Shown: positions 1 to 64,000 of the stretch, one piece after another
Numbering within the stretch: the first letter of the stretch is position 1
Layout: each line of letters starts with the position of its first letter
Assembly: GCA_043825775.1 (NCBI GenBank)
Contig: JBDRRK010000012.1
Location: 1,237-65,236 of the forward strand
Origin: an archaeon
GTDB lineage: Archaea > Nanobdellota > Nanobdellia > SCGC-AAA011-G17 > GW2011-AR17
Length of the DNA stretch: 64,000 bases
Reading direction: 5' to 3'
The notes under the pieces: model-generated
The model's input: the letters and a program-made list of their open reading frames with translations, nothing else
Databases searched by the model: none
What the model was told of the DNA's origin: nothing
Position numbers and translations under genes: made by a program

Positions 1-81
1 ACTGCAGATTTTCTCTTAGTTAACAAGGAATTTGAAGCTATTATTGAAGAGGCTTATCAAGAGTTGTTAGAAGAACAATAG
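1..81 (+). CDS. 3' end of an upstream gene entering the window (…EEAYQELLEEQ*), partial
   Basis: Open frame 1 from the window edge to TAG at 79-81; no identity assignable. Confidence 0.3.
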   Translation, partial: TADFLLVNKEFEAIIEEAYQELLEEQ

Positions 82-118
82 AGAAAACTTAATAAAACCT
101 TATTCTTTTTAGTAATTT

Positions 119-1618
119 ATGCATTGGACTGATTCAATTGTTAAAAAAATTGTAGCTGAGAAAGGAGAGAAAAAGAAATATACTGTTGCGGCAGGGATAA
201 CTCCTTCTGGTGAGGTACATATTGGTAATTTTAGAGAGATTATTACTGTTGATTTGGTTGCAAGGGCATTAGTTAAAGCAGGGAAGAAGATTAGATTTAT
301 TTATTCTTGGGATGATTATGATGTTTTTAGAAAGGTTCCTAAAGGTTTGCCTAAACAGGATATGTTGAATAAGAATTTAAGGAAAGCGATTGTTGATGTT
401 TCTGATCCCTTTGGTAATGAAGAGAGTTATGCAAGACATTTTGAGGTTGAAGTAGAAAATGATGTTGCTAAAGTTGGAATAAAACCTGAATTTTTATATC
501 AAGCAAAGAAATATAGAAATGGGGATTATGCTAAAGGAATAAAAACTGCTTTAGATAATTCTTCTGTTATTAGAGATATTTTAAATAAGTATAGACAAGA
601 GCCCTTGAAAGAAAGTTGGTTGCCATTAACTGGTTTTTGTCCTAAATGTGGAAAGGATGAAATAGAATTTTCTGATTATAATAAAGGAAAAGTAAAATTT
701 TCTTGTAAGACTTGTAATAAAGTTGAAGAGATTAGTATTAATGAAAAATTTTTGAAATTACCTTGGAGAATTGATTGGCCGATGAGATGGAGTTATGAAA
801 AAGTTGATTTTGAACCTGGTGGTAAGGACCATTCAACTGAGGGAGGATCATTTAGTACTGGAAAAGAGATTGTAAAAGTTTATGATTGGACTGCTCCTAC
901 TTATTTGATGTATAACTTTATTTCAATTAAAGGTGCAGGTGGTAAGATATCTAGTTCTTTAGGAAATGTTATTACTCTTGGAGATTGTTTGGAAGTTTAT
1001 GAGCCTGAGATTGTAAGATGGTTGTTTGCAGGAACAAGACCTGGAGCTGAGTTTGCAATTTCTTTTGATGTTGATGTTTTAAGAATTTATGAAGACTTTG
1101 ATAGATGTGAAAGAATTTATTTTGGTAAACAAGATGCTAAAAATGATAAGGATTTAGAAAATCAGAAAGCAATTTATGAACTATCTGTTGTTGATAAAGT
1201 TCCTTCTAAGATGCCTTTGCAACCATCATTTAGACATTTGGCTACTTTGGTACAATTGTATGAAGGTGATTTAGATAAAGTTGAGAAGGAAGTTGGCAAG
1301 GGTAGAAGGATTAGAGCTGAATGTGCAATGAATTGGATTGAAAAGTATGCTCCTGAAGAGATGAAATTTAAGCTAGTTGATAAAATAAAAAGTAAAGATA
1401 TTAAACTAATTAAAGAAGTTGTTAGTAAAATGGATGGAAAGATTACTGATAAAGAATTACATGAAGAGATTTATAAAATTTGTAATGAGAATAATTATGA
1501 GCCTGCTGATTTCTTTAAACTGTTTTACAAAGCATTAATCAATAAAGAGAAAGGTCCTAAATTAGCTAGTTTCTTGTTGACTATTGGTAGAGTTAGACTC
1601 GACAAGCTCTTGAGTTGA
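119..1618 (+). CDS. lysS: Lysine--tRNA ligase, class I (archaeal type)
   Basis: 499 aa; HIGH-type motif 'HIGNFREI' near the N-terminus and KMSKS-like 'GKISSSLGN'. Length and architecture fit class I LysRS. Confidence 0.8.
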   Translation: MHWTDSIVKKIVAEKGEKKKYTVAAGITPSGEVHIGNFREIITVDLVARALVKAGKKIRFIYSWDDYDVFRKVPKGLPKQDMLNKNLRKAIVDVSDPFGNEESYARHFEVEVENDVAKVGIKPEFLYQAKKYRNGDYAKGIKTALDNSSVIRDILNKYRQEPLKESWLPLTGFCPKCGKDEIEFSDYNKGKVKFSCKTCNKVEEISINEKFLKLPWRIDWPMRWSYEKVDFEPGGKDHSTEGGSFSTGKEIVKVYDWTAPTYLMYNFISIKGAGGKISSSLGNVITLGDCLEVYEPEIVRWLFAGTRPGAEFAISFDVDVLRIYEDFDRCERIYFGKQDAKNDKDLENQKAIYELSVVDKVPSKMPLQPSFRHLATLVQLYEGDLDKVEKEVGKGRRIRAECAMNWIEKYAPEEMKFKLVDKIKSKDIKLIKEVVSKMDGKITDKELHEEIYKICNENNYEPADFFKLFYKALINKEKGPKLASFLLTIGRVRLDKLLS

Positions 1619-1843
1619 GTTTGTTACTTGTTCTTCTACAACAATTGGTTCTTCTGTTATGTTTTCTTCTGGAACTACTATTATTCCTGGAGTTGATTTT
1701 TCTACTGTTAATGTTTGAAAAATTAATAATCCTACTACAATTACTATTGCTCCTATTAGAACAAATTTTGTTACTTTTGTAAAAAATGTGAATAAAAGAT
1801 AAATAATTACAAGTATTATTAAAATTGTTATCAATTGATTCAT
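1562..1843 (-). CDS. Small membrane protein (N-terminal TM, S/T/E-rich tail), translationally coupled to pyrG
   Basis: ATG overlaps the pyrG stop (ATGA at 1840-1843); hydrophobic N-terminal helix; 3' end overlaps the lysS end. Confidence 0.4.
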   Translation of the reverse strand: MNQLITILIILVIIYLLFTFFTKVTKFVLIGAIVIVVGLLIFQTLTVEKSTPGIIVVPEENITEEPIVVEEQVTNSTQELVESNSTNSQQETS

Positions 1844-3465
1844 ATGATTATATTAACTTCTTCTGTATATAAGTTTTTTCTTTCTAAAGCTGCTTTTATT
1901 AGGTTGTAGAACATTGGATGTGGTGCATCTAATTTTGATGTTAGTTCTGGGTGAAATTGTCCTGCCATGAAATAAGGATGATCTTTTAGTTCTATTATTT
2001 GCATTATATTATCATTGTCTTCTGAAATTCCTGAAAATATCATGCCATGTTCTTCTAATAGCTTAATATGTTCTGGATTTACTTCATATCTATGTCTAAA
2101 TCTTTGTCTTGTTTTTTCACCAAACATTTCGTATGCTTTTGTGTTTTGTTTTATTATCACATCATGTGCACCCAAACGCATTGTTCCACCTTTGTCTGTT
2201 ACATTTTGTTGTGATGGAAGAATACAAATAACCTTATGGGGGGATTGTGGATCTGTTTCTGTTGTGTTTGCGTTTGCAAGATTACAAATATGTCTTGAAT
2301 ATTCAATTACTGCCATTTGCAATCCATAACAAATGCCTAAGAAAGGAATGTTGTTTTCTCTTACAAATTTTACTGCTGCTATTTTACCTTCAACTCCTCT
2401 TGAGCCAAAGCCTCCAGGTACAATAACTCCGTGAACATCTTTTAGAATTTCTGAATAATTAGCATTTTCACTTGTTTCAATCCATTTTAATTTTATTTTG
2501 CATTGAAGATTTGCTTCACAATGTTTTAGTGCTTCTAGAATAGATGCATAAGAATCTTCTAGTGCTGTGTACTTTCCACAGATTGCAATTGTTACTTCTT
2601 GATTTGGATTTGATAGGTTTGCAATTAATTTTTTCCATTTTAATAATTCAGGAGGAGAGTAAAGGTTTAGTTTTTTGTGTAATATTTCTACTAGACCTTC
2701 TTTTTCAAATACAAATGGAATTTTATATATATTATCTACATCCAAACCAGTTATTACTGCTTCTTCGTCAATATTACAGAATTGTGCTATTTTTTTCTTG
2801 ATTTTATCTTCAAGATATTGTGAACATCTTCCTATAATGACATCAGGCTGAATACCTTTATGTCTTAGTAGATTTACTGATTGTTGAGTTGGTTTTGATT
2901 TTTGTTCATTAACTCCAGATGGGATTGGAACATAGGTTAGATGCACATATAGAATATTATTTTTTCCAACTCTATTTCTTAATTCTCTGCATGCTTCAAT
3001 GTATAATTCATTTTCAATGTCTCCAACTGTACCCCCAATTTCTATTAGAACTAGATCTGCTTGTTCTTTTACTCCAACTTCAATAACCCATTCTTGAATT
3101 GAATTTGTTACATGTGGAATGAATTGAACAGTTTTTCCAAGATAATCCCCTCTTCTTTCTTTGTTTCTTATTCTTTCAAAGACCTTTCCCATTGTTAGAT
3201 TCCACTCTGATTTACAAGTTATGTTTAGGAATCTTTCATAATGCCCGAAGTCCATATCTACTTCTCCTCCATCATCCAATACAAAGACTTCTCCATGTTC
3301 AATTGGATTCATTGTTCCTGGATCTACGTTTAAGTATCCGTCCATTTTTATTGGGACAATTTTCATTCTAGAAGAGAGCAATTTGCCTATAGAAGCTGCT
3401 GCGATGCCTTTTCCAAGGCCAGAAAGAACACCTCCAGTGACTACAATATACTTTCTCTCTTGCAT
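1840..3465 (-). CDS. pyrG: CTP synthase
   Basis: 541 aa; N-terminal 'YIVVTGGVLSGLGKG' P-loop of the CTP synthase amidoligase domain plus a C-terminal glutamine amidotransferase domain ('GICYGLQ'). Confidence 0.95.
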   Translation of the reverse strand: MQERKYIVVTGGVLSGLGKGIAAASIGKLLSSRMKIVPIKMDGYLNVDPGTMNPIEHGEVFVLDDGGEVDMDFGHYERFLNITCKSEWNLTMGKVFERIRNKERRGDYLGKTVQFIPHVTNSIQEWVIEVGVKEQADLVLIEIGGTVGDIENELYIEACRELRNRVGKNNILYVHLTYVPIPSGVNEQKSKPTQQSVNLLRHKGIQPDVIIGRCSQYLEDKIKKKIAQFCNIDEEAVITGLDVDNIYKIPFVFEKEGLVEILHKKLNLYSPPELLKWKKLIANLSNPNQEVTIAICGKYTALEDSYASILEALKHCEANLQCKIKLKWIETSENANYSEILKDVHGVIVPGGFGSRGVEGKIAAVKFVRENNIPFLGICYGLQMAVIEYSRHICNLANANTTETDPQSPHKVICILPSQQNVTDKGGTMRLGAHDVIIKQNTKAYEMFGEKTRQRFRHRYEVNPEHIKLLEEHGMIFSGISEDNDNIMQIIELKDHPYFMAGQFHPELTSKLDAPHPMFYNLIKAALERKNLYTEEVNIII

Positions 3466-3531
3466 TTTATTTTTTCGGGTTAGAGGGTTTTTAAATATTA
3501 TAGTAATGTAATAGATAGGTTTAAAAATAAT

Positions 3532-3732
3532 GTGATTATTTTTTTATTTATGGAAGAAAAAGAATTTAATATCAAATTTCAGATTAGAGATGGTAGAATT
3601 GCTACTAAGATGACTTCTAAGAATATGCAAGTGCAAGAGAAGATTGGTTTGTTGGAGATTGCTAAACAACAGGTGTTGGATGAGGTTAGGAAGACTAAAA
3701 GAGATATATTTAAGGGTTATAAGGATGAGTGA
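3532..3732 (+). CDS. Small hypothetical protein
   Basis: 66-aa ORF upstream of the HIT gene; no recognisable motif. Confidence 0.25.
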   Translation: MIIFLFMEEKEFNIKFQIRDGRIATKMTSKNMQVQEKIGLLEIAKQQVLDEVRKTKRDIFKGYKDE

Positions 3733-4141
3733 TTGTGTTTTTTGTAAGATTATTAAAGGTAAAGTTCCTTGTACTAAGATTTATGAAGATGAACACAACT
3801 TTGTTTTTTTGAGTATAAGTCCGGCTGTACCAGAAGGAGGGCATACTTTAGTTATTCCTAAGAAACATTATGAGCATATTGATGAGATGGATGAAGAGAG
3901 TTATTTAAATTTAATGAAGACTGTACATAAATTTTCTAAAGTATTATTAAAATTTGGTGAAGGTTTAAATATTGTTCAAAATAATCATAAAATTGCTGGA
4001 CAGGTTGTTCCACATGTGCATTTTCATTTGATTCCTAGATTTTCTGATGATCATGTTGAGATAAATTATTGGAAAGAGCATGAGTTTTCTAAAGAAAAGA
4101 TGAAAGAAGTGGCTGAAAAGATAAAAAAATTAAGCTCCTAG
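3725..4141 (+). CDS. HIT-family (histidine triad) nucleotide hydrolase
   Basis: Histidine triad 'PHVHFHLIPR'; 'CVFCKII' N-terminus typical of HIT proteins. The likely start is the internal ATG at 3725, not the ORF-track start 3644. Confidence 0.8.
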   Translation: MSDCVFCKIIKGKVPCTKIYEDEHNFVFLSISPAVPEGGHTLVIPKKHYEHIDEMDEESYLNLMKTVHKFSKVLLKFGEGLNIVQNNHKIAGQVVPHVHFHLIPRFSDDHVEINYWKEHEFSKEKMKEVAEKIKKLSS

Positions 4142-4327
4142 AAATTTTAGAGCTTCAAATACTAGAAATGCTGGCCATACTAATGATTTTAGAATACCTA
4201 GAACTCCCATCCAGAATCCGGTTGCTGTTGATACATAATAAATTGCTGAACCTATGAATCCAAGTCCATAGAGTGCTCCTGTGCAACCATGGCTGCTCAT
4301 ACTACAACTATATGCTTTTTTCTTCAT
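4130..4327 (-). CDS. Small membrane protein
   Basis: Internal Met 'MKKKAYS…' followed by hydrophobic helices. The longer ORF-track version overlaps the next gene. Confidence 0.3.
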   Translation of the reverse strand: MKKKAYSCSMSSHGCTGALYGLGFIGSAIYYVSTATGFWMGVLGILKSLVWPAFLVFEALKFLGA

Positions 4328-4340
4328 TTTTGTCCTCCTA

Positions 4341-4622
4341 TTATTTTCCATTGTTTTTTGTACAAAAATATAATTTCTTAAGCTTGTTTTCTTTGTGAAC
4401 TTTACATTGTGCACATATACATCCTTTTTCTTTAGATATACAGTTGCTTTTTTCAAATGCACAAAATAAACCTTCAAAATGATTTAATTTTTGTATGTTT
4501 CCTTTTATTTTAGCCTTAGCATAATTAGGAATTGCTTTTATCTTGCATCTTAGGCTATAACTTGGACAGCTTATACAAATACATTTGTTTAAGTTTTCTT
4601 TTGTTCTTTTAACTTTTCCCAT
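4341..4622 (-). CDS. Cysteine-rich small protein (putative metal-binding)
   Basis: 93 aa with many Cys clusters (CICISCPSY…C, CICAQC). Confidence 0.35.
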   Translation of the reverse strand: MGKVKRTKENLNKCICISCPSYSLRCKIKAIPNYAKAKIKGNIQKLNHFEGLFCAFEKSNCISKEKGCICAQCKVHKENKLKKLYFCTKNNGK

Positions 4623-4685
4623 ATTTTTATGAGGATATTTTTGTTTATAATGTTTTGTTTTTGTGTAAAAACTTTTTAGATTAGT

Positions 4686-5663
4686 TTAAAGTAACCAAAC
4701 AACTACAAGAAAATAGATTATTATAGAAGTTATATCTGAAATTATTGTTGCAACTGGTCCGCTACCTAATGCTGGATCAAATTTAAATTTTTTAATTAAA
4801 AAAGTAATAAAAAGAGCACTACAGCTTGTGATTAGAAGTGAGATAAATGAAGCTAAAGCTATTACGAAAGCTATAAGTGGCATTTTCCAAACTAATAAGA
4901 TAAATAAGAAGATCATACTTCCAATAATAATTCCCATTATGGATGCAACTTCTAATTGTTTAAAAAAATATTTTTTAATATTAATCTTTTTTCCTAGAAC
5001 TGCTAAATCCCTTACAAATATAGTTTGAACTTGTGTTCCTAGCGCATCACTCATATAAACAATTGCAGGAACAAAAGATGCAATAATCAAATATTTTGCA
5101 AGTGTTTCTTCAAATAATACTATATATAAAGCCATGAACATTGCGCCCATGAGTCCGACAATTAGCCAAGGTATACGATCTTTTATAACCTTAAGTAAAG
5201 GAATTTCTAAACTGTTTTCGAACTCTAAGTGGGATTTGTGAATTCCTGCAAAATTGAATATGTTTTCCTTTAATGATTTGTTTATTGTTGATATGATCTG
5301 TCTTGAGGATATAACTCCTAGTAGTTTTTTTGATTTTACAACAGGGATTTGTTTTAAGTTATATTTTAATGCTAAATGAGCAATTGTTTCCATTTCTGTT
5401 GTTGGAGAAACAGTTATTATTCTTTTTTTAATGAATTCTTTTATAGGCCTGTTTTTAGAGTTGTTAAAAAGTTCTTGTATAGAAAATACACCTGTAAGTT
5501 TGTTTTTATTGTTAATTATATATATGTAATCAACACTATCAAAAGTATTACTACTTTTTTCTAGCATAGCAAGAACATCTTTTACAGTATTACTCTCTTT
5601 AACTAATGGAATTTTTTTGATAATATATTTTTCTATTGAATGAGTTGCAATTTTATTATCCAT
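4686..5663 (-). CDS. mgtE: Magnesium transporter MgtE (CBS pair + MgtE TM domain)
   Basis: 'RIPWLIVGLMGAMF…LFEETLAKYLIIASFVPAIVYMSDALGTQVQTIFVRDLA' matches the MgtE TM core; 'DPALGSGPVATIISD' matches the C-terminal MgtE motif; CBS region precedes. Confidence 0.85.
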   Translation of the reverse strand: MDNKIATHSIEKYIIKKIPLVKESNTVKDVLAMLEKSSNTFDSVDYIYIINNKNKLTGVFSIQELFNNSKNRPIKEFIKKRIITVSPTTEMETIAHLALKYNLKQIPVVKSKKLLGVISSRQIISTINKSLKENIFNFAGIHKSHLEFENSLEIPLLKVIKDRIPWLIVGLMGAMFMALYIVLFEETLAKYLIIASFVPAIVYMSDALGTQVQTIFVRDLAVLGKKINIKKYFFKQLEVASIMGIIIGSMIFLFILLVWKMPLIAFVIALASFISLLITSCSALFITFLIKKFKFDPALGSGPVATIISDITSIIIYFLVVVWLL

Positions 5664-5796
5664 ACTACCTTCTTTTTTAAATTTATTTTAATACTTAGAT
5701 TAGTTATATTTATAGCCTTTTCTATGAGATTTATTAAAAAATGCATAGGATATCTTTAAAAACTTTTATAAATGCCAGTTTTTTCTTGTTGGTAAT

Positions 5797-5870
5797 GGCG
5801 TTGTGGCTTAGTCTGGTAAAGCATCAGTCTCATGAGCTGAGGATCGGGGGTTCGAATCCCCTCAACGCCA
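5797..5870 (+). tRNA. tRNA-Met (anticodon CAT; elongator or Ile2-type)
   Basis: Cloverleaf: acceptor GGCGTTG/CAACGCC, T-arm GGGGG-TTCGAAT-CCCCT, anticodon loop CTCATGA. Confidence 0.75.
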
Positions 5871-5882
5871 GATTTTTTTAAA

Positions 5883-6284
5883 ATGATAAAACCTGTTCTA
5901 GTGGATGAGGATATAAGGTGGGAATGTGTTAATTGTGGTAGATGTTGTTTTAAGATTGGTGATGAGTTTTCTTTGCATTTGTTTGGAGTTAAAACGGATA
6001 ATGGTAAATGTGTTAAATTTGATAAAAGGTGTACTATCTATAATGAAAGGCCACTGGGTTGTAAAATGTATCCTTTTTATCCAGATTGGGAGAGGTTGAA
6101 AAAAGGTGAAATTAGTTTTAATGTTGGTGGTTTACAGATTGATTCTGATTGTAGTGGTTTTGGTTCTGGGGATTTGGTTGTAGGTAATAAGAAGTTGTTT
6201 AAGAAGTTGAAGAAAGTTGCTTTAGAGTTAAAGGAAAAAATGATTGAGAATAGATCTGGGAAGATTAAAGAATTGTTTATGTAA
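5883..6284 (+). CDS. YkgJ/UPF0153-like CxxCxxCC zinc/iron-chelating domain protein
   Basis: 'CVNCGRCC' motif plus further conserved Cys. Confidence 0.45.
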   Translation: MIKPVLVDEDIRWECVNCGRCCFKIGDEFSLHLFGVKTDNGKCVKFDKRCTIYNERPLGCKMYPFYPDWERLKKGEISFNVGGLQIDSDCSGFGSGDLVVGNKKLFKKLKKVALELKEKMIENRSGKIKELFM

Positions 6285-6341
6285 AAAATTAATAATTTCT
6301 TTTAATATTTTAGTTAATTTTATTAAGTAATTAATCTTGAT

Positions 6342-8126
6342 ATGATTATGAAGAAGTTTAAGGACCTTGATTTAAAATATAACTTCAAGATTTATTTGAG
6401 TTTCTTGAAAGAATATAAATTTGCTGTAATCACAATGCTTTTGATAGTTTTTATACTAGAAGTTACTTATGCTGTTGATAAATATTTGTTTAAAATTCTT
6501 ATTGATGAAGGAACTGAATTTGTAAATTTAGACTTGGCTAGGTCTGAATTTGTTGATATTCTTTTAATGATTGCTGTTGTTTTTATTATTCTTATTATTA
6601 TAAGATTTCTTTTTACTTTTTTAAAGACTCATATTATGATAAGATTAGAAAGTAAATTGATTAGAGATTTGAAAAGGAGATTTTTTAATCATATTATTCA
6701 TCTTTCGCATAATTTCCATTCTTCACATAAAACTGGATCTCTTATTTCAAGATTATTAAGAGGAAGTAGAGCTATAGAGGGGATGACTGATGTTATTGTC
6801 TTTAATTTTTCTCCGATGGTATTTCAGTTGATTGTTGTATTTGTTTCAATTGTTTATTTTGATTTTACTTCAGCTATGGTTGTTTTACTTACAGTTACTG
6901 CTTTTATTGTGTATAGTATTGTTTTACAGAACAGACAGAAAGAACATGGCAATATTAGAAATAGACAGGAGGATTATGAGAAGGCTTATCTGAGTGATGT
7001 CATGACTAATATTGATTCAATAAAATATTTTGGTAAAGAGGTTAATATTAAAAGAAGGTTTTCTTGGTTTACAGAGAAAACAAAAGATACATTGTTAAAA
7101 TATTGGAGTTTTTATAGGTGGCTTGATTCTGTTCAGATTTTAATTTTAGGAGTAGGAACTTTCTTTTTGATATACTTTCCAGCAGTCTCTTTTTTGAATG
7201 GAGAACTTACATTGGGTACTTTGGTATTTATCTTTACTGTTTTTGGTAATTTGGGAAGGCCATTGTATGGTTTTGTTTGGGGGATTAGAAGATATTATGA
7301 ATCAATGATAGACTTTGAAGATTTGTTTCAGTATGGCAAAATTGTAAATGAGATTGAAGATAAATATGATTCTTCTATTTTGAAGATAAGAAGAGGAGAA
7401 ATTGAATTTAAGGATGTTACTTTTGGTTATAGAAAAGATAAAATCTTTAAAGAGTTTGATTTGAAAATTGAGCCTAATCAAAAAGTAGCGATTATTGGTC
7501 ATTCTGGTTGTGGGAAAACTACCTTAGTAAAGTTGTTGTATAGGCTATATGATGTTGAAAGAGGGCAGATACTTATTGATGGAAAGGATATTAGAGATTT
7601 TAAACAGGAGTCTCTTAGAAGTGAGTTGAGTATTGTTCCTCAAGAATGTATCTTGTTTGATGATACTATTTACAATAACATTGCATTTTCAAAACCTGGA
7701 GCTAGTAGAATGGAAGTGATGAGGGCAATTAGGTTTGCTCAATTAGATAGAGTAATTGCTGGTTTTCCAAAAAAAGAAAGAACTATTGTTGGTGAACGTG
7801 GAGTTAAATTGTCTGGGGGGGAGAAGCAGAGGGTTTCAATTGCAAGAGCAATATTGGCTGATAAGAAAGTTTTAGTCTTGGATGAAGCGACTTCATCTTT
7901 AGATTCTGAAACTGAATATGAGATTCAAAAGGATTTGTTGAGATTGACTGAAGGAAGAACTGCAATAATGATTGCACATAGATTATCTACTATTATGCAT
8001 GCTGATAAGATTGTTGTTATGGATAAAGGGAAAATTGTTCAGATTGGTACACATAATCAGTTGTTGAGGCAAAAAGGGGAATATAGAAAATTGTGGAATT
8101 TACAGAAAGGAGGTTATATCAAGTGA
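6342..8126 (+). CDS. ABC exporter, fused permease/ATP-binding (MsbA-like)
   Basis: N-terminal 6-TM region; Walker A 'GHSGCGKTT', signature 'LSGGEKQRVSIARA', Walker B 'VLVLDEATSSLD'. Confidence 0.9.
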   Translation: MIMKKFKDLDLKYNFKIYLSFLKEYKFAVITMLLIVFILEVTYAVDKYLFKILIDEGTEFVNLDLARSEFVDILLMIAVVFIILIIIRFLFTFLKTHIMIRLESKLIRDLKRRFFNHIIHLSHNFHSSHKTGSLISRLLRGSRAIEGMTDVIVFNFSPMVFQLIVVFVSIVYFDFTSAMVVLLTVTAFIVYSIVLQNRQKEHGNIRNRQEDYEKAYLSDVMTNIDSIKYFGKEVNIKRRFSWFTEKTKDTLLKYWSFYRWLDSVQILILGVGTFFLIYFPAVSFLNGELTLGTLVFIFTVFGNLGRPLYGFVWGIRRYYESMIDFEDLFQYGKIVNEIEDKYDSSILKIRRGEIEFKDVTFGYRKDKIFKEFDLKIEPNQKVAIIGHSGCGKTTLVKLLYRLYDVERGQILIDGKDIRDFKQESLRSELSIVPQECILFDDTIYNNIAFSKPGASRMEVMRAIRFAQLDRVIAGFPKKERTIVGERGVKLSGGEKQRVSIARAILADKKVLVLDEATSSLDSETEYEIQKDLLRLTEGRTAIMIAHRLSTIMHADKIVVMDKGKIVQIGTHNQLLRQKGEYRKLWNLQKGGYIK

Positions 8127-8328
8127 TTAATCGTCTTGATGATCCTTTTTTTTCATTGAGGCTAATGAGATTTCATCTTCAATCATATAATAGTATATGT
8201 TTTGAAAGGTTTTAAAGGTTGTGGAACATGGGAATAGAGAATTCAATACAAAAAAACAAAGAAATTTTGGCTGCTTTTATTAGTGGGTCTGTGGGTAGAA
8301 GAACTAACAATAATTTGGAGGAATTGAA

Positions 8329-8655
8329 ATGAAATGTTTACCAAAAAAATATTTAGAAACAAAAGAAAGAAAGGAGATGTGGGAAGAAGCTAAGAAGATT
8401 TTAACAAAAATAGATAAGACTCTTGATTTTTCTGAAGTTTATGTTGTTGGCTCTTTTGCAACTGATAAAAAGTCTCCTAATGATATTGATTTTGCTGTTA
8501 TTGCCAAAGTTAAGAGTAAGAAATCGAATATATCTTGGCCTATTGATTTTATTATTCTTCCTGAAAATGAAGATAAAAATGAGTACTTGGATTTTTTTAG
8601 AGAATATATGAAAAAAAAGTATAAAAAAGGTTCTGGTATGGTAAAGTTGAAATGA
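8329..8655 (+). CDS. Minimal nucleotidyltransferase (Pol-beta superfamily)
   Basis: 'VVGSFATDKKSPNDIDFAV' = G[SG]x9-13Dh[DE] NTase motif; stop overlaps the next gene's start. Confidence 0.7.
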   Translation: MKCLPKKYLETKERKEMWEEAKKILTKIDKTLDFSEVYVVGSFATDKKSPNDIDFAVIAKVKSKKSNISWPIDFIILPENEDKNEYLDFFREYMKKKYKKGSGMVKLK

Positions 8656-9296
8656 AAAAAGTAACTCTTAAGGATATATTAGATTTAAGAAAAAATTCCT
8701 CTGAAGAGAATAGATTAATCAAGGAAGCCTATAAATTGGTTGTTAAAGTACATAAAGGACAGAAAAGAGCAAGTGGTGCACCGTATATTGAACATTTGCT
8801 TGAAGTGGGATATTTCTTAGCTAAAATGAAAATGGATTATGAGATTATAGTTGCAGGTTTATTACATGATTCTATTGAAGATGCTGATGTTTCTTTAGTT
8901 TATGTTAGAAAGTATTTTGGGAAAAGAGTTGCTAAACTGGTTGATGGTATGAGTTGGATTTTGAGAAGAGGGGTAAAAGATTGGCCTGCAAGTTATAAAA
9001 AGTTTTCAAAAATTGCACAGGAAGATACTGCTTTGGTTTATATTAAGATGGCTGATTTTAGGAGTAATTTCTCTGAAATGCAAGTTGTTAAGCATAAGAG
9101 ATTTTTTGAGAAGAAAGCAGGACCAAGAAACAAGACTTTTTTTATTCCTTTTTTTAGAGAGGTTGGATTGACTAAATTTGCAGAACAACTTGATAGAAAG
9201 ACAAGTAAATTTGTAAAAGAGGATGTTCCTGAGACCCTTTATGATTATATTAATAAAAGTGAGTTAAGAAAGATTAAGAAGGAGTTGAAGGTATGA
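8652..9296 (+). CDS. HD-domain (p)ppGpp-hydrolase-like protein (RelA/SpoT hydrolase domain; small alarmone hydrolase-like)
   Basis: 'GAPYIEHLLEVGYFLAKMKMDYEIIVAGLLHDSIEDADVS…FGKRVAKLVDGMS' closely parallels the Rel/SpoT HD motif. Confidence 0.65.
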   Translation: MKKVTLKDILDLRKNSSEENRLIKEAYKLVVKVHKGQKRASGAPYIEHLLEVGYFLAKMKMDYEIIVAGLLHDSIEDADVSLVYVRKYFGKRVAKLVDGMSWILRRGVKDWPASYKKFSKIAQEDTALVYIKMADFRSNFSEMQVVKHKRFFEKKAGPRNKTFFIPFFREVGLTKFAEQLDRKTSKFVKEDVPETLYDYINKSELRKIKKELKV

Positions 9297-9625
9297 AAGT
9301 TAAATTTCCATTTGATACAAAAGAATTATTTGATAATTGTGTAAAGAATGATCGTTTACCTAGGAATGATTTTAAGAAACAAGCTGTTTTGTTGAAGATT
9401 TTAGAGGATTTTAAAGATAAAAAATATAAAGAAATTGAAGTTAATGAAATTATTAAAAAATATTTTTCTGATTTTGCTACAATTAGAAGAGAATTAGTAA
9501 ATTATGGTTATTTTCATAAAGATTCTTATAAAAGTGAATATTGGGTTGTAAAAAGAGAGTTGACTATGAAAGATATTGAGAATAATACAATATTGAAAAA
9601 ACATGCTGAGGATTATTTGAAATGA
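9293..9625 (+). CDS. Hypothetical protein (operon member)
   Basis: 110-aa ORF whose start and stop overlap the flanking genes. Confidence 0.4.
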   Translation: MKVKFPFDTKELFDNCVKNDRLPRNDFKKQAVLLKILEDFKDKKYKEIEVNEIIKKYFSDFATIRRELVNYGYFHKDSYKSEYWVVKRELTMKDIENNTILKKHAEDYLK

Positions 9626-10572
9626 AACTATCAATAAAAGAATCTAAAAAAATATGCTGGGATTTAGATTTAGGGAAATTCAAGAGTATTAAATTAATAA
9701 AAGGAGGATTAGTTAACTTTAATTTTATTCTCAAAACAGATAAGGGGGAATTTATCATTAGGATGATGGGTCAAAAAATAACTCCTGGAAAACAAAAAAG
9801 ATTAAATTATGAATTTGAGCTTATGGAATTTTTAAATAGAAGCAAGTTTCCATATTTAACTCCTTATCCAATTAAGTCAAATACTAAGAGAATATTACAT
9901 AAAATTAACAATAAAGATTTTTGGGTTTATAAAAAATTACCAGGGAAGTCAAAAACAACTAGTCCAAATCTTCATCAAGTTAAAGAATTGGCTAAAGCCT
10001 TGGCAACATACCATAAATATGTAAAAAATTTTAAAATAAAAAAGAATGGTTTCCCAAAATACCTTAAATGGGTTCTTGAAGAAATAAATAATTGTAATCC
10101 TAAGAAAAATAAAGATAAAATTGAGGATTTAGCATTAAAGGAGAAAGATTTCTTTAAAAAAATAGTTCAGAGGGAAATAAAAAGGAATTATTCTAAGAAT
10201 GTAATAGCATCGCATAGTGATTTTGATGCTTCTAATGTTTTGTTTAAAGGAAATAAGATCATAGGAATTATAGATTTTGATGATTTTGATTATAGTCCAA
10301 AGATAAGGGATATTGCTGTAGCATTAAGAGATTCTTGTACTATTAGAAACAAATTAGATCCAAAAAGGACTAGAATTTTTTTAGATGAATATAAGAAAGT
10401 GAATAAACTGAGTAAAGAAGAAGAAAGTTTAATACCTAATATGATGTTAGCAGAAAATGCAGCTTTTTTTATCTGGGCTTATAGTAAGATGAAAAAAGAG
10501 AAAGAGAATAGATATAAATTTATGAGAGAAATGTCTATTCAGAGTAGAAATCTTTTGGAGAGTTTGAAATGA
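9622..10572 (+). CDS. Phosphotransferase/kinase-like protein (APH/CotS-type fold)
   Basis: 'IIGIIDFDDFDY' Mg-binding DFD-type motif; upstream 'HSDFDASNVLF' catalytic-loop-like segment. Confidence 0.55.
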   Translation: MKLSIKESKKICWDLDLGKFKSIKLIKGGLVNFNFILKTDKGEFIIRMMGQKITPGKQKRLNYEFELMEFLNRSKFPYLTPYPIKSNTKRILHKINNKDFWVYKKLPGKSKTTSPNLHQVKELAKALATYHKYVKNFKIKKNGFPKYLKWVLEEINNCNPKKNKDKIEDLALKEKDFFKKIVQREIKRNYSKNVIASHSDFDASNVLFKGNKIIGIIDFDDFDYSPKIRDIAVALRDSCTIRNKLDPKRTRIFLDEYKKVNKLSKEEESLIPNMMLAENAAFFIWAYSKMKKEKENRYKFMREMSIQSRNLLESLK

Positions 10573-10581
10573 AAATTATAT

Positions 10582-11790
10582 TTATTCTTTAGATATTTTA
10601 AAATACATTAGTACTCCTGCTAAAACTAAAAATCCCCCTAGGTATAAAACCATTTTAGGGCCAAATAGACCTGCAAGAATACCAAAACCTAAATCTGTAA
10701 ATACTAAAGCTAGAGCACCTATCCAAGCACTAGCTGAAAGAATACTTGCCCTGTGTTTACTAGGGATTATTTTATTTTGAATTTCTTTAAATGCTGGTGA
10801 AGTTTTTCCTGCCATATCATAGAGAGCTGTATAAGCAATTAAGATTATAAACAAAAGAGGTAATAATTTGATTGAAGGAATTAAAAACAGAACAAGGGTA
10901 TAAATTAATCCATAAATGATTAGTGAACTTTTATTTCCTCCAAGAAATTTTGTTATTTTTTGGCTGTAGTTTAATTGTAATACTAAAAATATTCCTGCAA
11001 TTGAAAGAGCATAACCAATATAAGAAGGATTTAATCCCATTGAAATAACATAGGGCTGGTATGCATAGTATACTAGACCAACTCCGATTCCCATTAAAAA
11101 TATATTTGCTGTTAACCAAAGAAGAGTTTTATTTTCCTTTACATATTTTATTCCAAACTTTGCATTATTGATTGTTTGTCTAATATCTTGAGTGATATTT
11201 ACTTTTTTTCTTTTGAAATATTCTTCTTTACCAGTAAATAAAATTAGAATGCCAAGTGTAAGGATTATTATTCCATTTGTTAGTAATGCCTTGTCATATC
11301 CATACATTACTAGTAATCCTCCAAGAAAAGGACCTATTATGAATCCAATGTTTGTAATACTACCACTTCTACCAAAAAAATGGTGTAAATGTTTTTCTTT
11401 TTTCTTATGTTTAACTGTATCAACAAACCAAGATTCTAATGCTCCACTCTCTAGAGTATATCCTATTCCTGTTAAGATATGAAGACTTAATAAAACTATA
11501 AAATTTTTAGAAAATAAAATCATACCAAGGAAGGCAAAGCCTAATAGAATATATGCTAAAGCAACTGAAAATTTTCTACCAAATGTATCTGCGATAGCTC
11601 CAGTTGGTATTTCAAAAATGAACATAGTTAAGGAATTAGCAAGGAATAGTAATCCAATTAATGTGAATGATAGGCCTTGGTCTTGGAAGTATAATACCCA
11701 ATAGCCTGCCATAACACCAAAAGCTACCCAGAACAAAAAACCATATAGATAAAATTGTCCAACTATTGGAAGTTCATCTCTAAATTTCAT
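10582..11790 (-). CDS. MFS transporter
   Basis: 402 aa, about 12 TM helices; 'GAIADTFGRK' MFS loop 2-3 motif. Confidence 0.75.
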   Translation of the reverse strand: MKFRDELPIVGQFYLYGFLFWVAFGVMAGYWVLYFQDQGLSFTLIGLLFLANSLTMFIFEIPTGAIADTFGRKFSVALAYILLGFAFLGMILFSKNFIVLLSLHILTGIGYTLESGALESWFVDTVKHKKKEKHLHHFFGRSGSITNIGFIIGPFLGGLLVMYGYDKALLTNGIIILTLGILILFTGKEEYFKRKKVNITQDIRQTINNAKFGIKYVKENKTLLWLTANIFLMGIGVGLVYYAYQPYVISMGLNPSYIGYALSIAGIFLVLQLNYSQKITKFLGGNKSSLIIYGLIYTLVLFLIPSIKLLPLLFIILIAYTALYDMAGKTSPAFKEIQNKIIPSKHRASILSASAWIGALALVFTDLGFGILAGLFGPKMVLYLGGFLVLAGVLMYFKISKE

Positions 11791-11825
11791 TTATTAATTT
11801 GGGATATAATACTTTAAAAACTTTT

Positions 11826-12479
11826 TTATAGAATATTCTCAGTTAAGAAAGGTATTAGTTTCTTTTCAGCTGTTCTAAGATGTTGTTGAGCTGTTGCTTT
11901 TGATATTTTAAGTTCTTTTGCTAGATCATTTAAGTTAACTTTTCTTGGAAATTCATAATATCCTTTTTTTACTGCAAGTTCTATTGTGTTTCTTTGTTTA
12001 TCACTTAGTTTTGGCATGAAATGAGGTAAAAAAATCTCATCAATTTTTGTTTGTGTTATTGATTTTAATTTTATTTCGAATTCTTTTGGAAGTCTTTCTA
12101 GTATTTGTGTTAATGGTTCTTTATCCCAGCAAGCCATTTCCCAGTGTTCTGTTCCATCTGTTTTTTGTATTACTGGTTTTGTTTGGATTATTCTTTTATC
12201 CCATAAAGGGATATAGGCAGCCATCCATCTTGGTTTCTTTTCTAAGGTTAGTATGAAATTACCTTTTATCTCAAATTTCATCACTTGTTTTTTTAGATCT
12301 TTTATGAAAAGCTTTTTGTTTTCTTCATCACCTTGTAGGATATGTGCTTCACTGTAGTAGAAGGCATTGTTTTCTTCCCAGGCATTTACCAAGTAGACAA
12401 AGTCTGTTATCTTGTATTTTTTACAGAGAGGTGCAATAATACAAGTCTTGTGTTTTCCTTCGAAGATTGCTTTCCACAT
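11826..12479 (-). CDS. Putative transcriptional regulator with C-terminal HTH
   Basis: C-terminal 'LNDLAKELKISKATAQQHLRTAEKKLI' HTH (HTH_10/bat-like). Confidence 0.45.
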   Translation of the reverse strand: MWKAIFEGKHKTCIIAPLCKKYKITDFVYLVNAWEENNAFYYSEAHILQGDEENKKLFIKDLKKQVMKFEIKGNFILTLEKKPRWMAAYIPLWDKRIIQTKPVIQKTDGTEHWEMACWDKEPLTQILERLPKEFEIKLKSITQTKIDEIFLPHFMPKLSDKQRNTIELAVKKGYYEFPRKVNLNDLAKELKISKATAQQHLRTAEKKLIPFLTENIL

Positions 12480-12554
12480 ATTAACCTTATATATAAGGTA
12501 TTATTTAAGTGTTTTTATTTTTTGGTTGTAAAATACATACATATAAGGTAAAAA

Positions 12555-13520
12555 TTAGTTTATCTCTCTAGGTAAATAATCCAGAGTGTGTTCTTTTGTG
12601 TATTCCATAAAGTAGTAATCAAAGATAATGTCTGAGAATTTTATTTTTATATCTTCTATAACTTTGTAGAGCTCTTCGTTGTTATCTACTTGAACTTCAA
12701 TTTCATAGTCTGCACCACCAACTGCTTCAACTGTATGGATTATATTTGGGTGATCTTCTGCATACCTTAAAAGAGAAGTGAATTTTTCTGGAGAGTAGTT
12801 TTTTAGTTTGAAATGAACCTTGAAGTATAACATTCCTAGTTTGTTTATATCAAGAAAAGGAGTGAAGCCAATAATAACTTCGTCTTTAATCATCTTGTTT
12901 ACCCTATCTCTAATCAGTTTAGGATGTTGTTTTAGTTTTTTTGCAAGATCAATGTATTTTATTCTTCCATTGTTTAGTAAAATGTCTAGGATTTTTATAT
13001 CTAATTTGTCTAATTTTGGTTTTTGTTTTCTTTCTCCCATCATTAATGAAGAATTACCTCTTTTTTCTAGTAAATATCCCCTTTTATAGTGCCAAAGCTT
13101 TGTCATTGTAGAAACCCAGTAATCTTGTATGTATTCTCCATATTTTGTTTTAAGTTCAGTAAGAAATTTATCATATTCAAATATATTTGGGGAGAAGCTC
13201 ATGGTGGTTAGGTTCCATTTACCTTCAACTTTTGTAACCCAGTTTACTTTTTTTTGTAGGTATTGTATGATTTCCTTTTCTTTTTCTGGAGTTAGGTTTG
13301 TGAATTTGTAATATGTTCTAAACATTAAGTATCCAAGGTTTAATGTGTTAACTAGAGTCATGTAGTATCTAATGATTCCTTGTTTCTCTAGTTTTTCAAG
13401 TCTGTATCTGACTACTTCTCTAGATACCTTTGTTTTTTTTGCTAGACTTGATTCTGTTATTCTTGCATTTAGTTCAAGTTCATATAATATCCTTTTATCC
13501 TTTTTGTCTAATTTTATCAT
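12555..13520 (-). CDS. Tandem Lrp/AsnC-family transcriptional regulator (two HTH+RAM modules)
   Basis: Two repeats of the Lrp-type HTH: 'DKKDKRILYELELNARITESSLAKKTKVSREVVRYRLEKLEKQGII' and 'DKLDIKILDILLNNGRIKYIDLAKKLKQHPKLIRDRVNKMIKDEVI'. Confidence 0.7.
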   Translation of the reverse strand: MIKLDKKDKRILYELELNARITESSLAKKTKVSREVVRYRLEKLEKQGIIRYYMTLVNTLNLGYLMFRTYYKFTNLTPEKEKEIIQYLQKKVNWVTKVEGKWNLTTMSFSPNIFEYDKFLTELKTKYGEYIQDYWVSTMTKLWHYKRGYLLEKRGNSSLMMGERKQKPKLDKLDIKILDILLNNGRIKYIDLAKKLKQHPKLIRDRVNKMIKDEVIIGFTPFLDINKLGMLYFKVHFKLKNYSPEKFTSLLRYAEDHPNIIHTVEAVGGADYEIEVQVDNNEELYKVIEDIKIKFSDIIFDYYFMEYTKEHTLDYLPREIN

Positions 13521-13712
13521 ATTTTATACAAATAACACTTTATTTATATACTTTTCGTTTCAATTGTGTAAAATTTGGTCATAAGTTTTAAATAGGTAGG
13601 AATACCACCAAGTAGTAACAAAAGAGGTGAATAATAACAAATATCCCATACATATAAGGTAAAAATTAGTTATATTTAGTTAATTACTAAATTAGTATAA
13701 AATGGGTGTGAG

Positions 13713-13985
13713 GTGATCGAAATGGCAGGAAATAAAACAAGAGATGGAATAAAACTTTCAAAGATTGTTAGCTCTTTGGGATCAATTCAAGGAATGGATG
13801 TTAGACCGGGAAGAAATCATCCTTATGTTGCTAGGATGGAAGGATATCAAGGAAGTTGTCCTATTGCAACTAGCACAGATGTAAAGAAGATGGTTGTACC
13901 ATGGTTGAAAAAAGCTACTGGAATTGATGATAATAAAGGAATGTATCAATCTTTGAAAAAAGGAGAATGGGCTTATGCAAGTTAG
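13713..13985 (+). CDS. Hypothetical small protein (weak HicA/YcfA-like resemblance)
   Basis: 90 aa; the 'GRNHPYVAR…VVPWLKKATGI' pattern is loosely HicA-like; overlaps the next gene by 11 nt. Confidence 0.3.
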   Translation: MIEMAGNKTRDGIKLSKIVSSLGSIQGMDVRPGRNHPYVARMEGYQGSCPIATSTDVKKMVVPWLKKATGIDDNKGMYQSLKKGEWAYAS

Positions 13986-15141
13986 AGGGATTGTAGATAA
14001 GATAGGAGAAAAAATGAGAAAAAGAAAACTTAATCAAGAACAAGAAAGAGATGTAGCACTTTCATATTTATGTGGAGTGAGTACTGATTTTATTAGTTCG
14101 AGGTATGATGTTTCAGTTTCAACTATAGGAAAATATGTAAAAGAAAGAGATGATCCATTGGCAAACCATTATAGACAGACAAATCCATGGAATAAGGATT
14201 TAAATGCTGCTCATTTGTGGCTTTATTTTGGATGTGAAGGTGTAGAACCTACTGGGCTTATTGATCAAGAAAGAGATAGAGTTGTTTTTGATATGGTTGA
14301 TGAAGCAGTCTTTATTCCTGGAATTGAGAGTATTGTAGAAAGAACTTCATTGGATGAATATGTTGCAAGGAAGAATCCTTATGATAATTTAATGACTGCA
14401 CTTAGAGGAAATTTAGATGCTAATCGGAGTGTTAGGAATGGGCTTATTGAAGTACTAGAATCTGTTTATGAACCCGGAAAAAAACTTTCATTAAGAGATG
14501 TTTTTGAAGAAGTTGGTGATAGAGTTATTGATAAAGTTATTGAAGGTGGTTTAACTTGGACAGATTTGAAAAAAGGACTTGTTCATGAAGCCTTAGATAC
14601 ATTAACAGAAAGAGAGAAAAAAATAATTGGTGATAGATTTGGTTTAGATGGTTATGATGTACCTAAAGATCAAAAAGAGATAGGAACTACTTATGGATTT
14701 TCTCATGAAAGAATAAGACAAGTTGAAGCAAGGGCCTTACGAAGATTAAGACATCCTTTAAGATATAATAAATTCAGAATTTTATCTGATTTGTCTACTG
14801 ATGAGGATGTTAGAGAATTTCAATATCAAAATGAAAGAAGAGAGATAAGAGATGAATTGTATTCAGAAATTAAGGCTGAAGTTGAAAGTGATTTCCTTGA
14901 TGATAAAAAATTCAAAGAGACTTATGGTATGTCTAGGAATGTAGCAAATAAACCTATTGAAGATTTGGAGCTATCTGTTAGGACTTTTAGTTGTTTACAG
15001 GGTAAAGGAATAAAATACATTAGTGATTTTGCAGATATTACAGAAGTAGACTTATTAAAAACTAAAAATTTTGGAAGGAAATCCTTGAATGAAATTAAAG
15101 AAGAACTAAGTAGATTAGGAGTGACCTTAAAGAATAGATAA
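13975..15141 (+). CDS. Multi-HTH regulator with a sigma-70 region-4-like domain and an RNAP alpha-subunit-CTD-like C-terminus
   Basis: 'TLTEREKKIIGDRFGLDGYDVPKDQKEIGTTYGFSHERIRQVEARALRRLRHP' matches the sigma-70 region 4.2 consensus. 'LELSVRTFSCLQGKGIKYISDFADITEVDLLKTKNFGRKSLNEIKEELSRLGVTL' matches bacterial alpha-CTD almost residue for residue. Confidence 0.6.
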   Translation: MQVRGIVDKIGEKMRKRKLNQEQERDVALSYLCGVSTDFISSRYDVSVSTIGKYVKERDDPLANHYRQTNPWNKDLNAAHLWLYFGCEGVEPTGLIDQERDRVVFDMVDEAVFIPGIESIVERTSLDEYVARKNPYDNLMTALRGNLDANRSVRNGLIEVLESVYEPGKKLSLRDVFEEVGDRVIDKVIEGGLTWTDLKKGLVHEALDTLTEREKKIIGDRFGLDGYDVPKDQKEIGTTYGFSHERIRQVEARALRRLRHPLRYNKFRILSDLSTDEDVREFQYQNERREIRDELYSEIKAEVESDFLDDKKFKETYGMSRNVANKPIEDLELSVRTFSCLQGKGIKYISDFADITEVDLLKTKNFGRKSLNEIKEELSRLGVTLKNR

Positions 15142-15193
15142 TTTTTTTCTTTTTTTTAGTTAATTTTATTAATCTAATAAACTATGAAGAAAT

Positions 15194-16375
15194 ATGAAAA
15201 ACCCCTATAAAGCAAATATATGGAAGATGTATGTATTCAAGTTTTTGTCTAGTTTACATTTTTTTGGTGGGGTTTTAGTTCCTTTTTTCCTTGATTGGGG
15301 TGGAATCAGTTTTACTTGGGTTATGATATTGATGTCGTTCTATTTGATATCTATATTTTTCTTAGAAGTTCCTACAGGAGCTGTTGCGGATTATCTTGGA
15401 AGAAAGACTTCATTAATATTTGCAGCAATAGCTACTTTTATTGGTGTAATATTTTATTCAATCTATCCTAGCTTGATTTTATTTTTTATAGCTGAGTTTT
15501 TTTGGGCAATGGGTACTGCATTATTATCTGGAGCTGATAAGGCTTTGGTTTATGATAGTATGAAGAAGGCAAAAATTTTAAAGAAATCAAAAAAGATATT
15601 TGCAAGATTACAAACAGTTAGTTTAGTTTCTATAATGGTTGCTGCCCCAATTGGAAGTTTAATTGCAGCCACACTTGGTTTGAGATATGCTATGTTATTG
15701 TTTGCAGTTCCTGTATTTTTTGCAGCTTTAATTGGTTTGACATTAAAAGAGCCAAAAACTACAAAGAAAGTGGAGTCAAAGAGGTATATCAAGGTTTTAA
15801 CAAGTGGTATTACTTATTTTAAGAAACATAGAGTATTGCAGATGTTGACTTTTGATAAGGCTGTTATTTATGTCCTTGTTTTCTTTTTGATTTGGCTGTA
15901 TCAACCCTTACTTACTCAGCAGAATGTTCCTATTGTTTATTTTGGTTTTATACTTGCAGCAATTTTAGGGGCAGAGATATTGGTATTGAATTCCTTTGGG
16001 TTTTGGGAGAAACTTGTTGGAGGTAAGAAGAGGTATTTGATGATTACTGCTTTGTTGTCTGGTGTTTGTTTTATAATATTGGGATTTAATACAATTGTAT
16101 TTATTACTATAATACTTTTCTTGATTATTATGGGTTTTGGTCTTACTAGATCTGTTTTGTTTGATAATTATATGAATAGGTATATTAAATCAGAGAATAG
16201 GGCTACTGTCTTGTCAACTACTGAAATGATAAGTAATTTTGGTAGTGCTATTGCCTATCCTTTGGTTGGATTATCTGTTGAGTGGAGTTTGAATTATACT
16301 TTTGTTATTATTGGAGTGTTGATTATTATATTTGCATTAGTATCAAGGGTTAAAGAAGAACATTTGATAGATTAG
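15194..16375 (+). CDS. MFS transporter
   Basis: 393 aa polytopic; 'GAVADYLGRK' MFS motif. Confidence 0.75.
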   Translation: MKNPYKANIWKMYVFKFLSSLHFFGGVLVPFFLDWGGISFTWVMILMSFYLISIFFLEVPTGAVADYLGRKTSLIFAAIATFIGVIFYSIYPSLILFFIAEFFWAMGTALLSGADKALVYDSMKKAKILKKSKKIFARLQTVSLVSIMVAAPIGSLIAATLGLRYAMLLFAVPVFFAALIGLTLKEPKTTKKVESKRYIKVLTSGITYFKKHRVLQMLTFDKAVIYVLVFFLIWLYQPLLTQQNVPIVYFGFILAAILGAEILVLNSFGFWEKLVGGKKRYLMITALLSGVCFIILGFNTIVFITIILFLIIMGFGLTRSVLFDNYMNRYIKSENRATVLSTTEMISNFGSAIAYPLVGLSVEWSLNYTFVIIGVLIIIFALVSRVKEEHLID

Positions 16376-16477
16376 ATACAATCCACCTTTAGGTGGAAGT
16401 GTTTAAATATTTACTTTGGAAACAAAAGAGTCAAGGTCTTACTTCCCTTTTATAACAAAACCTTTATATATATTATT

Positions 16478-17272
16478 TTAAGTTAACTTTTCTATTAATA
16501 TATTCCAAGATTCTTTTATATCTTCACAACCTAATACTTCTAAGCTTAAGAATCCAGAATAATTAATTTTTTTAAGGTGAGACAAAAGATTATCTAAATT
16601 TAAATCTCCCTTTTTATTAAAACCATAATGAGCACTTCCAAATTTTGATGCATTGTGTAGATGTATATTCTTTATTGACTCACAATTTTCTGATAAGAAA
16701 GAGAAAAATATGTCATCATTTTGAACACAGTGTCCTACATCAAGAGTGAAATTAATTTCTGGTATTTCTTGTTTTAATCTTTTTAGTTCTGTTAAAAAAA
16801 CAGGATAAGATATTTGAGTACTTTTTTTCATAGAAATGTTTTCTATTGTTACTGGAACTTTATCTTTTGAATAGTTTATTATTTCTTTAAAATTTTTTAT
16901 TAATCTTGTTCTTACTTCATCCTCATTAAAGAATAGAGGATAAGCACCAGCATGAACTGTAATAAGGCCTGCTTTTAGTTTATAAGCTAAATCAATTGTT
17001 TTTTTCAATATTAAAATAGTTGCTTGATTAATATCATTATGTAGTGAGATTAATGATAGGTTTATGAAAGGGGCATGTATTATTATATTATAATCATAAA
17101 GCTCTTTTTTTAACCAGTTTATTTCTTCATCGCTTAGATTAATTTTTTCAGTCCAAATTTCTACATGGTCCACATTTTGAAATGATTTTATTTCATCAAT
17201 ATCTTTTTTCCATGTAGTCATATCTTGAGTTTTAATATGTAAAAAAAGACCCTTACTGAATGTTGTTTTCAT
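16478..17272 (-). CDS. AP endonuclease family 2 / endonuclease IV-like TIM-barrel protein
   Basis: Motif series 'IHAPFINL', 'TVHAG', 'IENI', 'LDVGHC', 'HLHNAS', 'GSAHYG' parallels the EndoIV metal-ligand motifs (HAPY, HxG, LEN, D.CH, HLND, DRH). Confidence 0.55.
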   Translation of the reverse strand: MKTTFSKGLFLHIKTQDMTTWKKDIDEIKSFQNVDHVEIWTEKINLSDEEINWLKKELYDYNIIIHAPFINLSLISLHNDINQATILILKKTIDLAYKLKAGLITVHAGAYPLFFNEDEVRTRLIKNFKEIINYSKDKVPVTIENISMKKSTQISYPVFLTELKRLKQEIPEINFTLDVGHCVQNDDIFFSFLSENCESIKNIHLHNASKFGSAHYGFNKKGDLNLDNLLSHLKKINYSGFLSLEVLGCEDIKESWNILIEKLT

Positions 17273-17273
17273 T

Positions 17274-18470
17274 TTAATTAAATTTTTTGAACAAAGAACT
17301 TGAAAAAATCTTATGCCTTATATGTGATTTTAACAAATGCTTAGTTGGATTTGCTCCTTTTTCTTTTTCTAATTGTGATAACATTATCTTTTTAAGTTTT
17401 ATGACTTCTTTAGTTATTTCCCCAGAAGGATCATAAAAAACATGAAAACTAGGGGAAATTAAATTTTGATAGAGACCAGGATAAAAATTTCCCTGGTTTA
17501 TAATATATCCAGGTAATCCCACTATTACTCCTCCATTTACTTCCCTTTGTGTAGGCACATCATATCTAAATACTTTTCCATCAAATCCCTGTTGAGGACA
17601 TATTGTATAAGGAAAATTTCTCGCTTTATAATCATTTAATACTAAAATACTATCTTCTTCTCTTTCTAATTTTTCTTCTAAACCCTTAACCATTTTAGAT
17701 AGAGTGTCTCTATCAAAAAAATGTAAGCTTATAGAAAAGTTAGTTCCTTGCACTTGATTTTTTTGACTAAAAATTTCAGCTTCATCTCTCAATTTAGCAA
17801 ATAGTCTTATTCTTTTTAAAAATATTTGCCTGTCTTGTTCAGAAAATATCCTGGTGCCATCTATTTCTTCTAAATCTGGAATTTCTGTAATAACCAGAGC
17901 ATCGATATCTGATGAACCTCCATTTTGAGAACTCCTCACATTATAAAAAGGACCATAACTCATAGACCCTCCAATTATTATGGTTTGAGCTTGATTTTCA
18001 AAAGTGGCTTTTAATTCTTCCATTATATAATATCTTTTGATTGTGGCTTCAACACTTTCTACAAATGAAGGTTGTTGTTTTCCATATATATGACGTTTTT
18101 GGGTAAATAAATATAAGGGTAAATTAGGTTTTATACTTTGCATAACATTTCTTAGTTCTTCTCCAAATTTAGTTATACTTAATCCGTTTATATGATAAAA
18201 ATTATATACCCCTTCTAAAAAAGAGGCTAATAAACTATGAGTGTTATTTCCATTGTCGGTTTGGGGTATTTGATTAATTAAACTAATAAACCTCATTTGC
18301 CAATTTTCTTCATTAATTCCTCGATTTAATTCTTCAGAAGATTTTTCTAATTTTGGATTTATTATTCCTTCTAAATCCTCTTGAGTTTCTCCCATTTGTG
18401 ATTTTTTAAATTTTAATGATTTATAAGGTTTGAGAGTATATAATCTATCTTTGAAAGTGTTTACTTTCAT
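17274..18470 (-). CDS. Nucleotidyltransferase-domain protein (hypothetical)
   Basis: 'GGSMSYGPFYNVRSSQNGGSSDIDALVI' Pol-beta-type NTase motif; start/stop adjoins the downstream gene. Confidence 0.4.
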   Translation of the reverse strand: MKVNTFKDRLYTLKPYKSLKFKKSQMGETQEDLEGIINPKLEKSSEELNRGINEENWQMRFISLINQIPQTDNGNNTHSLLASFLEGVYNFYHINGLSITKFGEELRNVMQSIKPNLPLYLFTQKRHIYGKQQPSFVESVEATIKRYYIMEELKATFENQAQTIIIGGSMSYGPFYNVRSSQNGGSSDIDALVITEIPDLEEIDGTRIFSEQDRQIFLKRIRLFAKLRDEAEIFSQKNQVQGTNFSISLHFFDRDTLSKMVKGLEEKLEREEDSILVLNDYKARNFPYTICPQQGFDGKVFRYDVPTQREVNGGVIVGLPGYIINQGNFYPGLYQNLISPSFHVFYDPSGEITKEVIKLKKIMLSQLEKEKGANPTKHLLKSHIRHKIFSSSLFKKFN

Positions 18471-18499
18471 AAAAAGGACTCAATGCTTTACTCCCTACT

Positions 18500-18523
18500 T
18501 ATAACAAAACCTTTATATATATT
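18500..18523 (+). promoter_or_regulatory. BRE/TATA-like promoter element 'tataacaaaacctttatatatatt' upstream of ppsA
   Basis: A-rich BRE + TATA about 32 nt upstream of ppsA ATG; an identical 24-mer is found at 16451-16474. Confidence 0.4.
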
Positions 18524-18554
18524 CTAACATAATATTTAATTAAAAGAGGTAAAG

Positions 18555-20819
18555 ATGAACATAGCTTGGTTTAAAGATATTTCTAAGGATAAGGTTGCTC
18601 TAGTTGGAGGTAAGGGTGCTTCATTAGGAGAGATGTTTAATTCTGATTTTCCAATTCCAGAGGGTTTTTGTGTTACTGCAGATGCTTTTAAGAATTTTAT
18701 TGAGAAATCTGGAATTGATAAAGAGATTTTTAAGATATTAAAAGAGTGTGATGTTAAGGATAATAAACAATTAAATGAAGCTTCAAAAAAAGTTCAAGAA
18801 ATTATCATAAAGACACCAATGCCTCAAGATATTCAAGAGGATATTGTTGATAATTATGAAATTCTTTCAGAGAAGGGAAAGTTTGTTGCTGTTCGTTCAT
18901 CAGCGACAGCAGAAGATTTACCTGAAGCTTCTTTTGCAGGACAGCAAGCTTCTTATTTGAATATTAATGGAGATAAAATGTTATTGGCTTCTGTTAAAGC
19001 CTGTTGGGCTTCATTATATACAGCAAGAGCAATTTATTACAGAATAAAAAATAATTTTTCACATGAGAAGGTTTTTATTTCAGTTGTAATTCAAAGAATG
19101 GTTGCTTCTGAAAAAGCTGGAGTTATGTTTTCTGTTAATCCTGTTACTAATGATAGAAGAGAGATTTTAATTGAAAGTAGTTTTGGTTTAGGCGAGGCTG
19201 TTGTTTCTGGTTCAATAACTCCTGATGAGTTTATTGTAAATAAAAATAATTTAGAAATAGCAAAGAGGAATATTGTTAGGAAGACTTGGTTCATGACAAA
19301 GAATGCAGAGGGTGATAATGTAAAGAAGGATGTTCCTGAACAGTATCAGCAAAAAGCATCTTTAACTGATGATGAGATTAAACAGCTGGCTGAATTGGCT
19401 GTGAAGATTGAGGAGCATTATAAAAGTCCACAGGATATTGAATTTGCAATTGAAGGAAAAAATGTTTATATTGTGCAAGCAAGGCCGATTACAACTTTAA
19501 AAAAGAAGAAAGCAGAAAAACATGTTGATAAAAAAACAGAACAGATTGATATGAAGGATGCTAAACTTTTAGTTTCTGGTATTGGTGCTAGTCCTGGTGT
19601 TGGAAGAGGTCTGGTAAAAATTGTTAGAGGTTTGGATGATTTAGGTAAAGTAAAACAAGGTGATGTTTTAGTTGCAAATATGACTACTCCAGATTATGTT
19701 CCTGCAATGGAAAGAGCTTCTGCAATTGTTACTGATAGTGGAGGAGTCACAGCCCATGCATCAATTGTTGGAAGAGAGATGGGTATTCCAGTTATTGTTG
19801 GTACTGAACTTGCTACTAAAAAATTAAAAGATAATCAGTTTATTACTGTTGATGCATATAAAGGAAGAGTTTTCAAAGGAGATGTTTATATTCAAGAGAA
19901 AGAGAAAGAAAAAGTTTTGAATATTAAAACTGATATTAAAATTAAGGTTATTATGGATTTGCCTGACTATGCAGAGAAGGCTGCATTGACTGGAGCTGAT
20001 GGTGTTGGACTTTTGCGTGGAGAGTTTATCAATCTTAAGAATAGAGAACATCCATCTTATATGGTTAAAAGTGGAAAGAAGGAAGAGTTTATTGCACACT
20101 TAACAGAGAATATGAAAAAGGTTTGTAAGGCATTTAAGGGAAAGCCAGTTTGGTATAGAACTTTAGATGCTCCAACTGATGAATTAAGGAATTTACCAGG
20201 TGGTAAGGATGAGCCACATGAAGATAATCCAATGATGGGTTGGAGAAGTATAAGAAGAAGTTTGGATGAACCAGAGGTTTTGAAAGCTGAGTTTGAGGCA
20301 ATAAGAAGAGTGCACGAATCTGGATTTACTAATATTGGAATTATGTTACCTTTGGTTACTGATGTTGAGCAAGTAAAAAAATCTAAAAAATTATTTAAGG
20401 AACAGACAAAATTAGAGCCTATAAAAGATATTGATTTTGGTGTTATGATTGAGACTCCTGCTAGTGTACAAATAATTGAAGAACTTTGTAAAGAAGGATT
20501 AAGTTTTGTTTCTTTTGGTACTAATGATTTAACACAGTTTACATTAGCCGTTGATAGAAATTCTGCTAGAGTACAAAAGTTATTTGATGAAATGCATCCT
20601 GCTGTTTTAAGGCAGATACATTATGTTATAAAAGTTTGTAAAAGGTATAAGGTTAAAACTTCTATATGTGGTCAGGCTGGTTCAAGGCCAGAGATGGCAG
20701 AGTTCTTGTTTAACGAAGGTGTTAATTCTATTAGTGCGAATCCTGATGCGGTTAATGCTATTAGAAAAATTATTGCAAAGTTAGAAGGGAAGATTCCTAA
20801 TGGAAAGAAAGGGAATTAA
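18555..20819 (+). CDS. ppsA: Phosphoenolpyruvate synthase (pyruvate, water dikinase)
   Basis: 754 aa; phosphohistidine motif 'GGVTAHASIVGREMGIPVIVG'; N-terminal ATP-grasp and C-terminal PEP-utilising domains. Confidence 0.9.
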   Translation: MNIAWFKDISKDKVALVGGKGASLGEMFNSDFPIPEGFCVTADAFKNFIEKSGIDKEIFKILKECDVKDNKQLNEASKKVQEIIIKTPMPQDIQEDIVDNYEILSEKGKFVAVRSSATAEDLPEASFAGQQASYLNINGDKMLLASVKACWASLYTARAIYYRIKNNFSHEKVFISVVIQRMVASEKAGVMFSVNPVTNDRREILIESSFGLGEAVVSGSITPDEFIVNKNNLEIAKRNIVRKTWFMTKNAEGDNVKKDVPEQYQQKASLTDDEIKQLAELAVKIEEHYKSPQDIEFAIEGKNVYIVQARPITTLKKKKAEKHVDKKTEQIDMKDAKLLVSGIGASPGVGRGLVKIVRGLDDLGKVKQGDVLVANMTTPDYVPAMERASAIVTDSGGVTAHASIVGREMGIPVIVGTELATKKLKDNQFITVDAYKGRVFKGDVYIQEKEKEKVLNIKTDIKIKVIMDLPDYAEKAALTGADGVGLLRGEFINLKNREHPSYMVKSGKKEEFIAHLTENMKKVCKAFKGKPVWYRTLDAPTDELRNLPGGKDEPHEDNPMMGWRSIRRSLDEPEVLKAEFEAIRRVHESGFTNIGIMLPLVTDVEQVKKSKKLFKEQTKLEPIKDIDFGVMIETPASVQIIEELCKEGLSFVSFGTNDLTQFTLAVDRNSARVQKLFDEMHPAVLRQIHYVIKVCKRYKVKTSICGQAGSRPEMAEFLFNEGVNSISANPDAVNAIRKIIAKLEGKIPNGKKGN

Positions 20820-21181
20820 ATAGTGTATTTTTCTAGTGTTGTTTTAATTGTGTCTCTAAATTCAGTTATACTAAAAGGTTTTCCTATAAATGCATCAGCT
20901 CCTGCTTCTATCCAGTCTTTTTGAAACTCTTCTTTTCCAGACATTCCAATTATTCCAAAAGTATTTCCATATAACTGTCTTGCTCTTTTACAAGCTTCAT
21001 AACCTTTTAAACCATTCATTTCAGTGTCCATAACAACTAGATCTGGAATATTTTTTGCTAATGATTCTAATAATTGTGTTGCATTTTCAAAAGTGCTTGT
21101 ATTATAGCCAAGTCCATCAACTAATCTTTTTACAACTTTTCTCATTAAAACTTCATCATCTACAATATATATATTTGCCAT
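20816..21181 (-). CDS. Single-domain response regulator (CheY-like receiver)
   Basis: 'IYIVDDE…DLVVMDTEM…GK' receiver signature, 121 aa. Confidence 0.8.
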   Translation of the reverse strand: MANIYIVDDEVLMRKVVKRLVDGLGYNTSTFENATQLLESLAKNIPDLVVMDTEMNGLKGYEACKRARQLYGNTFGIIGMSGKEEFQKDWIEAGADAFIGKPFSITEFRDTIKTTLEKYTI

Positions 21182-21236
21182 AGTATTGTGAGAAAATTGA
21201 GGGTTTATAAGGGTTTTGATAAGAAAAAAAAGAATA

Positions 21237-21671
21237 TTATTCTTTAACTTCTGTAATTTCTACAACCTTAAATTTAAACTTCAAAGTTTTTCCAGCTAGA
21301 GGATGATTCATATCTAATGTTGCTTCTTTGTCATCCATTTTTATAATCTTAACTGGCATCTTTGCTCCATTTGGCAAACCCATAACTAACATTGCACCTT
21401 CTTCTGCTTCTGGAGGAAGTTTATCTTTTGGAATTGTTTGAATCATTTGTTCATTTCTTTCGCCGTAAGCTTCAGTTGGTTTTAGAGTTATTTCTTTTTC
21501 TTCATCTTTTTCCATACCAATTACAGCTTCATCAAAACCTTTGATTACCATACCTGTTCTAGCTTCAAATTCTAGAGGTTGGCCATGTGTTTCAGAACTA
21601 TCAAAAACAGTACCATCTTCTAAGGTTCCTGTGTATTCTACTTTAATTTTATCTCCTTTCTTTACTTTCAT
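21237..21671 (-). CDS. FKBP-type peptidyl-prolyl cis-trans isomerase (SlyD-like)
   Basis: 'GDKIKVEYTGTLEDGTVFDSS' FKBP fold start followed by an IF-insert-like region. Confidence 0.85.
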   Translation of the reverse strand: MKVKKGDKIKVEYTGTLEDGTVFDSSETHGQPLEFEARTGMVIKGFDEAVIGMEKDEEKEITLKPTEAYGERNEQMIQTIPKDKLPPEAEEGAMLVMGLPNGAKMPVKIIKMDDKEATLDMNHPLAGKTLKFKFKVVEITEVKE

Positions 21672-21746
21672 TTTAAACTCCTACGCAAACAAGTAAGAAC
21701 TCATTACGATTTATAAAAAAGAAAAATTAATGTTATTTAAAAGTTA

Positions 21747-22160
21747 CTATTCAATTTCACCCTTTAATTTCTTCATTAAATAGATGTTTTCTGTTTTCAT
21801 TTTATTTAGAACAAATGAATACTTGTGTTGTTTTGCTAATAGATCATTAAGCATTTCTGTTACTTCATTAGAATCCAATGTTACACCTGCTGGTTCAAGG
21901 ATTTCTATTGCTGATGGCATGAAGTCAAAACATATTTCCATAACTGTTTTCATTGAATCTGTTTCAAATTCAATATCTGCATAGGCAGAGAACATTGTGT
22001 TTTCTAATTCTTCTGCTGCTTTTGGTTTTACGTTAAGAATTTTTATTCCTTTTTTTTCTTTTAAATTATCTATGATATTGTTTAGAGTATTATCAACATG
22101 TTCTTTAGGAGACCCTAGTACTTCTTCAGTTATTCTTACTACGATTCTTTCTTTTTTCAT
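21747..22160 (-). CDS. Hypothetical protein
   Basis: 137-aa ORF, no confident motif. Confidence 0.4.
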   Translation of the reverse strand: MKKERIVVRITEEVLGSPKEHVDNTLNNIIDNLKEKKGIKILNVKPKAAEELENTMFSAYADIEFETDSMKTVMEICFDFMPSAIEILEPAGVTLDSNEVTEMLNDLLAKQHKYSFVLNKMKTENIYLMKKLKGEIE

Positions 22161-22439
22161 TTAAAACACCTATTGACATGAATATCATGCTTAATATAAA
22201 CAAGATTATACCTATAAATGGTAAGTTCGTTGTTTGGAAGATAATGTCTTGATTTATAATAATTTCGGATAACATATTTATAATTATAGAGTAGAGATTA
22301 AAAAGGATTTATTCTAAAATTTCGGAAGATTTACAACCCAGAGCAATAGCGACAGGTAACAAATATTTACTTGCATAAAAAGGACTCAAGGATTTATCTC
22401 TCTATTGAATAAGAAAATTGGTAGACAGAAATAAGCCAC

Positions 22440-22710
22440 CTTCTGTCCCTCTATATAGAGGTGCTAACGATTCAACTAAGCGTCTCGAAGACTTGCACCA
22501 GCAGGGGCTCACCGTTTCATCGGTTCCTTGGTCAATGTCAACAGGTTAACTCGTTCCCCTTGCGGAGAACTTCGCCATATCATCCTAAACCAGGTCGTGT
22601 CGTTTCTGGATGGTTGCCTTTGCTTTCGCAAACCCAGTGGGCTGCTTTTAGTGGTGGATGGACTTTCCTCAGAACCTTTTTGATAAAAAGCTTCACCAAA
22701 AATAAGTTCC
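22440..22710 (-). ncRNA. rnpB: RNase P RNA candidate (reduced)
   Basis: On the minus strand the universal CR-I 'GAGGAAAGUCC' is present near the 5' end, with a degenerate CR-V-like 'GAGACGCUUAG' near the 3' end. The roughly 250-nt island is about 55% GC in a 30% GC genome and lies next to the rRNA operon. Confidence 0.5.
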
Positions 22711-22768
22711 GTAGTTAGCTATCTGCCTACCAATGATTATGAAATAAAATAATAATTTAAAAATGTTA

Positions 22769-23143
22769 CTAAAACATCATTTGAAGTTTAGTTCTCAATG
22801 CTTCATACTTGTCTTCTGCATTTTCCATGAAATCATGAGTTGTATGGTATTGTGAACCTTGTGTTCTTAATTTTTCTATGTCTGTTAAATTCATTCCTCT
22901 GATATCTTTGCTACTTAGATTATCATACTGACCAAGATTTCTGTTTTTTGCATCAATAAAGTATTCATGTCCTGCTTCTGAAATTCCCTTTAATTGAGAA
23001 TTATCAGTACCTATATGAACTCTCTGTGTTTGGGTTTCTAGTGTTTGTGAACCAAAATCTGTTATGTTTTTAATTCCTGGAAATAGTGTTAATGCTCCAG
23101 CTACTGCCAAAGCTGCTAATCCACCTGTGATATATTCTTTCAT
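22769..23143 (-). CDS. Hypothetical secreted/membrane protein
   Basis: N-terminal hydrophobic segment; lies between the 23S and the RNase P candidate on the same strand. Confidence 0.4.
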   Translation of the reverse strand: MKEYITGGLAALAVAGALTLFPGIKNITDFGSQTLETQTQRVHIGTDNSQLKGISEAGHEYFIDAKNRNLGQYDNLSSKDIRGMNLTDIEKLRTQGSQYHTTHDFMENAEDKYEALRTKLQMMF

Positions 23144-23160
23144 CTTATTTTATTCTCCTT

Positions 23161-23541
23161 TTAATTTGATAGAGATATAGCAATGTTTGTATAATTCATT
23201 AATTCACTTGCACTTTCAAAGCAAATTTGAACAAACTCTGGATTTGCACATCTTGCTTGTTCTTCTCTACATGTTTCCATTAGTTGATTACTACCATCAT
23301 ACATTCCTTGAATCTGAGTTAGTTCAAGATCTTCTAAGCCTCTCATCCTTTGATTTACTTCTGATTTGTCTTCTTCAAACTCTCTTATTCTGTATTCAAT
23401 TATTGGATTGTTGTTACAATCTTCTAGTCTACTATGATAATTTCCTATAACTGTTCCAGCACCAATTCCAATAATACTGGGTAGAATTATTGCTAATCCT
23501 CCAAAAAGGCTTCTTCTTATATTTTGATTTGCTTTTCCCAT
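23161..23541 (-). CDS. Hypothetical membrane-anchored protein
   Basis: N-terminal TM 'LFGGLAIILPSIIGIGAG'. Confidence 0.4.
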   Translation of the reverse strand: MGKANQNIRRSLFGGLAIILPSIIGIGAGTVIGNYHSRLEDCNNNPIIEYRIREFEEDKSEVNQRMRGLEDLELTQIQGMYDGSNQLMETCREEQARCANPEFVQICFESASELMNYTNIAISLSN

Positions 23542-23759
23542 GGTATAAAACCTCTGTTTTGTTACTATTTATAAGGGGTTATTATATTTATAAAGGTTTC
23601 CATTCTCTAATATTACAACCCGGAGCGTAGCGACAGGTAACATATATTTATCGACCATAAAAAGGACTCAAGGATTATTCCCTCTCCCGATATTTACAGT
23701 ATAATAAAACAACAGAGTTCTCACTCTACTGAATAAAAATAATAAAAAAAAGTAATGAA

Positions 23760-26740
23760 ACCATGCTAGGCAGAGTCTTGAAAATCCATGTCAAACTATT
23801 GGTAACTGCACGCTGAATATCTCGCCGAAGCTCGATACTTACACGCCAGTCCCATCAAACCCCTGTTTTGGGGGTGTTCTTGATCTCGTTTTGCGGTGTC
23901 TTTCGTGCTTAGATGCTTTCAGCACTTATGACTTGCTGCGTAGCTGCCCTGCCTGCCTTGTCAGACAACAGGTACACCAGAGGCAACGAACCCCTGTTCC
24001 TCTCGTACTAAGAGATCCTTCCACTCAGATCTTTAACACCTCTAGTAGATATCATACAAACTGTCTCGCAACGTTCTTAACCCAGCTCACGAACCGCTTT
24101 AACCGGTGAACACCCGTACCCTTGGGCGCTTCTGCACGCCCAGGATGCGATGAGCCGACAACGAAGTAGCAAGCCGCGCCGTCGATCTACTCACTCTGTT
24201 CGATATTTTTCGAACAAAAATTTGAGCTCTTAGGCGCGACAACTCAGTTATCCCCAGGATAGCTTTTCTGTCATACTTGGCCCCCATCAAAGAGGACACA
24301 AGGGTTCGCTAGACCAATCTTTCGATGCTGCATTTCTTACTGTTCAAAATACAGTCAGGCAAGCTTTTGCTCTTGCACTCTACTCCGGATTTCTGAACCG
24401 GATGAGCTTACCTTTGGGCCCAATTGATACCTTTTCAACTGGGTGCCGCCCCAGCCAAACTGTCTACCAACTGCTGTCCTTTCCGAAGAAAGTAAGCGAT
24501 GTAAAATGTAAAGGGTGGTGTCTCATTGGTGTCTATTCCTAATCTGGCGATTAGAACATAGCAACTACCACCTACACTGCACAATATATCTCACACCGCA
24601 ACAATAAGCTACAGTAAAGTTCCATGGGGTCTTCGCTTCCCACTAGAGGTCTCTGGACTTCACACCAGAATGTAATGTTCGGGGGCATTTAGCTTGGGAC
24701 AATGGGGAACTCGTTACGCCGTTCATGCAGGTCGTCAATTAAACGACAAGGCATTTCGCTACCTTAAGAGAATTATAGTTATTCCCGCCGTTTACCTGCT
24801 CTTAGCTCCCTTGAAAAGGAGTTTGAAGTACAGGCACTGGGCAGACGTCACGAACTATACACACCATTTCTGGCTAGCAGTTCGTTAGGTTTTTGTTAAA
24901 CAGTCGGTCCCCCCTAGTAATGGTACCCTGTAATCGCACCTATGCAGATACAATCGCAGGGACCCCTTATGCCGAAGGCACGGGGCTATTCTGTCGAATT
25001 CCCTAAGCTAAGTTAAACCCTCAGACCTTGGGCTTCTCACCCTGGACACCAGTGCTGGTTCTAGGTATAGTTACTTAAGATCCTTCCATGTTCCCTTTTC
25101 ATGGACTCCAGATATTGACCAAACAGACTCAAGGTCTGCTCATCTTAGATTTAATCTTCTTCTCACCATTATGGTACTCCAAAGATTTATTCTAGTTGAC
25201 AATCACGATGATGATTGTTGGTCTCCTCTGAAATGTTAGAAACTTGGCTTGCGTTGCCGCACGTACTTAAGTAGTACAGGAATATTAACCTGTTTCCCTT
25301 TCCCGCGAATCGGTTAAGATTGCAGTTAGGACTAACTTACCCTCAGCTGAACTACATTGCTGAGGAACCCTTGCCCTTTCGGTCCTAGAGATTCTCACTC
25401 TAAATAGATCCTACTTTTGCCAGGATTCTCATCTCTACATGGTTCACAATTACTCACGCAATTGCTTTTGCCCGTGCAGAGCGCCTACCTACCCCGCTCC
25501 ACTCTCTTGAGTGGGCAGATATAGTATCGGTAACTGATTTAGCCCCGTCCATTTTCAGGGCACATGACCTTGACAGGTGAGCTGTTACGCTATCTTTAAA
25601 GGATGGCTGCTTCTAAGCCAACCTCCCCGCTGTCTTTGGTGACGAACACCTTTCGCCCTTTAACACTTAACCAGTATTTTGGGACCTTAACTATATTGAG
25701 GGCTGTTCCCCTCTAGCTACACAAGTTTACCCCAGTGCAGCCGTTTCCAGACTTCTACGACGTTAAGGCATTTGGAGTTGGACAAGAAGGTGAAGGATTT
25801 CTCCCCCGGGCCTCCAAATCCGTAGCTCTACCTCCTTAACTATCTCTGTCCAGACTAGACTTAGGCCTATTTCGGTAGGAACCAGCTATTACCGGGCTCG
25901 ATTGGCTTTTCACCCCTAGCCACAGGTTATAAGAACATATGCACATAGCACCTCTTCAGACCTCCACCACTCATACAAGCGGCTTCATCTTACCCAAGGC
26001 TAGATCGCTCGGTTTCGGGTAGTACCCTAGTGACTTATGGCATTTTCATACCACTCTCCTTGTAAACTGCGAGATTTTGGTTTCCCTTTGAATACGCCCT
26101 TAACAGGCTTACTCTTGCCACTAAAATACACTCCCTGGCACGTTATTCGAAACGCACGATACAACTCCTTAAAGCTGTATCATTCTTTCACCATTAGATT
26201 TCAGGCTCTTTTAACTCTCTATCACGAGTTCTTTTCAACGTTCCCTCACGGTACTATTCGCTATCGGACTCAAGACATATTTAGAGTTGGAAGTTGATGT
26301 CTCCCAAATTCAGACACAATAACAAATGTGCCCTACTCAAGATACTCACACTCCTTCTAGAATTCTTTAAGGGGCTATCACCCTCTATGGCATTCCGTTC
26401 CAGAAAACTTCAATTATTCTAGTTAAGGTATAAAAGTGAGTCTTTAACACCACATCTCCCTTACATTTCTGTAAGGGATTCAGTTTGCTCTGTTCCGCTT
26501 TCTCTCGCTGATAATGACGGAATCTCGATTGATTTCTTTTCCTCTAGGTACTGAGACGCTTCAATTCCCTAGGTTCCTCGCCCTCTCGGACTATATGAGA
26601 AGTCTCATTAAGGGATCTCTGGTTCAAAGGCTGCTTGCGCCTATCCAGAGCATTTCGTAGCTTGCCACGCCCTTCATCAGTGTCTTGAACCAAGTCTTTC
26701 ATCTAATGGTTTAGTTGGATTTATTTAGACTCTGCCTATG
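23760..26740 (-). rRNA. 23S ribosomal RNA
   Basis: Minus strand: sarcin-ricin loop (plus-strand 'cctctcgtact' at about 24000); 'GCTGAAAGCATCTAAGC' (plus rc at about 23906-23922); 5' domain 'CUGAUGAAGGGCGUGGCAAGCU' at about 26626-26665. Ends approximate. Confidence 0.85.
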
Positions 26741-26899
26741 CATGGTATCATTGAATATGATATATCAAAACTTTTGTTTTGTATGTTATTCACGACGACA
26801 ACTGTCGGATGATACCCTTCACACATGATACTACATCAAGTGTTGCATTTGTATATTTGATGAATAATTTTCGGACTCGCTTATTCAGCATGAGTCCTA

Positions 26900-26973
26900 T
26901 GGACTCGTCGGGATTCGAACCCGAGGCCCCCTCCTTGCAAGGGAGGTGCTCTACCAGGCTGAGCTACGAGCCC
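26900..26973 (-). tRNA. tRNA-Ala (TGC) in the 16S-23S spacer
   Basis: rc = GGGCTCGTAGCTCAGCCTGGTAGAGCACCTCCCTTGCAAGGAGGGGGCCTCGGGTTCGAATCCCGACGAGTCCA; G3:U70 identity pair; anticodon loop CTTGCAA. Confidence 0.9.
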
Positions 26974-27119
26974 GTATTTTAATTATGATTTAATGTGTAT
27001 GAGCATTTGAGTATGTAGTAGTTCTATTATTAGCACACAAACCAAACTTTTTCAAAAAAAGTTTGATCAAAAATGTGATCAAAATCGACTTTGACCAAGG
27101 TAATATGATTTTAAATAAA

Positions 27120-28591
<1,472 letters not shown>

Positions 28592-28919
28592 TGTTGCAAG
28601 TTTATTAGAACTTAAAGTGAATTTTTGAGAACCACTACATTCTACTCAGCTCATACATCATACATAATTTTTTAATTAGGTACTCATCAAATTTTTTGAA
28701 ATTCAGCTCGTATATAAATGTTCTTATTTCCTATTTCTCTTTCTCTTCTCTTTCTTTAGTCTCTTTCTCTGCCATTTCCATCTCATCTGGCCTTTCTTTT
28801 TCCATCTACGGGAGCTTCTTTTCATTAGAGATTTTGGGAAATTTACTTATTTATAAATGTTTGTGTTGTTGTAGAGAATATTTAAAAGTCAGTAGAGAGT
28901 AGAGCTTTGAGTCCTTTGT

Positions 28920-29363
28920 TTATGGTTGTAATATTTTGTAGAGATGCTGTGAAGTTGATATTTGTTTGTAATCGTCGAGAGGGATTGATAAATAAGTATT
29001 ATCTACTAGAAACTTTTTGTATTGAAGTACTTTTGTTGCTGGAATGCAGAACCATGTTGTGTAATGTATGTCTTTGTTACTGATAATATACCAAACTTGC
29101 ATGTTGAAAAGTTTTTGTAGGTTTGAATATTTTTTTGCTTCTATGTAGTCGATGCAGAGTTTTTTGTGTTTTTTTAAAGGAGTTTTATCTTTTATGTCTA
29201 CTAGGAGATATCCAAAATTTGGGATGAGAATAAAAAAATCAGGTCTTTTAATTTTTAATTGTTTTATTTCTTTTGAGAAAGTTTGTGTTTCTTGATTGAT
29301 GAACCAGAATGGAATCTTATGTTTGTCTAAATATTCTTGGAATTGTTTTTCTGCTGTGTTCAT
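28920..29363 (-). CDS. Hypothetical protein with a PD-(D/E)xK-like motif
   Basis: 'RPDFFILIPNFGYLLVDIKDK' resembles D…(D/E)xK nuclease-core spacing. Confidence 0.35.
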   Translation of the reverse strand: MNTAEKQFQEYLDKHKIPFWFINQETQTFSKEIKQLKIKRPDFFILIPNFGYLLVDIKDKTPLKKHKKLCIDYIEAKKYSNLQKLFNMQVWYIISNKDIHYTTWFCIPATKVLQYKKFLVDNTYLSIPLDDYKQISTSQHLYKILQP

Positions 29364-29420
29364 AAGTGTTGATTAGTTTGTAGTTTTATAAATTTTATTT
29401 AGAGAAGTCCGGAAAATTTC

Positions 29421-29495
29421 TGCCCTGGCCGGGATTTGAACCCGGGTCTTCACCTCGAAAGGGTGAAATGATTGACCGTGCTACACCACCAGGGC
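29421..29495 (-). tRNA. tRNA-Glu (TTC)
   Basis: rc = GCCCTGGTGGTGTAGCACGGTCAATCATTTCACCCTTTCGAGGTGAAGACCCGGGTTCAAATCCCGGCCAGGGCA; anticodon loop CTTTCGA. Confidence 0.85.
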
Positions 29496-29578
29496 TTTAG
29501 TTCTTTGGAAATTTATTTTCTTTATAAAGTTTTCTTATTGACATAATGTTTATATATTGATAGGTTCTTGGATAATTA

Positions 29579-30256
29579 ATGGAAAATATTATTGAATTAA
29601 AAGATGTGTGGAAAACTTTTCGAATGGGAGAGGTTGATGTACATGCTCTTAGGGGATTGTCATTACATATTAAAAAAGGAGAGTTTGTTTCTATACAAGG
29701 ACCAAGTGGTTCAGGTAAAAGTACTACTATGTTTTTAGTTGGTTGTTTAGATTTACCTTCAAAAGGTGGAGTTTATTTAGATGGTCAGAATATTGCAACA
29801 TTAGGTGAATCACATTTAGCTCAAATTAGAGGTAGAAAAATTGGTTTTATTTTTCAAAGTTTTAATTTATTAGGGAATATTAGTGCAAAAGATAATGTTG
29901 AGTTGCCCATGACTTTTCAAGGTGTTGATGCAGCAACTAGAAGTAAAAAATCTATTGAGTTGTTAACTAAAGTTGGATTGAGGCATAGGATTACTCACAA
30001 ACCAACTGAATTATCAGGTGGGGAAAGGCAGAGAGTTGCAATTGCAAGAGCTTTAGCAAATGATCCTGAAGTAATCTTAGCTGATGAGCCAACTGGAAAT
30101 TTAGATTCTAAAACTGGAAAAGAAATTATGGATTTGTTAAAGGATTTAAATGTTAGAGAGAAGAGAACAATTATTATGGTTACCCACGATAGAAGCATTG
30201 CTATGGAAGCAAAAAGGCAAATATATTTAAAGGATGGGAGAATTAGCAAAACATAA
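29579..30256 (+). CDS. ABC transporter ATP-binding protein (MacB/LolD-type)
   Basis: Walker A 'GPSGSGKST', signature 'LSGGERQRVAIARAL', Walker B 'ILADEPTGNLD'. Confidence 0.9.
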   Translation: MENIIELKDVWKTFRMGEVDVHALRGLSLHIKKGEFVSIQGPSGSGKSTTMFLVGCLDLPSKGGVYLDGQNIATLGESHLAQIRGRKIGFIFQSFNLLGNISAKDNVELPMTFQGVDAATRSKKSIELLTKVGLRHRITHKPTELSGGERQRVAIARALANDPEVILADEPTGNLDSKTGKEIMDLLKDLNVREKRTIIMVTHDRSIAMEAKRQIYLKDGRISKT

Positions 30257-31485
30257 TGAAAAGAGGCATTATATTTTTGGTTATATTACTATTTTGTTTG
30301 TCTTTAGTAAGTGCAACACAGACAGTAATAACAAAATCAGATGAATATAGAATTGATTTACTTCGTTATGATCCTTCACCAATGCAGCCAGCTGAGACTT
30401 CTGTTGTTTATTTTGAAATTACAAATTTGGGTGATGAAATGGTTGATGATTTAGAAATAAATTTAGTAGAAAGTTATCCTTTTTTATTGGGTGAAGGACA
30501 GAGTGATAAAGTTAATTTAAATTTAGCTGCTGGAGAGAAGGGTTCTTTTTCATTTCCTGTTTTTGTTAACAAAGATGCAGAAGATGGATTTTATAGTTTA
30601 AGTTTAAGTTTTTATTCAGAGAAAAAAGGTATGTATGTTAGTCAATTATTTACAATTTATGTTCAAAGAGTTAATAGAGTTGTTTCTGCAACAAGCGTTT
30701 CTGTAGAGAAATCTGATGTTGAAGAAATACCTGGAGTTTTAGAACCTGGAGAGATTGGACAAGTTTCTTTTTCAGTAAGAAATTCAGCTGATTATACAAT
30801 GAAAGATGTTTCTGTTAGACTTGTTTTAAATGATTCATCACCATTTGCACCAATTGGAAGCACTGCACAAAAAGAAATTAGTGAAATAGCTCCTGGTAAA
30901 TTAAAAGATGTTTCTTTTGATGTTATTGCTCTACCAGATGCTTTGTCTGGAGTTTACAAAGTAGATTTAGAAATTGTATATTATAATGAGTTGGGAACAA
31001 AGTATACAAGAACTGATATGATTGGTTTAGTAATTTCTGGCGATCCTAAATTTCATGTAGAAATTAAAGATAATTCAATTGCAAATGTTGGTGGGCAGGG
31101 TGAAGTTACTTTGAATATTGTTAATACTGGTTTAACAAAAGTTAAATTTTTAACTGTTGAATTAAATGAAGGAGATTATAATATTTTATCTGAAAATAAT
31201 GTTTATTTAGGAGATATAGATTCTGATGATGATCAGAGTGTTGATTTTATTTTAGATTTGACTTCTAGTGATAAAATTATAGAGTTACCCTTAACTCTTA
31301 CTTTTTTGGATGCTAACAATCAAGAGTATGTTGTTGAACAAAGTGCTGAATTGCAAATTTATGATTTAGAAAAAAGTAATGGTAAAATTACTTGGATTAT
31401 TTTGATTGTTTTAATACTTGTAGTAGGAATTATTGTTTATAGTAAGTATAGGAAAAGGTTCAAGGGTTTCTTTAAGAAAAAATGA
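30256..31485 (+). CDS. Surface-exposed protein with N-terminal signal peptide and C-terminal TM anchor (ABC-transporter-associated)
   Basis: Signal-like 'IIFLVILLFCLSLVSA'; C-terminal 'ITWIILIVLILVVGIIVYSKYRKR'; sits inside the MacB-like operon with overlapping stops and starts. Confidence 0.5.
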   Translation: MKRGIIFLVILLFCLSLVSATQTVITKSDEYRIDLLRYDPSPMQPAETSVVYFEITNLGDEMVDDLEINLVESYPFLLGEGQSDKVNLNLAAGEKGSFSFPVFVNKDAEDGFYSLSLSFYSEKKGMYVSQLFTIYVQRVNRVVSATSVSVEKSDVEEIPGVLEPGEIGQVSFSVRNSADYTMKDVSVRLVLNDSSPFAPIGSTAQKEISEIAPGKLKDVSFDVIALPDALSGVYKVDLEIVYYNELGTKYTRTDMIGLVISGDPKFHVEIKDNSIANVGGQGEVTLNIVNTGLTKVKFLTVELNEGDYNILSENNVYLGDIDSDDDQSVDFILDLTSSDKIIELPLTLTFLDANNQEYVVEQSAELQIYDLEKSNGKITWIILIVLILVVGIIVYSKYRKRFKGFFKKK

Positions 31486-32702
31486 TTAAAGACTATTTTG
31501 CATTTGCTTTCAGGAGCATTGTAACAAGGAAGTTAAGAAGTTGGTTAACTATAATTGGAATTTTTATTGGTATTGCTACGGTTGTTGCTTTGATTGCAGT
31601 TGGTCAAGGAATGGAAGCTGCTGTTACAGAACAGTTTGAAAAATTAGGAACTGATAAAATTGTTATTTCTGCTGGTGGAGATGCTGCTGGTTCTACTTTT
31701 GGAATGGGTTTGGCTGCTAAACCTATAACTTATGATGATATAGATGTTGTCAATGATGTAAGGGGTGTTGATGTTGCTGCTGGAATGGTTACAAGAATTG
31801 CAGCTGTAAAATTTGGTGATGAAACTAAAAATACATGGATTAATGGTTATCCTGTAGATGAAACTTCTGAGGTTATTGAAGATATACAGTCATATAAAGT
31901 TATTGAGGGAAGAGATTTAGAAGATGGTGATACTTATGAGATGGTTATTGGAAATGATTTTGCTTATGATTTTTTTGAGGATGAAGTTTCTGTTGGTGAT
32001 AAAATAGAGATTGAAGGTAAGAAATTTAGGGTTATTGGTATCTTGGATACGATTGGAAATAGACAGGATGATACAGCTGCTTCTATTCCAATTGATACAG
32101 CTGCTGAAATATTTGGTACAAGGGATGAAATTTATGGAATAATGGTTAAAGTTGATGCTGGTGAAGATCCTCCTGTTATTGCTGAGAGAATTAAAGAAGA
32201 TTTAAGAGATTTTAGAGACGAAGAAGAAGGGGAAGAAAGTTTTTCTGTTCAAACTTTTCAGCAGATTTTGGAACAGGTAGGAGTTGTGTTGAATATTATT
32301 ACTGCTGTGTTGTTAGGGATTGCTGGAATTTCATTGTTAGTTGGTGGAATAGGTATTATGAATACTATGTATACTTCTGTACTTGAGAGAACAAAAGAGA
32401 TTGGAATTATGAAAAGTATTGGTGCTAAGAATTCTGATGTTATGTTAATATTTGTTTTAGAATCTGGGATGTATGGTTTGGTTGGAGGGGGAGTTGGTAT
32501 TATCTTTGGTGCTGGTTTATCCTTGATTGTTGCACAGGTTGCTGGAGCTGCATTAGGCATTGATTATTTTAGGGCTCAGATTTCTATATGGTTGATTTTA
32601 GGTGCTTTAGCTTTTAGTTTTATTGTTGGAATTGCTTCTGGTGTATTCCCTGCTAGACAGGCTTCAAAGATGCAGCCAGTTGATGCATTGAGATATGAGT
32701 AA
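31482..32702 (+). CDS. ABC transporter permease, FtsX/MacB-like
   Basis: N-terminal TM, large extracytoplasmic domain, C-terminal 3 TM with an FtsX-type 'MYTSVLERTKEIGIMKSIGA' segment. Confidence 0.8.
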   Translation: MIKDYFAFAFRSIVTRKLRSWLTIIGIFIGIATVVALIAVGQGMEAAVTEQFEKLGTDKIVISAGGDAAGSTFGMGLAAKPITYDDIDVVNDVRGVDVAAGMVTRIAAVKFGDETKNTWINGYPVDETSEVIEDIQSYKVIEGRDLEDGDTYEMVIGNDFAYDFFEDEVSVGDKIEIEGKKFRVIGILDTIGNRQDDTAASIPIDTAAEIFGTRDEIYGIMVKVDAGEDPPVIAERIKEDLRDFRDEEEGEESFSVQTFQQILEQVGVVLNIITAVLLGIAGISLLVGGIGIMNTMYTSVLERTKEIGIMKSIGAKNSDVMLIFVLESGMYGLVGGGVGIIFGAGLSLIVAQVAGAALGIDYFRAQISIWLILGALAFSFIVGIASGVFPARQASKMQPVDALRYE

Positions 32703-32737
32703 AGCTTTTAAAGAAAAGTTTTGTATTCTTTAGATAT

Positions 32738-32868
32738 GCCGAGGTGGCGCAACCTGGTACCGCGCAGATTATATTTATAGTATAAGTGTAAGCCTGGAAA
32801 GAGAATCTTTTCAAGACCAGATAGCCTGTTTCCATCTGGATATCTGGGTTCGAATCCCAGCCTCGGCG
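32738..32868 (+). tRNA. Intron-containing tRNA (about 131 nt; identity undetermined), integration target
   Basis: Acceptor GCCGAGG/CCTCGGC + discriminator G; D-arm GCG-CAACCTGGTAC-CGC; anticodon stem CAGAT…ATCTG interrupted by about 57 nt; T-arm CTGGG-TTCGAAT-CCCAG. Confidence 0.6.
32856..32868 (+). repeat. attL: 13-bp direct repeat 'cccagcctcggcg' (3' end of the tRNA)
   Basis: Exact copy recurs at 45863-45875. Confidence 0.55.
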
Positions 32869-32987
32869 GATTTATTCTGTTTAGGTTCCCTGTATGAAAA
32901 TATGTATCGACTTCATACTTGTGTTTAGGTTCGCTGTAGGTATTACCTGCACTTAAATATGAGTTCTGACATAATAGGAGTATAACA

Positions 32988-34220
32988 ATGGCAGAAGATG
33001 ATATCTATAAAAGTAAGCAAAAATATGAAACTGTTGTTAATGGTTTTGATAGCTTAATAGAGAAACCAACTGGTAAAAGTAAATATTTTTGTAAGAATAA
33101 AAAGAATATAAAATATTTTAAGGGGTTGGTTAAATATTTTGATTTGAAAGATTTAAGTTATATTAGAAGACGTAAGGTTTTGTACATTATGAGATTAATT
33201 ACTTTTGTGATTAAAAAAGATTTGAAAGATTGTGAAAGAGAAGATGTTAATGAATTGGTTGCTTTTGGTCATGAAAGGTTTAAGACAATAACAAGTAAAA
33301 AAGATTTTATCAAGGATGTAAAAGTAATTTGGAGAGTTCTTTTTCCTGAAAAAGATAATAAGGGAAGAATAGATGAAACCTTAACTCCTTATGCAGTAAG
33401 GCATTTGTCTAATAAAATAGATAAAAGTAAAGAGAAATTAAGGAATGATAGGATTTCTTTAGAAGAGTTTGAAGCGATTGTTAAATTCTATGATAATGAT
33501 CCTAAAATGCAGGCTTATTTGACTCTTGCTTTTGAAAGTTTGGGTAGACCTCAGGAAATTCTTTATACTAAAATAAAAGATTATGAATTTTATGATAACT
33601 ATGCGAGGATTTGGATATCTGAACATGGGAAAGAAGGATGTGGTTTTTTACAATGTATTGATAGTCTGCCTTATGTTTTGAATTGGTATAGGAATCATCC
33701 TTTGAAAGGTGATAAAGATGCATTCTTTTTTATTAGTGAGAACAATAGGGCTAAGTATGGGCAGTTGAAAAACCATAATATCAATCAAAGATTAAAACAT
33801 GCTTGTAAGGTTTTAGGTATTGATAAGAATATAACTTGTTATTCTTTGAAAAGAAATGGTATTACTCATAGAAGAATAAGAGGAGATTCTGATACAGAGA
33901 TACAGCATGCTGCCAGATGGACTTCTACAAGGCAGTTGAAGATATATGATATGAGTACTCAAGAAGATGCCTTGAAAATTGCTTTGAAGAAAAGAGGGTT
34001 TGTAGAGAAAGAGTCTAATGTAAATACTGAAAGTAAAAAGTGTGTGTTTTGTGGTCAAGATAATGGGTTTTCAGAAGAGTTTTGCTCTGTTTGTAAAAGA
34101 CCTTTAGATAGGGATAAGTTAAGGGAACAGGCACAGATGCACGAAAGGTTGATGCAGAACAATATTGTCCAGAAATTAGATAAAATGGAGCAGATGTTTG
34201 GGAAGATGAAAAAGATGTAA
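32988..34220 (+). CDS. Tyrosine-type site-specific integrase (with C-terminal zinc ribbon)
   Basis: Box I-like 'ESLGRPQEI'; C-terminal catalytic region '…ITHRR…QHAARWTSTRQLKIYD' with H/W/Y spacing typical of Xer/integrase family; 'CVFCGQ…CSVCKRP' zinc ribbon. Confidence 0.7.
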   Translation: MAEDDIYKSKQKYETVVNGFDSLIEKPTGKSKYFCKNKKNIKYFKGLVKYFDLKDLSYIRRRKVLYIMRLITFVIKKDLKDCEREDVNELVAFGHERFKTITSKKDFIKDVKVIWRVLFPEKDNKGRIDETLTPYAVRHLSNKIDKSKEKLRNDRISLEEFEAIVKFYDNDPKMQAYLTLAFESLGRPQEILYTKIKDYEFYDNYARIWISEHGKEGCGFLQCIDSLPYVLNWYRNHPLKGDKDAFFFISENNRAKYGQLKNHNINQRLKHACKVLGIDKNITCYSLKRNGITHRRIRGDSDTEIQHAARWTSTRQLKIYDMSTQEDALKIALKKRGFVEKESNVNTESKKCVFCGQDNGFSEEFCSVCKRPLDRDKLREQAQMHERLMQNNIVQKLDKMEQMFGKMKKM

Positions 34221-34280
34221 TTCTAAAGTAGTAACATAACCAAAAGGCTTATAAAGGAGTGTAAAATCCCACTTTACAAG

Positions 34281-34424
34281 ATGAAACAGAAATTAAGCAT
34301 AACTATCGAGGAAGAAACTATAAAAAAATTAGAACAATTCATCCAAACTGGTAAATTTAGAAATAAATCACACTTAATAGAATATAGTCTTAATGAATTT
34401 TTGAGAGGAGAAAAAAATGAGTGA
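34281..34424 (+). CDS. Ribbon-helix-helix (CopG/Arc-like) small DNA-binding protein
   Basis: 47 aa 'MKQKLSITIEEETIKKLEQFIQTGKFRNKSHLIEYSLNEFL' fits the RHH pattern (beta-strand 'ITIEEE' then two helices). Not in the ORF track because it is under 60 aa; overlaps the next start. Confidence 0.5.
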   Translation: MKQKLSITIEEETIKKLEQFIQTGKFRNKSHLIEYSLNEFLRGEKNE

Positions 34425-35784
34425 ATTAACCTATGATGAATTAGTATTTCCAAATTATGTAAATAGTAATACTGCAGTTCGATTGAGAGCTAATATTGAT
34501 GGAAGATTACAAACATTAGAGTTAAGTGTTTGTGATATGGCTTATGCAATTGAACTTGCTGGTTTGAATAGTTTATGGTTATCTGATACTGGAAGAGGTA
34601 AAACTCAGTTAATGTCTGATATTGCTTGGCATCATTTTGGTGGTGACCAAGAAGAAGGTGATGCTAACTGGGCTGATGGAAGACCAAGTTTTGATATTAC
34701 TGATTTGTTTGAAAGAACTCAAGTTGATTTAGAATCAGGAAAGTTTGATAGTGATACTGCTCGTCAAGTTAAGGCAAACAGAATTAGAAGAATGTTTTTT
34801 GGAGTTGATGAAATTAATCGTGCTCCTAATCCAAGACAGAACGAATTTTTTGATTTAGCTGATGGTAAATATACTTTTAATGGGAGGAGACTGGATTTAG
34901 GTAAAGAAGGTTATGCTATTTTTATGGCTACTGCCAACTTAAACAAAATGAATGGTGATTTCTCTGGAACTTTTGAATTAGATAGAGCTCTTTTGAACAG
35001 AGCCCATGTAACTATAGATTTAGATCATCCTGATTTCAGACCTACTGTTGAGGATGAAATGCTTATTGAAGAGGGGAAAGCTAATCCAAAAGTAGATATT
35101 GCTCCTGCTCAAAATTTAAGTGGTAAAATCTTAACAGCAAATAAAGAAATAATGGCTACAGCTAGACAACTGAATCCTTATTTTACTGCTTTTAGATTTT
35201 TGATAGGAAGAGGATTAGATTATTGTGCTACAGATAAATATGATGAAAAAGGATCAAATTTTCCAATGCTCTGTGCTGAATGTGATGACACAGGTAAAGA
35301 TCTTTGTTCTAGGGTTAAAGGTTCTTCAGAAAGAACCTTACCTGCAGTAAAGAGTTTAGCTTATGCTTTGTCATATATTGCAAAATTGAAAACTGGAAAA
35401 GAAGTTGAAATTGATCCATTAGATGCTACTTTGCAGGCATTTAGATTTACTACATATCATGGTAATTTAAATGAGCTTATGGCTGAAGACCAATATGCAA
35501 TGAGAAAACAGATTATGATGGATGAAACAGTTGAAAAGTTATCTGGTGTTGTTGATGTTTTACGTCCTTATTTGCCAATTATGATAGATGGTGGGGAACC
35601 AGTTATTGTTAGTTACCAATTTAAAGGTGAACAATTTGATGGTCCAAAAACAGATAAAACAATTAGTACATTAAGAAAAGCAGGGATTTCATATCAGGAA
35701 AAGGGACTCAAAGCTGAATTAAAAGAACAAGGTCTTGGTACTGACTGGATTGACCCTTATGTTAAATCTATGAGGAAAAAATGA
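34417..35784 (+). CDS. MoxR-family AAA+ ATPase
   Basis: Walker A-like 'SDTGRGKTQL'; Walker B 'FFGVDEINRAPNPRQNEFFDLADG'; sensor-1 region 'FMATANLNKMNGDFSGTFELDRALLNRA'; these match MoxR 'DEINRAxPKTQSALLE…ATQNP…GTYPLPEAQLDRF'. Confidence 0.75.
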   Translation: MSELTYDELVFPNYVNSNTAVRLRANIDGRLQTLELSVCDMAYAIELAGLNSLWLSDTGRGKTQLMSDIAWHHFGGDQEEGDANWADGRPSFDITDLFERTQVDLESGKFDSDTARQVKANRIRRMFFGVDEINRAPNPRQNEFFDLADGKYTFNGRRLDLGKEGYAIFMATANLNKMNGDFSGTFELDRALLNRAHVTIDLDHPDFRPTVEDEMLIEEGKANPKVDIAPAQNLSGKILTANKEIMATARQLNPYFTAFRFLIGRGLDYCATDKYDEKGSNFPMLCAECDDTGKDLCSRVKGSSERTLPAVKSLAYALSYIAKLKTGKEVEIDPLDATLQAFRFTTYHGNLNELMAEDQYAMRKQIMMDETVEKLSGVVDVLRPYLPIMIDGGEPVIVSYQFKGEQFDGPKTDKTISTLRKAGISYQEKGLKAELKEQGLGTDWIDPYVKSMRKK

Positions 35785-36551
35785 CTAACACACTAAAACC
35801 ACTGAACTTAGGAAGAAGAATACTAACAGAAGAGGAAGTTTTAGAGCAGTTAGCGGGTTATCAACCAACTAATCCTAGACAAGAACTTGAACCAACTCCT
35901 CAACCACAACCAACACCGGAGCCAGAACAAGAAGCAGATATAATTCCTCAAGACTATATACTATTAGAAGGAACAAATAACTATCAAGATACATTTATTT
36001 CAACTACAAGAACACACCAAGGAAATAATTGGAATAAAACCCAAGAGCTTTTACATGCACGAGATCTCTATATGCCTACTATTAAGCAATTTGTTGATTT
36101 TCTTAAATTACTGAGAAGTGGAACAGCTTTTAATGGAAATGGAGATAACATTCCATCTTCACAACTGGATGCAATATACAAGGACATAACTGAAGTGAAA
36201 GACCCATGGAGAGCAGAATGGTTGGATGCTAAATTTGAAGGTAACCTTATTCATTATCATCATAGAACCAGGCAGGGAAGTTTACAATCTGTAGTTTCAG
36301 AAGGACTAGTTCCATATTTAAGACAGGACAAGACCCCCGGTATTGATTTAGAATACTGGATAAACAATTCCACTTCACAAGGTTTACCTTTGGATAATAC
36401 TCTAAATGGGAATTTATATTATTGGCATCCAAGAGATGGTGCTGTCGCGAGGTTCAGTGCGAATTCGGATAGGGCTTACCTTATTTGTAGCAGGTACCCT
36501 TGGAGCTCGAATTCCTCTCTCGGGGTACGTCCTTGCGCGCGAAAAAATTAA
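35781..36551 (+). CDS. DGR target protein 1 (C-terminal variable C-type-lectin/FGE-like fold ending '…SLGVRPCARKN')
   Basis: The 3' end contains VR1, which is homologous to the TR with adenine-specific mismatches; paralog of 38375-39166; start overlaps the MoxR stop. Confidence 0.8.
   Translation: MTNTLKPLNLGRRILTEEEVLEQLAGYQPTNPRQELEPTPQPQPTPEPEQEADIIPQDYILLEGTNNYQDTFISTTRTHQGNNWNKTQELLHARDLYMPTIKQFVDFLKLLRSGTAFNGNGDNIPSSQLDAIYKDITEVKDPWRAEWLDAKFEGNLIHYHHRTRQGSLQSVVSEGLVPYLRQDKTPGIDLEYWINNSTSQGLPLDNTLNGNLYYWHPRDGAVARFSANSDRAYLICSRYPWSSNSSLGVRPCARKN
36442..36522 (+). repeat. DGR variable repeat VR1
   Basis: 81 nt aligned to the TR (39419-39519); 8 mismatches, all at TR adenines. Confidence 0.8.
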
Positions 36552-36569
36552 CGATCAATACAAGAAAAA

Positions 36570-38378
36570 ATGGATACAAACCAAGTAACAGAAGAAATCA
36601 AGGCAAGAGAAACTGCAAGATTTAACTATAAAGGAAAGGTTTTAGTTAGAGAGTTATCTAGAGAACCTTGTTTTTCTGGCAGTATTGATATGCTTACTAC
36701 TGCAAAAATAGAGGTTGGTTATAATCCAGATTATCCAGAAGAAGCTCAACATTTAGAAGGAATTGTTACTGAACCTTTTGAAAGAGCAATGACTTCAGTT
36801 TTAAGACATGAGCTTAATCATAAAGGTGGAGGAGAATTTCAAGGATGCCCTAGAAATATTGATTTACATGCTGAAAATGTTCTTGAACCTGCAGCAGAAG
36901 TATTACAAAGTTTAGGTTTACCAAATGTCCCTGTTACTGAAAATCAAACTCTTTATGCTTACATGGCTAACTTAATAGAAGATGTTTTTGACAATGCAGA
37001 ATTAGGCAATAATTCTGACCATGTTGGTATGTTTCTAGCTTACAAAGATGATGCTCAACATCTACCTGATGATATGGAAGGGAAACTCTCACCTCTATTT
37101 GATGCTTTTGTTCAATTGCAACAAAAATTATATGGTGGGAGAGCAAGCAGAAAATTATTAGCTGAACATTATTCTGATGATAATAGAGTTCAAACTGCAA
37201 TTGATAATTTTATGCAAAGGTCTGGTTTGACTGATATGACGAGAGAAGTCACAACTAGAAGAAGAAAAGAGAGAGTTGAAATATTTGATAGAAAAGAAGC
37301 AGTTCAATATTTGATGGATGAAAACAATTGGCCAGAATTGTCAAAAATCTTAACAGAAGAATTTGCTGAATTGATTGATAAAAATAAATTACAACAACCA
37401 GATTATGTTAAAGGAACTTTCATACCTCTAAAAGGTGAGGCTGATGGATTTTCTGATGAAATGGATGATAAAGAGACTAAAATGAGATTAGTTTGGAAAA
37501 AATATGTTGAAGGAAAGGGAAAAGAATCAAGTCCTGCTTTCCAACCTCCTGCTTATTTAGAAAGTTTTGAAGCTTTGGATTTAGTCTATCAAAGATTAGC
37601 AAGAAATTTAGAAATCAAAACAAAAGCTTCCACAAGAACTGCAAGTATGCCTGTAATGCACTATGGAAAGAGAAAGTTTGACCCAAGAAGAGATAAATTA
37701 TCAAAAGCCAGAATTGGTTTTGGCAGAAAAGGAAAATTAGAGTTAAGTGTAGGAAGATTTCATGAGGATTATCCAGTTGAATATACTGAAAGAATGAGAA
37801 GTCTGCCAGAAATAAAGTTTGTTATGATGGATACCTCTGGAAGTATGTCTCATCCTGTAGAAGGAAGTGATACTGGTAAAGTCATGAATCCTTGGGCAGA
37901 TGAAAGAAGACAATGGGGAGATAATAGCAGATATCATCATGCGTTAGTTGCTTGGTATGGTTTGTTAGGATTATTAAGAAAACAAGGAACATTAAAACAT
38001 AAATCAGTCAAATTAGCTAATTATTCAAGTTCTACTCAAACAGCTTCTGATTTAAGAGATGCTAAAAAATTGGCTTTAACACCTCAGTTCGGAGGTACAG
38101 AGTTAGATTTAGACACTATTGATGATATGTTTGGAAGAGACCAGTTGATATTCTCTTTATCAGATGGAGATGTTGATAACTGGAATCGAATTAAAGATGA
38201 ATATATCCAAAGAGCCAAACAAAATCATTATTTTCATTTGCAAATTGGTGGAGAAACAGCAATGTCACGAGATTTAGAATCTGCAGGTTTGGTAGTTAAA
38301 TATGATGATGGTAAGAATTTAGGTAAAATGGTTATTGATTTAACAAGACCATATATTACTAGGATGGAGAAAAAATGA
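36570..38378 (+). CDS. VWA-domain protein with MIDAS motif (MoxR partner)
   Basis: C-terminal half: 'KFVMMDTSGSMS' (DxSxS MIDAS) and downstream 'IFSLSDGDVDNW'; follows the MoxR gene pattern. Confidence 0.75.
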   Translation: MDTNQVTEEIKARETARFNYKGKVLVRELSREPCFSGSIDMLTTAKIEVGYNPDYPEEAQHLEGIVTEPFERAMTSVLRHELNHKGGGEFQGCPRNIDLHAENVLEPAAEVLQSLGLPNVPVTENQTLYAYMANLIEDVFDNAELGNNSDHVGMFLAYKDDAQHLPDDMEGKLSPLFDAFVQLQQKLYGGRASRKLLAEHYSDDNRVQTAIDNFMQRSGLTDMTREVTTRRRKERVEIFDRKEAVQYLMDENNWPELSKILTEEFAELIDKNKLQQPDYVKGTFIPLKGEADGFSDEMDDKETKMRLVWKKYVEGKGKESSPAFQPPAYLESFEALDLVYQRLARNLEIKTKASTRTASMPVMHYGKRKFDPRRDKLSKARIGFGRKGKLELSVGRFHEDYPVEYTERMRSLPEIKFVMMDTSGSMSHPVEGSDTGKVMNPWADERRQWGDNSRYHHALVAWYGLLGLLRKQGTLKHKSVKLANYSSSTQTASDLRDAKKLALTPQFGGTELDLDTIDDMFGRDQLIFSLSDGDVDNWNRIKDEYIQRAKQNHYFHLQIGGETAMSRDLESAGLVVKYDDGKNLGKMVIDLTRPYITRMEKK

Positions 38379-39166
38379 CTAACACACTAAAACCCCTGAA
38401 CTTAGGAAGAAGAATACTAACAGAAGAGGAAGTTTTAGAGCAGTTAGCAGGTTATCAACCAACTAATCCTAGACAAGAACCTGAACCAACACCTCAACCA
38501 CAACCAACACGGGAACCAGAACAAGAAGCAGATATAATTCCTCAAGATTATATTCTATTAGAATCTACTGGTAATTATCCAGATACTCACATTTCAACTA
38601 CAAGGATACACCAAGGAAATAATTGGTTTCAAGCACATGAAGAGCTACACAAAGAAGGATTGTATATGCCTACATTAAGACAGTTTGTAGATTTCTTAAA
38701 GTTATTAAAAGGAGGAAAGGCATTTAATGGCCAAGGAAATAAAATTCCAAAAAACCAATTGGAACAAATACTGAAAGAAATAATTGAAGTAAGAGCTCCT
38801 GGTAGAGCAGAGTGGCTTGATGCTGATTTTAAGGTAAAGAGTGATATTTTACATATAAATTACAATCATAGAACTGTTGGTGGACAATTACAACCAAATC
38901 AGTCAGAAGTTTTACAACCTTATTTGGATCAAAATAAAACTCCGGGAATTGGTTTAGAGTATTGGTTAAACAATGCAACATCAAGACATGGTCTGCCACC
39001 AGCAAATACTTCAGATGGAAGTTTATATTACTGGGCTCCAATGTCTGACAATAATTCTGTCGCGAGGTTCGATGCGTATTCGGGTAGGGCTAGCCTTAGT
39101 TGTGACGGGAACCCTAGGGACTCGAATTCCTCTCTCGGGGTACGTCCTTGCGCGCGAAAAAATTAA
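38375..39166 (+). CDS. DGR target protein 2 (paralog of target 1)
   Basis: Same N-terminal 60 aa and same C-terminal '…SNSSLGVRPCARKN' as target 1; contains VR2; start overlaps the VWA stop. Confidence 0.8.
   Translation: MTNTLKPLNLGRRILTEEEVLEQLAGYQPTNPRQEPEPTPQPQPTREPEQEADIIPQDYILLESTGNYPDTHISTTRIHQGNNWFQAHEELHKEGLYMPTLRQFVDFLKLLKGGKAFNGQGNKIPKNQLEQILKEIIEVRAPGRAEWLDADFKVKSDILHINYNHRTVGGQLQPNQSEVLQPYLDQNKTPGIGLEYWLNNATSRHGLPPANTSDGSLYYWAPMSDNNSVARFDAYSGRASLSCDGNPRDSNSSLGVRPCARKN
39057..39138 (+). repeat. DGR variable repeat VR2
   Basis: Aligned to the TR; 9 mismatches, all at TR adenines. Confidence 0.8.
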
Positions 39167-39418
39167 CTATCAATACAAGACATAAAAATATAAAAACTAT
39201 GATTTTCTTAATTCCTTGTCTTAGAGACATTATCTTGAGTATTTCCACATCCTAAGGAAATGCAATGAAGGATAATCGCAAGGGCTACATGTAGATTCAT
39301 TAGTGCATTTTCAAAATGTCATAAAATTCAATAATGATAGATAGTAATAATGACAAACCTTGGGAAAGTTTAGAGTGAAACCTAAAATTATGGTGCTTTT
39401 ACAATGAGTTTGCTAAAT

Positions 39419-39519
39419 CTGTCGCGAGGTTCAATGCGAATTCGGATAGGGCTAACCTTAATTGTAACAGGAACCCTAGGAACTCGAAATCTTTTTTAAG
39501 ACGAGATTTCCTCTCTCGG
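39419..39519 (+). repeat. DGR template repeat (TR) with embedded hairpin (39486-39510), immediately upstream of the RT
   Basis: A-rich copy 'ctgtcgcgaggttcaatgcgaattcggatagggctaaccttaattgtaacaggaaccctaggaactcgaaat…cctctctcgg'. It translates to N-A-N-S-D-R-A-N-L-N-C-N-R-N-P-R-N-S (AAC/AAT codons). It lies in non-coding DNA 24 nt upstream of the RT start. Confidence 0.8.
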
Positions 39520-39542
39520 AATAACCTTTGTTATCTAAGACA

Positions 39543-40669
39543 ATGAAAACTTGCAAAAACTTATATTCAAAACTATATTCAATAGACAACCTAAAATTAG
39601 CATTCACAAAAGCTAGAAAAGGAAAAACACTTAGACTAGAGGTAATCAAATTTGAAAAGAATCTTAATAGGGAATTACCTCAACTAAAGAATGAATTAAA
39701 GTTTTTAACTTATAAACCTAAACCTCTAGTAAACTTTATTATTAGGGATCCTAAAATCAGAAAAATAAGCAAATCTCATTTTAGAGATAGAGTTGTCCAT
39801 CATGCACTTTGCAACCTAATAACTCCCATCTTTGAAAAAACATTTATCTTGGATTCTTATGCAAATCAAATAGATAAAGGAACATTAGCTGCTATTCAAA
39901 GATTTGATTATTTCAAGAGAAAAGTAACCAAAAACAATACAAAAAATGCTTATGTTTTCAAGGCAGACATAAGAAAATATTTTGAATCGATAAATCATGA
40001 GATTCTAACAAACACTATAAAAAAGAAAATAAAAGATAGAAGAATAATCTGGTTAATACAAATCATCCTCAACAATTCAACTGGGGGGGGGGCGAACAGA
40101 AAAAGGGCAACATAAATCAAAGATTTCTTTCCTCATATATTCAGAAGGGAATGCCTTTGGGAAACTTAACATCCCAATTCTTTGCAAACCTTTATCTCAA
40201 TGAATTGGATTATTTTGTAAAACGCAAACTAAAAATAAAATATTACATTCGTTATGTTGATGATTTCATAATCTTTCACAATTCAAAAGAAAAACTTGAA
40301 TTTTACAAGGAAGAGATAGGTTCTTTTCTAACGAGTAAATTAGATATAGAATTACATCCAGATAAATCAAGAATATTTCCTATTCACCGAGGAACAAACT
40401 TTCTTGGATTTAAAATATTCCCTTATCATAGGATTATAAAAAACCAAAATCTAAGGAGATTTAAAGGTAAATTAAAACAACTTGAAAAACAATACAGACA
40501 AGGGGGTATAAGTTATGATGAACTATATGATTCCTTGGAAGGCTGGCTTGCTTATGCTAAAAATGCTAATACTTACAAATTGAGAAAGGAGATTTTAGAA
40601 CAAGTAGAAACTCTGTTTTCGAAAGAGGTTTCAAGTAAAGAGATAAATAGATATCAAAAATATAACTAA
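39543..40669 (+). CDS. Diversity-generating retroelement reverse transcriptase (frameshifted in a G10 tract; two ORF fragments 39528-40115 and 40151-40669)
   Basis: RT motif 2 'FKADIRKYFESINHE'; DGR-specific motif 4 'GMPLGNLTSQFFANLYLNELD' (SQ replacing QG); motif 5 'YVDDFIIF'. A homopolymer at 40083-40092 interrupts the frame; an 11-G version reads through. Confidence 0.85.
40083..40092 (+). repeat. G10 homopolymer causing the RT frameshift
   Basis: 'aactggggggggggcgaac'; frame 1 stops 20 nt downstream; the +2 frame is open across the tract and into ORF2. Confidence 0.7.
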
Positions 40670-41064
40670 ACCCGGCCCAAATACCCTAATCTAATTAAAT
40701 CAGAAACACTTGTATTCATCTTCTCAGAAGCTGTTTTGAGCTTTATATACTCATTTTTAGAAATTTTAATAGAAAGAACCCTTGTTTTAGTAAAATATCT
40801 CTTTGAATTGATTATCTCCATTCCTGCCTCTCTTTTAATCTTTGAACCCTTCTATCAGTATTTTCAATTATCAAATCAATCTCTTTCCACATCTCTTTTC
40901 TTAATTTCAATAGTTCCTTTTGAAATTCTTCTTCCATAATACAATAATGGATTTCAATCCTTAAAAAAGATAGAGTGGAAAAAAATATAGCAAAAAATAT
41001 AGCAAAAAAATGTACAAAAAAATTCACTCGTCAATTTAAATACCCTCATTCCGCTAAGTAGATA

Positions 41065-42384
41065 ATGGCTAAAAATAATGATTCTTTGGATGTTACTGCA
41101 GTTATAATAATTCTTGTTGGGATAATAAGTGTTTGTTATATTTGGTGGGAAAGGAATGGACAAGAAATAGAAGCGTCATTTCTCGCAATTCCATGGGTAA
41201 AGATAGGCATAATTATCTTACTTACTCTTATTTCAATATTTATTGTCTATAAAACAATAAAGTACATAGAAAAGAGAAAAAAAGAAAAACAAAGAACAGA
41301 AGAAAGAATAGAAAACGAAAAAAATACCCTTCTTTCCCTACTAAATACAGATTTTCAAGGAAATTCTAGAGAAATAGAAGAACAATACAAAAAAATAAAT
41401 AAAAGAATCAAAGAAATAAATAAAAACATTAGAAATCAATACCAAAAAGAGATAAAATCATTACATAAGAAAACAAAGAATTTAATCCAAACTATAGAAC
41501 AACAAGAATATATAAGATATGAAAGACAATTAGAACAAGAAAGAGAAGAAGAACTAAAAAGAAAAAGACATAAAAATAAAGTAAAAGAATTATTTGAATA
41601 CAAGAAAAAATTAAATTCAATAAGGGCACTACCCTTAAACAAAAAATACTCTTCTGATGTTATTAATGAAGCTACAAAATTAATGAAATACTATGAACAT
41701 AAACAAGGACAACTAAATGAAACAAGAGAAAATGCAATAGAATATTACAAAACACATCCATTGGACACACAACCAGAGATTAGGGAAAATGAAGAAAAAT
41801 TATACAAAGAAGTAAGAGACCAAATAAAACAAGGGAAAATAGAACTAAAGAAAAAACCAAAAATAGAATATCAAGGTAAAAAACTGGAAAAGGATTTTTA
41901 CCTGTCAAAGGATTTAAATGAAGAGACAAAAGCAAAAGCTAGAGCTCAGGGATTTGTACAAGTTGATGGAATAAAACTTGATGGAAAGATACAGGGTGGT
42001 GGTTATTATATAAGAAAGGAAAATCCAAGAGAGAGTAAAAAACACTTCTACTTAAAACACTTATTTGCTAAACTACATGAAAATACACAATTAGAATATC
42101 AGGTTAAAGGCAAAAGGGTAGATGTAGTATTATTGATAGAAGATTACAAGTTAGGGATAGAAATAGAAACTGGAGCCAATAGAGAAAAACAATTAATGGA
42201 GAAGATTTCTTGGTTAAACAAGAATTTTGATCAATGGATTTTTGTCTGTCCAAAAGAGTTGCATGGGAAATATAATAAATTAGTAAATCCTAAGAAAAGC
42301 TTTTGTTTGGGGATTAAGGAAGCAAAGGAATTCATCTTGGAGTTGACTTTACCTGTTGAAGATCTGCAAAGAACAGGTAAATAG
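41065..42384 (+). CDS. Membrane-anchored coiled-coil protein with C-terminal PD-(D/E)xK-like module (hypothetical)
   Basis: 2 N-terminal TM helices, long K/E-rich coiled coil, C-terminal 'GKRVDVVLLIEDYKLGIEIETG'. Confidence 0.4.
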   Translation: MAKNNDSLDVTAVIIILVGIISVCYIWWERNGQEIEASFLAIPWVKIGIIILLTLISIFIVYKTIKYIEKRKKEKQRTEERIENEKNTLLSLLNTDFQGNSREIEEQYKKINKRIKEINKNIRNQYQKEIKSLHKKTKNLIQTIEQQEYIRYERQLEQEREEELKRKRHKNKVKELFEYKKKLNSIRALPLNKKYSSDVINEATKLMKYYEHKQGQLNETRENAIEYYKTHPLDTQPEIRENEEKLYKEVRDQIKQGKIELKKKPKIEYQGKKLEKDFYLSKDLNEETKAKARAQGFVQVDGIKLDGKIQGGGYYIRKENPRESKKHFYLKHLFAKLHENTQLEYQVKGKRVDVVLLIEDYKLGIEIETGANREKQLMEKISWLNKNFDQWIFVCPKELHGKYNKLVNPKKSFCLGIKEAKEFILELTLPVEDLQRTGK

Positions 42385-42479
42385 GCTTAATGCATTAAAA
42401 TTTAGCTATTTCAAGGCTTTTTGGTCTTGCATTAAATAGATACTTTACAGGTAAATATCTACTATATATTAAAAGACAA

Positions 42480-43532
42480 TTAGTATTTATCCAGAATCTT
42501 ATTAAGGAATTTTATAAATTCTTTAGTATCTAAAAAGTAATTAGGATAAGCTTTCTTCAAATCAGCAGTAGTATCAGCACCAACAAGAACAACATCATAT
42601 TCTTTTTTACCATAAATTCTTTTTTCAGCTTTAGCATAATCGTCAAGTGCTTTCTCTTCTTGTCTTTTTGAATAAGAAGTAATGACTAACTTTTCTTGAA
42701 TTGTATCTAATTCAAGTAAGAAAAAATGTACATTTTTTTTACTCTTTAAATCATCAAAAAACTTAATTGATTTAGCCCAACCTACCATCTTAGTTCTAAC
42801 ATTTAATTTTTTTTCTTTTTCCTTGATCAATAAATAAAGTTCTTTTTCATTTGAGGGAGTATTAGGAACTTGAGGACAATTTTCTAATCTTGCAAATGCT
42901 GAACTAACCAATTTAAAGAATTCTTTCCATTCTTCTTCTCCTTCATTTGATTTAATCGCTTGACCAGTAAAAAAATCAACTGTTTCAACTGCTGTAGCCC
43001 AAATATGTTGTAATCTAGATCTAATTTGTACTTCAATTAATAATCCATTATAGATTTTTCTTTTTTCTTTATCACTATTGTATCTATAAATTAAATGTAT
43101 GCTTCTATACCCATCTTCCTTTGGATAGGTAATATAATCCTTTTCATTTACTTTTTTATGTTTTAAGGTTCCATTTGAATAGTAGTCTTGATAGAGCTTC
43201 TTTGCCAATTCAACATCTGTCATAACAGCCCTACATCCTGCAATATCTTGCATTTGAGTTAATTTCATTGTAGCTTTTTTTCCATCATATTTCCTATGCA
43301 ATTTTTTTAAGATAGAAGATACTCTCTTTAGTCTCTGTGCAGATAATGAACTTGGATCTATCTTTTCAGAAGATCTCTTTAACCTTTGCTTAAAAACATG
43401 CATAGGGTAGCTATGGGCCGCTCTCCAATTACTTAAAACCCCTAAAGCTTTGGAACTTTCCTTTTTTGTTAAAATAACTCCTGCAGCATCAGTTTCAGAT
43501 TTGGAGTATTTTTTAGGGTTTATTTGTTTCAT
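42480..43532 (-). CDS. RelA/SpoT-homolog (RSH) synthetase-domain protein with C-terminal extension (toxSAS/CapRel-like)
   Basis: Synthetase motifs 'QRLKRVSSILKKL' (Syn1), 'DIAGCRAVM' (Syn2), 'GYRSIHLIY' (Syn3), 'EVQIRSRLQHIWATAVE' (Syn4), followed by about 140 aa of non-RSH sequence. Confidence 0.7.
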   Translation of the reverse strand: MKQINPKKYSKSETDAAGVILTKKESSKALGVLSNWRAAHSYPMHVFKQRLKRSSEKIDPSSLSAQRLKRVSSILKKLHRKYDGKKATMKLTQMQDIAGCRAVMTDVELAKKLYQDYYSNGTLKHKKVNEKDYITYPKEDGYRSIHLIYRYNSDKEKRKIYNGLLIEVQIRSRLQHIWATAVETVDFFTGQAIKSNEGEEEWKEFFKLVSSAFARLENCPQVPNTPSNEKELYLLIKEKEKKLNVRTKMVGWAKSIKFFDDLKSKKNVHFFLLELDTIQEKLVITSYSKRQEEKALDDYAKAEKRIYGKKEYDVVLVGADTTADLKKAYPNYFLDTKEFIKFLNKILDKY

Positions 43533-43758
43533 TAGGCTTTAATAAACCATTATTATATATAAATCTTTCCTAATGCGCAACAAAATATTATAATAAATGT
43601 CATTTTGCGCTATTTTAAAAGGCTTAAATTATCCTTTAAAATGAAAAATAAGGCTATTTTAACCTTTTTTTAAAAATACCATTTTTTATGTGTCATTTTG
43701 CGCAGTATTAAAAATAAAAATTTATCTATTGCGCTATTTAAAAAGTACCAATTCTTAA

Positions 43759-44100
43759 GTGGCAAAGCACTGCCCAAAGCACTGCCTGAAGCAGTGCTTA
43801 AAGCACAGCCCAAATGTTAAATGTTCCCAAATCTTATACTATTATATGAACCAGATACAAAGATCGGGGGAAAAGACAATTCAGGGAAGATTGTCCTATA
43901 GTGAAAGTTCTCAAGGTTGGTCAATATTAAGACTGAAAAAGGAAGTTCTAAATGAATTCAAGACACTTAAGGAAAAGAGAAATCCATCTGGTTACAAGCT
44001 TGTTTTGTTTGACAATTATGAACAGGCAGAATCTCATTTGAAGAAGATAAAAGAGACTTGTATGGAACCCCCTGTTTTTCTGGTATTTGAGAGATTGTAA
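43759..44100 (+). CDS. Hypothetical protein (true start probably at internal 'MNQIQ', about 43846)
   Basis: The N-terminal 30 codons translate a 12-bp tandem DNA repeat and are probably non-coding. Confidence 0.3.
   Translation: MAKHCPKHCLKQCLKHSPNVKCSQILYYYMNQIQRSGEKTIQGRLSYSESSQGWSILRLKKEVLNEFKTLKEKRNPSGYKLVLFDNYEQAESHLKKIKETCMEPPVFLVFERL
43764..43811 (+). repeat. 4 x 12-bp tandem repeat (aaagcactgccc / aaagcactgcct / gaagcagtgctt / aaagcacagccc); iteron/operator-like
   Basis: Direct inspection. Further repeats 'tgtcattttgcgc' (43598, 43691) and 'ttgcgctattt(t)aaaa' (43605, 43730) lie in the same divergent intergenic region. Confidence 0.5.
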
Positions 44101-44140
44101 TTCAATAATTCTTTTAAAGATATTTTTGTTTTTTTAAGGT

Positions 44141-44623
44141 ATGTTAGAATTATCTAAGGAAATTGGAAGGAAGATAGAAATAACAATTACCCTAGCAATA
44201 TTTCTCATTGTAGTGATAAAAGCCTTTCTAGATCAATTTGCTCCAAATAATGCTAATATAATTTCTCTAAAATTTTCAATGGTGGTAGGAGTGTATATTG
44301 GAATATACTTTATCTATCATTTAGTAAAAAACAAAATTCCATCGATAAACAAATCTATGATATGGGCAAATAGATTGCTGACCATTAATTTTTTGGTAAT
44401 TATGTTATTAGTATTCTATATTCCTAGCATGGATTCAATAGAAAAAATTCCTGCAATAATTTTATTCCTTTTACCTTATTTTTTTGTAGTACTACTTTGG
44501 TCTTCAATATTAATCCCAACAATTGTATTCTTTATATTTGCTTCAAAATTAGGAAGAGAAATTAAAAAGAAATTAAAATTTAGAAAAATAGCAAATAGCA
44601 ACTCCGAGTTGGAAAAAGATTAA
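44141..44623 (+). CDS. Polytopic membrane protein (hypothetical)
   Basis: 160 aa, 4 hydrophobic helices. Confidence 0.4.
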   Translation: MLELSKEIGRKIEITITLAIFLIVVIKAFLDQFAPNNANIISLKFSMVVGVYIGIYFIYHLVKNKIPSINKSMIWANRLLTINFLVIMLLVFYIPSMDSIEKIPAIILFLLPYFFVVLLWSSILIPTIVFFIFASKLGREIKKKLKFRKIANSNSELEKD

Positions 44624-45040
44624 AATAAAAGTAATTATAGACCATTTCTGAGTATTTGAAGCTTGATCTTGACATTCTTGCAATTTAGAAAAAACTAATT
44701 CATCATATGATTCCCACCCTTCAAGAAATAATTCATATTTATCTTTATAATATCTTGATTCGTCTGCCCAAAAATCAGTTGTTCCAGAATCATTACTCAA
44801 AATACCTACTGCTACAGCATTTTTTGCCCATGTTTCTTCAAATAGAGTATATTGTTCATCTACAAAAGCCTGAGTTTTATTCAAAAGAAGTCTATTCGCT
44901 TGATTATTGCAAGACGTTTCTTTTAATGAAGAACAAAAAGAGAATGCAACAGATAAGGCTATCAAAGCTGAAAGTAGCATAAAAGAAGCATTCAATAAAC
45001 CTTTGTTGTGCTCCTTGATAAATTTAGTAATTATTCCCAT
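44573..45040 (-). CDS. Hypothetical secreted/membrane-anchored protein
   Basis: N-terminal TM 'LLNASFMLLSALIALSVAFSF'. Confidence 0.35.
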   Translation of the reverse strand: MGIITKFIKEHNKGLLNASFMLLSALIALSVAFSFCSSLKETSCNNQANRLLLNKTQAFVDEQYTLFEETWAKNAVAVGILSNDSGTTDFWADESRYYKDKYELFLEGWESYDELVFSKLQECQDQASNTQKWSIITFILIFFQLGVAICYFSKF

Positions 45041-45086
45041 AAACTAATAATAGTACAAGATTATTTAATATTTGCTAAAAAAAGGA

Positions 45087-45728
45087 TTAAGAAATATTTA
45101 ATTTGGAATCACAATACAATTTTGTCTTAGTACATATTTCTTGATATAATTCATCAATATAACATGCAAAATTTCCTGATTTACAAACAAGAGCAGGAGG
45201 ATTTTTGTTTAATAAGTCAAGTAATTTATTACTTGCTTCTACATTTGTTTCATACTTTATCGAATCAATATAATATTCATTATTATTAACTTGCCAAAAT
45301 AATTTAATCCAAATCTTTTTTTCATAAACACCAGTTTCAGTTAAAGCTACAAACTTCTTTCCTTCTAAATCTTTTGCATTTTTCCAAGGAGCATAGTTTA
45401 TTAAACCAGCTTTACTCCCATGTGCAAGCTTACTCCTAACAATATATATTGGATGATTCCTTTCTTTCAAAAATTTATCATCTACTATTTCTAATATGGA
45501 ATATGTAAATATTATAAATGAATAGATCATAGAACTTCGAATAGTTATTTCGGATTTAATGTCCTTACCTAAGTCATTATGAGAAATAAGAACTTGAACA
45601 ATATTTTCAATATTATTTAAAAAGAAGTTTATGCAATAAATTTTTTTTAAATTATCATCATGCAAGTTATCAATTTTTTTTAGATATTCTTTAAAAAGAG
45701 GTTTCCATTCACAATACTCGTCACTCAT
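45087..45728 (-). CDS. Hypothetical protein with HEPN-like Rx4H motif
   Basis: 'RSKLAHG' (R-x4-H) in a predicted helical protein; last gene before attR. Confidence 0.35.
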   Translation of the reverse strand: MSDEYCEWKPLFKEYLKKIDNLHDDNLKKIYCINFFLNNIENIVQVLISHNDLGKDIKSEITIRSSMIYSFIIFTYSILEIVDDKFLKERNHPIYIVRSKLAHGSKAGLINYAPWKNAKDLEGKKFVALTETGVYEKKIWIKLFWQVNNNEYYIDSIKYETNVEASNKLLDLLNKNPPALVCKSGNFACYIDELYQEICTKTKLYCDSKLNIS

Positions 45729-45862
45729 AAGTTTAAATTATATGAGTTATTTATAAAATTTATTATACAGAAGACCTTATAAACTTCAAAATCTTGTCTA
45801 AAAATAACAAAAAATTTATGTTAAGAACTCATAAATTAGAGAGCTTCAACAGGCGCTAGGCA

Positions 45863-45875
45863 CCCAGCCTCGGCG
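45863..45875 (+). repeat. attR: second copy of 'cccagcctcggcg'
   Basis: Exact 13-mer identical to the tRNA 3' end at 32856-32868. Confidence 0.55.
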
Positions 45876-45877
45876 TT

Positions 45878-47179
45878 TTATAATCCTAGAATTTTATTTA
45901 TTACCTGTTGTTTTAATTCAGGTGGATCTGTTTCTATTTGAGCTGCATATACTAAAAAGTTTAAGAAATTAATATTGTCTGCATTGTTTAGTATTTCTAG
46001 AGCCATTCCTAGAGGAATTATTATTGATACTTCACCTTCATATAATCCTTCTTCAACTTTTACTATTTTTCCATTTTCTAAGTCTGCTTTTATGTTGAAG
46101 TTTTCATCATCTTTGATTATTAGATTTACTTTATCATAATCACTTAGTATATATGTGAAGAAATCGTTGGAATTAATGAACCATACAATCATTTCTGGAT
46201 TTTCTACTTCCCATTCTTCTGGTAGATTTAAGTTTACTACTTCATCTTCAATTATTTCTATTTCTTCTTCTTTTTCTTGAGTTATTTCTTCTTGAATTTC
46301 TTCTTCTACTTCAGGTTCATATATCTTAGCACAATCAATTGATTCTATAATTGTGTCTGCTGTATCTTCGTCAAACATTGATTCAACACAAGTATAAGAA
46401 GCAGTGTAGGTTTTATAATTACAATAATTAAAACCTGCTTTTGATTTTAGTAAAATATCATTGTAATAACTAGTGTATTCAAGAGTTGTATCATCGATTT
46501 TTGTTATAGAACAATCTTCACAATTGTCCATTGTTGTGTACATCCAGTTGTAAACATCATCTAATTTTGAGTTTGTTTCACTAATATAAACATTACAGTA
46601 ATCTTGTTTTAGGATTATTGTATCCTGTTGTTTACTCTCTTCCCAATTGGGAGTTTGCATTGAGAAATCCTCATCATTGTAATTGTTAAATTTAATCTCT
46701 TCTTTTTTATTTGTGTCACATTGTGCTGATGTAAAGAATTGTGAGAATTTTTCTTCATCGTATAGAGTATGTTCACAGCTTAGGATTATGTTGTAAGCAT
46801 AATTATTGCAGGAGAATACCTTTACTTTGTTGTAGATTAGGTATGTTTCATATAAATTTGTGTATTCTATTTCTTTTTTTATTTCACTTTGTTTTATTAC
46901 TTCTATATTTTCATTTGCTAAGTATGTTAATAACCATTCATACATTAATTCATCATTTCCATCATATTTATTTACAGCTAAGTTGCATCCTTCAATAGGT
47001 ATTATAAACAATGTTTCATTAAAATCAAAGGTTCCTTCCGCATCTGGATGATCAATTGAAAAACCTAAATCATTTTCATAAATTGTCCAGGTCATCTCTT
47101 CTTTAATTGGTTCTTCTATTGGAATTTCAGTACACCCAACTATAAAAATTAATAATAAAAATAATAATAATCTTTTCAT
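45878..47179 (-). CDS. Acidic secreted lipoprotein (hypothetical)
   Basis: Lipobox-like 'LLLIFIVGCTE'; highly acidic, Cys-rich. Confidence 0.5.
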   Translation of the reverse strand: MKRLLLFLLLIFIVGCTEIPIEEPIKEEMTWTIYENDLGFSIDHPDAEGTFDFNETLFIIPIEGCNLAVNKYDGNDELMYEWLLTYLANENIEVIKQSEIKKEIEYTNLYETYLIYNKVKVFSCNNYAYNIILSCEHTLYDEEKFSQFFTSAQCDTNKKEEIKFNNYNDEDFSMQTPNWEESKQQDTIILKQDYCNVYISETNSKLDDVYNWMYTTMDNCEDCSITKIDDTTLEYTSYYNDILLKSKAGFNYCNYKTYTASYTCVESMFDEDTADTIIESIDCAKIYEPEVEEEIQEEITQEKEEEIEIIEDEVVNLNLPEEWEVENPEMIVWFINSNDFFTYILSDYDKVNLIIKDDENFNIKADLENGKIVKVEEGLYEGEVSIIIPLGMALEILNNADNINFLNFLVYAAQIETDPPELKQQVINKILGL

Positions 47180-47220
47180 AAGATTTTATTAGGAGTTGTT
47201 ATTTAAATAATTTCCTTAAA

Positions 47221-47427
47221 TTATTTTAATCTATCATCTAAATCTTTTGATTTTTTCTTAGCTTCTGCTTCGAGATCAACACCCAATTCTTTTAGGGCTT
47301 TAATATGAGCATCTATTTGTTGTTGAACTACTTGTAATAATTTGTAGAATTCTTGTTGTTCAATTGCTAAGACGGATAGAGCACCTTTATGGATACCTAT
47401 TTGTTCTTGTTTTGTTGGGGTTGCCAT
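47221..47427 (-). CDS. Small helical protein (hypothetical)
   Basis: 68-aa ORF with coiled-coil character. Confidence 0.3.
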   Translation of the reverse strand: MATPTKQEQIGIHKGALSVLAIEQQEFYKLLQVVQQQIDAHIKALKELGVDLEAEAKKKSKDLDDRLK

Positions 47428-47479
47428 TATATATGATTTATTAGTAAGGTTTATAAATATTATGTAGAAAACTAAGATT

Positions 47480-47782
47480 ATGGGTTTAGAAGCACTATTG
47501 ATGAAAGTAGGAAAAGGATTAGATAAATTACTTTTACCTAAAGAGGAGAAAGATTATAATATTGTTCATAAAGGGTATAAGAGTTTAAGAGATATTCTTT
47601 ATAGTGTTGCTTCTGATGTTGATAGTGTTTATGATAAAGGTAAGAAATATGTTTATGAACCTGTTGTGAAACCACTGTATGAGAGAATTGTTAAACCAGT
47701 TGCTAAATTTGGTTGGGATTATAAACTGTATATTGGTTTAGGGTTATTGTGGCCTAGTATGTATTTAGGAGCGTTGTTTTAA
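47480..47782 (+). CDS. Hypothetical protein
   Basis: 100-aa ORF. Confidence 0.3.
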   Translation: MGLEALLMKVGKGLDKLLLPKEEKDYNIVHKGYKSLRDILYSVASDVDSVYDKGKKYVYEPVVKPLYERIVKPVAKFGWDYKLYIGLGLLWPSMYLGALF

Positions 47783-47783
47783 A

Positions 47784-48011
47784 ATGGAGATAAGAGAATT
47801 TGTTGATGAAACTATAAATGAATGTGTTACTAAGGGAAGGACTATTGAGGAAGTTAATCCAGATACAACTCAATTTCTTATTACATCTTTGATTACTTAT
47901 CTTAATGATAGATTTGAAGAGAGTATGGCTTTAGAAAGAGAAAGTGATGTAAAATTGTATGCTTCATTTATTGATTATGCTTTTGGAAGATATCATTCTC
48001 AAAGAAATTAA
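47784..48011 (+). CDS. Hypothetical protein
   Basis: 75-aa ORF immediately following the previous one. Confidence 0.3.
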   Translation: MEIREFVDETINECVTKGRTIEEVNPDTTQFLITSLITYLNDRFEESMALERESDVKLYASFIDYAFGRYHSQRN

Positions 48012-48013
48012 AT

Positions 48014-48250
48014 CTATAAGTAAGAATTATGTCCAAAATGGATTAATAGGTCTACATCTACATTTGGAATATCACAGGCTCCATAACAAGAATTTAAAGA
48101 GATGTAAATTTTAGCTTTAGTGTGAGGTTGTAATTGTTTTACTATTTCTGTTGCTTGTGGTTTTAGCCCATCAGCTAATTGTATTAGAATTGTTTTTGGT
48201 TTGGATTGTTTTATTTCCTTTATTGCTTTGTCTATTTCTAGGTTGTACAT
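48014..48250 (-). pseudogene. dph2: N-terminal fragment of diphthamide synthesis protein Dph2 (truncated)
   Basis: 'KTILIQLADGLKPQATEIV…SCYGACDIPNVDVDLLIHFGHNSYL' matches the Dph2 N-terminal motifs (…YGACCVD…ADLLIHYGHSC) but the ORF stops after 78 aa; the remaining roughly 260 aa are absent. Confidence 0.45.
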
Positions 48251-48266
48251 AGTAAATATTAATTAA

Positions 48267-48539
48267 TTGGTCTTTTTATTAGTTTTGGTAAGGTTTATAA
48301 ATAAAAGCTTTTTTTATGTGACTATGAATCGTGACCAATTTCATAGGAATTATACCCTTGTTTATTGCCAAAAATGTGGGGTTGATTTAACTTACTCTGG
48401 AGGTATGGTGCTAGATAATGCTCTTTATTGTATTGGTAGGTGTTCTAATGGGGGGAAGTATCATTCTAAGCAGTTGGTTCAAGAGAAAGTTATAGGTAAA
48501 AAGCCCTTTGAATATAAAAGATTAAATGATAGATTATGA
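48267..48539 (+). CDS. Hypothetical Cys-containing small protein
   Basis: 90-aa ORF; 'CQKCG…CIGRC'. Confidence 0.3.
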   Translation: MVFLLVLVRFINKSFFYVTMNRDQFHRNYTLVYCQKCGVDLTYSGGMVLDNALYCIGRCSNGGKYHSKQLVQEKVIGKKPFEYKRLNDRL

Positions 48540-48544
48540 ATTAT

Positions 48545-48814
48545 TTAATTTCTGTTTTTAATTGCTAGATATTCTTCTTCTGTTATTGAATTAAAAGCAC
48601 ATATTTGTGAAAGAGGTATCCTTTTTGAAGTGAAGTAATCAGTCCTCACTTCAGCCATTTTTAGTACAATTAAAGGATCTATTTCTCTTTTATATCTTGT
48701 TTGATATACATTTGTTAAGGTTATTTCTCTTTTTGTAATTTTTTCTAATTCACCAACACCTAGATATAATGTAGAATTTGCTGTCCTTTCTATGAATGAT
48801 GAGTACCTTGGCAT
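48545..48814 (-). CDS. Hypothetical protein
   Basis: 89-aa ORF. Confidence 0.3.
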   Translation of the reverse strand: MPRYSSFIERTANSTLYLGVGELEKITKREITLTNVYQTRYKREIDPLIVLKMAEVRTDYFTSKRIPLSQICAFNSITEEEYLAIKNRN

Positions 48815-48837
48815 AATAATAGTTTTTTCTTTTAAAT

Positions 48838-50148
48838 TTATAAACTTTCCTTAAGAATTGATTGTAGTTCATTTCTGAATGCAGAAGGAACATTTGTCAT
48901 TGGATGTAATGAGTAGAAGTGGTTGTATAATTGGTCTTCTCTTTCTTGTGCTTCGTTTAGGAATTGTTTTTTGAATTCACCTATTAAGTATCCTTTTGCT
49001 CCATTTTTGTATGCTAAGTAGAAGGCTAATAGTTGTTGGTCTCTTGCTTCCTCACTCTTTTCATAGCAATCTGCTTCTTTTCCATTGAATAGACAGTATA
49101 ATTCTTTGTGTTCTTTGTTTAGTAATGGATGCAATTGTATTACTTTTGGGTCTATATTGTTTGCTAATAGGAATAAAGATAATCTTGCACATTTAGAACA
49201 TTCATGGCACCATCTTGATTCTAATGAAGCGTCTAAACAATCACAAGATATTTCATATTTTGCAAATTCTGGGTATCTTTGGAATAATACTTTCATTATT
49301 GCAATATTTGTTAATGGTTGGATTAGACTTGATAGTTTTGCTTGGTTGTTTGTTGCTAAAGAAAGCATTATATTTTGTTGCCTCATCCATTCTCTTGTTT
49401 GATCATAAGCTGGATAGGTTCTATATCCTTCTTTGTTCATGAAATAGAAGTTCATGTCTTGTTGGTTTCCCACAATAATGTGTTTTGCTTTGTATTGGTG
49501 CGTGAAGGGTAGTGCTAAAAGTGAAAATCCAGTAATCATATGTGTGTATCCTACGCAGGTTTCTTCTGTGTCATGTGTTTCAAAGTCATTTAATTGTTCT
49601 ATTTCATTTGTTACTGTATGTATTTTGATGTTGTGTTGTTTGCTTAGCTTTTCCATGTGTAGAAGTTTTAATTTGTTTTCAGTTGGGGATATTGTGTCAT
49701 TAATGTAAACTCCTGTTGGGTTTAGATTTAGCTCTTTTGCTAGTGCTAGGGATAATAATGAGTCTTTACCACAGGAGAAAGAGACTATTGCTTTTTCTTG
49801 TAATTGTTCTTTGTAATTAGGGTATTTTACTTTGTTGTTTTTGAAAAGGTAGTTTGTGTTTATGAATTGTTTTATTAGTTTGTTTGTTGATTGTTCGTAA
49901 TCATCTGTTGCGTGAGGTAGAGAGTTGATTACTACGTTGAAGAAGAAGGATTTTAGTAAAGGTAGTGAAGTGTTGTAGTTGATTATGTTTGTGTTTGCTA
50001 TTAAAGGAGTGTTTATTGTCAGTAAGTGTGCTAGGTTGTCTGTTAGAAATTCTTTTTCTGGGTAGTTGTTCCAGATATCTTTTGGGTATTGTAGATTGTA
50101 TTTATTTATTTTAAATCCTTGATTTGTTGTTTTTACCTTTAGATTCAT
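48838..50148 (-). CDS. PP-loop superfamily ATP pyrophosphatase with C-terminal Cys cluster
   Basis: 'VSFSCGKDSLLSLA' (SGGxDS-type PP-loop); 'CDCLDASLESRWCHECSKC' Cys cluster. Confidence 0.55.
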   Translation of the reverse strand: MNLKVKTTNQGFKINKYNLQYPKDIWNNYPEKEFLTDNLAHLLTINTPLIANTNIINYNTSLPLLKSFFFNVVINSLPHATDDYEQSTNKLIKQFINTNYLFKNNKVKYPNYKEQLQEKAIVSFSCGKDSLLSLALAKELNLNPTGVYINDTISPTENKLKLLHMEKLSKQHNIKIHTVTNEIEQLNDFETHDTEETCVGYTHMITGFSLLALPFTHQYKAKHIIVGNQQDMNFYFMNKEGYRTYPAYDQTREWMRQQNIMLSLATNNQAKLSSLIQPLTNIAIMKVLFQRYPEFAKYEISCDCLDASLESRWCHECSKCARLSLFLLANNIDPKVIQLHPLLNKEHKELYCLFNGKEADCYEKSEEARDQQLLAFYLAYKNGAKGYLIGEFKKQFLNEAQEREDQLYNHFYSLHPMTNVPSAFRNELQSILKESL

Positions 50149-50315
50149 GAGTGTTTAATTATTTTTATATTTTTATAGATTATTGTGCAGTAGAATGTGT
50201 AATTATTGAGGCTAATTTATGCTTTTTGTATGATTCTTACCAGCTCTCCTTCGGAGAGGGTTGTAAGTGGTAAGGGTTCAAAATATTTATAAATTCAATA
50301 TTAAATATTGGGTTT

Positions 50316-50735
50316 ATGAGAAAAGTTTTATATAGTTTGTTTTTAGTATTAACATTTATTTTTTTAGGGATTTTGTTCTTTTTTTTTACTTTGTACAATA
50401 CAACAGCAAATATAATATCTGGTGTAGTAATAGCTTCAGCTAGGGATACTTTTTTTAGTACAATGGGTTTTCTTACCCTTACTTCAATATTTTATGGTTT
50501 TTATATTTCTTCAGATAAGAATTCTTCAGATAAGAAATTATCAGAACATGATAGAAAACTCTTGAACAAATTGTTGTGGTTCTCTACGGTTTTTTATATT
50601 GTTTCAATAATGTTTTATTTTGCTAGGGATATAGCTTATCCTAAAATCTTCATTATTATTCAAGTTTTATTATTTTTGGCAGGCATTATGTTAACTTTAA
50701 CTCTTGCTTATAGATGGTATAGGGATAATTCCTAG
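50316..50735 (+). CDS. Membrane protein (hypothetical)
   Basis: 139 aa, 4 TM. Confidence 0.4.
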   Translation: MRKVLYSLFLVLTFIFLGILFFFFTLYNTTANIISGVVIASARDTFFSTMGFLTLTSIFYGFYISSDKNSSDKKLSEHDRKLLNKLLWFSTVFYIVSIMFYFARDIAYPKIFIIIQVLLFLAGIMLTLTLAYRWYRDNS

Positions 50736-50785
50736 CTATCTTCCAAACAGAGTCAAAATAAATTCTATAGCTCTCAACGATCTCT

Positions 50786-52420
50786 TCAGAATAATTCAGA
50801 AAGATTCAACTCTAGAGCACAAGTAGGGAATTCTATTCCAAAGTTTTCAAGAACAGATGGATGTATTTCACCAATAAAAGCAACATCTTTTTTGTTTACA
50901 GAAATTCTAGCACATCTTCCTGAAATAAAAGAAGGATGTTCAACTTCTTTAACAGTATACTCTAAATCTAACATTCTTAAAACATAATCAAGAACTTGCT
51001 TAATTTCAGTAAAATTAGCTGTTTGATGTGAACTAACTACAGCAACTCTTTCATTTTCAATAGTTCCAGTTTCACTAATACCATTTTTAAACACCCTACC
51101 AATTTCAAATATTTTTTGTGGATAATCATATTTCTTATTTCTAGCTAGTATAGAAAGTAGATTAGGAATTATCCATGAACGAAGAACATTATATTCAAGA
51201 GATAATGAATTTTTTAGTTTAATTGTTTTTAATTTTGTGTTCATTTGCTCATTTTGTTCCTGTTCACTAGCTAGGTGATAGGAAGAACATTCTAAATAGC
51301 CAAGACCAATTATTATTTCAGCAACTTTTCTCTTTAGTATTTCTGTTTGTGACTCTTCACCTATTGTAGAAATGTTTGGAATTTCTTCTTGGAAGTTTTC
51401 ATAACCATATGCAATGGCAATGTCTTCAACTAAATCAATTGGATGTAAGATGTCTGCTCTGTAAGCTGGATAGGATACTAAACCTTTTGTATAATCCATT
51501 CCCATTTTTTGCAGTAATGTTTTTGCTTGAGCTTCTTTTAATTCTAATCCTAATAATTTGTTTACATACTTTAAATCCAAAGCCATTGTTTTGGGTTTTA
51601 GATCAGGAGAATTAATTGTTTTATTTCCATATTTCACCTTTACTTCATATACTGTTCCTTGCATATCATGGAACATTGTTGATAGGATGTTAATTATTAT
51701 TGTTAATGTATTTAAATCAAAACCAGATGCTTCAATGAATACATCTGTTGTTGTTTTTGTTATCTTTCCTGTTTTTTCAGAATTGATAATTGGTGGCATT
51801 GATAATATTTGTTTGTTAGCATCTTCAAAGAATGGGAATTTCTTTAATCCTTCAAGTAAATAAGCATATTCTCTTCCTTTTTGGTGTTGGGATAGTATTT
51901 GTAATCCAGTTAATGGTTTATTTCCTTCTAATGGAATAAATTTAATTTTTTTAGGATCTTCTGCAAAGTATTTTATTGGAAATTTTATTTTCTCTAAAGG
52001 ATAGATACCTATTGCTGCTTTTTTTCTATTTCTACAGAAAGATACATGTAACTTTTCTTGAATATTTATTATTTCTTCTATAACTTCATTTGTAAACTTA
52101 ATTCCTTTAACAACAGCACACATAGTATATGGTCTTATTGATTTAATAGAAGGTTGCACGTTTACTATAAAGTTGGATTTATTTACTTTAAATTTTCTTA
52201 ATCCTGTTTTAATTCCCATAAATGCTGATAAGGATCTAGCGAAACCTTGTTCTGATAGCATGTCTGGACGATTTGGAAATATTTCAACATCAATTGTTTT
52301 ATCAGTAACCTGGTCTAAATCTGTTCCAAGCATTGAAATTCTATCTTTTAGAGTATCATCTGGTATTTTCTTGCCTATTAGTTTCATTACTGTTTCTTTG
52401 TTTAGTGATACGTTTGGCAT
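50786..52420 (-). CDS. pheT: Phenylalanine--tRNA ligase beta subunit (archaeal type)
   Basis: N-terminus 'MPNVSLNKETVMKLIGKKIPDDTLKDRISMLGTDLD…IDVEIFPNRPDMLSEQGFARSLSAFMGI' matches archaeal PheT; start adjoins the pheS stop. Confidence 0.85.
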   Translation of the reverse strand: MPNVSLNKETVMKLIGKKIPDDTLKDRISMLGTDLDQVTDKTIDVEIFPNRPDMLSEQGFARSLSAFMGIKTGLRKFKVNKSNFIVNVQPSIKSIRPYTMCAVVKGIKFTNEVIEEIINIQEKLHVSFCRNRKKAAIGIYPLEKIKFPIKYFAEDPKKIKFIPLEGNKPLTGLQILSQHQKGREYAYLLEGLKKFPFFEDANKQILSMPPIINSEKTGKITKTTTDVFIEASGFDLNTLTIIINILSTMFHDMQGTVYEVKVKYGNKTINSPDLKPKTMALDLKYVNKLLGLELKEAQAKTLLQKMGMDYTKGLVSYPAYRADILHPIDLVEDIAIAYGYENFQEEIPNISTIGEESQTEILKRKVAEIIIGLGYLECSSYHLASEQEQNEQMNTKLKTIKLKNSLSLEYNVLRSWIIPNLLSILARNKKYDYPQKIFEIGRVFKNGISETGTIENERVAVVSSHQTANFTEIKQVLDYVLRMLDLEYTVKEVEHPSFISGRCARISVNKKDVAFIGEIHPSVLENFGIEFPTCALELNLSELF

Positions 52421-53916
52421 TATCTTCTCCAGGTTTTCATCTCTCTTAATTGTTTAATATCATTTTTGTATAAGTTTCTTAAATCATGAATTTGGTAAAA
52501 GTCAGTTATAATTCTATCAAAGCCAGGTCCCCAGGCTAGTACTGGTACATCTTCTCCTAAAAGAGGTACTACAACTTCTGGTCTGAATATTCCAGCCCCA
52601 CCAAGTTCTACCCATTTTTTGTGTACTGGATGGTAGACATCTATTTCTACTGACATTTCAGTATAAGGAAAATAAGCTGGTCTAAATCTTGCGTTTGGAA
52701 ATCCTAATTTTGAAAAAAATCTTTTTAAGTATCCTAAAAGATGTCTGAAGTTTGCATTTGGATCTACTACAATTCCTTCTGTTTGATTGAATTCAAATAA
52801 ATGTGTTGGGTCTACTGCTTCATTTCTAAAACATTTTCCTACTGCAAAGTATTTAACTGGCCAATCTGATTTTTTTAATTCCTTTAATGTTTGTGCACTC
52901 AATACTGTTGTATGTGTTCTTAGAACATTTGTTTTAGCATCATTTTCATCCCATTTGTATTGCCAGCCTAATGATTTTGTTTTTCCACCATTTTCGTGAA
53001 CTGCTTTTATTGCATTAACCAATTCTTTACTTGGTAGTTTTCCATTTGTTTCTAAGTAGAAAGTGTCTTGTAGTTCTCTTACAGGATGATCTTGGGCTGT
53101 AAACAATGCATCGAAGTTCCAGAATGATGTGTTTATTATCTGTCCTTGCATTTCCTTAAAACCCATTTCAATCCAAACATCTCTTGCATAATCTATTGCT
53201 TGATTTACAAAGTGTCTTTTTCCACCATAAACATTAGGAACATTGATTTCAACATCATATTTTCTAAATTCTTGTTTTTTCCAGGTTCCTTTTTTCAGAT
53301 GTTCTGGAGTTAGTGCTTCAATAAGATTTACATTAAGGTTTTCTTTTTGTAGTTTTATTCCAGTAGGTGTTAGATTGATTGTTCTTGTTTTTTCAAGAAC
53401 TGTTTCAATAATGTTTTTTCTTTTCTTTAGATTGTTGTAAGCTAGTTTATCTTCATTTACTAGATCTTTTGTTTCTAAGGGAAGTTTTTTTAAAAATTTT
53501 TCTTCAAGAAATTCTTGTGTTAATAACTTTCGGCCGTTTGGAGTCAATGTTATTTCCTGGCCCATTACAATTGCTGCTTTTTTTCTTAATTCTCCTAATG
53601 CAATGTTTAGTTCTTCTTTTGGTAGATTGATATCTTTAATTGTTAATTTTCCTCTTTTGTTTAATTCATCAAGAAGTCTTCTTTCAGGTAGTTTATCTTT
53701 TGTGTATTTCTTTCCAAGTTCACCTAAAGAGACTAGTTCTTTCATTTCAAGGTTTATTTTTAGAACATCTTTGTTTTGCAGGAATTGTAGAGCTCGCATA
53801 ACTTCAACTTCTTGTTTGTTTGTTTTCTTAGTTAGCTCTTTTAGAGTTATAGAATCCTGAATATAAGGTAATATTTCCCTCTCCTTAGGACTTAGTGAAT
53901 TTACAAGGCCTTTCAT
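52420..53916 (-). CDS. pheS: Phenylalanine--tRNA ligase alpha subunit
   Basis: Class II motif 2 'FRNEAVDPTHLFEFNQTEG', motif 3 'GAGIFRPEVV…LAWGPGFDRI'. Confidence 0.85.
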   Translation of the reverse strand: MKGLVNSLSPKEREILPYIQDSITLKELTKKTNKQEVEVMRALQFLQNKDVLKINLEMKELVSLGELGKKYTKDKLPERRLLDELNKRGKLTIKDINLPKEELNIALGELRKKAAIVMGQEITLTPNGRKLLTQEFLEEKFLKKLPLETKDLVNEDKLAYNNLKKRKNIIETVLEKTRTINLTPTGIKLQKENLNVNLIEALTPEHLKKGTWKKQEFRKYDVEINVPNVYGGKRHFVNQAIDYARDVWIEMGFKEMQGQIINTSFWNFDALFTAQDHPVRELQDTFYLETNGKLPSKELVNAIKAVHENGGKTKSLGWQYKWDENDAKTNVLRTHTTVLSAQTLKELKKSDWPVKYFAVGKCFRNEAVDPTHLFEFNQTEGIVVDPNANFRHLLGYLKRFFSKLGFPNARFRPAYFPYTEMSVEIDVYHPVHKKWVELGGAGIFRPEVVVPLLGEDVPVLAWGPGFDRIITDFYQIHDLRNLYKNDIKQLREMKTWRR

Positions 53917-53950
53917 TAGAATAAATAAATAGTTATTATGTTTTTAAATG

Positions 53951-54154
53951 TTACTGTGCAGCTCTTATATACTTTTGAATAATTCTATATTCTCTGTTAT
54001 CAGTTGTCTTTGCAAGACTTCTTTTTAGGTTAATAATTCTTCTAGGTTCTTCAAGACTAGTATCATATCTTAGACAATCTTGAATTCTATCTAATAATTC
54101 TCTGTAAACCATAGGGTCTATATCATTTATTTCTCCTATTGTAATATCTTTCAA
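53951..54154 (-). CDS. Small hypothetical protein
   Basis: 67-aa ORF. Confidence 0.3.
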   Translation of the reverse strand: MKDITIGEINDIDPMVYRELLDRIQDCLRYDTSLEEPRRIINLKRSLAKTTDNREYRIIQKYIRAAQ

Positions 54155-54320
54155 TTTAAAAAATCTTAATCAACCCCTACAAAATTGAATATAAGGTTTA
54201 AGAGAAGTAATACCTTGCACTGGTGTTCCAGTAGTAGTTTCTATATCTGTTAATTGTTTTTCAATTAGTACTACTAAACCTAATGCATTTCTATTTTTTA
54301 TTCTTTGAGCTAATTCTTTA

Positions 54321-54647
54321 TTATTCATTTTTTTGTTTTTCAATATACTCAAAATAGTCAGGATGTCTTTGTTCCATTAATACTTGGTACATATTACGGT
54401 TATCTTCTAATTTTCCTTGTAAGTTGGATAAAATTGTTGCAGTGTAGAAATAGGTTTCTTCACTTATTTCATCTCTTTCGTATTGTTCTACAACTTGTGC
54501 TTTTTCTCGTGCAATATCTGCTTGACTTGTTGTATAACATTCTGCATAACTTCTTTGTTCTTGCCAGTATTCTTCAGCGGGATTAGGTTTACAAGAAAGA
54601 AAAGTAGTTAGGGTTATTCCTAACATTGTTGAGATTAGTTTTCTCAT
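54321..54647 (-). CDS. Small lipoprotein (hypothetical)
   Basis: Signal + lipobox-like 'ITLTTFLSCKP'. Confidence 0.35.
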   Translation of the reverse strand: MRKLISTMLGITLTTFLSCKPNPAEEYWQEQRSYAECYTTSQADIAREKAQVVEQYERDEISEETYFYTATILSNLQGKLEDNRNMYQVLMEQRHPDYFEYIEKQKNE

Positions 54648-54648
54648 T

Positions 54649-55452
54649 TTAAGCTCTTTTCAAGCCTTTCCAAGATAGTTCAAACATTTGTTCCAAAGCT
54701 TGTGTAAAGAATGGTGTGTTAACCCATACACCCATGTCATAAGCTTCATGTACTTCTTGATCATCTGAAAGCATGAACACTAATTCCTTTCCATCTACTA
54801 GAACGAATCTTGCTTTTGAATCTTTATCTGCAACTCTTACTTCTATAACTTCTTTTAAATCTTTAGGGATAAAAGAAAGTTCTTTAACAGGAGCTACTAT
54901 TTTTACTTTGATTCCATTTGCTTTTGCTTTTTTGATTGCTGATTTTAATAGGTCTAATTTTCTTACTAGACCTTTTTCAGTTGTCATGATGCAAATGCTT
55001 GATTCAGCGTTTTGAATTAATGTTTTTAAATGATCATATAAATTTTTTCTACCTTTTAGAATTCCAGACAAGTCTGCAGGTTCTACTTTGTCAATACCTT
55101 GTTTGTATAAGAGTTCAATTTCACCATAGATGTTTGTTTCTCTTACTTTTTCAAGTTCTTTTAGATGAGATGTAGCATCTGTTTCTATTTTCTTTTTTAC
55201 TCTTTTTAAGATTTCTTCTGGTTTTACTGCAATGTATTTTATTGGTTTTCCTAGCTTCATTATAATAAATCCTTTCTTTTCTAAAGACTCTAGAACATCA
55301 TAACTTCTGCTTCTTGGTACACCAGAAATATCAGCTAATTCACCTGCGGCTGCTACCCCTCTTGATAGTAATGCGGTCCAGACTTTTACTTCATAAATGT
55401 TTAAGTCAAAGGCTGACCTCAGTTTTTTTAGGAATTCATCATTAACAATCAT
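54649..55452 (-). CDS. TrmB-family transcriptional regulator
   Basis: N-terminal wHTH 'LNIYEVKVWTALLSRGVAAAGELADISGVPRSRSYDVLESLEKKGFI'. Confidence 0.75.
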   Translation of the reverse strand: MIVNDEFLKKLRSAFDLNIYEVKVWTALLSRGVAAAGELADISGVPRSRSYDVLESLEKKGFIIMKLGKPIKYIAVKPEEILKRVKKKIETDATSHLKELEKVRETNIYGEIELLYKQGIDKVEPADLSGILKGRKNLYDHLKTLIQNAESSICIMTTEKGLVRKLDLLKSAIKKAKANGIKVKIVAPVKELSFIPKDLKEVIEVRVADKDSKARFVLVDGKELVFMLSDDQEVHEAYDMGVWVNTPFFTQALEQMFELSWKGLKRA

Positions 55453-55543
55453 TTTCGAGTTTCTCCTCTACTTGTATACTATTTAGAATTAAATGACCCT
55501 TTATAAATCTTTCGTTTTTTTTACTGTTATAAAGTAGTAACTT

Positions 55544-57178
55544 TTAGGAAGAAAAGAATCTTTTGAATATAAGTCTTGTTGCAATTGCTCCTATAAATAG
55601 GGCAAATGTGAAGCCTAATAGGGTATATATAAGGATACTTATTTCTGCAAATGGAGCGTTAAAAAGCAATAATTTCTTTAAAATACTCTCTGCCATCACA
55701 AATGGATTGTACATAACTATCTTTCTAGTTACAGCTGAAAGGGTTTCTAATGGTAATATTGTATTTGAGAAGAACAAGAATACGATTCCAACTGAAACTG
55801 ATGCTAATGTTACTGTTTGTTTTGTGTTAAACATATATGCTAGTAACATTCCTGTAAATATAAATAATGATGCTACAATGAATAGTACAAGACCTGCTAG
55901 TAGATATGCTGTTACTCCTGGATCTGGTACGAAGAAATAAACTATTCCTAACATGATTACTATTTGTAGTAAAATAACCATTGCTGTTGATATATATTCT
56001 CCAATAACAAATACTAAGTCATTTGTTGGAGTTATGAAATTTCTAAAGTAAGCTAATGATGTTTTTTCAGCCATAATGTTTGAAGAACTGATTAATAGTG
56101 CTACAAACATGAAAATCATTATTAATATTGAAGGAATAATGTATAATAAATAGTTATTAGTAGAACTTATTGGTTCTATTGTTGTTTTAACTGGTGTTAC
56201 AATGTTTTCTACATTTGTTATTTTAATTGTATTAATTTCAGCATTCATTGTGTTTAAACTTGTTTCTACTGTGTTTATCTTTGTTAATTCATTTCCAGCT
56301 GTTGCTTTTGCTGTTCCTAGTGTTGATGATGATGAAGTAATTCCTGTTGTAGCTGTGTCAACTGTTGTAGTTAATGCGTTATATGCAGATCTTAGTGCAT
56401 TTACTTGTGCTTTTAAGTCTGTGAATACAGAACTACTCATATTGTTACTGCTTTCTATTGAGCTTATTTCTGTTTCTATTCCTGTTGAATCATAAGCAGT
56501 ATAGCTTAAATCTACTCCTGAAATGCTTGATTCTGCTGAGGATAGTTCTGATGTTAATTGAGCATTAATATTTTTTAGATTTGTTGTTGTTGCTTGAGAT
56601 TGAACAACATTTGTGTTTACATTGTCCAAAACAACTAATATTGTTGTAACCATATCTGTTGATAGCTCTTCTGCTGAAACTGAAACCTTTGAATTTATTT
56701 GTGAAGAGATCAGATTTGCAATATTTAATCTTGAATTGTCTACATATATTTTTATTATATTGTTTGCACTGTTGTCTAAAATCATATTTGATGGGAAAAC
56801 AACACATACTTGAAAATTATCAAATTTAATTGAATCAATACATTCTGCTTCTGATTCCATTTTTATTACATTGTACTGTGAATCAGATAGGTTTGTTACT
56901 ATCGTTTCTGATATTGAAGAATAAGATTCTGAATATGCCGCAATATTCAAATCATATAAAGTTGATGTGTTGAATGCTAATGCAATTAAGAATACAATGA
57001 TTAATGGTCCTAAGATGAATAAGAATGCTGATAGCTTTGATCTTAGAAGTATTCTAAAGTTCTTTAAGATTATAAAATAAAGTTTGGTAATTGAATTTAG
57101 TCTTGGCCTTTCTATAAAAACATCTACTTTCTCTTCTGGTTCCTCTTTCTTTTTTACTAATCTTGCTATGAAACTCAT
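55544..57178 (-). CDS. ABC-2 type transporter permease with large extracytoplasmic domain
   Basis: N-terminal TM, roughly 280-aa S/T-rich external region, 5 C-terminal TMs; start overlaps the upstream ATPase gene. Confidence 0.65.
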   Translation of the reverse strand: MSFIARLVKKKEEPEEKVDVFIERPRLNSITKLYFIILKNFRILLRSKLSAFLFILGPLIIVFLIALAFNTSTLYDLNIAAYSESYSSISETIVTNLSDSQYNVIKMESEAECIDSIKFDNFQVCVVFPSNMILDNSANNIIKIYVDNSRLNIANLISSQINSKVSVSAEELSTDMVTTILVVLDNVNTNVVQSQATTTNLKNINAQLTSELSSAESSISGVDLSYTAYDSTGIETEISSIESSNNMSSSVFTDLKAQVNALRSAYNALTTTVDTATTGITSSSSTLGTAKATAGNELTKINTVETSLNTMNAEINTIKITNVENIVTPVKTTIEPISSTNNYLLYIIPSILIMIFMFVALLISSSNIMAEKTSLAYFRNFITPTNDLVFVIGEYISTAMVILLQIVIMLGIVYFFVPDPGVTAYLLAGLVLFIVASLFIFTGMLLAYMFNTKQTVTLASVSVGIVFLFFSNTILPLETLSAVTRKIVMYNPFVMAESILKKLLLFNAPFAEISILIYTLLGFTFALFIGAIATRLIFKRFFSS

Positions 57179-58107
57179 TTTCTTGTTAAGTATTCAAATA
57201 CTTCCTCTATTCTTGGTTTTGTAACCTCAATTTGAATTAACCTTTGTTTTTTTGCTTTTAATAATCTCATTAGTGATGCTAGTGTTTTTTGTGCATCAGG
57301 AGTATAAAGATAGACTTGATTGTGAATTTCGTATAATTTTGTTACATTCATTCTTTTTATTGAAGGGATTATTGATTCATATTCTCTTGTTTCTGTTTCA
57401 AATCTGATTTCTTCATTTCTGCTATACTTGTTTTTTAAAACATTCGGATGGTCTTGTGCTATAACCTTTCCTTTGTGCAATATTGCCAATTCATCACAAA
57501 TAGCCTCTGCTTCACCCATTAGGTGGGATGTAATTATTACTTTTGTACCTTCATCATCTATTTTTTTAATTAAAGCTAGAATCTTTTTTCTTAAAACTGG
57601 ATCCATGTTTCCGGTTGGCTCGTCTAGGATTAGAACTTTTGGTTTGTGTATTAAAGAGCAAGCAATGTCTAATCTCCTGTACATACCTGTTGAGAGCTCT
57701 TCTGCAATAACATCTTCTGAATTTTCTAGCTCTACAAATTCTAGTAATTCTTTCATTCTTGCTTTTATATCTTTTTTTCTCATATTATACATCTTTCCAA
57801 AGTAAATCATATTTTCTTTAATTGTTAATTTTGGATATACTGAGCCAGCTTGTGTTCCAAAGCCAAATACTTGATTGAATGTTTTTTTGTTTCTGTGGAT
57901 TTCTTGTCCATCAAATAAAACCTTGCCACTATCTGGTTTCCAGAAACCAATTAGAATGTTCAATAGAGTTGTTTTTCCAGAGCCTGAAAGACCCATTATT
58001 CCGAAAATACCCTCTTTTTTTATTTCAATGTCTAAATTATTTAGCACTATATTAGAACCAAATTTTTTATTTACTTTATCAAATTTAATTAATGCCTCTT
58101 CTTCCAT
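57175..58107 (-). CDS. ABC transporter ATP-binding protein
   Basis: Walker A 'GLSGSGKTT', signature 'LSTGMYRRLDIACSL', Walker B 'VLILDEPTGNMD'. Confidence 0.85.
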   Translation of the reverse strand: MEEEALIKFDKVNKKFGSNIVLNNLDIEIKKEGIFGIMGLSGSGKTTLLNILIGFWKPDSGKVLFDGQEIHRNKKTFNQVFGFGTQAGSVYPKLTIKENMIYFGKMYNMRKKDIKARMKELLEFVELENSEDVIAEELSTGMYRRLDIACSLIHKPKVLILDEPTGNMDPVLRKKILALIKKIDDEGTKVIITSHLMGEAEAICDELAILHKGKVIAQDHPNVLKNKYSRNEEIRFETETREYESIIPSIKRMNVTKLYEIHNQVYLYTPDAQKTLASLMRLLKAKKQRLIQIEVTKPRIEEVFEYLTRK

Positions 58108-58180
58108 TGATTCTTTTGTAGATTATTATATTAATAAATGTTTTGGAAAATCTTTTAAACTTAAGTGGCATTGGAAATGT

Positions 58181-58990
58181 ATGAAACATACTTTTAAAGT
58201 TACTTTGATAATACTTGTTTTGTTCTTAGGTGCACAGATAATTGGTTTGTATGTTACTGATCATTTTCTTGGTGAACAAACCTTACCATTAAATATTGAA
58301 AGGCCAGAAGTTAATGAAGGAACTAGTTTCATTGTAATATTTGTATTTATTTTACTGGCTACAGTTCTTGCGTTACTTTTGTTGAGGTTTTCTTTGTTTA
58401 GATTGTGGAAAATGTGGTTTTTACTTAGTGTTTTTTTCACTTTAACTGTTTCATGGAGTGCTTTTATGTGGGAATGGTTGGCTATTGTGTTTGCGATTAT
58501 ATTTGCATTATTGAAAGTGTTTAGGCCAGGAGTTATTACCCATAACTTTACTGAACTGTTTATATATGGTGCATTAGCTGCTATATTTGTTCCTTTACTG
58601 AGTTTACTTTCTGCATCTATATTATTAGTGTTAATTTCTGTGTATGACTATATTGCTGTTAGAAAGACTAAACATATGATTAAGCTAGCAAAGTCTCAAG
58701 GAGAGGCAAAAGTGTTTGCTGGTTTGTTAGTTCCTTATGACAAGAATAAAACTGCTATTTTAGGTGGAGGAGATGTGGGTTTTCCTTTGTTGTTTGCAGG
58801 AGTTGTAATGGTTCACTTTGGTTTTGGTTTATTAGACCCTAGAACTTACATTGTTCCTATATTTGCAATGTTAGGATTGTTTTACTTATTCTGGAAAAGT
58901 GAAAAGAAAAAATATTATCCAGCTATGCCTTATGTTTCAGCTGGTTGTTTTCTTGGACTAGGTCTAGTGTATCTGCTTTCCTTTCTGTAA
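58181..58990 (+). CDS. Presenilin/signal-peptide-peptidase-like intramembrane aspartyl protease (archaeal PSH-like)
   Basis: 'YDYIAV' (YD), 'LGGGDVGFPLLFAG' (GxGD), 'PAMPYVSAG' (PAL-like), 8-9 TM. The ORF-track start 57875 overlaps the convergent ABC gene; internal ATG 58181 is preferred. Confidence 0.55.
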   Translation: MKHTFKVTLIILVLFLGAQIIGLYVTDHFLGEQTLPLNIERPEVNEGTSFIVIFVFILLATVLALLLLRFSLFRLWKMWFLLSVFFTLTVSWSAFMWEWLAIVFAIIFALLKVFRPGVITHNFTELFIYGALAAIFVPLLSLLSASILLVLISVYDYIAVRKTKHMIKLAKSQGEAKVFAGLLVPYDKNKTAILGGGDVGFPLLFAGVVMVHFGFGLLDPRTYIVPIFAMLGLFYLFWKSEKKKYYPAMPYVSAGCFLGLGLVYLLSFL

Positions 58991-59085
58991 ATTCTCTTGA
59001 TTCACAAAAGCATCTTACTGAACTAGGTATTTCATTTGTTTTGAATGAATATATTTGTCCACATTTATTACATACTGCTTCCATT

Positions 59086-59484
59086 TTATGCTGCTCCTTC
59101 ATATTTTATTTCTTGGTATATTGGTTTATCAGCTGGATGAAAGGCATGATTTTCATTATATGCCTGAGCTGATTCAAATAGAATTTTTAAAACTTTTTTT
59201 GTTGGATTTTTTTCAAGATCAATTTTTACTATTCTATCTCTTCCATTAAAAATTTTTAATGGTCTTTGTTTTGCTGGAAATGCTAATTTAAATCCTGCAT
59301 TTGTTTCTGCTTTAGGATCATTTCCAATGTAAATTATTTCTCCAGTATTTGGGTCATAATTGAAATGAATATAATTACATCCAAAACCTTTCCAGTTTCC
59401 TGCATTTCCACCTATACTTTCTTCTGCAAGTTCTATTTCAATACCTACTAATGTGTCTATATTTTTTTCAATTATTTCTTTCAT
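59086..59484 (-). CDS. Hypothetical protein
   Basis: 132-aa ORF, start adjoins the signal peptidase stop. Confidence 0.35.
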   Translation of the reverse strand: MKEIIEKNIDTLVGIEIELAEESIGGNAGNWKGFGCNYIHFNYDPNTGEIIYIGNDPKAETNAGFKLAFPAKQRPLKIFNGRDRIVKIDLEKNPTKKVLKILFESAQAYNENHAFHPADKPIYQEIKYEGAA

Positions 59485-59936
59485 TAGTAAAAAACTCCAA
59501 TTAATTTGTATTTTATTTGGTCTCTTGTTACTGATTCAGGGTCTTGCAAGGTGTTATTATCTCCTTTTAGAATGTAAGTTCCATCTTCTTGGATATCTAT
59601 AATTCTATGTGAAACTAATGTTTCGTTCCATGTTGCCTCATAAGATACAATGTCTCCAATTTGTAGGTTAGTGCTTTCATTTACTGGGATTTCTATTCCA
59701 TTTGCTTCTGCATCTAGTAAAGGGTCCATTGAATTTGTGTCATTGTAGCTTACTAGTATTGCATCTGGAACATTTACAAGAATTCCATTTTCTGTTATTT
59801 TAATTTGGTCCTTTGTAATTGTATCAGAAGGAGAGATAACGTCTCTTGTACTTGTTTCATAGTTAACTGCTAGAACTGCAGTAGTGATTAGAATAATTAA
59901 AGATACAGTGATTAAAATCTTTGATATTAGCCTCAT
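59484..59936 (-). CDS. Signal peptidase I (archaeal Sec11/S26 type)
   Basis: N-terminal TM; 'NSMDPLL' (SMxPtL Ser box), 'GDIVSY', 'HRII' His box. Confidence 0.65.
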   Translation of the reverse strand: MRLISKILITVSLIILITTAVLAVNYETSTRDVISPSDTITKDQIKITENGILVNVPDAILVSYNDTNSMDPLLDAEANGIEIPVNESTNLQIGDIVSYEATWNETLVSHRIIDIQEDGTYILKGDNNTLQDPESVTRDQIKYKLIGVFY

Positions 59937-60051
59937 TTTCTTATTATTTTAGTGGGTTTTTAGGTTTATAAACCTTTCTCTTTTGTTATTACTTATAAAT
60001 AGTATCAATATAAGATTTATAATTGATTTTAAAGAAGATAATTCTGAATAT

Positions 60052-60753
60052 TTAATTTAAAGTAAAATAAACTCTTCTTCTGTTTTTACCCTTGTTTTCA
60101 GCTTTTAAGAATTTTATTTCACCTATCTCTTTTGTATTTTTAACATGAGTTCCACCACAAGCTTCTTTTGCAAACCCTTCTACTTCAATAATTCTTATTT
60201 CTTTGATGTCTTCTGGAAAGCCCTTTGCTAATGAAGTGAAATGATTTCCTAGAATTTTACAAGCTTCTTCCTTTGGAACAATTATCGATTTAACTGTTCT
60301 TCCTTCTTGTGCAATTTTACAAGCTTCTTTTGTGTATTCTTCCATCTTTTCACTATCAAACTTTTCTAAAGAGAAATCAATTCTTGATTTTTCAAGTTCT
60401 AATTGGTTTCCAGTGATTAAAGCTCCTGTTTTTTCATTTATAACATGGCTTAGAACATGTGCTGCTGTGTGTGAACGCATTAATTTGTACCTTCTTTCCC
60501 AATCTATAATGCCTTTTACTTTGTCTCCTGGTTTTAATCCTTCTTTGTCTACTTCATGAGAAATTTTATTATCAAACTTTCCAACAAAGACAACATTATA
60601 CTCTTCCCCATCTTTTATTATTTTTCCAGTATCACAATTTTGTCCACCTGATTTTGGGTAGAAAAGAGTTTCTTGTAAAATTATGAATTTATCATTAACT
60701 TTTTTTACTACAGTTTCAAATTCCTTTTGATAACAATCTTTTAAATATAACAT
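60052..60753 (-). CDS. alaX: AlaX-like tRNA editing protein (Ala-tRNA synthetase second additional domain)
   Basis: 'HTAAHVLSHV' (HxxxH) and 'CGGTHVKNT' zinc motifs. Confidence 0.7.
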   Translation of the reverse strand: MLYLKDCYQKEFETVVKKVNDKFIILQETLFYPKSGGQNCDTGKIIKDGEEYNVVFVGKFDNKISHEVDKEGLKPGDKVKGIIDWERRYKLMRSHTAAHVLSHVINEKTGALITGNQLELEKSRIDFSLEKFDSEKMEEYTKEACKIAQEGRTVKSIIVPKEEACKILGNHFTSLAKGFPEDIKEIRIIEVEGFAKEACGGTHVKNTKEIGEIKFLKAENKGKNRRRVYFTLN

Positions 60754-60762
60754 AGAAAAGGT

Positions 60763-61803
60763 TTAATTTTGTTCTTTTAAATATTTTTTTATTCTTGTTA
60801 TGAACTTTGGAAAATCTTTTTTAGAGATATTTGATCCACAAGCATGTTCATGTCCACCACCATAACCATCAAGACCTTCTTTTGCTTTTTCAACTGCACT
60901 TCTAATATCTTTGTTTTGTGATCTTAAACTCATTACAACCCTATCCTCTTTATTTCTTCCAATAACAATTGTTTTATCTGGATATTTATAGGTTAATTCT
61001 TCTGAAAGCATTCCTGTAAATGAATCTTTTCCAGAAGGATAAGTATAAAGGAGAAAGTTTTCTTTTGTATCTATCATTGATTCTGCTTTTGCAAGCATTT
61101 TTTCATATCTTTTGTTTACAGTTTCATAATATTTGTAAATATATTTTCCTTCTTTTGTTGTTTGGTTTAGGATTTCTTCTGGTGTTTTTACTCTTGTAAG
61201 TATTCTAACACATCTCATTACATCTGAACTTTTACCTTTAAGGATGAATGAGAATATTTTTGTTAAAATCCCTATTGGAGTGTTAAATCTTGCTTCTCCT
61301 GGATCTTTTACTTTGGGTAATAGGTCTTTGTATAGATTTTTAAATTTTTTATCTACTTGTTCTGGAAGAAACCAATCTCCTACTATCCCTGTCATTGCAA
61401 TCCATTCATTTTGTTCTGTAACTTTATAACACCAGTAACATGTAGGTCTGTTATCCTCTTTATCATGCAATAATGGATTGAAATAGTGTGCTCCTTTTAT
61501 TTCATTTGGAGGATGATGATCAATGTAAATTATTGGAACATTAACTTTATCTATAAAATCTTGGGATAGGTGAGGTTTGTCTAGAACAAATATTTTATCT
61601 GGGTGGTATTCTTGAACTTTTCTTAGATATTCTTCACCTAATTTTGGAGTCCCCTTTACCATAACTCCATGTCCTTTTTCAATATGCTTGTATAATAAAA
61701 GGAAACAAGATAGTCCATCTGGATCATCATCAAAAAAGAATAGTGGATTTTCTGATTTTTCCAAATAGTCTCTTATTTTCTTAATTTCTTCAGAGGTTAT
61801 CAT
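60763..61803 (-). CDS. DHH-family phosphoesterase (NrnA/RecJ-like)
   Basis: 'IIYIDHHPP' DHH motif; 'GGGHEHACG' DHHA1 GGGH motif. Confidence 0.7.
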   Translation of the reverse strand: MITSEEIKKIRDYLEKSENPLFFFDDDPDGLSCFLLLYKHIEKGHGVMVKGTPKLGEEYLRKVQEYHPDKIFVLDKPHLSQDFIDKVNVPIIYIDHHPPNEIKGAHYFNPLLHDKEDNRPTCYWCYKVTEQNEWIAMTGIVGDWFLPEQVDKKFKNLYKDLLPKVKDPGEARFNTPIGILTKIFSFILKGKSSDVMRCVRILTRVKTPEEILNQTTKEGKYIYKYYETVNKRYEKMLAKAESMIDTKENFLLYTYPSGKDSFTGMLSEELTYKYPDKTIVIGRNKEDRVVMSLRSQNKDIRSAVEKAKEGLDGYGGGHEHACGSNISKKDFPKFITRIKKYLKEQN

Positions 61804-63335
61804 TTTTTCTTATAAAAGTCTGTATAATCTGCTGGAGGTGTTTCACCCTTTACTTCTCTATACTTGAAAGGTTGCTTTTTTTGTGGTTTTTGTGGTTTTC
61901 TTACAACCATAAAATAATATACAGCTATGCCTCCACCAACTAGAATTATTACTATGATTAAAAAGATTGCGATTGTTTTACCTATTCCATCCTTTGATTC
62001 ACAAACACCTTTATTACATATTTCTCCACTTCCACACTTAACATCTAATAAACAATTTAAGCAGTTTTCACCACTTTCTATTTTTCCATTCCCACATACT
62101 CCTGAAGATGTTTGTTCTGAAAGTATTGAATTAACATCTACATTTTCATCAACTTCTTCAAATAATACTGCAACTGTTACTGTCCAAGTTTTGGTTGTTG
62201 TGTCTGTTCCATCTGAAACTTCTGCTTTTACTGTAAATGAACCTGTATCTGATGCTGTGAATGTGTATGAATCTGATGTTGATACTTCTGTTCCATCTAG
62301 ATACCATTTTATTGTTAATGTTGAATTACTATCTGAATCAGAATATGTTATTGAGAAATCTTGTGTTTCTCCTGAAGATAGGGTTGGATTTGAATCAGGA
62401 GATGATGAGTCTATTGTAGGAGCTGAATTTGTTGATGTTGTTGTTCCATTAACTGTTAATGTTACTGAGTTTGATGTCGCACTTAATGTTCCATCTGTTG
62501 CTGTAAATGTTATTGTTTCTGAACCTGTCCAATCTGCATTTGGATCTAAGGTTGCAGTTGCACCTGAAAATGTAATTACAATGTTTGAGTTTCCAGATGC
62601 TGAATAGTTTAGTGTATCCCCATCAACATCTGAGAAATATGAAGATAATGTTAATGTTTTATTTGTATTGTATTCTATTGTTTGATTTGAAATACTTTCA
62701 GTTAGATAAGGATTATCATTAACTGCAGTTACGTTAACTAAGATTGCATTACTATTTACTGAATTACTTCCCGTTCCTGTGAATGTTATTGTTTCTGAAC
62801 CAGTCCAGTTTGCTCCAGGAGTTAGAGTTACTTGATTGTCTCCTGCTACTGAAACAGCAATATTTGTGTTTCCTGAATAAGTATAGGTTGTTGCACCTGT
62901 AAAATATGTATCCAAGTCAAATGCGTTTGAAGATGTTGTGTCTTCAGTTAGTGTTTGGTTTGTAATTGGTCCTGAGAATGAAACTGTTGTTCCAGCTACT
63001 GTAAATGTGTAATTGGATGCTGCCCAAGCTGTTTCTACTCCTGTTGCTTTACAATTCCAAGTATATGTTCCATCAGACAAAGAGGTTACTTGTTTTGATA
63101 TTGCAATTGAAGTTCCTGCTGTTGAGTTTGTTTCAATTGAAATCCAAGAACCCCCTGTATTTGAATATAATTGTAATGAAGTCATACTAGATACATCAGT
63201 TGCTGAACAGGTCATTGTTACTGTAGAACCTTCTGAAGCTCCATTTGTTGGGCTTGAAAGTGTAACTGTTGGTGCTGCAGCAACGAAAAATGATAATAGA
63301 ATTATAAATGTAAATATCAATATACCTCTTTTCAT
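61800..63335 (-). CDS. S/T-rich surface protein with signal peptide and C-terminal TM anchor
   Basis: Signal 'ILIFTFIILLSFFVAAAP'; repeated T/S-rich Ig-like segments; C-terminal 'IAIFLIIVIILVGGGIAVYYFMVV'. Confidence 0.5.
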   Translation of the reverse strand: MKRGILIFTFIILLSFFVAAAPTVTLSSPTNGASEGSTVTMTCSATDVSSMTSLQLYSNTGGSWISIETNSTAGTSIAISKQVTSLSDGTYTWNCKATGVETAWAASNYTFTVAGTTVSFSGPITNQTLTEDTTSSNAFDLDTYFTGATTYTYSGNTNIAVSVAGDNQVTLTPGANWTGSETITFTGTGSNSVNSNAILVNVTAVNDNPYLTESISNQTIEYNTNKTLTLSSYFSDVDGDTLNYSASGNSNIVITFSGATATLDPNADWTGSETITFTATDGTLSATSNSVTLTVNGTTTSTNSAPTIDSSSPDSNPTLSSGETQDFSITYSDSDSNSTLTIKWYLDGTEVSTSDSYTFTASDTGSFTVKAEVSDGTDTTTKTWTVTVAVLFEEVDENVDVNSILSEQTSSGVCGNGKIESGENCLNCLLDVKCGSGEICNKGVCESKDGIGKTIAIFLIIVIILVGGGIAVYYFMVVRKPQKPQKKQPFKYREVKGETPPADYTDFYKKK

Positions 63336-63366
63336 AAAAGTATAAGAGTTGTTTTTATTTAAAAAA

Positions 63367-64000
63367 TTATCTAAAAATTATACTTGCATAAGAAACAGTA
63401 GAATCTGCTTCTTCTATTTTGTTTGAATTGTAATAACATAATAATTCTGGTTCATTTGAAATGTTTTTTAGTATTTCAATTCCTAGTGCTAAGGGGCTTG
63501 AACCACAAATTGTTGCTTTTGTCCTGTTCATAAATTTTATTAAATCTTCAGAGTTATAGCTTAAGATGTAAGAAATTGCTTCTTTATCTAGATTTTTTAG
63601 TGATTCTTTAATATTGAATTTAAATGGGGTGAAACCAAACTTTTGTCCATGGTGGGTGAAGTCTGAGGAGATTATGATTATAATCTCATTTGATATTTTT
63701 GTTATCTCTTCTGCAAGTTCTTTGTAGTTGTTTGTGTTTGGGCATATGATTGGAACTATTTTTATGTCATTTAATTTATCTTTGTTTGTGTATTGTAAGA
63801 AGGGTAGTTGAATTTCTAATGAATATTCTTGCATGTTATTTGTTATTTTTACTAGTTTTGTTTCTAATAATTTTTTTATGAAGTCTTGATCTGTTCTAAC
63901 TATTCCTAACATTGTTTCAAAAGATTCTTCTGTTGTTGCGTAATTGAAATGAGTGCCTGTATGATCTGGAACAAGGAGGATAAATGTTTTTGGAAATTTA
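63367..64000 (-). CDS. MEMO1/AmmeMemoRadiSam-B-like protein (5' end beyond window)
   Basis: The reading frame stays open upstream of the annotated Met to the window edge (…ILLVPDHTGTHF…); 'DFTHHG' motif; partial. Confidence 0.4.
   Translation of the reverse strand, partial: KFPKTFILLVPDHTGTHFNYATTEESFETMLGIVRTDQDFIKKLLETKLVKITNNMQEYSLEIQLPFLQYTNKDKLNDIKIVPIICPNTNNYKELAEEITKISNEIIIIISSDFTHHGQKFGFTPFKFNIKESLKNLDKEAISYILSYNSEDLIKFMNRTKATICGSSPLALGIEILKNISNEPELLCYYNSNKIEEADSTVSYASIIFR

Follow-up and report, generated by a model that had tools for sequence, protein, structure and literature searches.

A probable tRNA-Ser-targeting genomic island with its own tyrosine integrase in a DPANN archaeon

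The target tRNA and the limits of the interval

The interval described here lies in a 64-kb window, which is the whole stretch of DNA that was analysed. Its left border is formed by a host class II tRNA-Ser(GGA) gene (32738-32868, plus strand), which is interrupted by two introns. Intron 1 (32768-32791, 24 nt) is non-canonical and is located within the anticodon stem; intron 2 (32800-32822, 23 nt) occupies the canonical 37/38 position. The gene was resolved by a BHB-style search and splicing, and the spliced tRNA of 84 nt has a clean class II cloverleaf, called tRNA-Ser(gga) by ARAGORN. Default ARAGORN and Rfam searches of the unspliced 32738-32868 gene missed the tRNA. Both introns are present in the orthologue at locus L118, and the orthologue at L113, which has no intron 2, reads GCCTGGAAAGCCTG, exactly as predicted from the splicing. 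An earlier note on this DNA had spoken of an intron-containing tRNA; it was right about the presence of introns and understated the case, as there are two of them and the gene is tRNA-Ser(GGA).

The 13-mer CCCAGCCTCGGCG is found in two exact copies in the 64-kb window, both on the plus strand. The left copy, the attL core (32856-32868), corresponds to the 3' strands of the T stem and the acceptor stem with the discriminator G, and the right copy, the attR core, is located at 45863-45875. The identity of attL and attR stops at 13 bp. No further copy with up to one mismatch occurs in the window, and 100 dinucleotide-preserving shuffles gave 0 matches, in agreement with the earlier judgement that this direct repeat is unlikely by chance. 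The core of 13 bp is short, and this shortness was counted against reading the interval as an island. Host DNA begins again at 45876 with a gene (45878-47179, minus strand) that is labelled a lipoprotein gene from its sequence motifs.

It is important to compare this arrangement with that of a related genome. In L118/L119, the gene order ABC-CARDB-FtsX-tRNA-Ser leads straight into the orthologue of the lipoprotein gene and then into the matching downstream genes, so that gene order is kept on both sides of the window's interval, with 54-92% amino acid identity. The element genes that were tested had no match in L118/L119, and the right-flank sequence TTATAATCCTAGAATTTTATT abuts the tRNA exactly there. 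Because the tRNA directly abuts the right-flank lipoprotein gene, this locus is an exact empty site, the arrangement that the earlier note had predicted and on which it had staked its proposal. The empty site is from a different species (FtsX is 75% identical) and not from a sister strain.

Gene content of the interval

The first gene of the interval encodes a tyrosine integrase of 410 amino acid residues (32988-34220, plus strand; Pfam PF00589, 6.5e-8), whose start lies 120 nt past the end of the tRNA, at the position that the earlier note had given. The protein consists of core-binding and catalytic domains, with the residues R187, K215, R289, H307 and Y320, and ends in a CxxC...CxxC zinc ribbon followed by a terminal helix. 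Homologues number 563, and the catalytic residues are invariant across 26 of them in an alignment. The match with the NCBIfam XerA family (6e-10) is far under the XerA cut-off and no sequence relatives were found in the PDB; the folds nearest to the AF2 model are those of XerA, Cre and lambda Int. The stretch from attL to the integrase gene contains TGTTTAGGTTCNCTGTA twice in identical form, 44 nt apart (32878-32894 and 32922-32938, plus strand). The two copies are candidate arm-type binding sites of the integrase, and analogous repeat pairs occur at the corresponding position in L004, L065 and L010.

The integrase gene is followed by a DGR cassette on the plus strand. It opens with a divergent MoxR-like AAA+ ATPase of 455 residues (34417-35784; Walker A GRGKT, Walker B FGVDEINRAP). 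The MoxR assignment of the earlier note has indirect support from the homologues of this protein (E 1e-25 to 1e-67), which bear PF07728, PF07726 and PF20030, while the protein itself has no significant match in Pfam (AAA_3, E=0.24). The next gene, overlapping by start and stop at 35781-35784, is DGR target 1 (256 residues, 35781-36551; repeat family D2), with its variable region VR1 at the 3' end (about 36442-36511). It is followed by a protein of 602 residues (36570-38378) combining an N-terminal HExxH motif, a putative metallopeptidase, with a C-terminal von Willebrand A domain. Residues H80, E81 and H84 and the MIDAS residues D421, S423, S425, T510 and D532 show no or almost no variation across 53 homologues. 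The Pfam search gave no match for this protein; its AF2 model (pLDDT 92) has VWA domains, NorD included, as the best Foldseek matches, and fold and motif together bear out the vWA label given before. Target 2 (263 residues, 38375-39166), overlapping the HExxH-vWA gene at 38375-38378, is 69% identical to target 1 and contains VR2 at about 39057-39126. The ATPase and the HExxH-vWA protein, each followed by a target gene, likely form a module of diversified sensor, ATPase and protease-vWA.

An RT-16 RNA motif (Rfam RF03019; 39233-39421, E=2e-12, scored at 87.7 bits, above the gathering score of 50) is located directly 5' of the template repeat (39419-39547, core 39419-39488), which was defined by TR/VR comparison. 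All mismatches between the template and the variable regions fall at TR adenines (7 of 7 for VR1 and 8 of 8 for VR2). The DGR has therefore introduced adenine-specific mutations into the C-terminal variable regions of both paralogous target proteins, and its presence in the interval, noted earlier, is confirmed by these repeats and by the RVT_1 match. The reverse transcriptase (39528-40669) is divided between two ORFs, 39528-40115 and 40151-40669, with one half of RVT_1 in each. The frame is broken at a G10 run (40083-40092), and only G11 or G8 would restore it; the same G10 run recurs in an independent Logan contig. The protein also lacks the C-terminal extension of about 150 residues seen in its relatives of L071 and L121. 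Since the reverse transcriptase is frameshifted and shorter than its relatives, some of the cargo may be in decay.

The remaining cargo is of several kinds. An ORF of 51 residues (40666-40821, minus strand), ribbon-helix-helix (RHH)-like by its motif, may encode a regulatory protein or else a recombination directionality factor. A protein of 439 residues (41065-42384, plus strand) begins with two transmembrane helices, continues as a long, charged, coiled-coil-like region and ends in a domain that bears a putative PD-(D/E)xK-like nuclease motif. Its matches with HpsJ, SLATT and LeoBC are weak, and a homologue (49% identical) adjoins the integrase in the L071 element. The RSH synthetase of the earlier note (350 residues, 42480-43532, minus strand; PF04607, 1.2e-16) can be specified further as a CapRel-like fused toxSAS, with a RelA/SpoT-type synthetase domain and a C-terminal domain. 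It has full-length matches with PADLOC PDC-S33 (6.3e-114) and phrog_4773 (6e-93), and its residues 8-348 match 7ztb_A (E=5.8e-46), the 7ZTB structure being cited in the CapRel papers. This protein is a candidate abortive-infection defence protein, as judged from its sequence.

A repeat-rich intergenic region (43590-43814) contains a unit of about 32 nt three times (43590-43745) and, at 43763-43814, the 12-nt unit CAAAGCACTGCC in 4.3 copies. These may be operator-like or iteron-like, and repeats of the latter description had been noted here before. A small ORF of 84-113 residues within 43846-45040 has a homologue in the L006 element. Two membrane proteins follow, a multi-pass protein of 160 residues (44141-44623, plus strand) and one of 155 residues (44573-45040, minus strand). 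The last gene (45087-45728, minus strand) encodes a protein of 213 residues that had no match in profile searches and is termed HEPN-like from its Rx4H motif, RSKLAH.

The integrase family and the nature of the element

Among 80 genomic homologues of the integrase, at least 38 have a same-strand tRNA up to 400 nt upstream, mostly at 60-150 nt. The last 11-16 nt of the tRNA recur 6-10 kb downstream in 8 of the 25 testable loci, while each of three controls gave no recurrence of the terminal 11-mer (0 of 25). The att cores of the family are 11-16 bp long and end at the tRNA 3' end or up to 5 nt from it. The L006 element has the identical 13-mer core at a different tRNA-Ser. The cargo of these sister elements is unrelated and the integrase is their sole common gene; one of them encodes a T4SS-pilin-like protein. 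The family has made many independent insertions at various tRNAs, with several copies per genome. As the independent L071 element of the same family also holds a complete DGR, as well as the 439-residue homologue, within its 16-bp repeats, the earlier description of the DGR as mobile cargo is upheld.

These observations allow us to propose, at a probability of about 0.88, that the segment 32869-45875 (13,007 bp) is an integrated non-viral genomic island that targets the last 13 bp of tRNA-Ser(GGA) by means of its own tyrosine integrase. The host is a DPANN archaeon (Woesearchaeota/Nanoarchaeota-like). By analogy with other tyrosine recombinases, the integrase would bind the core at the tRNA 3' end and probably the two arm-type repeats inside attL, and strand exchange would take place inside the 13-bp identity. 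Insertion would regenerate the intact tRNA gene, which is kept at attL, with 13 bp of tRNA sequence left behind at attR. The reverse reaction would excise the island, possibly aided by the small RHH protein. The island may still be mobile and may move between cells, acting as a vehicle for conflict genes: the DGR, the ATPase/HExxH-vWA pair, the CapRel-like toxSAS, the nuclease-like membrane protein and the HEPN-like gene.

It is possible, although rather unlikely, that the island is an ancient insertion, kept for its cargo, whose integrase has become domesticated or inert. Its composition is fully host-like: the genes of the element and those of the host show no difference in GC, GC3 or strand skews, and the shift in GC or codon usage across the boundaries, for which the earlier note had suggested looking, is absent. 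The matched composition gives no independent support to insertion and speaks against the island having come recently from a donor of different composition. The frameshifted reverse transcriptase also fits an immobile island, as do Logan contigs from SRR26275510, the one sample found to carry the element, which match the window exactly and are unbroken across attL and attR, so that neither an empty site nor a circle is indicated for this sample. However, the two 13-bp repeats remain free of mismatches, the full-length integrase retains every catalytic residue and has its paired arm repeats, and the repeated insertions of the family at different tRNAs argue for activity.

An integrated plasmid is improbable. 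According to this explanation, the excised circle would replicate itself from an origin in the iteron-like repeats (43590-43814 and 40979-41023), with a Rep among the several ORFs that have no annotation; the tandem 12-nt repeats and the three of about 32 nt in intergenic regions, and the T4SS-pilin-like protein of one sister element, would be in keeping with it. However, Pfam, NCBIfam and PHROGs gave no Rep, primase, helicase or partition gene, the repeats sit in promoter regions of divergent genes and could equally well be operators, and no replication gene is common to the eight sister elements. Searches of the element also found no conjugation gene, excisionase or transfer function. Because no Rep gene was found, the plasmid-like character proposed earlier is left with the repeats as its support.

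Very improbable is a virus satellite that depends on a helper for packaging and transfer, or a degraded provirus from which the virion genes have disappeared. At 6-13 kb, the elements are of a size usual for satellites, the CapRel-like protein has a match among the PHROG families, and at the orthologous tRNA-Ser of L115-L117 a Prim-Pol and large-terminase region comes next, which suggests that viruses may use the same site. However, profile searches (Pfam, NCBIfam, PHROGs and others) found no capsid, portal, terminase or packaging genes in the element, as the earlier note had remarked of capsid and terminase; no relatives of the integrase occur in 2.9 million IMG/VR contigs, and the wholly variable cargo contains no conserved satellite core. 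The view that this is not a provirus therefore holds. A coincidental repeat, or a tRNA end that was duplicated locally in ordinary chromosome, would be suggested by the shortness of the repeat and nothing else, and is ruled out by the shuffles (0 chance matches expected), by the empty site with its exactly matching boundaries, and by the like architecture at eight other tRNAs, set against the controls.

Comparison with known systems

Archaeal tRNA-targeting elements with non-suicidal ('classical') tyrosine integrases include the 'cryptic integrated elements' of Thaumarchaeota and the SNJ2 provirus, which has a very short att (PMC8371274; PMC6563490). The present host is a DPANN archaeon, a group absent from the 2021 review (PMC8371274). 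[quoted passage not shown] They differ from the present island in its integrase, with the C-terminal zinc ribbon, the score far below the XerA cut-off and no sequence relative in the PDB, and in its cargo of a DGR and defence genes. The tycheposons of Prochlorococcus are reportedly cargo islands of small streamlined genomes, inserted at tRNA sites by a tyrosine recombinase, with variable cargo and a common recombinase, and many are said to carry a primase/helicase replication module. Compared by description alone, they resemble the present element as tRNA-inserted cargo islands mobilised by tyrosine recombinases. However, they are bacterial, their recombinases belong to families that are, so far as tested, unrelated, and no primase or helicase was found here.

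The cargo also has known counterparts. Genomic islands and ICEs of Legionella pneumophila carry a DGR (PMC5758913; preprint 10.1101/2020.04.01.020958), and there the DGR is likewise cargo of an integrase-bearing chromosomal island; those islands are bacterial, much larger and conjugative, with a surface lipoprotein as target rather than a MoxR/vWA-linked protein. In the 'VMAP ternary' conflict systems of multicellular bacteria, with their DGR-associated MoxR-vWA (PMC7159879; PMC10907252), a MoxR-type ATPase, a vWA protein, a DGR-diversified C-terminal variable domain and a peptidase component occur together, as they do here. In the present island, however, a small protein of its own carries the variable domain, which is not fused to vWA, HExxH is fused to vWA, and no VMAP domain was identified. 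CapRel is a fused toxin-antitoxin toxSAS (PDB 7ZTB; PMC9712102). The protein of the island shares with it the full-length similarity noted above and the carriage on a mobile element, and differs in its archaeal host.

The island very probably belongs to a large family of tRNA-targeting DPANN islands with a common integrase, as relatives of this integrase adjoining tRNA genes occur in many other ultra-small DPANN archaea.

Insertion site and limits of the island

The island (32869-45875) is bounded by two copies of the 13-mer CCCAGCCTCGGCG, located at 32856-32868 and 45863-45875. These are its only two sites in the window, even when one mismatch is allowed, and no match occurs in any shuffle of the sequence. 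The identity of the repeats spans exactly 13 bp, because the surroundings of both copies are unrelated. The 13-mer comprises the 3' strands of the T and acceptor stems plus the discriminator of a tRNA-Ser(GGA) gene (32738-32868), which is intact in the window and of which one direct repeat is itself a part. The host is a DPANN-type archaeon, since a 16S-tRNA(Ala)-23S operon (23779-28591) and an RNase P RNA, both of archaeal type, lie in the window, whose G+C content is about 30% and whose proteins have the public labels 'archaeon', Woesearchaeota or Nanoarchaeota.

The tRNA gene is not detected by default ARAGORN or by Rfam in gathering and E-value modes. The intron mode of ARAGORN gives a tRNA-SeC call, which is badly paired and implausible and was dropped in favor of a tRNA-Ser(GGA) with two introns. 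A search based on bulge-helix-bulge geometry places a non-canonical intron of 24 nt within the anticodon stem (32768-32791) and a second intron of 23 nt at the canonical position 37/38 (32800-32822). Removal of both yields an 84-nt class II tRNA-Ser(GGA) whose anticodon stem, CAGGC/GCCUG, is perfectly paired. The orthologous gene in the related genome L113 lacks intron 2 and reads GCCTGGAAAGCCTG, which provides a natural control for the splicing model, and both introns are present in the orthologue from L118. An intron-containing tRNA at the left boundary and a 13-bp repeat flanking the interval, both claimed in an earlier note made from the sequence, are thus borne out.

The same note had proposed a comparison with related genomes lacking the insertion. 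Orthologues of the permease encoded on the left flank are 72-77% identical, and one of them is found on an 841-kb JGI contig (L118; also L119). The gene order there is ABC, CARDB, FtsX, tRNA-Ser(GGA) and a 437-aa gene on the minus strand, followed further to the right by the same small genes as in the window, a 436-aa gene, PheRS beta and alpha, and TrmB. A gene for an MFS transporter between the 436-aa gene and PheRS is present in L118 only, not in L119. In tblastn searches the window is collinear with L118/L119 on both flanks at 54-92% identity, with no match for any of the element genes tested. The expected empty site is therefore present, with both flanks kept and the tRNA followed directly by the right-flank gene, in a genome of a different species whose FtsX is 75% identical. 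The tRNA of L118 ends in ...CCCAGCCCCGGCG and is followed by GATCTTATAATCCTAGAATTTTATT, and the second 13-mer of the window is followed by TTTTATAATCCTAGAATTTTATT. Because the L118 junction and the flanks match, the two genomes differ by exactly the 13,007 bp that separate the repeats. The deduced attB junction is ...GGTTCGAATCCCAGCCTCGGCG|TTTTATAATCCTAG and the deduced attP junction is ...GGCGCTAGGCACCCAGCCTCGGCG|GATTTATTCTGTTTAGG.

The strain was found in one sample, SRR26275510, whose exactly matching Logan contigs cross both att junctions unbroken. The contigs break at the 5' exon of the tRNA and at the repeats of the diversity-generating retroelement (DGR), not at the att sites. Exact-protein look-ups returned nothing for the right-flank 433-aa and 436-aa proteins or for the 213-aa protein; other look-ups returned contigs of SRR26275510 only, all identical to the window. 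A shift in composition across the boundaries, which the earlier note had suggested computing, is absent: GC, GC3 and strand skews are alike in the genes of the element and of the host. Both results, like the origin of the empty site in another species, call for caution. The element of the window is nevertheless a true integrative island with precise limits; its insertion via site-specific recombination is very well supported, and its present-day mobility is putative.

Two contigs of this sample, L001 and L002 (window 28778-32764 and 32738-35792), break at an overlap of 27 nt which is exactly the 5' exon of the tRNA (32738-32764). This suggests that the sample contains a second sequence with the same 5' exon and other flanks.

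A metagenome scan with the 22-nt 3' end of the tRNA yielded 30 loci. The flanking gene order of the window was not found among them, nor was a close relative of the integrase, the only match being a distant one in L089 (22% identity). In the metagenomic locus L099 (reverse strand) a tRNA-Ser sharing this 3' end precedes TATTTATTCTGTTTAAGTACC, which resembles the attL-proximal GATTTATTCTGTTTAGGTTCC of the window; no integrase is found within 640 nt beyond the tRNA end, and the locus could represent either a remnant or some other element. In another such locus, L110, the 13-mer occurs twice downstream of a tRNA-Ser, at positions 2050 and 2342, with 280 nt between the copies, which may represent a scar or a miniature element. 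In L115-L117, from the related genome MAG JABHZQ01, two small genes, one of them LAGLIDADG-like, separate FtsX from the orthologous tRNA-Ser(GGA). Past the tRNA, L115 carries Prim-Pol/PriCT/AAA_25 genes and a large terminase (about 12392-21200), and this region probably represents a separate element of virus-like character that uses the same tRNA. JABHZQ01 is also the source of an island at tRNA-Ser(UGA), L006, which belongs to the integrase family of the window.

The integrase and its sister islands

The tyrosine integrase that the earlier note had placed 120 nt after the tRNA was recovered as an ORF at 32988-34220 with a Pfam match to Phage_integrase (PF00589, 6.5e-8). PHROG integrases are also matched, and the match to the archaeal XerA model is far under the cut-off. 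Across 26 aligned homologues the catalytic residues R187, K215, R289 and Y320 never vary and H307 is retained in at least 90%; the alignment also shows a C-terminal zinc ribbon made of two CxxC pairs. The AlphaFold model (pLDDT 75) has a two-domain fold nearest to XerA, Cre, lambda Int and XerH. Sequence searches of the PDB with the integrase and with the 455-aa, 602-aa and 439-aa proteins of the island gave nothing useful. A split 'suicidal' integrase of the SSV type is rejected, as the ORF is intact, starts 120 nt from attL and does not contain the 13-mer. Between attL and the start codon lies an exact repeat pair, TGTTTAGGTTCNCTGTA (TGTTTAGGTTC), with its copies 44 nt apart. Near relatives of the integrase have their own paired repeats in the equivalent position, and we infer that the pair represents putative arm-type sites.

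A total of 563 homologues of the integrase were found at E<=1e-3, and the best 120 of the 563 are 50-76% identical. None of the 2.9 million contigs of IMG/VR contains a relative. Scanning one genome per species yielded 80 integrase loci, and several genomes have more than one copy (two or three). In at least 38 of the 80, a same-strand tRNA lies in the 400 nt that precede the integrase gene, usually at a distance of 60-150 nt, and a search for the T-arm pattern adds upstream tRNAs beyond those detected by ARAGORN. Many different tRNAs serve as targets. In eight loci the terminal 11-16 nt of the tRNA are repeated 6.3-10 kb downstream (searched flank of 10 kb), and the repeated stretch ends at the discriminator or up to 5 nt past it. 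A tRNA and 4 kb or more of downstream sequence were available for 25 loci. In 8 of these the terminal 11-mer is found again downstream in the same orientation; the controls (downstream reverse complement, upstream same strand and upstream reverse complement) each gave 0/25. Related integrases thus mark independent insertions that have repeats of their own. The island L006 has the identical 13-mer at its tRNA-Ser(UGA).

Besides the integrase, the islands have almost no genes in common. The cargo of the sister islands includes Fic/SoFic, the PADLOC candidates PDC-S01 and PDC-S04, an MFS transporter, histidine phosphatases, an AAA_14 ATPase and a protein similar to T4SS pilins. The island L071, of about 8.0 kb, is inserted at a tRNA-Glu and has repeats of 16 bp. 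Its complete DGR comprises a template repeat (TR) and two variable regions (VR), whose differences coincide with the complement of adenines, along with two target genes. The reverse transcriptase (RT) has 535 aa and is 57-63% identical to the RT of the window. Two islands of one integrase family thus carry DGRs at different tRNAs, in different genomes and with different targets. The earlier description of the DGR as mobile cargo is upheld by this independent case. The integrase family in DPANN archaea is large and, it seems, uncharacterised.

Integrase homologues of 44-54% identity also occur on contigs labelled as bacterial (L031, L040, L050, L059, L067 and L079; also L025/L081), with the labels Acidobacteriota, Planctomycetota, Omnitrophota and Desulfatiglandales. 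Some of these loci have surroundings of 55-60% GC and an integrase gene of matching GC; others are stretches of 35-38% GC within multi-megabase contigs. Either the family is cross-domain or these contigs are chimeras of binning or assembly.

The DGR cassette and other cargo

The DGR cassette forms an operon at 34417-40669. Its TR (39419-39488) differs at 7 positions from VR1 (36442-36511, in the gene at 35781-36551) and at 8 positions from VR2 (39057-39126, in the gene at 38375-39166), and all 15 of the 15 differences over the two VRs fall at TR adenines. The RT adjoining the TR/VR pairs has a Pfam match to RVT_1. Rfam places an RT-16 RNA between VR2 and TR (39233-39421, 87.7 bits), abutting TR, and this may be part of the DGR RNA.

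The 455-aa protein contains a Walker A motif GRGKT and a MoxR-like DEINRAP box. It has no significant Pfam match of its own; its homologues (1e-25 to 1e-67) carry PF07728, PF07726 and PF20030 (AAA_5, AAA_3 and bpMoxR). In the 602-aa protein both HExxH and the MIDAS motif DxSxS...T...D are invariant, and the C-terminal domain of its model (pLDDT 92) matches VWA domains, including that of NorD, which partners with the MoxR protein NorQ. None of 53 members of the 602-aa family matches a VWA or peptidase model in Pfam. Relative to the MoxR-vWA systems of the VMAP type, the cassette has a vWA with MIDAS, and its MoxR membership is tentatively assigned via homologues and Walker motifs. In place of the peptidase component of a VMAP-type ternary system, the cassette may use the HExxH domain, which is fused to vWA. 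The family of the 602-aa protein (window 36570-38378 and its homologues) comprises about 200 representative clusters with a confident VWA fold and invariant MIDAS and HExxH.

The same cassette of five genes (MoxR-like ATPase, target, HExxH-vWA, target and RT) is present in another DPANN genome, L121 (10001-16724). Its ATPase and vWA proteins are 53-55% identical to those of the window and its RT is intact, with 526 aa; no integrase of the same family was found nearby. Next to the cassette lie genes for PIN, HTH, Fic, Cas4-like and helicase proteins, which looks like another defence-rich region.

The RT of the window is frameshifted at a G10 run (40083-40092) located in a loop, and the frame is restored by G11 or G8 only. 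A Logan contig from an independent assembly, which is identical to the window across 14.4 kb, has G10 as well. The tract could be a slipped-strand ON/OFF switch, the gene could be a pseudogene, or the run could be a shared read error. The RT of the window also lacks the C-terminal extension of about 150 residues that is seen in the RTs of L071 and L121.

The 350-aa RelA/SpoT protein matches PDC-S33 of PADLOC (6.3e-114) and phrog_4773 (6e-93), and aligns over its full length with the CapRel structure 7ztb_A (E=5.8e-46, residues 8-348 against 14-371). It is CapRel-like, combining an N-terminal toxSAS synthetase and a putative C-terminal regulatory domain in a single chain. The 439-aa membrane protein has weak similarity to SLATT, HpsJ and LeoBC, and a homologue of 49% identity is encoded beside the integrase of L071. 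The putative RHH-like, HEPN-like (RSKLAH) and lipoprotein genes are named from sequence motifs only.

No gene for a capsid, portal, terminase or other virion protein was found in the element with Pfam, PHROGs and NCBIfam. This result, like that of the IMG/VR search, agrees with the earlier note, which had reported no capsid or terminase genes. The same note had called the element plasmid-like. Tandem and dispersed, iteron-like repeats in two intergenic regions are in favor of this, but profile searches detected no replication initiator or conjugative transfer genes, several ORFs being without annotation. No function in excision, replication or transfer was identified among the element genes.

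Significance for DPANN archaea

To our knowledge, the cataloguing of mobile elements has barely begun in DPANN archaea. A 2021 review on the tyrosine recombinases of archaea, which covers very short att sites and intron-containing tRNAs, never mentions DPANN (PMC8371274). DGRs are already known on bacterial islands and in phages (PMC5758913; 10.1101/2020.04.01.020958), and DGR-linked MoxR-vWA 'ternary' conflict systems are known from multicellular bacteria (PMC7159879; PMC10907252). The principle of an island with a tRNA-targeting integrase is very well known, and the window provides one more case; its likeness to a tycheposon is one of lifestyle only. What the locus provides is a cleanly delimited DPANN island with an empty site, and also a simple way to find hundreds more, by searching for members of the integrase family that have a tRNA upstream and a downstream repeat of its terminal 11-16-mer.

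A joint reading of these results, to which we assign a probability of roughly 35%, is that the zinc-ribbon integrase marks a hitherto undescribed class of cargo islands, spread across DPANN, which target tRNAs and have ultrashort att cores (11-16 bp). Such islands would be the main vehicles by which DGRs, the MoxR/vWA sensor modules that DGRs diversify, and abortive-infection genes of bacterial type such as CapRel move between ultra-small archaea, and the G10 tract of the RT would be a slipped-strand ON/OFF switch for hypermutation.

The locus gives direct evidence that DGRs travel on integrative islands in DPANN archaea. Here a DPANN DGR is in physical linkage with genes for a MoxR-like ATPase, an HExxH-vWA protein and a putative toxin of CapRel type, and the literature consulted reports no such link to a conflict system for the DGR RT clade 5F, in which this RT may fall. 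The idea of a 'diversified sensor in a conflict system' is thereby extended from multicellular bacteria to ultra-small archaea.

Follow-up and report, generated by a model that had tools for sequence, protein, structure and literature searches.

A conserved DPANN gene cassette interleaves DGR-diversified lectins with a predicted MoxR-class ATPase and a predicted HExxH-VWA protein

What is the role of two DGR-diversified C-type lectins whose genes alternate, in a DPANN archaeon, with those for a candidate MoxR-class AAA+ ATPase (ORF-A) and a candidate VWA-domain protein (ORF-B)? An earlier note on this DNA (the window, a stretch of 64,000 nucleotides) described the gene order MoxR, target 1, VWA, target 2, with two ATGA stop/start overlaps, and viewed the lectins as variable subunits of an AAA+/VWA machine. 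Both the order and the overlaps are as described: the four ORFs lie on the same strand (Table 1), and at 35781-35784 and 38375-38378 the ATG of a target lies over the TGA of the preceding gene, the sequence at both junctions, read directly, being ...GAAAAAATGACTAAC. Each target ATG is preceded by AGGA or GGAG 7 to 9 nt upstream. Such overlaps are also found in an ABC-transporter operon and other operons of the window and are common in this genome; by themselves they are ordinary, and it is the recurrence of the arrangement that exceeds chance.

Table 1. Features of the locus, in window positions
Feature	Position	Strand	Description
Tyrosine-recombinase-like gene	32988..34220	+	directly 5' of the cassette; Phage_integrase match, E 6.5e-8; possible mobility gene outside the core cassette
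ORF-A	34417..35784	+	455 aa; predicted divergent MoxR-class AAA+ ATPase
Target 1	35781..36551	+	256 aa; predicted soluble C-type-lectin-fold DGR variable protein
VR1 (variable repeat of target 1)	36442..36514	+	8 mismatches to TR
ORF-B	36570..38378	+	602 aa; putative HExxH N-domain and predicted VWA C-domain
Target 2	38375..39166	+	263 aa; predicted soluble C-type-lectin-fold DGR variable protein
VR2 (variable repeat of target 2)	39052..39129	+	10 mismatches to TR
RT-16 RNA motif (Rfam RF03019)	39233..39421	+	structured RNA; its end is the start of the TR
TR (template repeat)	about 39414..39491	+	~21 adenines
DGR reverse transcriptase (RT)	39528..40669	+	two pieces, 39528-40115 and 40151-40669, owing to a frameshift

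The DGR with two diversified targets proposed in the earlier note appears to be real and active-looking, judging by the adenine restriction of its TR/VR differences: all 18 mismatches fall at TR adenines. The VR occupies the C-terminus (3' end) of each target, whose predicted fold is of the CLec type and closest to those of DGR variable proteins; 3' of CTCGAA the TR carries about 19 nt that are missing from the VRs and then continues TTCCTCTCTCGG. The RT-16 RNA scores 87.7 bits (gathering score, 50), and it adjoins the TR in all seven related loci tested. Both halves of the RT match the RVT_1 and PADLOC RT models, and the domain retains the ...LGNLTSQFFAN motif. The frameshift, which the earlier note had overlooked, lies at a run of ten G residues (40083-40092), the only G/C homopolymer of at least 8 nt in the window; since the gene is interrupted, the locus may not be diversifying at present. 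The RTs of related loci are intact, at 324 to 414 aa. No Avd-like gene was found between target 2 and the RT gene or after the latter, and a missing Avd is common in DPANN DGRs (PMC4372165).

The MoxR and VWA family assignments made in the earlier note hold up, but not by the HMM searches on the window proteins that it had proposed: neither protein has a match in Pfam, NCBIfam, or PADLOC. Both assignments come from transitive homology, profile-versus-PDB matches, conserved motifs, and predicted-fold searches. By its sequence, ORF-A appears to be a MoxR-class AAA+ ATPase, with the Walker A motif DTGRGKT (SDTGRGKT in the window copy and GDTGxGKT in the family consensus) and the Walker B motif VDEINRA, which contains the MoxR-typical DEINRA. 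The sensor-1 residue N174 (ATAN) and the arginine finger R195 (DRALLNR) align to the ATQN/DRF region of 2r44 and are invariant in the family, as are G61, K62, E132, N134, Q141, and three Cys residues; D131 and C289 are kept in at least 90% of the members. A cluster of four Cys residues (C270, C286, C289, and C297) is conserved. ORF-A has 133 homologs, all of whose named sources are DPANN; the distant ones match AAA_5, AAA_3, and bpMoxR (27, 15, and 8, respectively, of the 73 aligned members) and are joined to the window protein at E values of 1e-25 to 1e-67. The best PDB match of the family profile is the MoxR-family protein 2r44_A (E 3.4e-5).

The C-terminal half of ORF-B (residues ∼355 to 600) is predicted to have a Rossmann-like VWA fold with conserved MIDAS-like residues, D421-x-S423-x-S425, T510, and D532, of which S423, T510, and D532 are invariant in the family and D421 and S425 are kept in at least 90% of its members. 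The structural matches from predicted-fold searches include NorD of the NorQ-NorD complexes. The Pfam VWA models gave no meaningful match in any of the 41 family members (one chance-level hit to VWA_2 had an E value of 0.25), and the PDB yielded no match by sequence or by profile. The N-terminal half (residues ∼1 to 345), for which no significant structural or sequence relative was found, contains an HExxH motif (H80, E81, and H84) that is invariant among the 41 sequences and also occurs, as HESFH, in the Hydrothermarchaeota homolog. This motif, overlooked in the earlier note, is the one basis for viewing the domain as a putative zincin-like peptidase. Proteins of the COG3864/DUF2201 type combine a metallopeptidase-like N-domain with a VWA-like C-domain and are usually encoded beside MoxR-like ATPases. 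In its predicted domains, ORF-B shares this two-domain logic, as well as the pairing with a candidate MoxR-class ATPase, but no family member matches PF13203, PF09967, or any Pfam VWA model at an E value of ≤0.1, so that ORF-B is at most a candidate member of this group.

A lack of recurrence in relatives, which the earlier note would have counted against its proposal, is not what was found. In a set of 80 species-representative DPANN genomes, recovered through ORF-B, the recurring order is A–target(s)–B–target(s)–RT-16 RNA–TR–RT, with ORF-A upstream of ORF-B and on the same strand in all 42 loci that have at least 4 kb of upstream sequence. An ORF of 130 to 420 aa adjoins the stop of ORF-A in 46 of 47 loci, the start of ORF-B in 47 of 49, and the stop of ORF-B in 48 of 57. 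Stop/start overlaps are frequent, the junction from ORF-B to the target being exactly −4 in 25 of 41 cases. Adenine-biased TR/VR pairs, with the VRs at the 3' ends of the flanking genes, were detected in 31 loci (32 with the window). This order, A-T(n)-B-T(n), persists down to an ORF-B identity of about 25%.

The targets themselves are far more fluid. The two in the window are 71% identical, and those following ORF-A and those following ORF-B do not form separate orthologous classes. A locus has between 2 and about 10 copies, and the closest relative of about half the targets sits in the same locus; the repeat seen with lectin-gene duplication also takes in 26 nt 5' of the ATG. From these sequence relationships, the targets appear to be interchangeable paralogs, at odds with the dedicated pairing (target 1 with VWA, target 2 with MoxR) envisaged in the earlier note. 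The same slots are occupied by different lectin subfamilies, still with A-biased VRs, and the conserved thing is the slot rather than one particular lectin gene. In the window and the related loci examined, the lectins are separate genes, unfused to the VWA protein. Their N-terminal extensions are not conserved in sequence and thus offer no obvious docking peptide. Transmembrane or signal-like segments are predicted in none of 64 targets and none of 41 ORF-B members; all parts look soluble, which favors an intracellular machine. Missing signal peptides are also compatible with non-classical export in archaea.

The A-B pair occurs without lectins in one Hydrothermarchaeota metagenome-assembled genome (MAG) and one other contig, and the two genes are directly adjacent in loci L083 and L082; the existence of lectin-free pairs suggests that A-B is a working unit to which lectins were added. 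The view of the earlier note that the lectins serve as variable subunits of an AAA+/VWA machine is still the best reading, with the physical association of ORF-A, ORF-B, and the lectins being what we infer. We give a probability of roughly 0.6 to a conserved, DPANN-specific DGR cassette that joins a constant A/B core to a variable lectin array supplying specificity, including its proposed status as an archaeal, unfused functional counterpart of the bacterial DGR-associated MoxR-vWA (VMAP) ternary systems. The core would consist of the MoxR-class ATPase and ORF-B as an adaptor with a zincin-like N-domain and a VWA/MIDAS C-domain; the variable part would be an array of 2 to 10 paralogous soluble C-type lectins, with the neighboring RT-16 RNA/TR/RT unit rewriting their ligand-binding face. 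As interchangeable specificity subunits, the lectins would capture ligands, probably inside the cell. As in other MoxR-VWA pairs, the MIDAS of ORF-B could hold either the captured ligand or a part of the lectin that is conserved rather than variable; ATP-driven remodeling would come from an ORF-A hexamer, with the invariant HExxH domain as the likely output, through proteolysis or processing. The biological role would then be in defense or sensing or else in host interaction.

The known MoxR-VWA pairs provide the main alternative. The characterized pairs (NorQ/NorD, CbbQ/CbbO, and RavA/ViaA) are maturation or remodeling factors for one dedicated client. Like them and the Rea1/Midasin MIDAS system, the cassette has an AAA+ gene followed by a VWA/MIDAS partner, and the Walker B DEINRA, the 2r44 profile match, and the NorD structural match all point the same way. 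The classical pairs have a single fixed client (NOR, Rubisco, or respiratory complexes); the cassette combines hypervariable multicopy proteins with an extra HExxH domain in its VWA protein. By analogy with the classical pairs, the A-B pair could fold, mature, sort, or degrade the hypermutated lectins, which would be its clients; the HExxH domain might remove misfolded or self-binding lectins, or the lectins might be loaded onto a host-attachment surface structure. Such a chaperone, quality-control, or assembly role accounts equally well for the tight 1:1 placement of lectin genes against ORF-A and ORF-B, cell-cell attachment is the working idea for DPANN DGR targets in the literature (PMC6349945, PMC10907252), and an archaeal virus uses a MoxR-VWA pair in extracellular tail assembly (cited in PMC7159879). 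On the other side, targets and ORF-B lack signal peptides and membrane anchors, locus L158 has the same lectin family beside an RT without A/B, so that lectins can apparently be produced without the pair, and the solved DGR lectins TaqVP, AvpA, and TvpA fold without such helpers (PMC5006420). On this evidence, lectins as clients are a rather unlikely explanation.

It is very improbable that the neighborhood has no functional meaning, with target genes having been copied into a MoxR-VWA operon already in place or the entire block traveling on a mobile element. The solitary A-B pairs, the ready duplication of lectin genes inside loci, and the ordinariness of ATGA overlaps in this genome are in line with this explanation, and near the cassette, homologs of the integrase-like gene, facing either way, are found in 13 other loci and a TraG/HerA-like ATPase in 11; clustering of the flanking ORFs revealed no further conserved gene across loci. 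Against it stand the interleaving, kept in all 42 testable loci despite the divergence of ORF-B and the replacement of lectin subfamilies, the conserved stop/start coupling, and the parallel association that arose independently in bacteria. In addition, some MAGs have two cassettes (L026/L048, L030/L049, and L017/L024), despite the small size and streamlining of DPANN genomes. Least credible is a role of ORF-A and ORF-B as retrohoming accessory factors that replace the missing Avd in RT/TR-RNA assembly or cDNA integration rather than act as lectin partners: it would fit the lack of a recognizable Avd-like gene between target 2 and RT and the constant proximity of A and B to VRs, but same-clade RTs (49 to 66% identity) have A/B nearby in just 4 of the 17 loci whose upstream sequence reaches 5 kb or more, A-B pairs occur without any DGR, and of the 29 A-B cassettes with large flanks, 10 lack an RT within 10 kb.

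The earlier note considered the arrangement undescribed. In fact, cyanobacteria and gammaproteobacteria are reported to have MoxR-vWA(-VMAP) ternary systems that contain DGR-diversified CLec/FGS domains (Kaur et al. 2020, PMC7159879; Doré et al. 2024, PMC10907252) and that have been proposed to be hypervariable antigen sensors. The DGRs of CPR and DPANN were stated to lack such domains (Doré et al. 2024, PMC10907252). The bacterial systems and the preferred reading of the DPANN cassette, as a constant core with variable specificity subunits, share a MoxR-class AAA+ ATPase, a vWA/MIDAS protein, and DGR-diversified C-type-lectin (FGS) domains in one operon-like neighborhood, often with two targets, as well as a proposed logic of variable sensor plus NTPase switch. 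The bacterial systems usually carry lectin and vWA in one fused protein and have multicellular hosts; in the cassette, separate lectins of ∼260 aa are interleaved with MoxR and vWA sequences that fall below Pfam detection, and the vWA protein has an N-terminal HExxH domain. Unlike its bacterial counterparts, the cassette lacks a detectable VMAP and any effector domain of the trypsin, caspase, TIR, or EAD type; neither Pfam searches of the cassette genes nor the flanking-ORF clustering revealed a third component, whether VMAP-like or an effector. What is new here, then, is that the host is an archaeon, that the lectins are unfused and come as arrays of 2 to 10 apparently interchangeable paralogs, that a predicted VWA domain is fused to an HExxH domain, and that no VMAP is detectable.

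An intriguing, if tentative and on balance doubtful, extension of the preferred reading is an intracellular DGR-programmable machine in which hypermutable soluble lectins hand bound ligands to the MoxR AAA+/VWA-MIDAS/HExxH-peptidase core. If it were true, some of the smallest known cells would possess anticipatory, antibody-like targeting for proteolysis or signaling, the prevailing view of DPANN DGR targets as surface adhesins for host attachment would be replaced, and the DGR-MoxR-vWA partnership would span both prokaryotic domains, independent of multicellularity. The DGRs with AvpA-type variable proteins in Nanoarchaeota and other DPANN (Paul et al. 2015, PMC4372165; Handa et al. 2016, PMC5006420) belong to the same lineage as the cassette and resemble it in that their targets are small and of the CLec fold, several targets go with one RT, and a clear Avd is lacking. 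The first descriptions of archaeal DGRs drew on, among other genomes, that of Nanoarchaeota SCGC AAA011-G17, one of whose contigs (L054) itself carries a target-ORF-B pair.

The earlier note had described a MoxR AAA+ ATPase gene (ORF-A) and a VWA/MIDAS protein gene (ORF-B) as interleaved and translationally coupled with the two C-type-lectin (CLec) targets of a diversity-generating retroelement (DGR), and this observation of gene order, overlaps, and DGR is borne out. The genes lie at the assigned positions on one strand, the DGR has its template repeat (TR)/variable repeat (VR) signature, and both claimed ATGA stop/start overlaps are present (junctions ...AGGAAAAAATGACTAAC and ...GGAGAAAAAATGACTAAC). 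The window belongs to the chromosome of an AT-rich archaeon, and archaeal genes for 23S and 16S rRNA, RNase P, and PheRS are close by; NCBI lists identical proteins under “MAG: archaeon,” with the locus tags ABIJ18_03235 to ABIJ18_03250, on a contig of 200 kb. A direct repeat (86% identity) spans the 5' part of each target and starts 26 nt before each ATG, within the 3' ends of ORF-A and ORF-B (…MRKK* and …MEKK*, respectively); therefore, target duplication or gene conversion copies the coupled junction too. Of the two genes found 3' of the reverse transcriptase (RT) gene, one codes for a protein that combines a membrane segment at its N-terminus with a long, charged coiled coil and the other for a RelA/SpoT-domain (small alarmone synthetase-like) protein; neither is kept beside the cassette in other loci.

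Features of the window and of related loci (L numbers) compared with it
Feature	Sequence	Position	Strand	Size
Integrase-like gene (tyrosine recombinase)	window	32988-34220	+	
ORF-A	window	34417-35784	+	455 aa
Four-Cys cluster of ORF-A	window	~35224-35307		
Direct repeat, first copy	window	35755-36054		300 nt
Target 1	window	35781-36551	+	256 aa
ORF-B	window	36570-38378	+	602 aa
Direct repeat, second copy	window	38349-38648		300 nt
Target 2	window	38375-39166	+	263 aa
RT-16 RNA motif (Rfam RF03019)	window	39233-39421		
TR	window	~39414-39491		
TR insert with flanks	window	39466-39510		
RT in two pieces, 3' of non-coding stretch	window	39528-40115 and 40151-40669	+	
G10 run in RT	window	40083-40092		
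Coiled-coil protein gene	window	41065-42384	+	439 aa
RelA/SpoT-domain gene	window	42480-43532	-	
Expanded cassette	L021	3669-9905		
Expanded cassette	L025	1102-9905		
Alternating target-like genes	L003	5143-15017		
Tyrosine recombinase homolog	L030	15264-16535	-	
Tyrosine recombinase homolog	L031	13608-15245	-	
A-B pair without lectin or RT	L083	7001-10993		
A with VWA-only B homolog	L082	7001-9426		
Homopolymer run in RT	L015	13473		
Homopolymer run in RT	L045	592		
Homopolymer run in RT	L048	8410		
Homopolymer run in RT	L031	6148		
Homopolymer run in RT	L062	13760		

The TR matches the 3' ends of both targets, and every mismatch falls on a TR adenine (8 of 8 for VR1 and 10 of 10 for VR2), a pattern that marks mutagenic retrohoming by a DGR. 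Translated in the VR frame, the TR yields repeated Asn (AAY) codons. The RT-16 RNA motif lies directly 5' of the TR and ends at its start; the motif adjoins the TR in all 7 related loci tested and is therefore probably part of the TR transcript. Past CTCGAA, the TR contains ~19 nt (ATCTTTTTTAAGACGAGAT) that are missing from both VRs, after which TTCCTCTCTCGG resumes. Together with its flanks, this insert forms an inverted repeat (GAAATCT/AGATTTC, read by eye) and may represent an IMH*-side hairpin.

The assignment of ORF-A and ORF-B to the MoxR and VWA families, as proposed in the earlier note, is supported for both proteins by deeper tests, although the plain HMM searches that it recommended match neither. 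Pfam, NCBIfam, and PADLOC HMM searches returned nothing usable for ORF-A, ORF-B, or the two targets, and single-sequence phmmer comparisons with PDB gave no match for any of them. Among the 133 homologs of ORF-A, the distant ones (E values of 1e-25 to 1e-67) bear AAA_5, AAA_3, and bpMoxR domains, which were detected in 27, 15, and 8, respectively, of the 73 aligned members. The best PDB match of the ORF-A family profile is the MoxR-family structure 2r44 (E value of 3.4e-5), with the alignment spanning Walker B, sensor 1, and the arginine region. Residues G61/K62, E132, N174, and R195 are invariant in the family, Asp131 is conserved in at least 90% of its members, and the Walker B motif of ORF-A reads VDEINRA. 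The C-terminal half contains a conserved cluster of four Cys residues (C270, C286, C289, and C297), which is not among the usual MoxR features and is probably a zinc-binding module. Borderline hydrophobic segments within residues 29-73, just N-terminal of Walker A, are read as the AAA+ core strand preceding the P-loop and not as membrane segments.

ORF-B represents a new, sizeable protein family without Pfam coverage. Its close homologs number 43, and a library of 1.84 billion proteins contains 360 family representatives after clustering at 50%. A Pfam scan of all 41 family members and of 10 representatives from among the most divergent revealed no shared domain; one member carries an inserted Big_7 domain. 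Profile searches against PDB found no match for either ORF-B or the targets. The MIDAS residues D421, S423, S425, T510, and D532 are conserved, and the N-terminal half contains an invariant HExxH motif (H80, E81, and H84) that the earlier note had overlooked. Because this N-terminal domain has no significant fold relative in PDB, its designation as a putative zincin-like peptidase is drawn from the HExxH motif. A viral origin of ORF-B was dropped from consideration after a search of IMG/VR viral contigs found no relatives.

Scanning one genome per species in GTDB with the ORF-B profile gave 88 matches, and 80 loci were kept. By label, nearly all of these belong to DPANN/Nanobdellati (Woesearchaeota, Pacearchaeota, Nanoarchaeia, and one member of Micrarchaeota); the others, a few “uncultured Methanosarcinales” bins and a single “Saccharibacteria” bin, are taken to be mis-assigned. 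One locus is found on a contig of Nanoarchaeota SCGC AAA011-G17, one of the cells of the first archaeal DGR description. Mapping of the A, B, target (T), and RT profiles confirmed the recurrence of the arrangement in related genomes and revealed a single architecture, [T]-A-T(1-4)-B-T(1-2)-RT. A is located upstream of B in 42 of 42 loci with at least 4 kb of flanking sequence; a lectin-sized ORF adjoins the stop of A in 46 of 47 loci, the start of B in 47 of 49, and the stop of B in 48 of 57; and, where flanks are large, an RT lies inside 19 of 29 loci. The coupling is conserved as well, with the junction between B and its target being exactly -4 in 25 of 41 cases and that between A and its target overlapping in 19 of 37. 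A scan of 81 sequences detected adenine-biased TR/VR pairs in 32 (the window and 31 related loci), with VRs located at the 3' ends of the genes after A and after B. Those A-B slots that lack a match to the target profile are filled by other lectin-like subfamilies, several of them with VRs; their C-termini include ...RGVRPAQ, ...GRFVGVRAPEAQ, ...GRVVFAKLRSS, and ...ASFLQLVTHK.

Expanded cassettes contain up to ~10 lectin-like paralogs between A and B (L021 and L025), and in L003 target-like genes alternate with genes encoding leucine-rich-repeat-like C-termini. Three MAGs carry two A-B-lectin cassettes on different contigs (L026/L048, L030/L049, and L017/L024), a sizeable investment for genomes of ~1 Mb. 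Homologs of the integrase-like tyrosine recombinase of the window are encoded near the cassette in 13 other loci (such as L030 and L031) and a TraG/HerA-like P-loop ATPase in 11, which hints that the cassette often resides in or beside integrated mobile elements.

A and B are also found as a pair of their own. In a Hydrothermarchaeota MAG (GCA_046760505.1; L083), they are directly adjacent, with neither lectin nor RT, and are followed by a GXGXG-motif protein; the B homolog (E value of 1e-82) keeps the HESFH and DTSGSM motifs. In L082, likewise devoid of lectin and RT, A is followed by a VWA-only B homolog of 373 aa that lacks the HExxH domain. Thus, A-B appears to be an independent functional pair to which the lectins were added.

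Structure prediction using database homologs models the targets confidently as C-type-lectin folds (pLDDT of 90.4), with residues 1-55 forming a low-confidence charged helix and a Pro-rich linker. Such an extension is always there and its sequence is not conserved, so a conserved N-terminal docking peptide was rejected. Hydrophobic segments resembling signal peptides or anchors were found in none of the 64 targets and none of the 41 ORF-B members examined, whereas the membrane proteins of the window, used as positive controls, had far higher scores. The suggestion of the earlier note that each subunit has its own dedicated target does not hold: genes following A have their best match in other loci among those following B in 16 cases and among those following A in 8, which rules out two distinct orthologous classes of partners. 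For roughly half of the targets, the closest relative is a neighbour from their own locus. Along with the duplicated unit, these comparisons argue that the lectins form an expanding set of interchangeable paralogs around a single A-B core, not two dedicated partners.

The A-B core is probably a MoxR-VWA remodelling pair that carries its own HExxH output domain, and the DGR-diversified lectins would be its variable ligand-binding subunits. By analogy with the established properties of characterised MoxR-VWA systems, the MIDAS site may bind an acidic residue, either from a captured ligand or from the lectin, whose RAEWLDAD motif includes the invariant E146 and D149. The AAA+ ring would give force; NorD is among the structural matches. 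All parts are predicted to be soluble, which favours an intracellular role, and this could consist of detecting foreign molecules or processing them in a targeted way, as proposed for the bacterial systems. The main rival explanation is that A-B serves the lectins themselves as a chaperone, quality-control, or assembly device. Hitch-hiking of neighbouring genes is less likely in view of the comparisons across targets, A-B pairs, and RTs. The same applies to A and B as accessory factors of retrohoming, since, among metagenomic loci with RTs of the same clade and at least 5 kb of upstream sequence, only 4 of 17 carry A/B, which rules them out as obligatory partners of this RT clade, and in one RT-sampled locus this lectin family is encoded although A/B are missing.

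DPANN archaea are very rich in DGRs, whose variable proteins are usually guessed to serve host attachment. A large class of these targets is now seen to sit in a conserved operon whose other products are a VWA/MIDAS-HExxH protein and a cryptic MoxR ATPase. This places them in a concrete biochemical setting in which complex formation, remodelling dependent on the ATPase, and proteolysis can be tested. The author of the earlier note was not aware of any description of this arrangement, but its general form has been published. According to Kaur et al. 2020 (PMC7159879), a DGR accompanies ~80% of the vWA-MoxR-VMAP ternary systems of cyanobacteria and gammaproteobacteria, the vWA protein is usually fused to a hypervariable FGS/CLec domain, and archaeal occurrences are few (Methanosarcina and Cuniculiplasma). 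Doré et al. 2024 (PMC10907252) proposed that vWA proteins with a lectin domain sense antigens and act through MoxR, and described loci with MoxR directly upstream of the target and a second, short CLec-only target. The underlying concept is therefore already published for bacteria, and the mechanism in DPANN remains inferential. Unlike the bacterial systems, those described here are hosted by DPANN archaea, have unfused lectins interleaved in paralog arrays and a VWA protein with an HExxH N-terminal domain, show no VMAP, known effector, or adaptor domain, and have diverged too far in sequence for curated models to detect them. The papers on Nanoarchaeota DGRs (PMC4372165, PMC5006420) mention neither an ATPase nor a VWA protein as a neighbour, and within the literature library searched Doré et al. 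2024 is the only work listed that combines DGR, DPANN, and MoxR; the flanking genes may have been noticed earlier, e.g., in the key survey of DPANN DGRs by Paul et al. 2017 (PMC5436926). The link to the bacterial “antigen sensor” systems extends the DGR-MoxR-vWA partnership to minimal-genome archaea, weakens its proposed tie to multicellularity, and contradicts the published statement that CPR/DPANN DGRs are without such domains (Doré et al. 2024, PMC10907252).

The RT gene of the window is frameshifted at a G10 run, the sole G/C homopolymer of at least 8 nt within the 64-kb window. Across related DPANN loci that total 1.01 Mb, there are 7 such homopolymers, every one of them inside an RT gene, although RT genes account for 3.7% of the bases. 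These are poly-G runs on the RT coding strand, except for the C52 run of L076, which lies where a contig ends and is probably an artefact. The poly-G runs occupy differing positions in the RT gene; 4 of them split the RT and 2 (G11 and G12) are in frame. This arrangement resembles a switch that turns the mutagenic RT on and off by phase variation or slippage.

Follow-up and report, generated by a model that had tools for sequence, protein, structure and literature searches.

DGRs (diversity-generating retroelements) of Nanoarchaeota (DUSEL4) and other DPANN archaea, with the variable protein AvpA, have been described by Paul et al. 2015 (PMC4372165) and Handa et al. 2016 (PDB 5ioo), and a CPR/DPANN set by Wu et al. 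2018 (PMC5758913). Since such elements have been published since 2015 (PMC4372165, PMC5758913), a DGR in a DPANN archaeon is not in itself novel. The element described here lies in a window of 64 kb, the whole stretch of DNA that was analysed. It shares with the published elements the general type of reverse transcriptase (RT), one template (TR) for several variable regions (VRs), orphan targets of the C-type-lectin (CLec) fold, an IMH TGGGGT versus an IMH* TGGAAT, and an ultra-small archaeal host. However, the available portions of these reports mention neither an intervening sequence in the TR nor a repeat tract in the RT gene, nor any tie to Rfam RT-16 or to a MoxR/VWA cassette (PMC4372165, PMC5758913). 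A template intron and a tract-switched RT appear to be new for a DGR, as no earlier description was found; Paul et al. 2017 (Nat Microbiol) may mention them.

The prototype, the DGR of Bordetella phage BPP-1, has in common with the window element the adenine-specific mutagenesis from TR to VR, a CLec target with a C-terminal VR, IMH/IMH* directionality and a structured RNA adjoining the TR. It differs in having Avd, whereas no Avd-like accessory gene was seen at the window element. In BPP-1 the structured RNA is the spacer (Rfam RT-10) and follows the TR on its 3' side, whereas RT-16 in the window lies 5', and the end of the TR is separated from the RT start codon (39543) by 23 nt, not by 24 nt as given in a preliminary description of this DNA. 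Moreover, the BPP-1 TR is collinear with its VR and the RT has no tract, while in the window both TR and RT are interrupted. Taken as a whole, the observations would be best explained by a DGR with a spliced template and a tract-switched RT, a reading that we hold with fair though not high confidence. The features of the locus are collected in Table 1.

Table 1. Features of the retroelement and the neighbouring cassette (positions in the window)
Feature	Position	Strand	Evidence and remarks
Tyrosine recombinase (phage-integrase family)	32988..34220	+	Directly upstream of cassette; Pfam Phage_integrase 6.5e-8
MoxR-like AAA+ ATPase, first cassette gene	34417..35784	+	Walker A/B, Pfam, profile search
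Target gene 1, VP1, 256 aa	35781..36551	+	ORF; 69% identical to VP2 (P0003)
VR1	36442..36523	+	7 mismatches to the spliced TR (predicted), all at TR adenines; IMH-like GGGGTAC directly 3', to about 36529
602-aa protein	36570..38378	+	N-terminal region with invariant HExxH; C-terminal VWA domain with DxSxS MIDAS
Target gene 2, VP2, 263 aa	38375..39166	+	CLec fold
VR2 including 5-nt 5' extension	39052..39138	+	TR adenines at all mismatches (8 in the core, 1 in the extension); then IMH-like GGGGTAC
RT-16 RNA motif (Rfam RF03019), structured	39233..39421	+	87.7 bits (gathering score 50), matched over the full-length model; ends at TR start
TR exon 1	39414..39488	+	3' end CUCGAA; its two terminal As open the 5' bulge
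Putative TR mini-intron (19 nt), bulge-helix-bulge-like fold	39489..39507	+	Absent from VRs; minimum-free-energy fold; covariation; tRNA-intron cleavage rule
TR exon 2 (UUCCUCUCUCGG) and IMH*-like AAUAAC	39508..39525	+	12/12 bases identical to both VRs
RT, N-terminal part	39543..40115	+	Out of frame past the G tract; NCBI: 190-aa 'reverse transcriptase domain-containing protein' (P0121)
RT, C-terminal part, -1 frame	40040..40669	+	Motifs GMPLGNLTSQ and YVDDF, and thumb
G10 simple-sequence tract within the RT gene	40083..40092	+	The 64-kb window (about 30% G+C) has no longer run of G or C

One template and two diversified targets

The preliminary description had reported three copies of one segment, and these were found as one TR (39419-39519) and two VRs (36442-36523 and 39057-39138), the latter at the 3' ends of paralogous CLec genes that both end, as had been stated, in LGVRPCARKN. 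When the copies were aligned exactly by computer over a core of 82 nt, a check that the same description had proposed, VR1 and VR2 showed 7 and 8 mismatches to the TR, and 15/15 fell on TR adenines, which occupy 21 of the 82 core positions (hypergeometric P = 3e-5 for VR1 and 6e-6 for VR2). The match between VR2 and TR runs 5 bases further 5' (to TR 39414 and VR2 39052) and adds one A>T change, bringing the total to 16. The restriction to adenines and the substitution types (solely A>G and A>T) were thus as first reported, while the count of 17 mismatches (8 and 9) was not, and the remaining bases are not all identical, since 19 nt of the TR are missing from both VRs. Directly 3' of the core, GGTAC was found in both VRs versus AATAA in the TR, a difference that agrees with the TGGGGT/TGGAAT pair known from Nanoarchaeota DGRs (PMC4372165). 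Pairs of TR and VR with A-only differences were also present in dozens of relatives. The window itself contains an archaeal 16S-tRNAAla-23S operon and an archaeal RNase P.

In a structural comparison of the targets, DGR variable proteins were among the best matches and the fold was CLec, in agreement with the CLec-like C-terminus proposed before. The RT has the motifs PLGNLTSQ and YVDDF, and the frame-repaired protein matches Pfam RVT_1 with 2e-23. Because VR1 and VR2 differ from each other at TR-adenine positions, diversification has happened, as had been argued from the two unlike VRs. The window element is a genuine DGR of the Nanoarchaeota/Woesearchaeota type, and its earlier reading as an adenine-mutagenic element of a DPANN-type archaeon, with one TR for two VRs, is supported. 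It is not, however, complete and directly readable, as had been claimed, since the RT is split between two frames as encoded, and both targets would be frameshifted by a cDNA made from unspliced TR; that reading had been made without the TR insertion, the RT frameshift, the RT-16 RNA and the MoxR/VWA cassette.

The insertion in the template

Archaeal bulge-helix-bulge introns are known from pre-tRNA, pre-rRNA and a few mRNAs and are cut by EndA and joined by RtcB; the endonucleases of DPANN archaea are often of broad specificity and accept relaxed motifs (PMC5829648). The TR of the window is not collinear with its VRs, both of which lack a 19-nt insertion with exact flanks (39489-39507, ATCTTTTTTAAGACGAGAT). 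Its predicted fold has an outer helix AGGAA/UUCCU, a 5' bulge AAA, a 4-bp central helix CUCG/CGAG, a 3' bulge AU(U) and an inner hairpin UCUU-UUUU-AAGA, and minimum-free-energy prediction returned exactly the order helix, 3-nt bulge, 4-bp helix, 2-3-nt bulge, helix. The stability of this single-sequence fold was not greater than that of shuffles (z = -0.97). Shared with the archaeal introns are the bulges on opposite strands, the 4-bp helix between them, the cleavage two bases into each bulge (predicted for the window) and the short length (18-36 nt), and enzymes of the DPANN type tolerate relaxed variants. In contrast to them, the substrate would be the template RNA of a retroelement and not a tRNA, rRNA or housekeeping mRNA, the 3' bulge measures 2-3 nt, the outer helix is variable and the cleavage is predicted. 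Since the 3' bulge of the best fold has 2 nt where 3 nt are canonical, and several relatives have a weak or displaced outer helix, we regard the motif as relaxed and not canonical. A similar motif is present in the 16S processing stem of the same window.

Sixteen putative introns at the same TR position (14 relatives and the window) follow the same boundary rule, as do two further ones at an upstream TR position, which also have covarying helices. Among the 16 homologous sequences, 82.7% of the cells were paired versus at most 45% with the partner slid, the central helix was paired in 16/16 with compensatory changes, and the observed covariation values were reached by 0 of 500 shuffles. As most of these examples share CUCG/CGAG by descent, they amount to about 5-6 independent confirmations and not to 16. 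Across the relatives the insertions are 18-36 nt long, their inner parts are unrelated in sequence, and six kinds of central helix occur. An unsupervised scan returned 18 TR-only insertions, 14 of which had a junction-compatible register together with a perfect 4-bp central helix (CUCG/CGAG, UGCG/CGCA, AUGA/UCAU and AAUG/CAUU, with 2 more recognised by eye), and the boundaries fit the cleavage rule that genuine tRNA introns of related DPANN contigs display.

In the register used, exon 1 retains two bulge bases and exon 2 begins at the third base of the 3' bulge; under it, 22/22 TR/VR pairs from 13 loci were collinear. The two retained bulge adenines are read in the VRs as GA, TA, AA, GG, TT, GT or AG, and in exon 2 of the relatives the VRs are changed at 8 of 12 TR A positions versus 1 of 252 non-A positions. 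Since TR adenines 3' of the insertion are also mutated in the VRs, the cDNA spans both exons, and since the VRs of relatives carry A-mutations on either side of the junction, the copied template was without the insertion. From these comparisons we infer that the insertion is a tRNA-style intron removed before copying. The host tRNA-splicing endonuclease and an RNA ligase would cleave each bulge after its second base and ligate the ends, which would convert CUCGAA, intron and UUCC to CUCGAAUUCC and recreate an AAU codon at the join. The spliced RNA alone would be usable as a template, because an unspliced copy would frameshift the targets.

The absence of the 19 nt from the VRs, despite mutated adenines on either side, would also be accounted for if the RT jumped over a small hairpin on unspliced TR RNA and the insertion were never spliced out. 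The insertion is indeed a hairpin, and retroelement RTs are able to switch templates. Such a jump should, however, lose both arms of the stem or land imprecisely, whereas the 5' arm of the central helix and two bulge bases are always retained and the 3' arm and two bases always lost, with a base-exact position in 22 TR/VR pairs, introns of 18-36 nt and six central helices. A kept 5' arm and a lost 3' arm are predicted by endonuclease cleavage and not by simple hairpin bypass; the same geometry defines the substrates of archaeal endonucleases and fits the tRNA introns of related contigs. We therefore consider the jump unlikely and prefer removal by splicing.

The repeat tract in the reverse transcriptase gene

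Poly-G and dinucleotide tracts form contingency loci in genes of Neisseria, Haemophilus, Campylobacter and Helicobacter (survey PMC2831843). In the window, a frameshift at the G10 tract splits the RT into two open reading frames in different frames (39543-40115 and 40151-40669). Addition of one G or removal of two would give an RT of roughly 375 aa. Apart from the frameshift, neither half is damaged: all motifs are there and further stops are absent. At the same RT site, relatives have G8-G12 or (GA)6-13. In a census of 33 RT genes, picked via the target gene and not via the RT, tracts (G>=7 or dinucleotide >=5) were present in 15, at a density of 0.43 per kb versus 0.015 per kb in the flanks (roughly 29-fold) and, among relatives, at three different places within the gene. 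Frameshifts were observed in 7/15 tract-bearing RTs versus 0/18 tract-free RTs, every one at a tract.

Alleles with different tract lengths were found in closely related elements. Over 1547 nt, L280 (G10, split) and L282 (G8, intact with 362 aa) share 99.8% identity; the two assemblies that contain them bear the same BioSample label, and the flanks of their tracts are identical to those of the window. L283, L284 and L285, with 97-98.6% identity, have G11 (off), G10 (on) and G9 (off), respectively. In six protein clusters at 90% identity, on alleles were mixed with alleles in both off frames. Part of the differences in tract length between assemblies might be due to homopolymer errors. This comparison of alleles shows switching in the relatives, and by extension the tract of the window looks like a hypermutable on/off switch, with this copy off. 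Its length would change by slippage, G10 being off and G11 or G8 on. As G10 puts the RT out of frame, the window element would be resting in the off state, its VRs having been diversified earlier. Contingency loci share with these genes the tract within the gene, the length variation between near-identical alleles, the occurrence of all three frames and the strong local enrichment; the differences are the archaeal host, the RT of a DGR as the switched gene, and switching that is deduced here from the comparison of alleles.

Off alleles are more numerous than on alleles (about 26 of the 34 closest-relative proteins inspected are out of frame, in a search that may favour short proteins), and full-length RT could instead come from transcriptional or ribosomal slippage. 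The tract would then serve for programmed recoding with a low level of full-length RT; G GGG GGG is plausible as a slippery sequence, and long homopolymers are known sites of polymerase slippage. We find this improbable as the explanation of the tract, since in-frame alleles exist in near-identical elements, both wrong frames occur, (GA)n, which is no classic slippery site, replaces poly-G at the same position, and tracts are found at three locations in the RT gene. Recoding and switching by tract length are compatible and do not exclude each other.

The window derives from a metagenome-assembled contig and homopolymers are error-prone, so that the frameshift might be an assembly or sequencing error in a truly intact gene. 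We give this very little credence: the tract is real and conserved in position, L279, L280 and L281 have an identical G10 from three assemblies, (GA)13 tracts behave likewise, and error leaves the roughly 29-fold enrichment in RT genes without explanation. Decay of the whole element, with the frameshift and the TR insertion as inactivating lesions, is also highly unlikely. In favour of such a fossil are the RT, broken as encoded, the frameshift that an unspliced TR copy would cause in the targets, and the modest number of VR changes (7 and 8). Against it, many divergent relatives have both supposed lesions in the same places, and the adenines of their VRs are heavily mutated on either side of the insertion; the structure of the insertion is conserved and covarying, the RT halves have all motifs and no further stops, and the remaining cassette is intact.

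The surrounding cassette and a proposed working order

RT-16 (RF03019) has been described as a candidate RNA near RT genes, with no function given, and the idea that some RT motifs are possibly parts of DGRs was offered as speculation (Weinberg et al. 2017, PMC5737381). The window sequence resembles the Rfam family in matching it over its full length above the gathering score, and it differs in that the motif is placed, in the window and its relatives, immediately 5' of a DGR TR. It adjoins the TR on this side in the window and in 18 of the 20 relatives scanned (19/21 loci).

MoxR-vWA ternary conflict systems with DGR-diversified FGS/CLec domains are known (Kaur et al. 2020, PMC7159879; Dore et al. 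2024, PMC10907252), and the window cassette shares with them a MoxR-type AAA+ ATPase, a vWA/MIDAS protein and a DGR-diversified CLec domain. However, the bacterial CLec domain is usually fused to the vWA, whereas in the window it is encoded by separate small genes interleaved with those for the ATPase and the VWA protein. The bacterial systems have a third component (VMAP, iSTAND, beta-propeller); the VWA protein of the window has an HExxH N-terminal region; and the hosts are multicellular bacteria there versus DPANN archaea here. In the ATPase family alignment, Walker A (GxGKTQ) and Walker B (DE) do not vary, Pfam matches were to AAA_5 in 14/15 members (best 8.9e-13) and to bpMoxR in 9/15, and a profile search of the PDB matched Clp/ClpB AAA+ modules. 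VP1 consists of a conserved N-terminal peptide, a Pro/Glu-rich linker and the CLec domain, and its family has 241 matches, mostly in DPANN. The order ATPase-VP-VWA-VP-(TR)-RT, or a close variant, was found in at least 15 loci. By analogy, the targets are probably the variable binding modules of a MoxR-VWA system. Homologues of the tyrosine recombinase lie beside the cassette in L008, L013 (49% identity), L026 and L075; it possibly forms part of a mobile unit with the cassette, its membership being uncertain.

In the working order that we propose, one RNA would carry the RT-16 element, the TR and the RT reading frame. The RT would produce an adenine-mutagenised cDNA from the TR, this cDNA would replace the last ~82 nt of the variable region in the two paralogous CLec genes, and the difference between TGGGGT in the VR and TGGAAT in the TR would set the direction. 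Diversification would pass two gates, the splicing of the TR (gate 1) and the tract length of the RT gene (gate 2). With the RT of the element under such a switch, one localised hypermutation device would control another.

The repeats and the gene cassette

The preliminary description had recognised three copies of one repeat, and their positions were borne out. When the template repeat (TR) was aligned to the two variable repeats, anchored at TR 39419 = VR1 36442 = VR2 39057 and with one gap permitted, the core comprised 82 positions, and the TR has an A at 21 of them. VR1 showed 7 core mismatches (hypergeometric P = 3e-5) and VR2 8 (P = 6e-6), each at an A and either A>G or A>T, so that the claimed confinement of mismatches to TR adenines held in 15 out of 15 cases. 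The match of VR2 to the TR extends 5 bases further 5', adding one A>T. The claim that all other bases are identical stood for the sequence flanking the insertion, which matches exactly save at TR adenines, but not for the TR as a whole, which has 19 nt that are missing from both VRs. The two paralogous VRs differ from each other, and A-restricted TR/VR differences were also found in relatives.

Immediately after the core the TR has AATAA, and in its place VR1 and VR2 have GGTAC. VR1 and VR2 carry the same 3'-end element (IMH), CTCGGGGTAC, and the TR its diverged counterpart (IMH*), CTCGGAATAA; the window thereby shares the TGGGGT/TGGAAT pair given for Nanoarchaeota DGRs (PMC4372165). Each VR lies at the C-terminus of a target with a C-type-lectin (CLec) fold, CLec and Ig being the variation-tolerant folds of DGR targets. 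The TR adjoins a reverse transcriptase (RT) which is of the DGR type, as had been described, with PLGNLTSQ and YVDDF and a Pfam RVT_1 match of 2e-23 on the frame-repaired protein; among the NCBIfam profiles its only hit was a sub-threshold group II RT. The Avd accessory protein is not universal among DGRs, and no small basic ORF for Avd or an equivalent was found between VP2 and the RT or just downstream of the RT. It is practically certain that the element is a DGR, and as such it is a further member of an already known group (PMC4372165, PMC5758913).

The RNA RT-16 (Rfam RF03019; 87.7 bits) ends at the TR start, and it occupied the same position in 18 of the 20 relatives scanned. RT-16 had been described as an RNA found near RT genes, with no role assigned to it (PMC5737381); its place next to a DGR template, on the 5' side, now provides this orphan motif with a context. 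Since the gap from TR to RT is only 23 nt, there is no room for a 3' spacer such as that of the Bordetella DGR. Between the IMH*-like GGAAUA and the start codon of the RT there is a small hairpin, AUAAC-CUUU-GUUAU; comparable hairpins follow GGAAUAG in relatives (e.g. UAGC-UCAGGU-GCUA), and it could be an RT-binding or priming element. After the window's IMH only a GCGCGC palindrome and a weak predicted hairpin were seen; clear GC stems, capped by GAA loops, follow the VR in several relatives.

The gene upstream of VP1 encodes a MoxR-like AAA+ ATPase with invariant Walker A and B motifs (AAA_5 in 14 of 15 family members). This MoxR-class ATPase is encoded next to a vWA/MIDAS protein, the pairing that marks MoxR-vWA systems. 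Among 78 genomic loci fetched via the target protein, the order ATPase-target-VWA-target-(TR)-RT or a close variant was present in at least 15. Searches of Pfam, NCBIfam, PADLOC and PDB sequences with the window sequences alone returned nothing for the targets, the ATPase or the 602-aa protein, which could be identified only from alignments of their families and from structure models. Among published systems, the bacterial MoxR-vWA conflict systems come closest in context; their vWA protein carries, as a fusion, a DGR-diversified FGS/CLec domain (PMC7159879). VMAP, iSTAND and beta-propeller components of bacterial ternary systems were not found in the cassette, which was not classed as a described ternary system because genes for a third component or effector are missing from it.

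A tyrosine recombinase lies just upstream of the cassette, and its homologues flank the cassette in four relatives; attachment-site direct repeats were sought around integrase and cassette and none were found. Just upstream of the integrase, ARAGORN with intron search called a 'tRNA-SeC' where Rfam has no tRNA; the call may be false, or it may mark a degenerate tRNA-like attachment site. The ABC-transporter genes further upstream are, as far as can be seen, unrelated to the DGR. Two adjacent short direct repeats are common to the ABC ATPase gene and a gene for a 439-aa coiled-coil/membrane protein downstream of the RT, and they probably reflect a peptide motif common to both proteins, not the borders of an element. 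The two target genes share 86% identity over their first 300 nt (26 nt before the start included) but are far more diverged in the middle, and overall protein identity is 69%. This points to gene conversion, or else to a conserved docking peptide at the N-terminus (MTNTLKPLNLGRRILTEEEVLEQLAGY...) with a Pro/Glu-rich linker after it. A gene 1.8 kb downstream of the RT encodes a 350-aa RelA/SpoT-domain protein (Pfam RelA_SpoT, 1e-16) that aligns nearly end to end with PDC-S33, a candidate defence family in PADLOC (E = 6e-114), and therefore the cassette may sit in a defence-island-like neighbourhood.

Coordinates of features in the window and, where a locus (L) is named, in related genomic loci
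Feature	Location	Strand	Remark
16S rRNA flanks	28648-28628 and 27025-26996	-	paired
ABC ATPase, CARDB-domain protein, MacB/FtsX-type permease	29579-32702	+	
Short direct repeats	30110-30152 and 41880-41920		18 nt each, 89-94% identical
ARAGORN 'tRNA-SeC' call	32737-32869	+	39-nt intron
5' parts of target genes	35755-36054 and 38349-38648		
VP1	35781-36551		target gene
VR1	36442-36523		
VP2	38375-39166		target gene
VR2	39057-39138		
RT-16	39233-39421		
TR	39419-39519		
Minimum-energy fold	39474-39516		AGGAA-CUCG-(AAA)-hairpin-CGAG-(AU)-UUCCU
Outer helix	within 39474-39516		AGGAA/UUCCU
Central 4-bp helix	within 39474-39516		CUCG/CGAG
3-nt bulge, 5' strand	within 39474-39516		AAA
Inner hairpin	within 39474-39516		UCUU-UUUU-AAGA
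2-nt bulge, 3' strand	within 39474-39516		AU
TR insertion	39489-39507		19 nt
Small hairpin	39520-39536	+	
First RT ORF	39543-40115	+	
G10 run	40083-40092		
RT motif-4/5 part	to 40669		-1 frame
RelA/SpoT-domain protein	42480-43532	-	
Intron in two-intron TR	L136 3862-3882		
Intron in two-intron TR	L111 846-871		
Window-site tract, RT out of frame	L036		G9
Window-site tract, RT out of frame	L048		G10
Window-site tract, RT out of frame	L050		G9
Window-site tract, RT out of frame	L059		(AG)7
Window-site tract, RT out of frame	L067		(GA)13
Window-site tract, RT in frame	L056		(AG)6
Window-site tract, RT in frame	L066		(AG)13
Second-site tract, RT in frame	L008, L061		G11
Second-site tract, RT out of frame	L009		G10

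The template insertion and its predicted removal

The insertion in the TR, ATCTTTTTTAAGACGAGAT, is missing from VR1 and VR2. Because 14 relatives have a related element at the same place of the TR, of the form aaCUCG-AAA-UC(variable hairpin)GA-CGAG-NNU, it is not a private lesion; further relatives carry different insertions in their TRs. The archaeal bulge-helix-bulge (BHB) splicing motif consists of two bulges on opposite strands with a 4-bp helix between them, and broad-specificity endonucleases, which are common in DPANN, also cut relaxed forms of it (PMC5829648). As modelled by the minimum-energy fold, the TR motif is such a relaxed form, since its 3' bulge has 2 nt in the best fold, or 3 nt if A39482:U39508 opens. 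The fold energy of the segment alone was non-significant (z = -0.97). In a covariation test on a loop-trimmed alignment of 16 introns, 82.7% of the cells were paired versus 71.8% in shuffles, none of 500 shuffles reaching the observed value, and at most 45% were paired when the partner was slid. The central helix was paired in all 16 homologous introns, with compensatory changes at 3 of its 4 pairs. Eighteen insertions of 10 nt or more that occur only in the TR came out of an unsupervised scan, and 14 of them had a junction-compatible register with a perfect 4-bp central helix, for which the chance of 4/4 pairs is about 0.02 per register. The scan gave four distinct central-helix sequences, and two more were added by eye, among them those of a second class of intron, whose bulges are ACA/AAA and AGA/AAG.

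The TR of some relatives contains two introns, and the one further upstream belongs to a different class with the hairpin AUAGCG..CGCUAU, bulges ACA/AAA or AGA/AAG, central helices AUGA/UCAU or AAUG/CAUU and the same cleavage geometry. The window itself, whose sequence is that of a metagenome-assembled NCBI contig labelled 'archaeon', is archaeal, with an archaeal rRNA operon, RNase P and about 30% G+C. The flanks of its 16S rRNA pair into a long processing stem with a BHB-like motif (13-bp helix, bulge AGA, 4 bp GAGU/ACUC, bulge AAA) comparable to that of the TR. This stem is expected to be an endonuclease site for rRNA maturation, an example within the window of the host enzyme's substrate.

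The cleavage rule was taken from tRNA introns in the fetched related DPANN contigs: the 5' exon retains the first two bulge bases and the 3' exon begins at the third base of the other bulge. Applied to the window, it predicts ...CUCGAA|UUCCUC..., the exact sequence of both VRs. In the window and 22 TR/VR pairs, the junction inferred from the VRs, CTCGAA|TTCC, falls two bases into each bulge, and with the endonuclease register 22 of 22 pairs from 13 loci were collinear. The two retained bulge adenines read GA, TA, AA, GG, TT, GT and AG in VRs. At TR positions 3' of the insertion, 8 of 12 A were mutated in VRs versus 1 of 252 non-A, and therefore the cDNA spans both sides, without the insertion. 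Joined in this way, the TR reads SVARFNANSDRANLNCNRNPRNS-N-SSLGIT in the target frame, an AAU codon being rebuilt at the junction (VR1 36512-36514, VR2 39127-39129); unspliced, its additional 19 nt would shift the target frame. It is very likely that the copied template lacks the insertion.

Other ways of removing it were considered. Canonical 'bulge-helix-loop' cleavage, at the bulge and the hairpin loop, was rejected, as it would excise about 8 nt, not 19. Loss of one stem arm plus the loop of an alternative GAAAUC/GAUUUC hairpin has the right length, but it needs a mismatch in both VRs and the hairpin is not conserved in relatives. A register removing the whole bulge, the hairpin and CGAG leaves in most loci a non-A mismatch after the junction, which disappears with the endonuclease register. 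The central helix is treated asymmetrically, its 5' arm being retained and its 3' arm removed, an outcome that endonuclease cleavage predicts and a polymerase hopping over the hairpin does not. We infer that the TR RNA is spliced, and, judging from sequence, the host splicing endonuclease probably removes the insertion. A scan of viral contigs for the intron consensus gave chance matches only, with neither RT context nor a nearby GGAATA.

The repeat tract in the reverse transcriptase gene

The preliminary description had called the element complete, which did not hold for the RT, encoded as two ORFs, not one. The first ORF stops soon after a run of ten G, where the gene is frameshifted, and the motif-4/5 part (GMPLGNLTSQ, YVDDF) runs on in the -1 frame. 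One extra G or two fewer repair it to a protein of 374-375 aa with a full RVT_1 match. The window's RT allele is off.

This G10 is the longest G/C run in the window. In a census of 33 RT genes recognised in the target-selected locus set and the window, 15 had a tract (7 or more G in a row, or 5 or more units of a dinucleotide repeat), G runs always being on the coding strand, and tract density was 0.43 per kb in RT genes versus 0.015 per kb in their flanks. The tracts cluster at three sites, that of the window being just upstream of GMPLGNLTSQ. All 7 frameshifts were at tracts, and none of the 18 tract-less RTs was frameshifted (Fisher estimate ~0.0015). When proteins were searched with the N-terminal part of the RT, most hits were fragments of 176-270 aa, and about 26 of the 34 fetched RT proteins end just after GGG(G) or RERE, in either wrong frame. 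This search gives no unbiased on/off ratio, as candidate collection may favour short proteins, and the metagenome RT set is biased towards intact RTs.

Six protein clusters at 90% identity mix on and off alleles, their full-length and truncated members being identical up to the tract. Two loci from two assemblies with the same BioSample label, L280 (G10, RT split) and L282 (G8, RT intact at 362 aa), share 99.8% identity across 1547 nt, and their tract flanks (..CGAACAGAAAAAGGGCA) are those of the window. In a further set with 97-98.6% identity, L283 (G11) is off, L284 (G10) on and L285 (G9) off. These alleles come from relatives, not from the window's own population, and a tract that varies in length in this way is what characterises a simple-sequence contingency locus. 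Transcriptional or translational slippage may contribute at the G tract and was kept as a rival explanation; our confidence that the tract is a heritable on/off switch is fairly high.

The RTs of L283-L285 are longer (473-477 aa), with a C-terminal HTH_40 that the window RT lacks. In three loci (L013, L067, L069) gene callers carry the RT ORF upstream through the TR, and five deposited 'RT' proteins (P0135, P0140, P0149, P0151, P0164) start with a translation of the TR (..ARFNANSDRANLNCNRNP..), an annotation artefact that matters for RT clustering.

Proposed control of hypermutation in the lineage

Taken together, the DGR identity, the insertion-free template, its removal by the host endonuclease and the heritable tract switch form a reading that we favour with some reserve. 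Only tentatively do we propose that hypermutation is doubly licensed by the host, through a spliced template, a self-protecting intron and a contingency RT jointly. The DGR template would then exist only after the host tRNA-splicing machinery has excised a mini-intron from the TR RNA. With the intron in it, the TR DNA would not be targeted by its own cDNA, and recombination from VR to TR would be blocked, so that the intron would also serve as a self-protection device. With the RT as a contingency gene, only a small, random fraction of the cells would diversify their receptors at any time.

To our knowledge, DGRs are the only natural systems of targeted protein hypermutation in prokaryotes, and we know of little on how their activity is restrained outside Bordetella phage. 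In the literature searched, whose scope did not include Paul et al. 2017, no work was found that joins the bulge-helix-bulge with DGRs, and no TR intron and no repeat-tract or phase-variable DGR RT. The new content is the two control features, the proposed template intron and tract-switched RT, which give this lineage two cheaply testable control points. DGR finders demanding a collinear TR/VR and an intact RT ORF would miss or truncate such elements, and many such RTs are deposited as fragments of about 190 aa.

If it is indeed spliced in this way, the TR would be the first retroelement template requiring splicing by a host protein enzyme. A host-spliced template would tie the retroelement to the archaeal tRNA-splicing pathway and add to the few substrates of that pathway that are neither tRNA nor rRNA. 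A slippage tract would render the mutator itself stochastic. The cassette also suggests that MoxR-VWA systems with DGR-varied lectin-fold modules, known in multicellular bacteria, occur in the smallest archaea as well.
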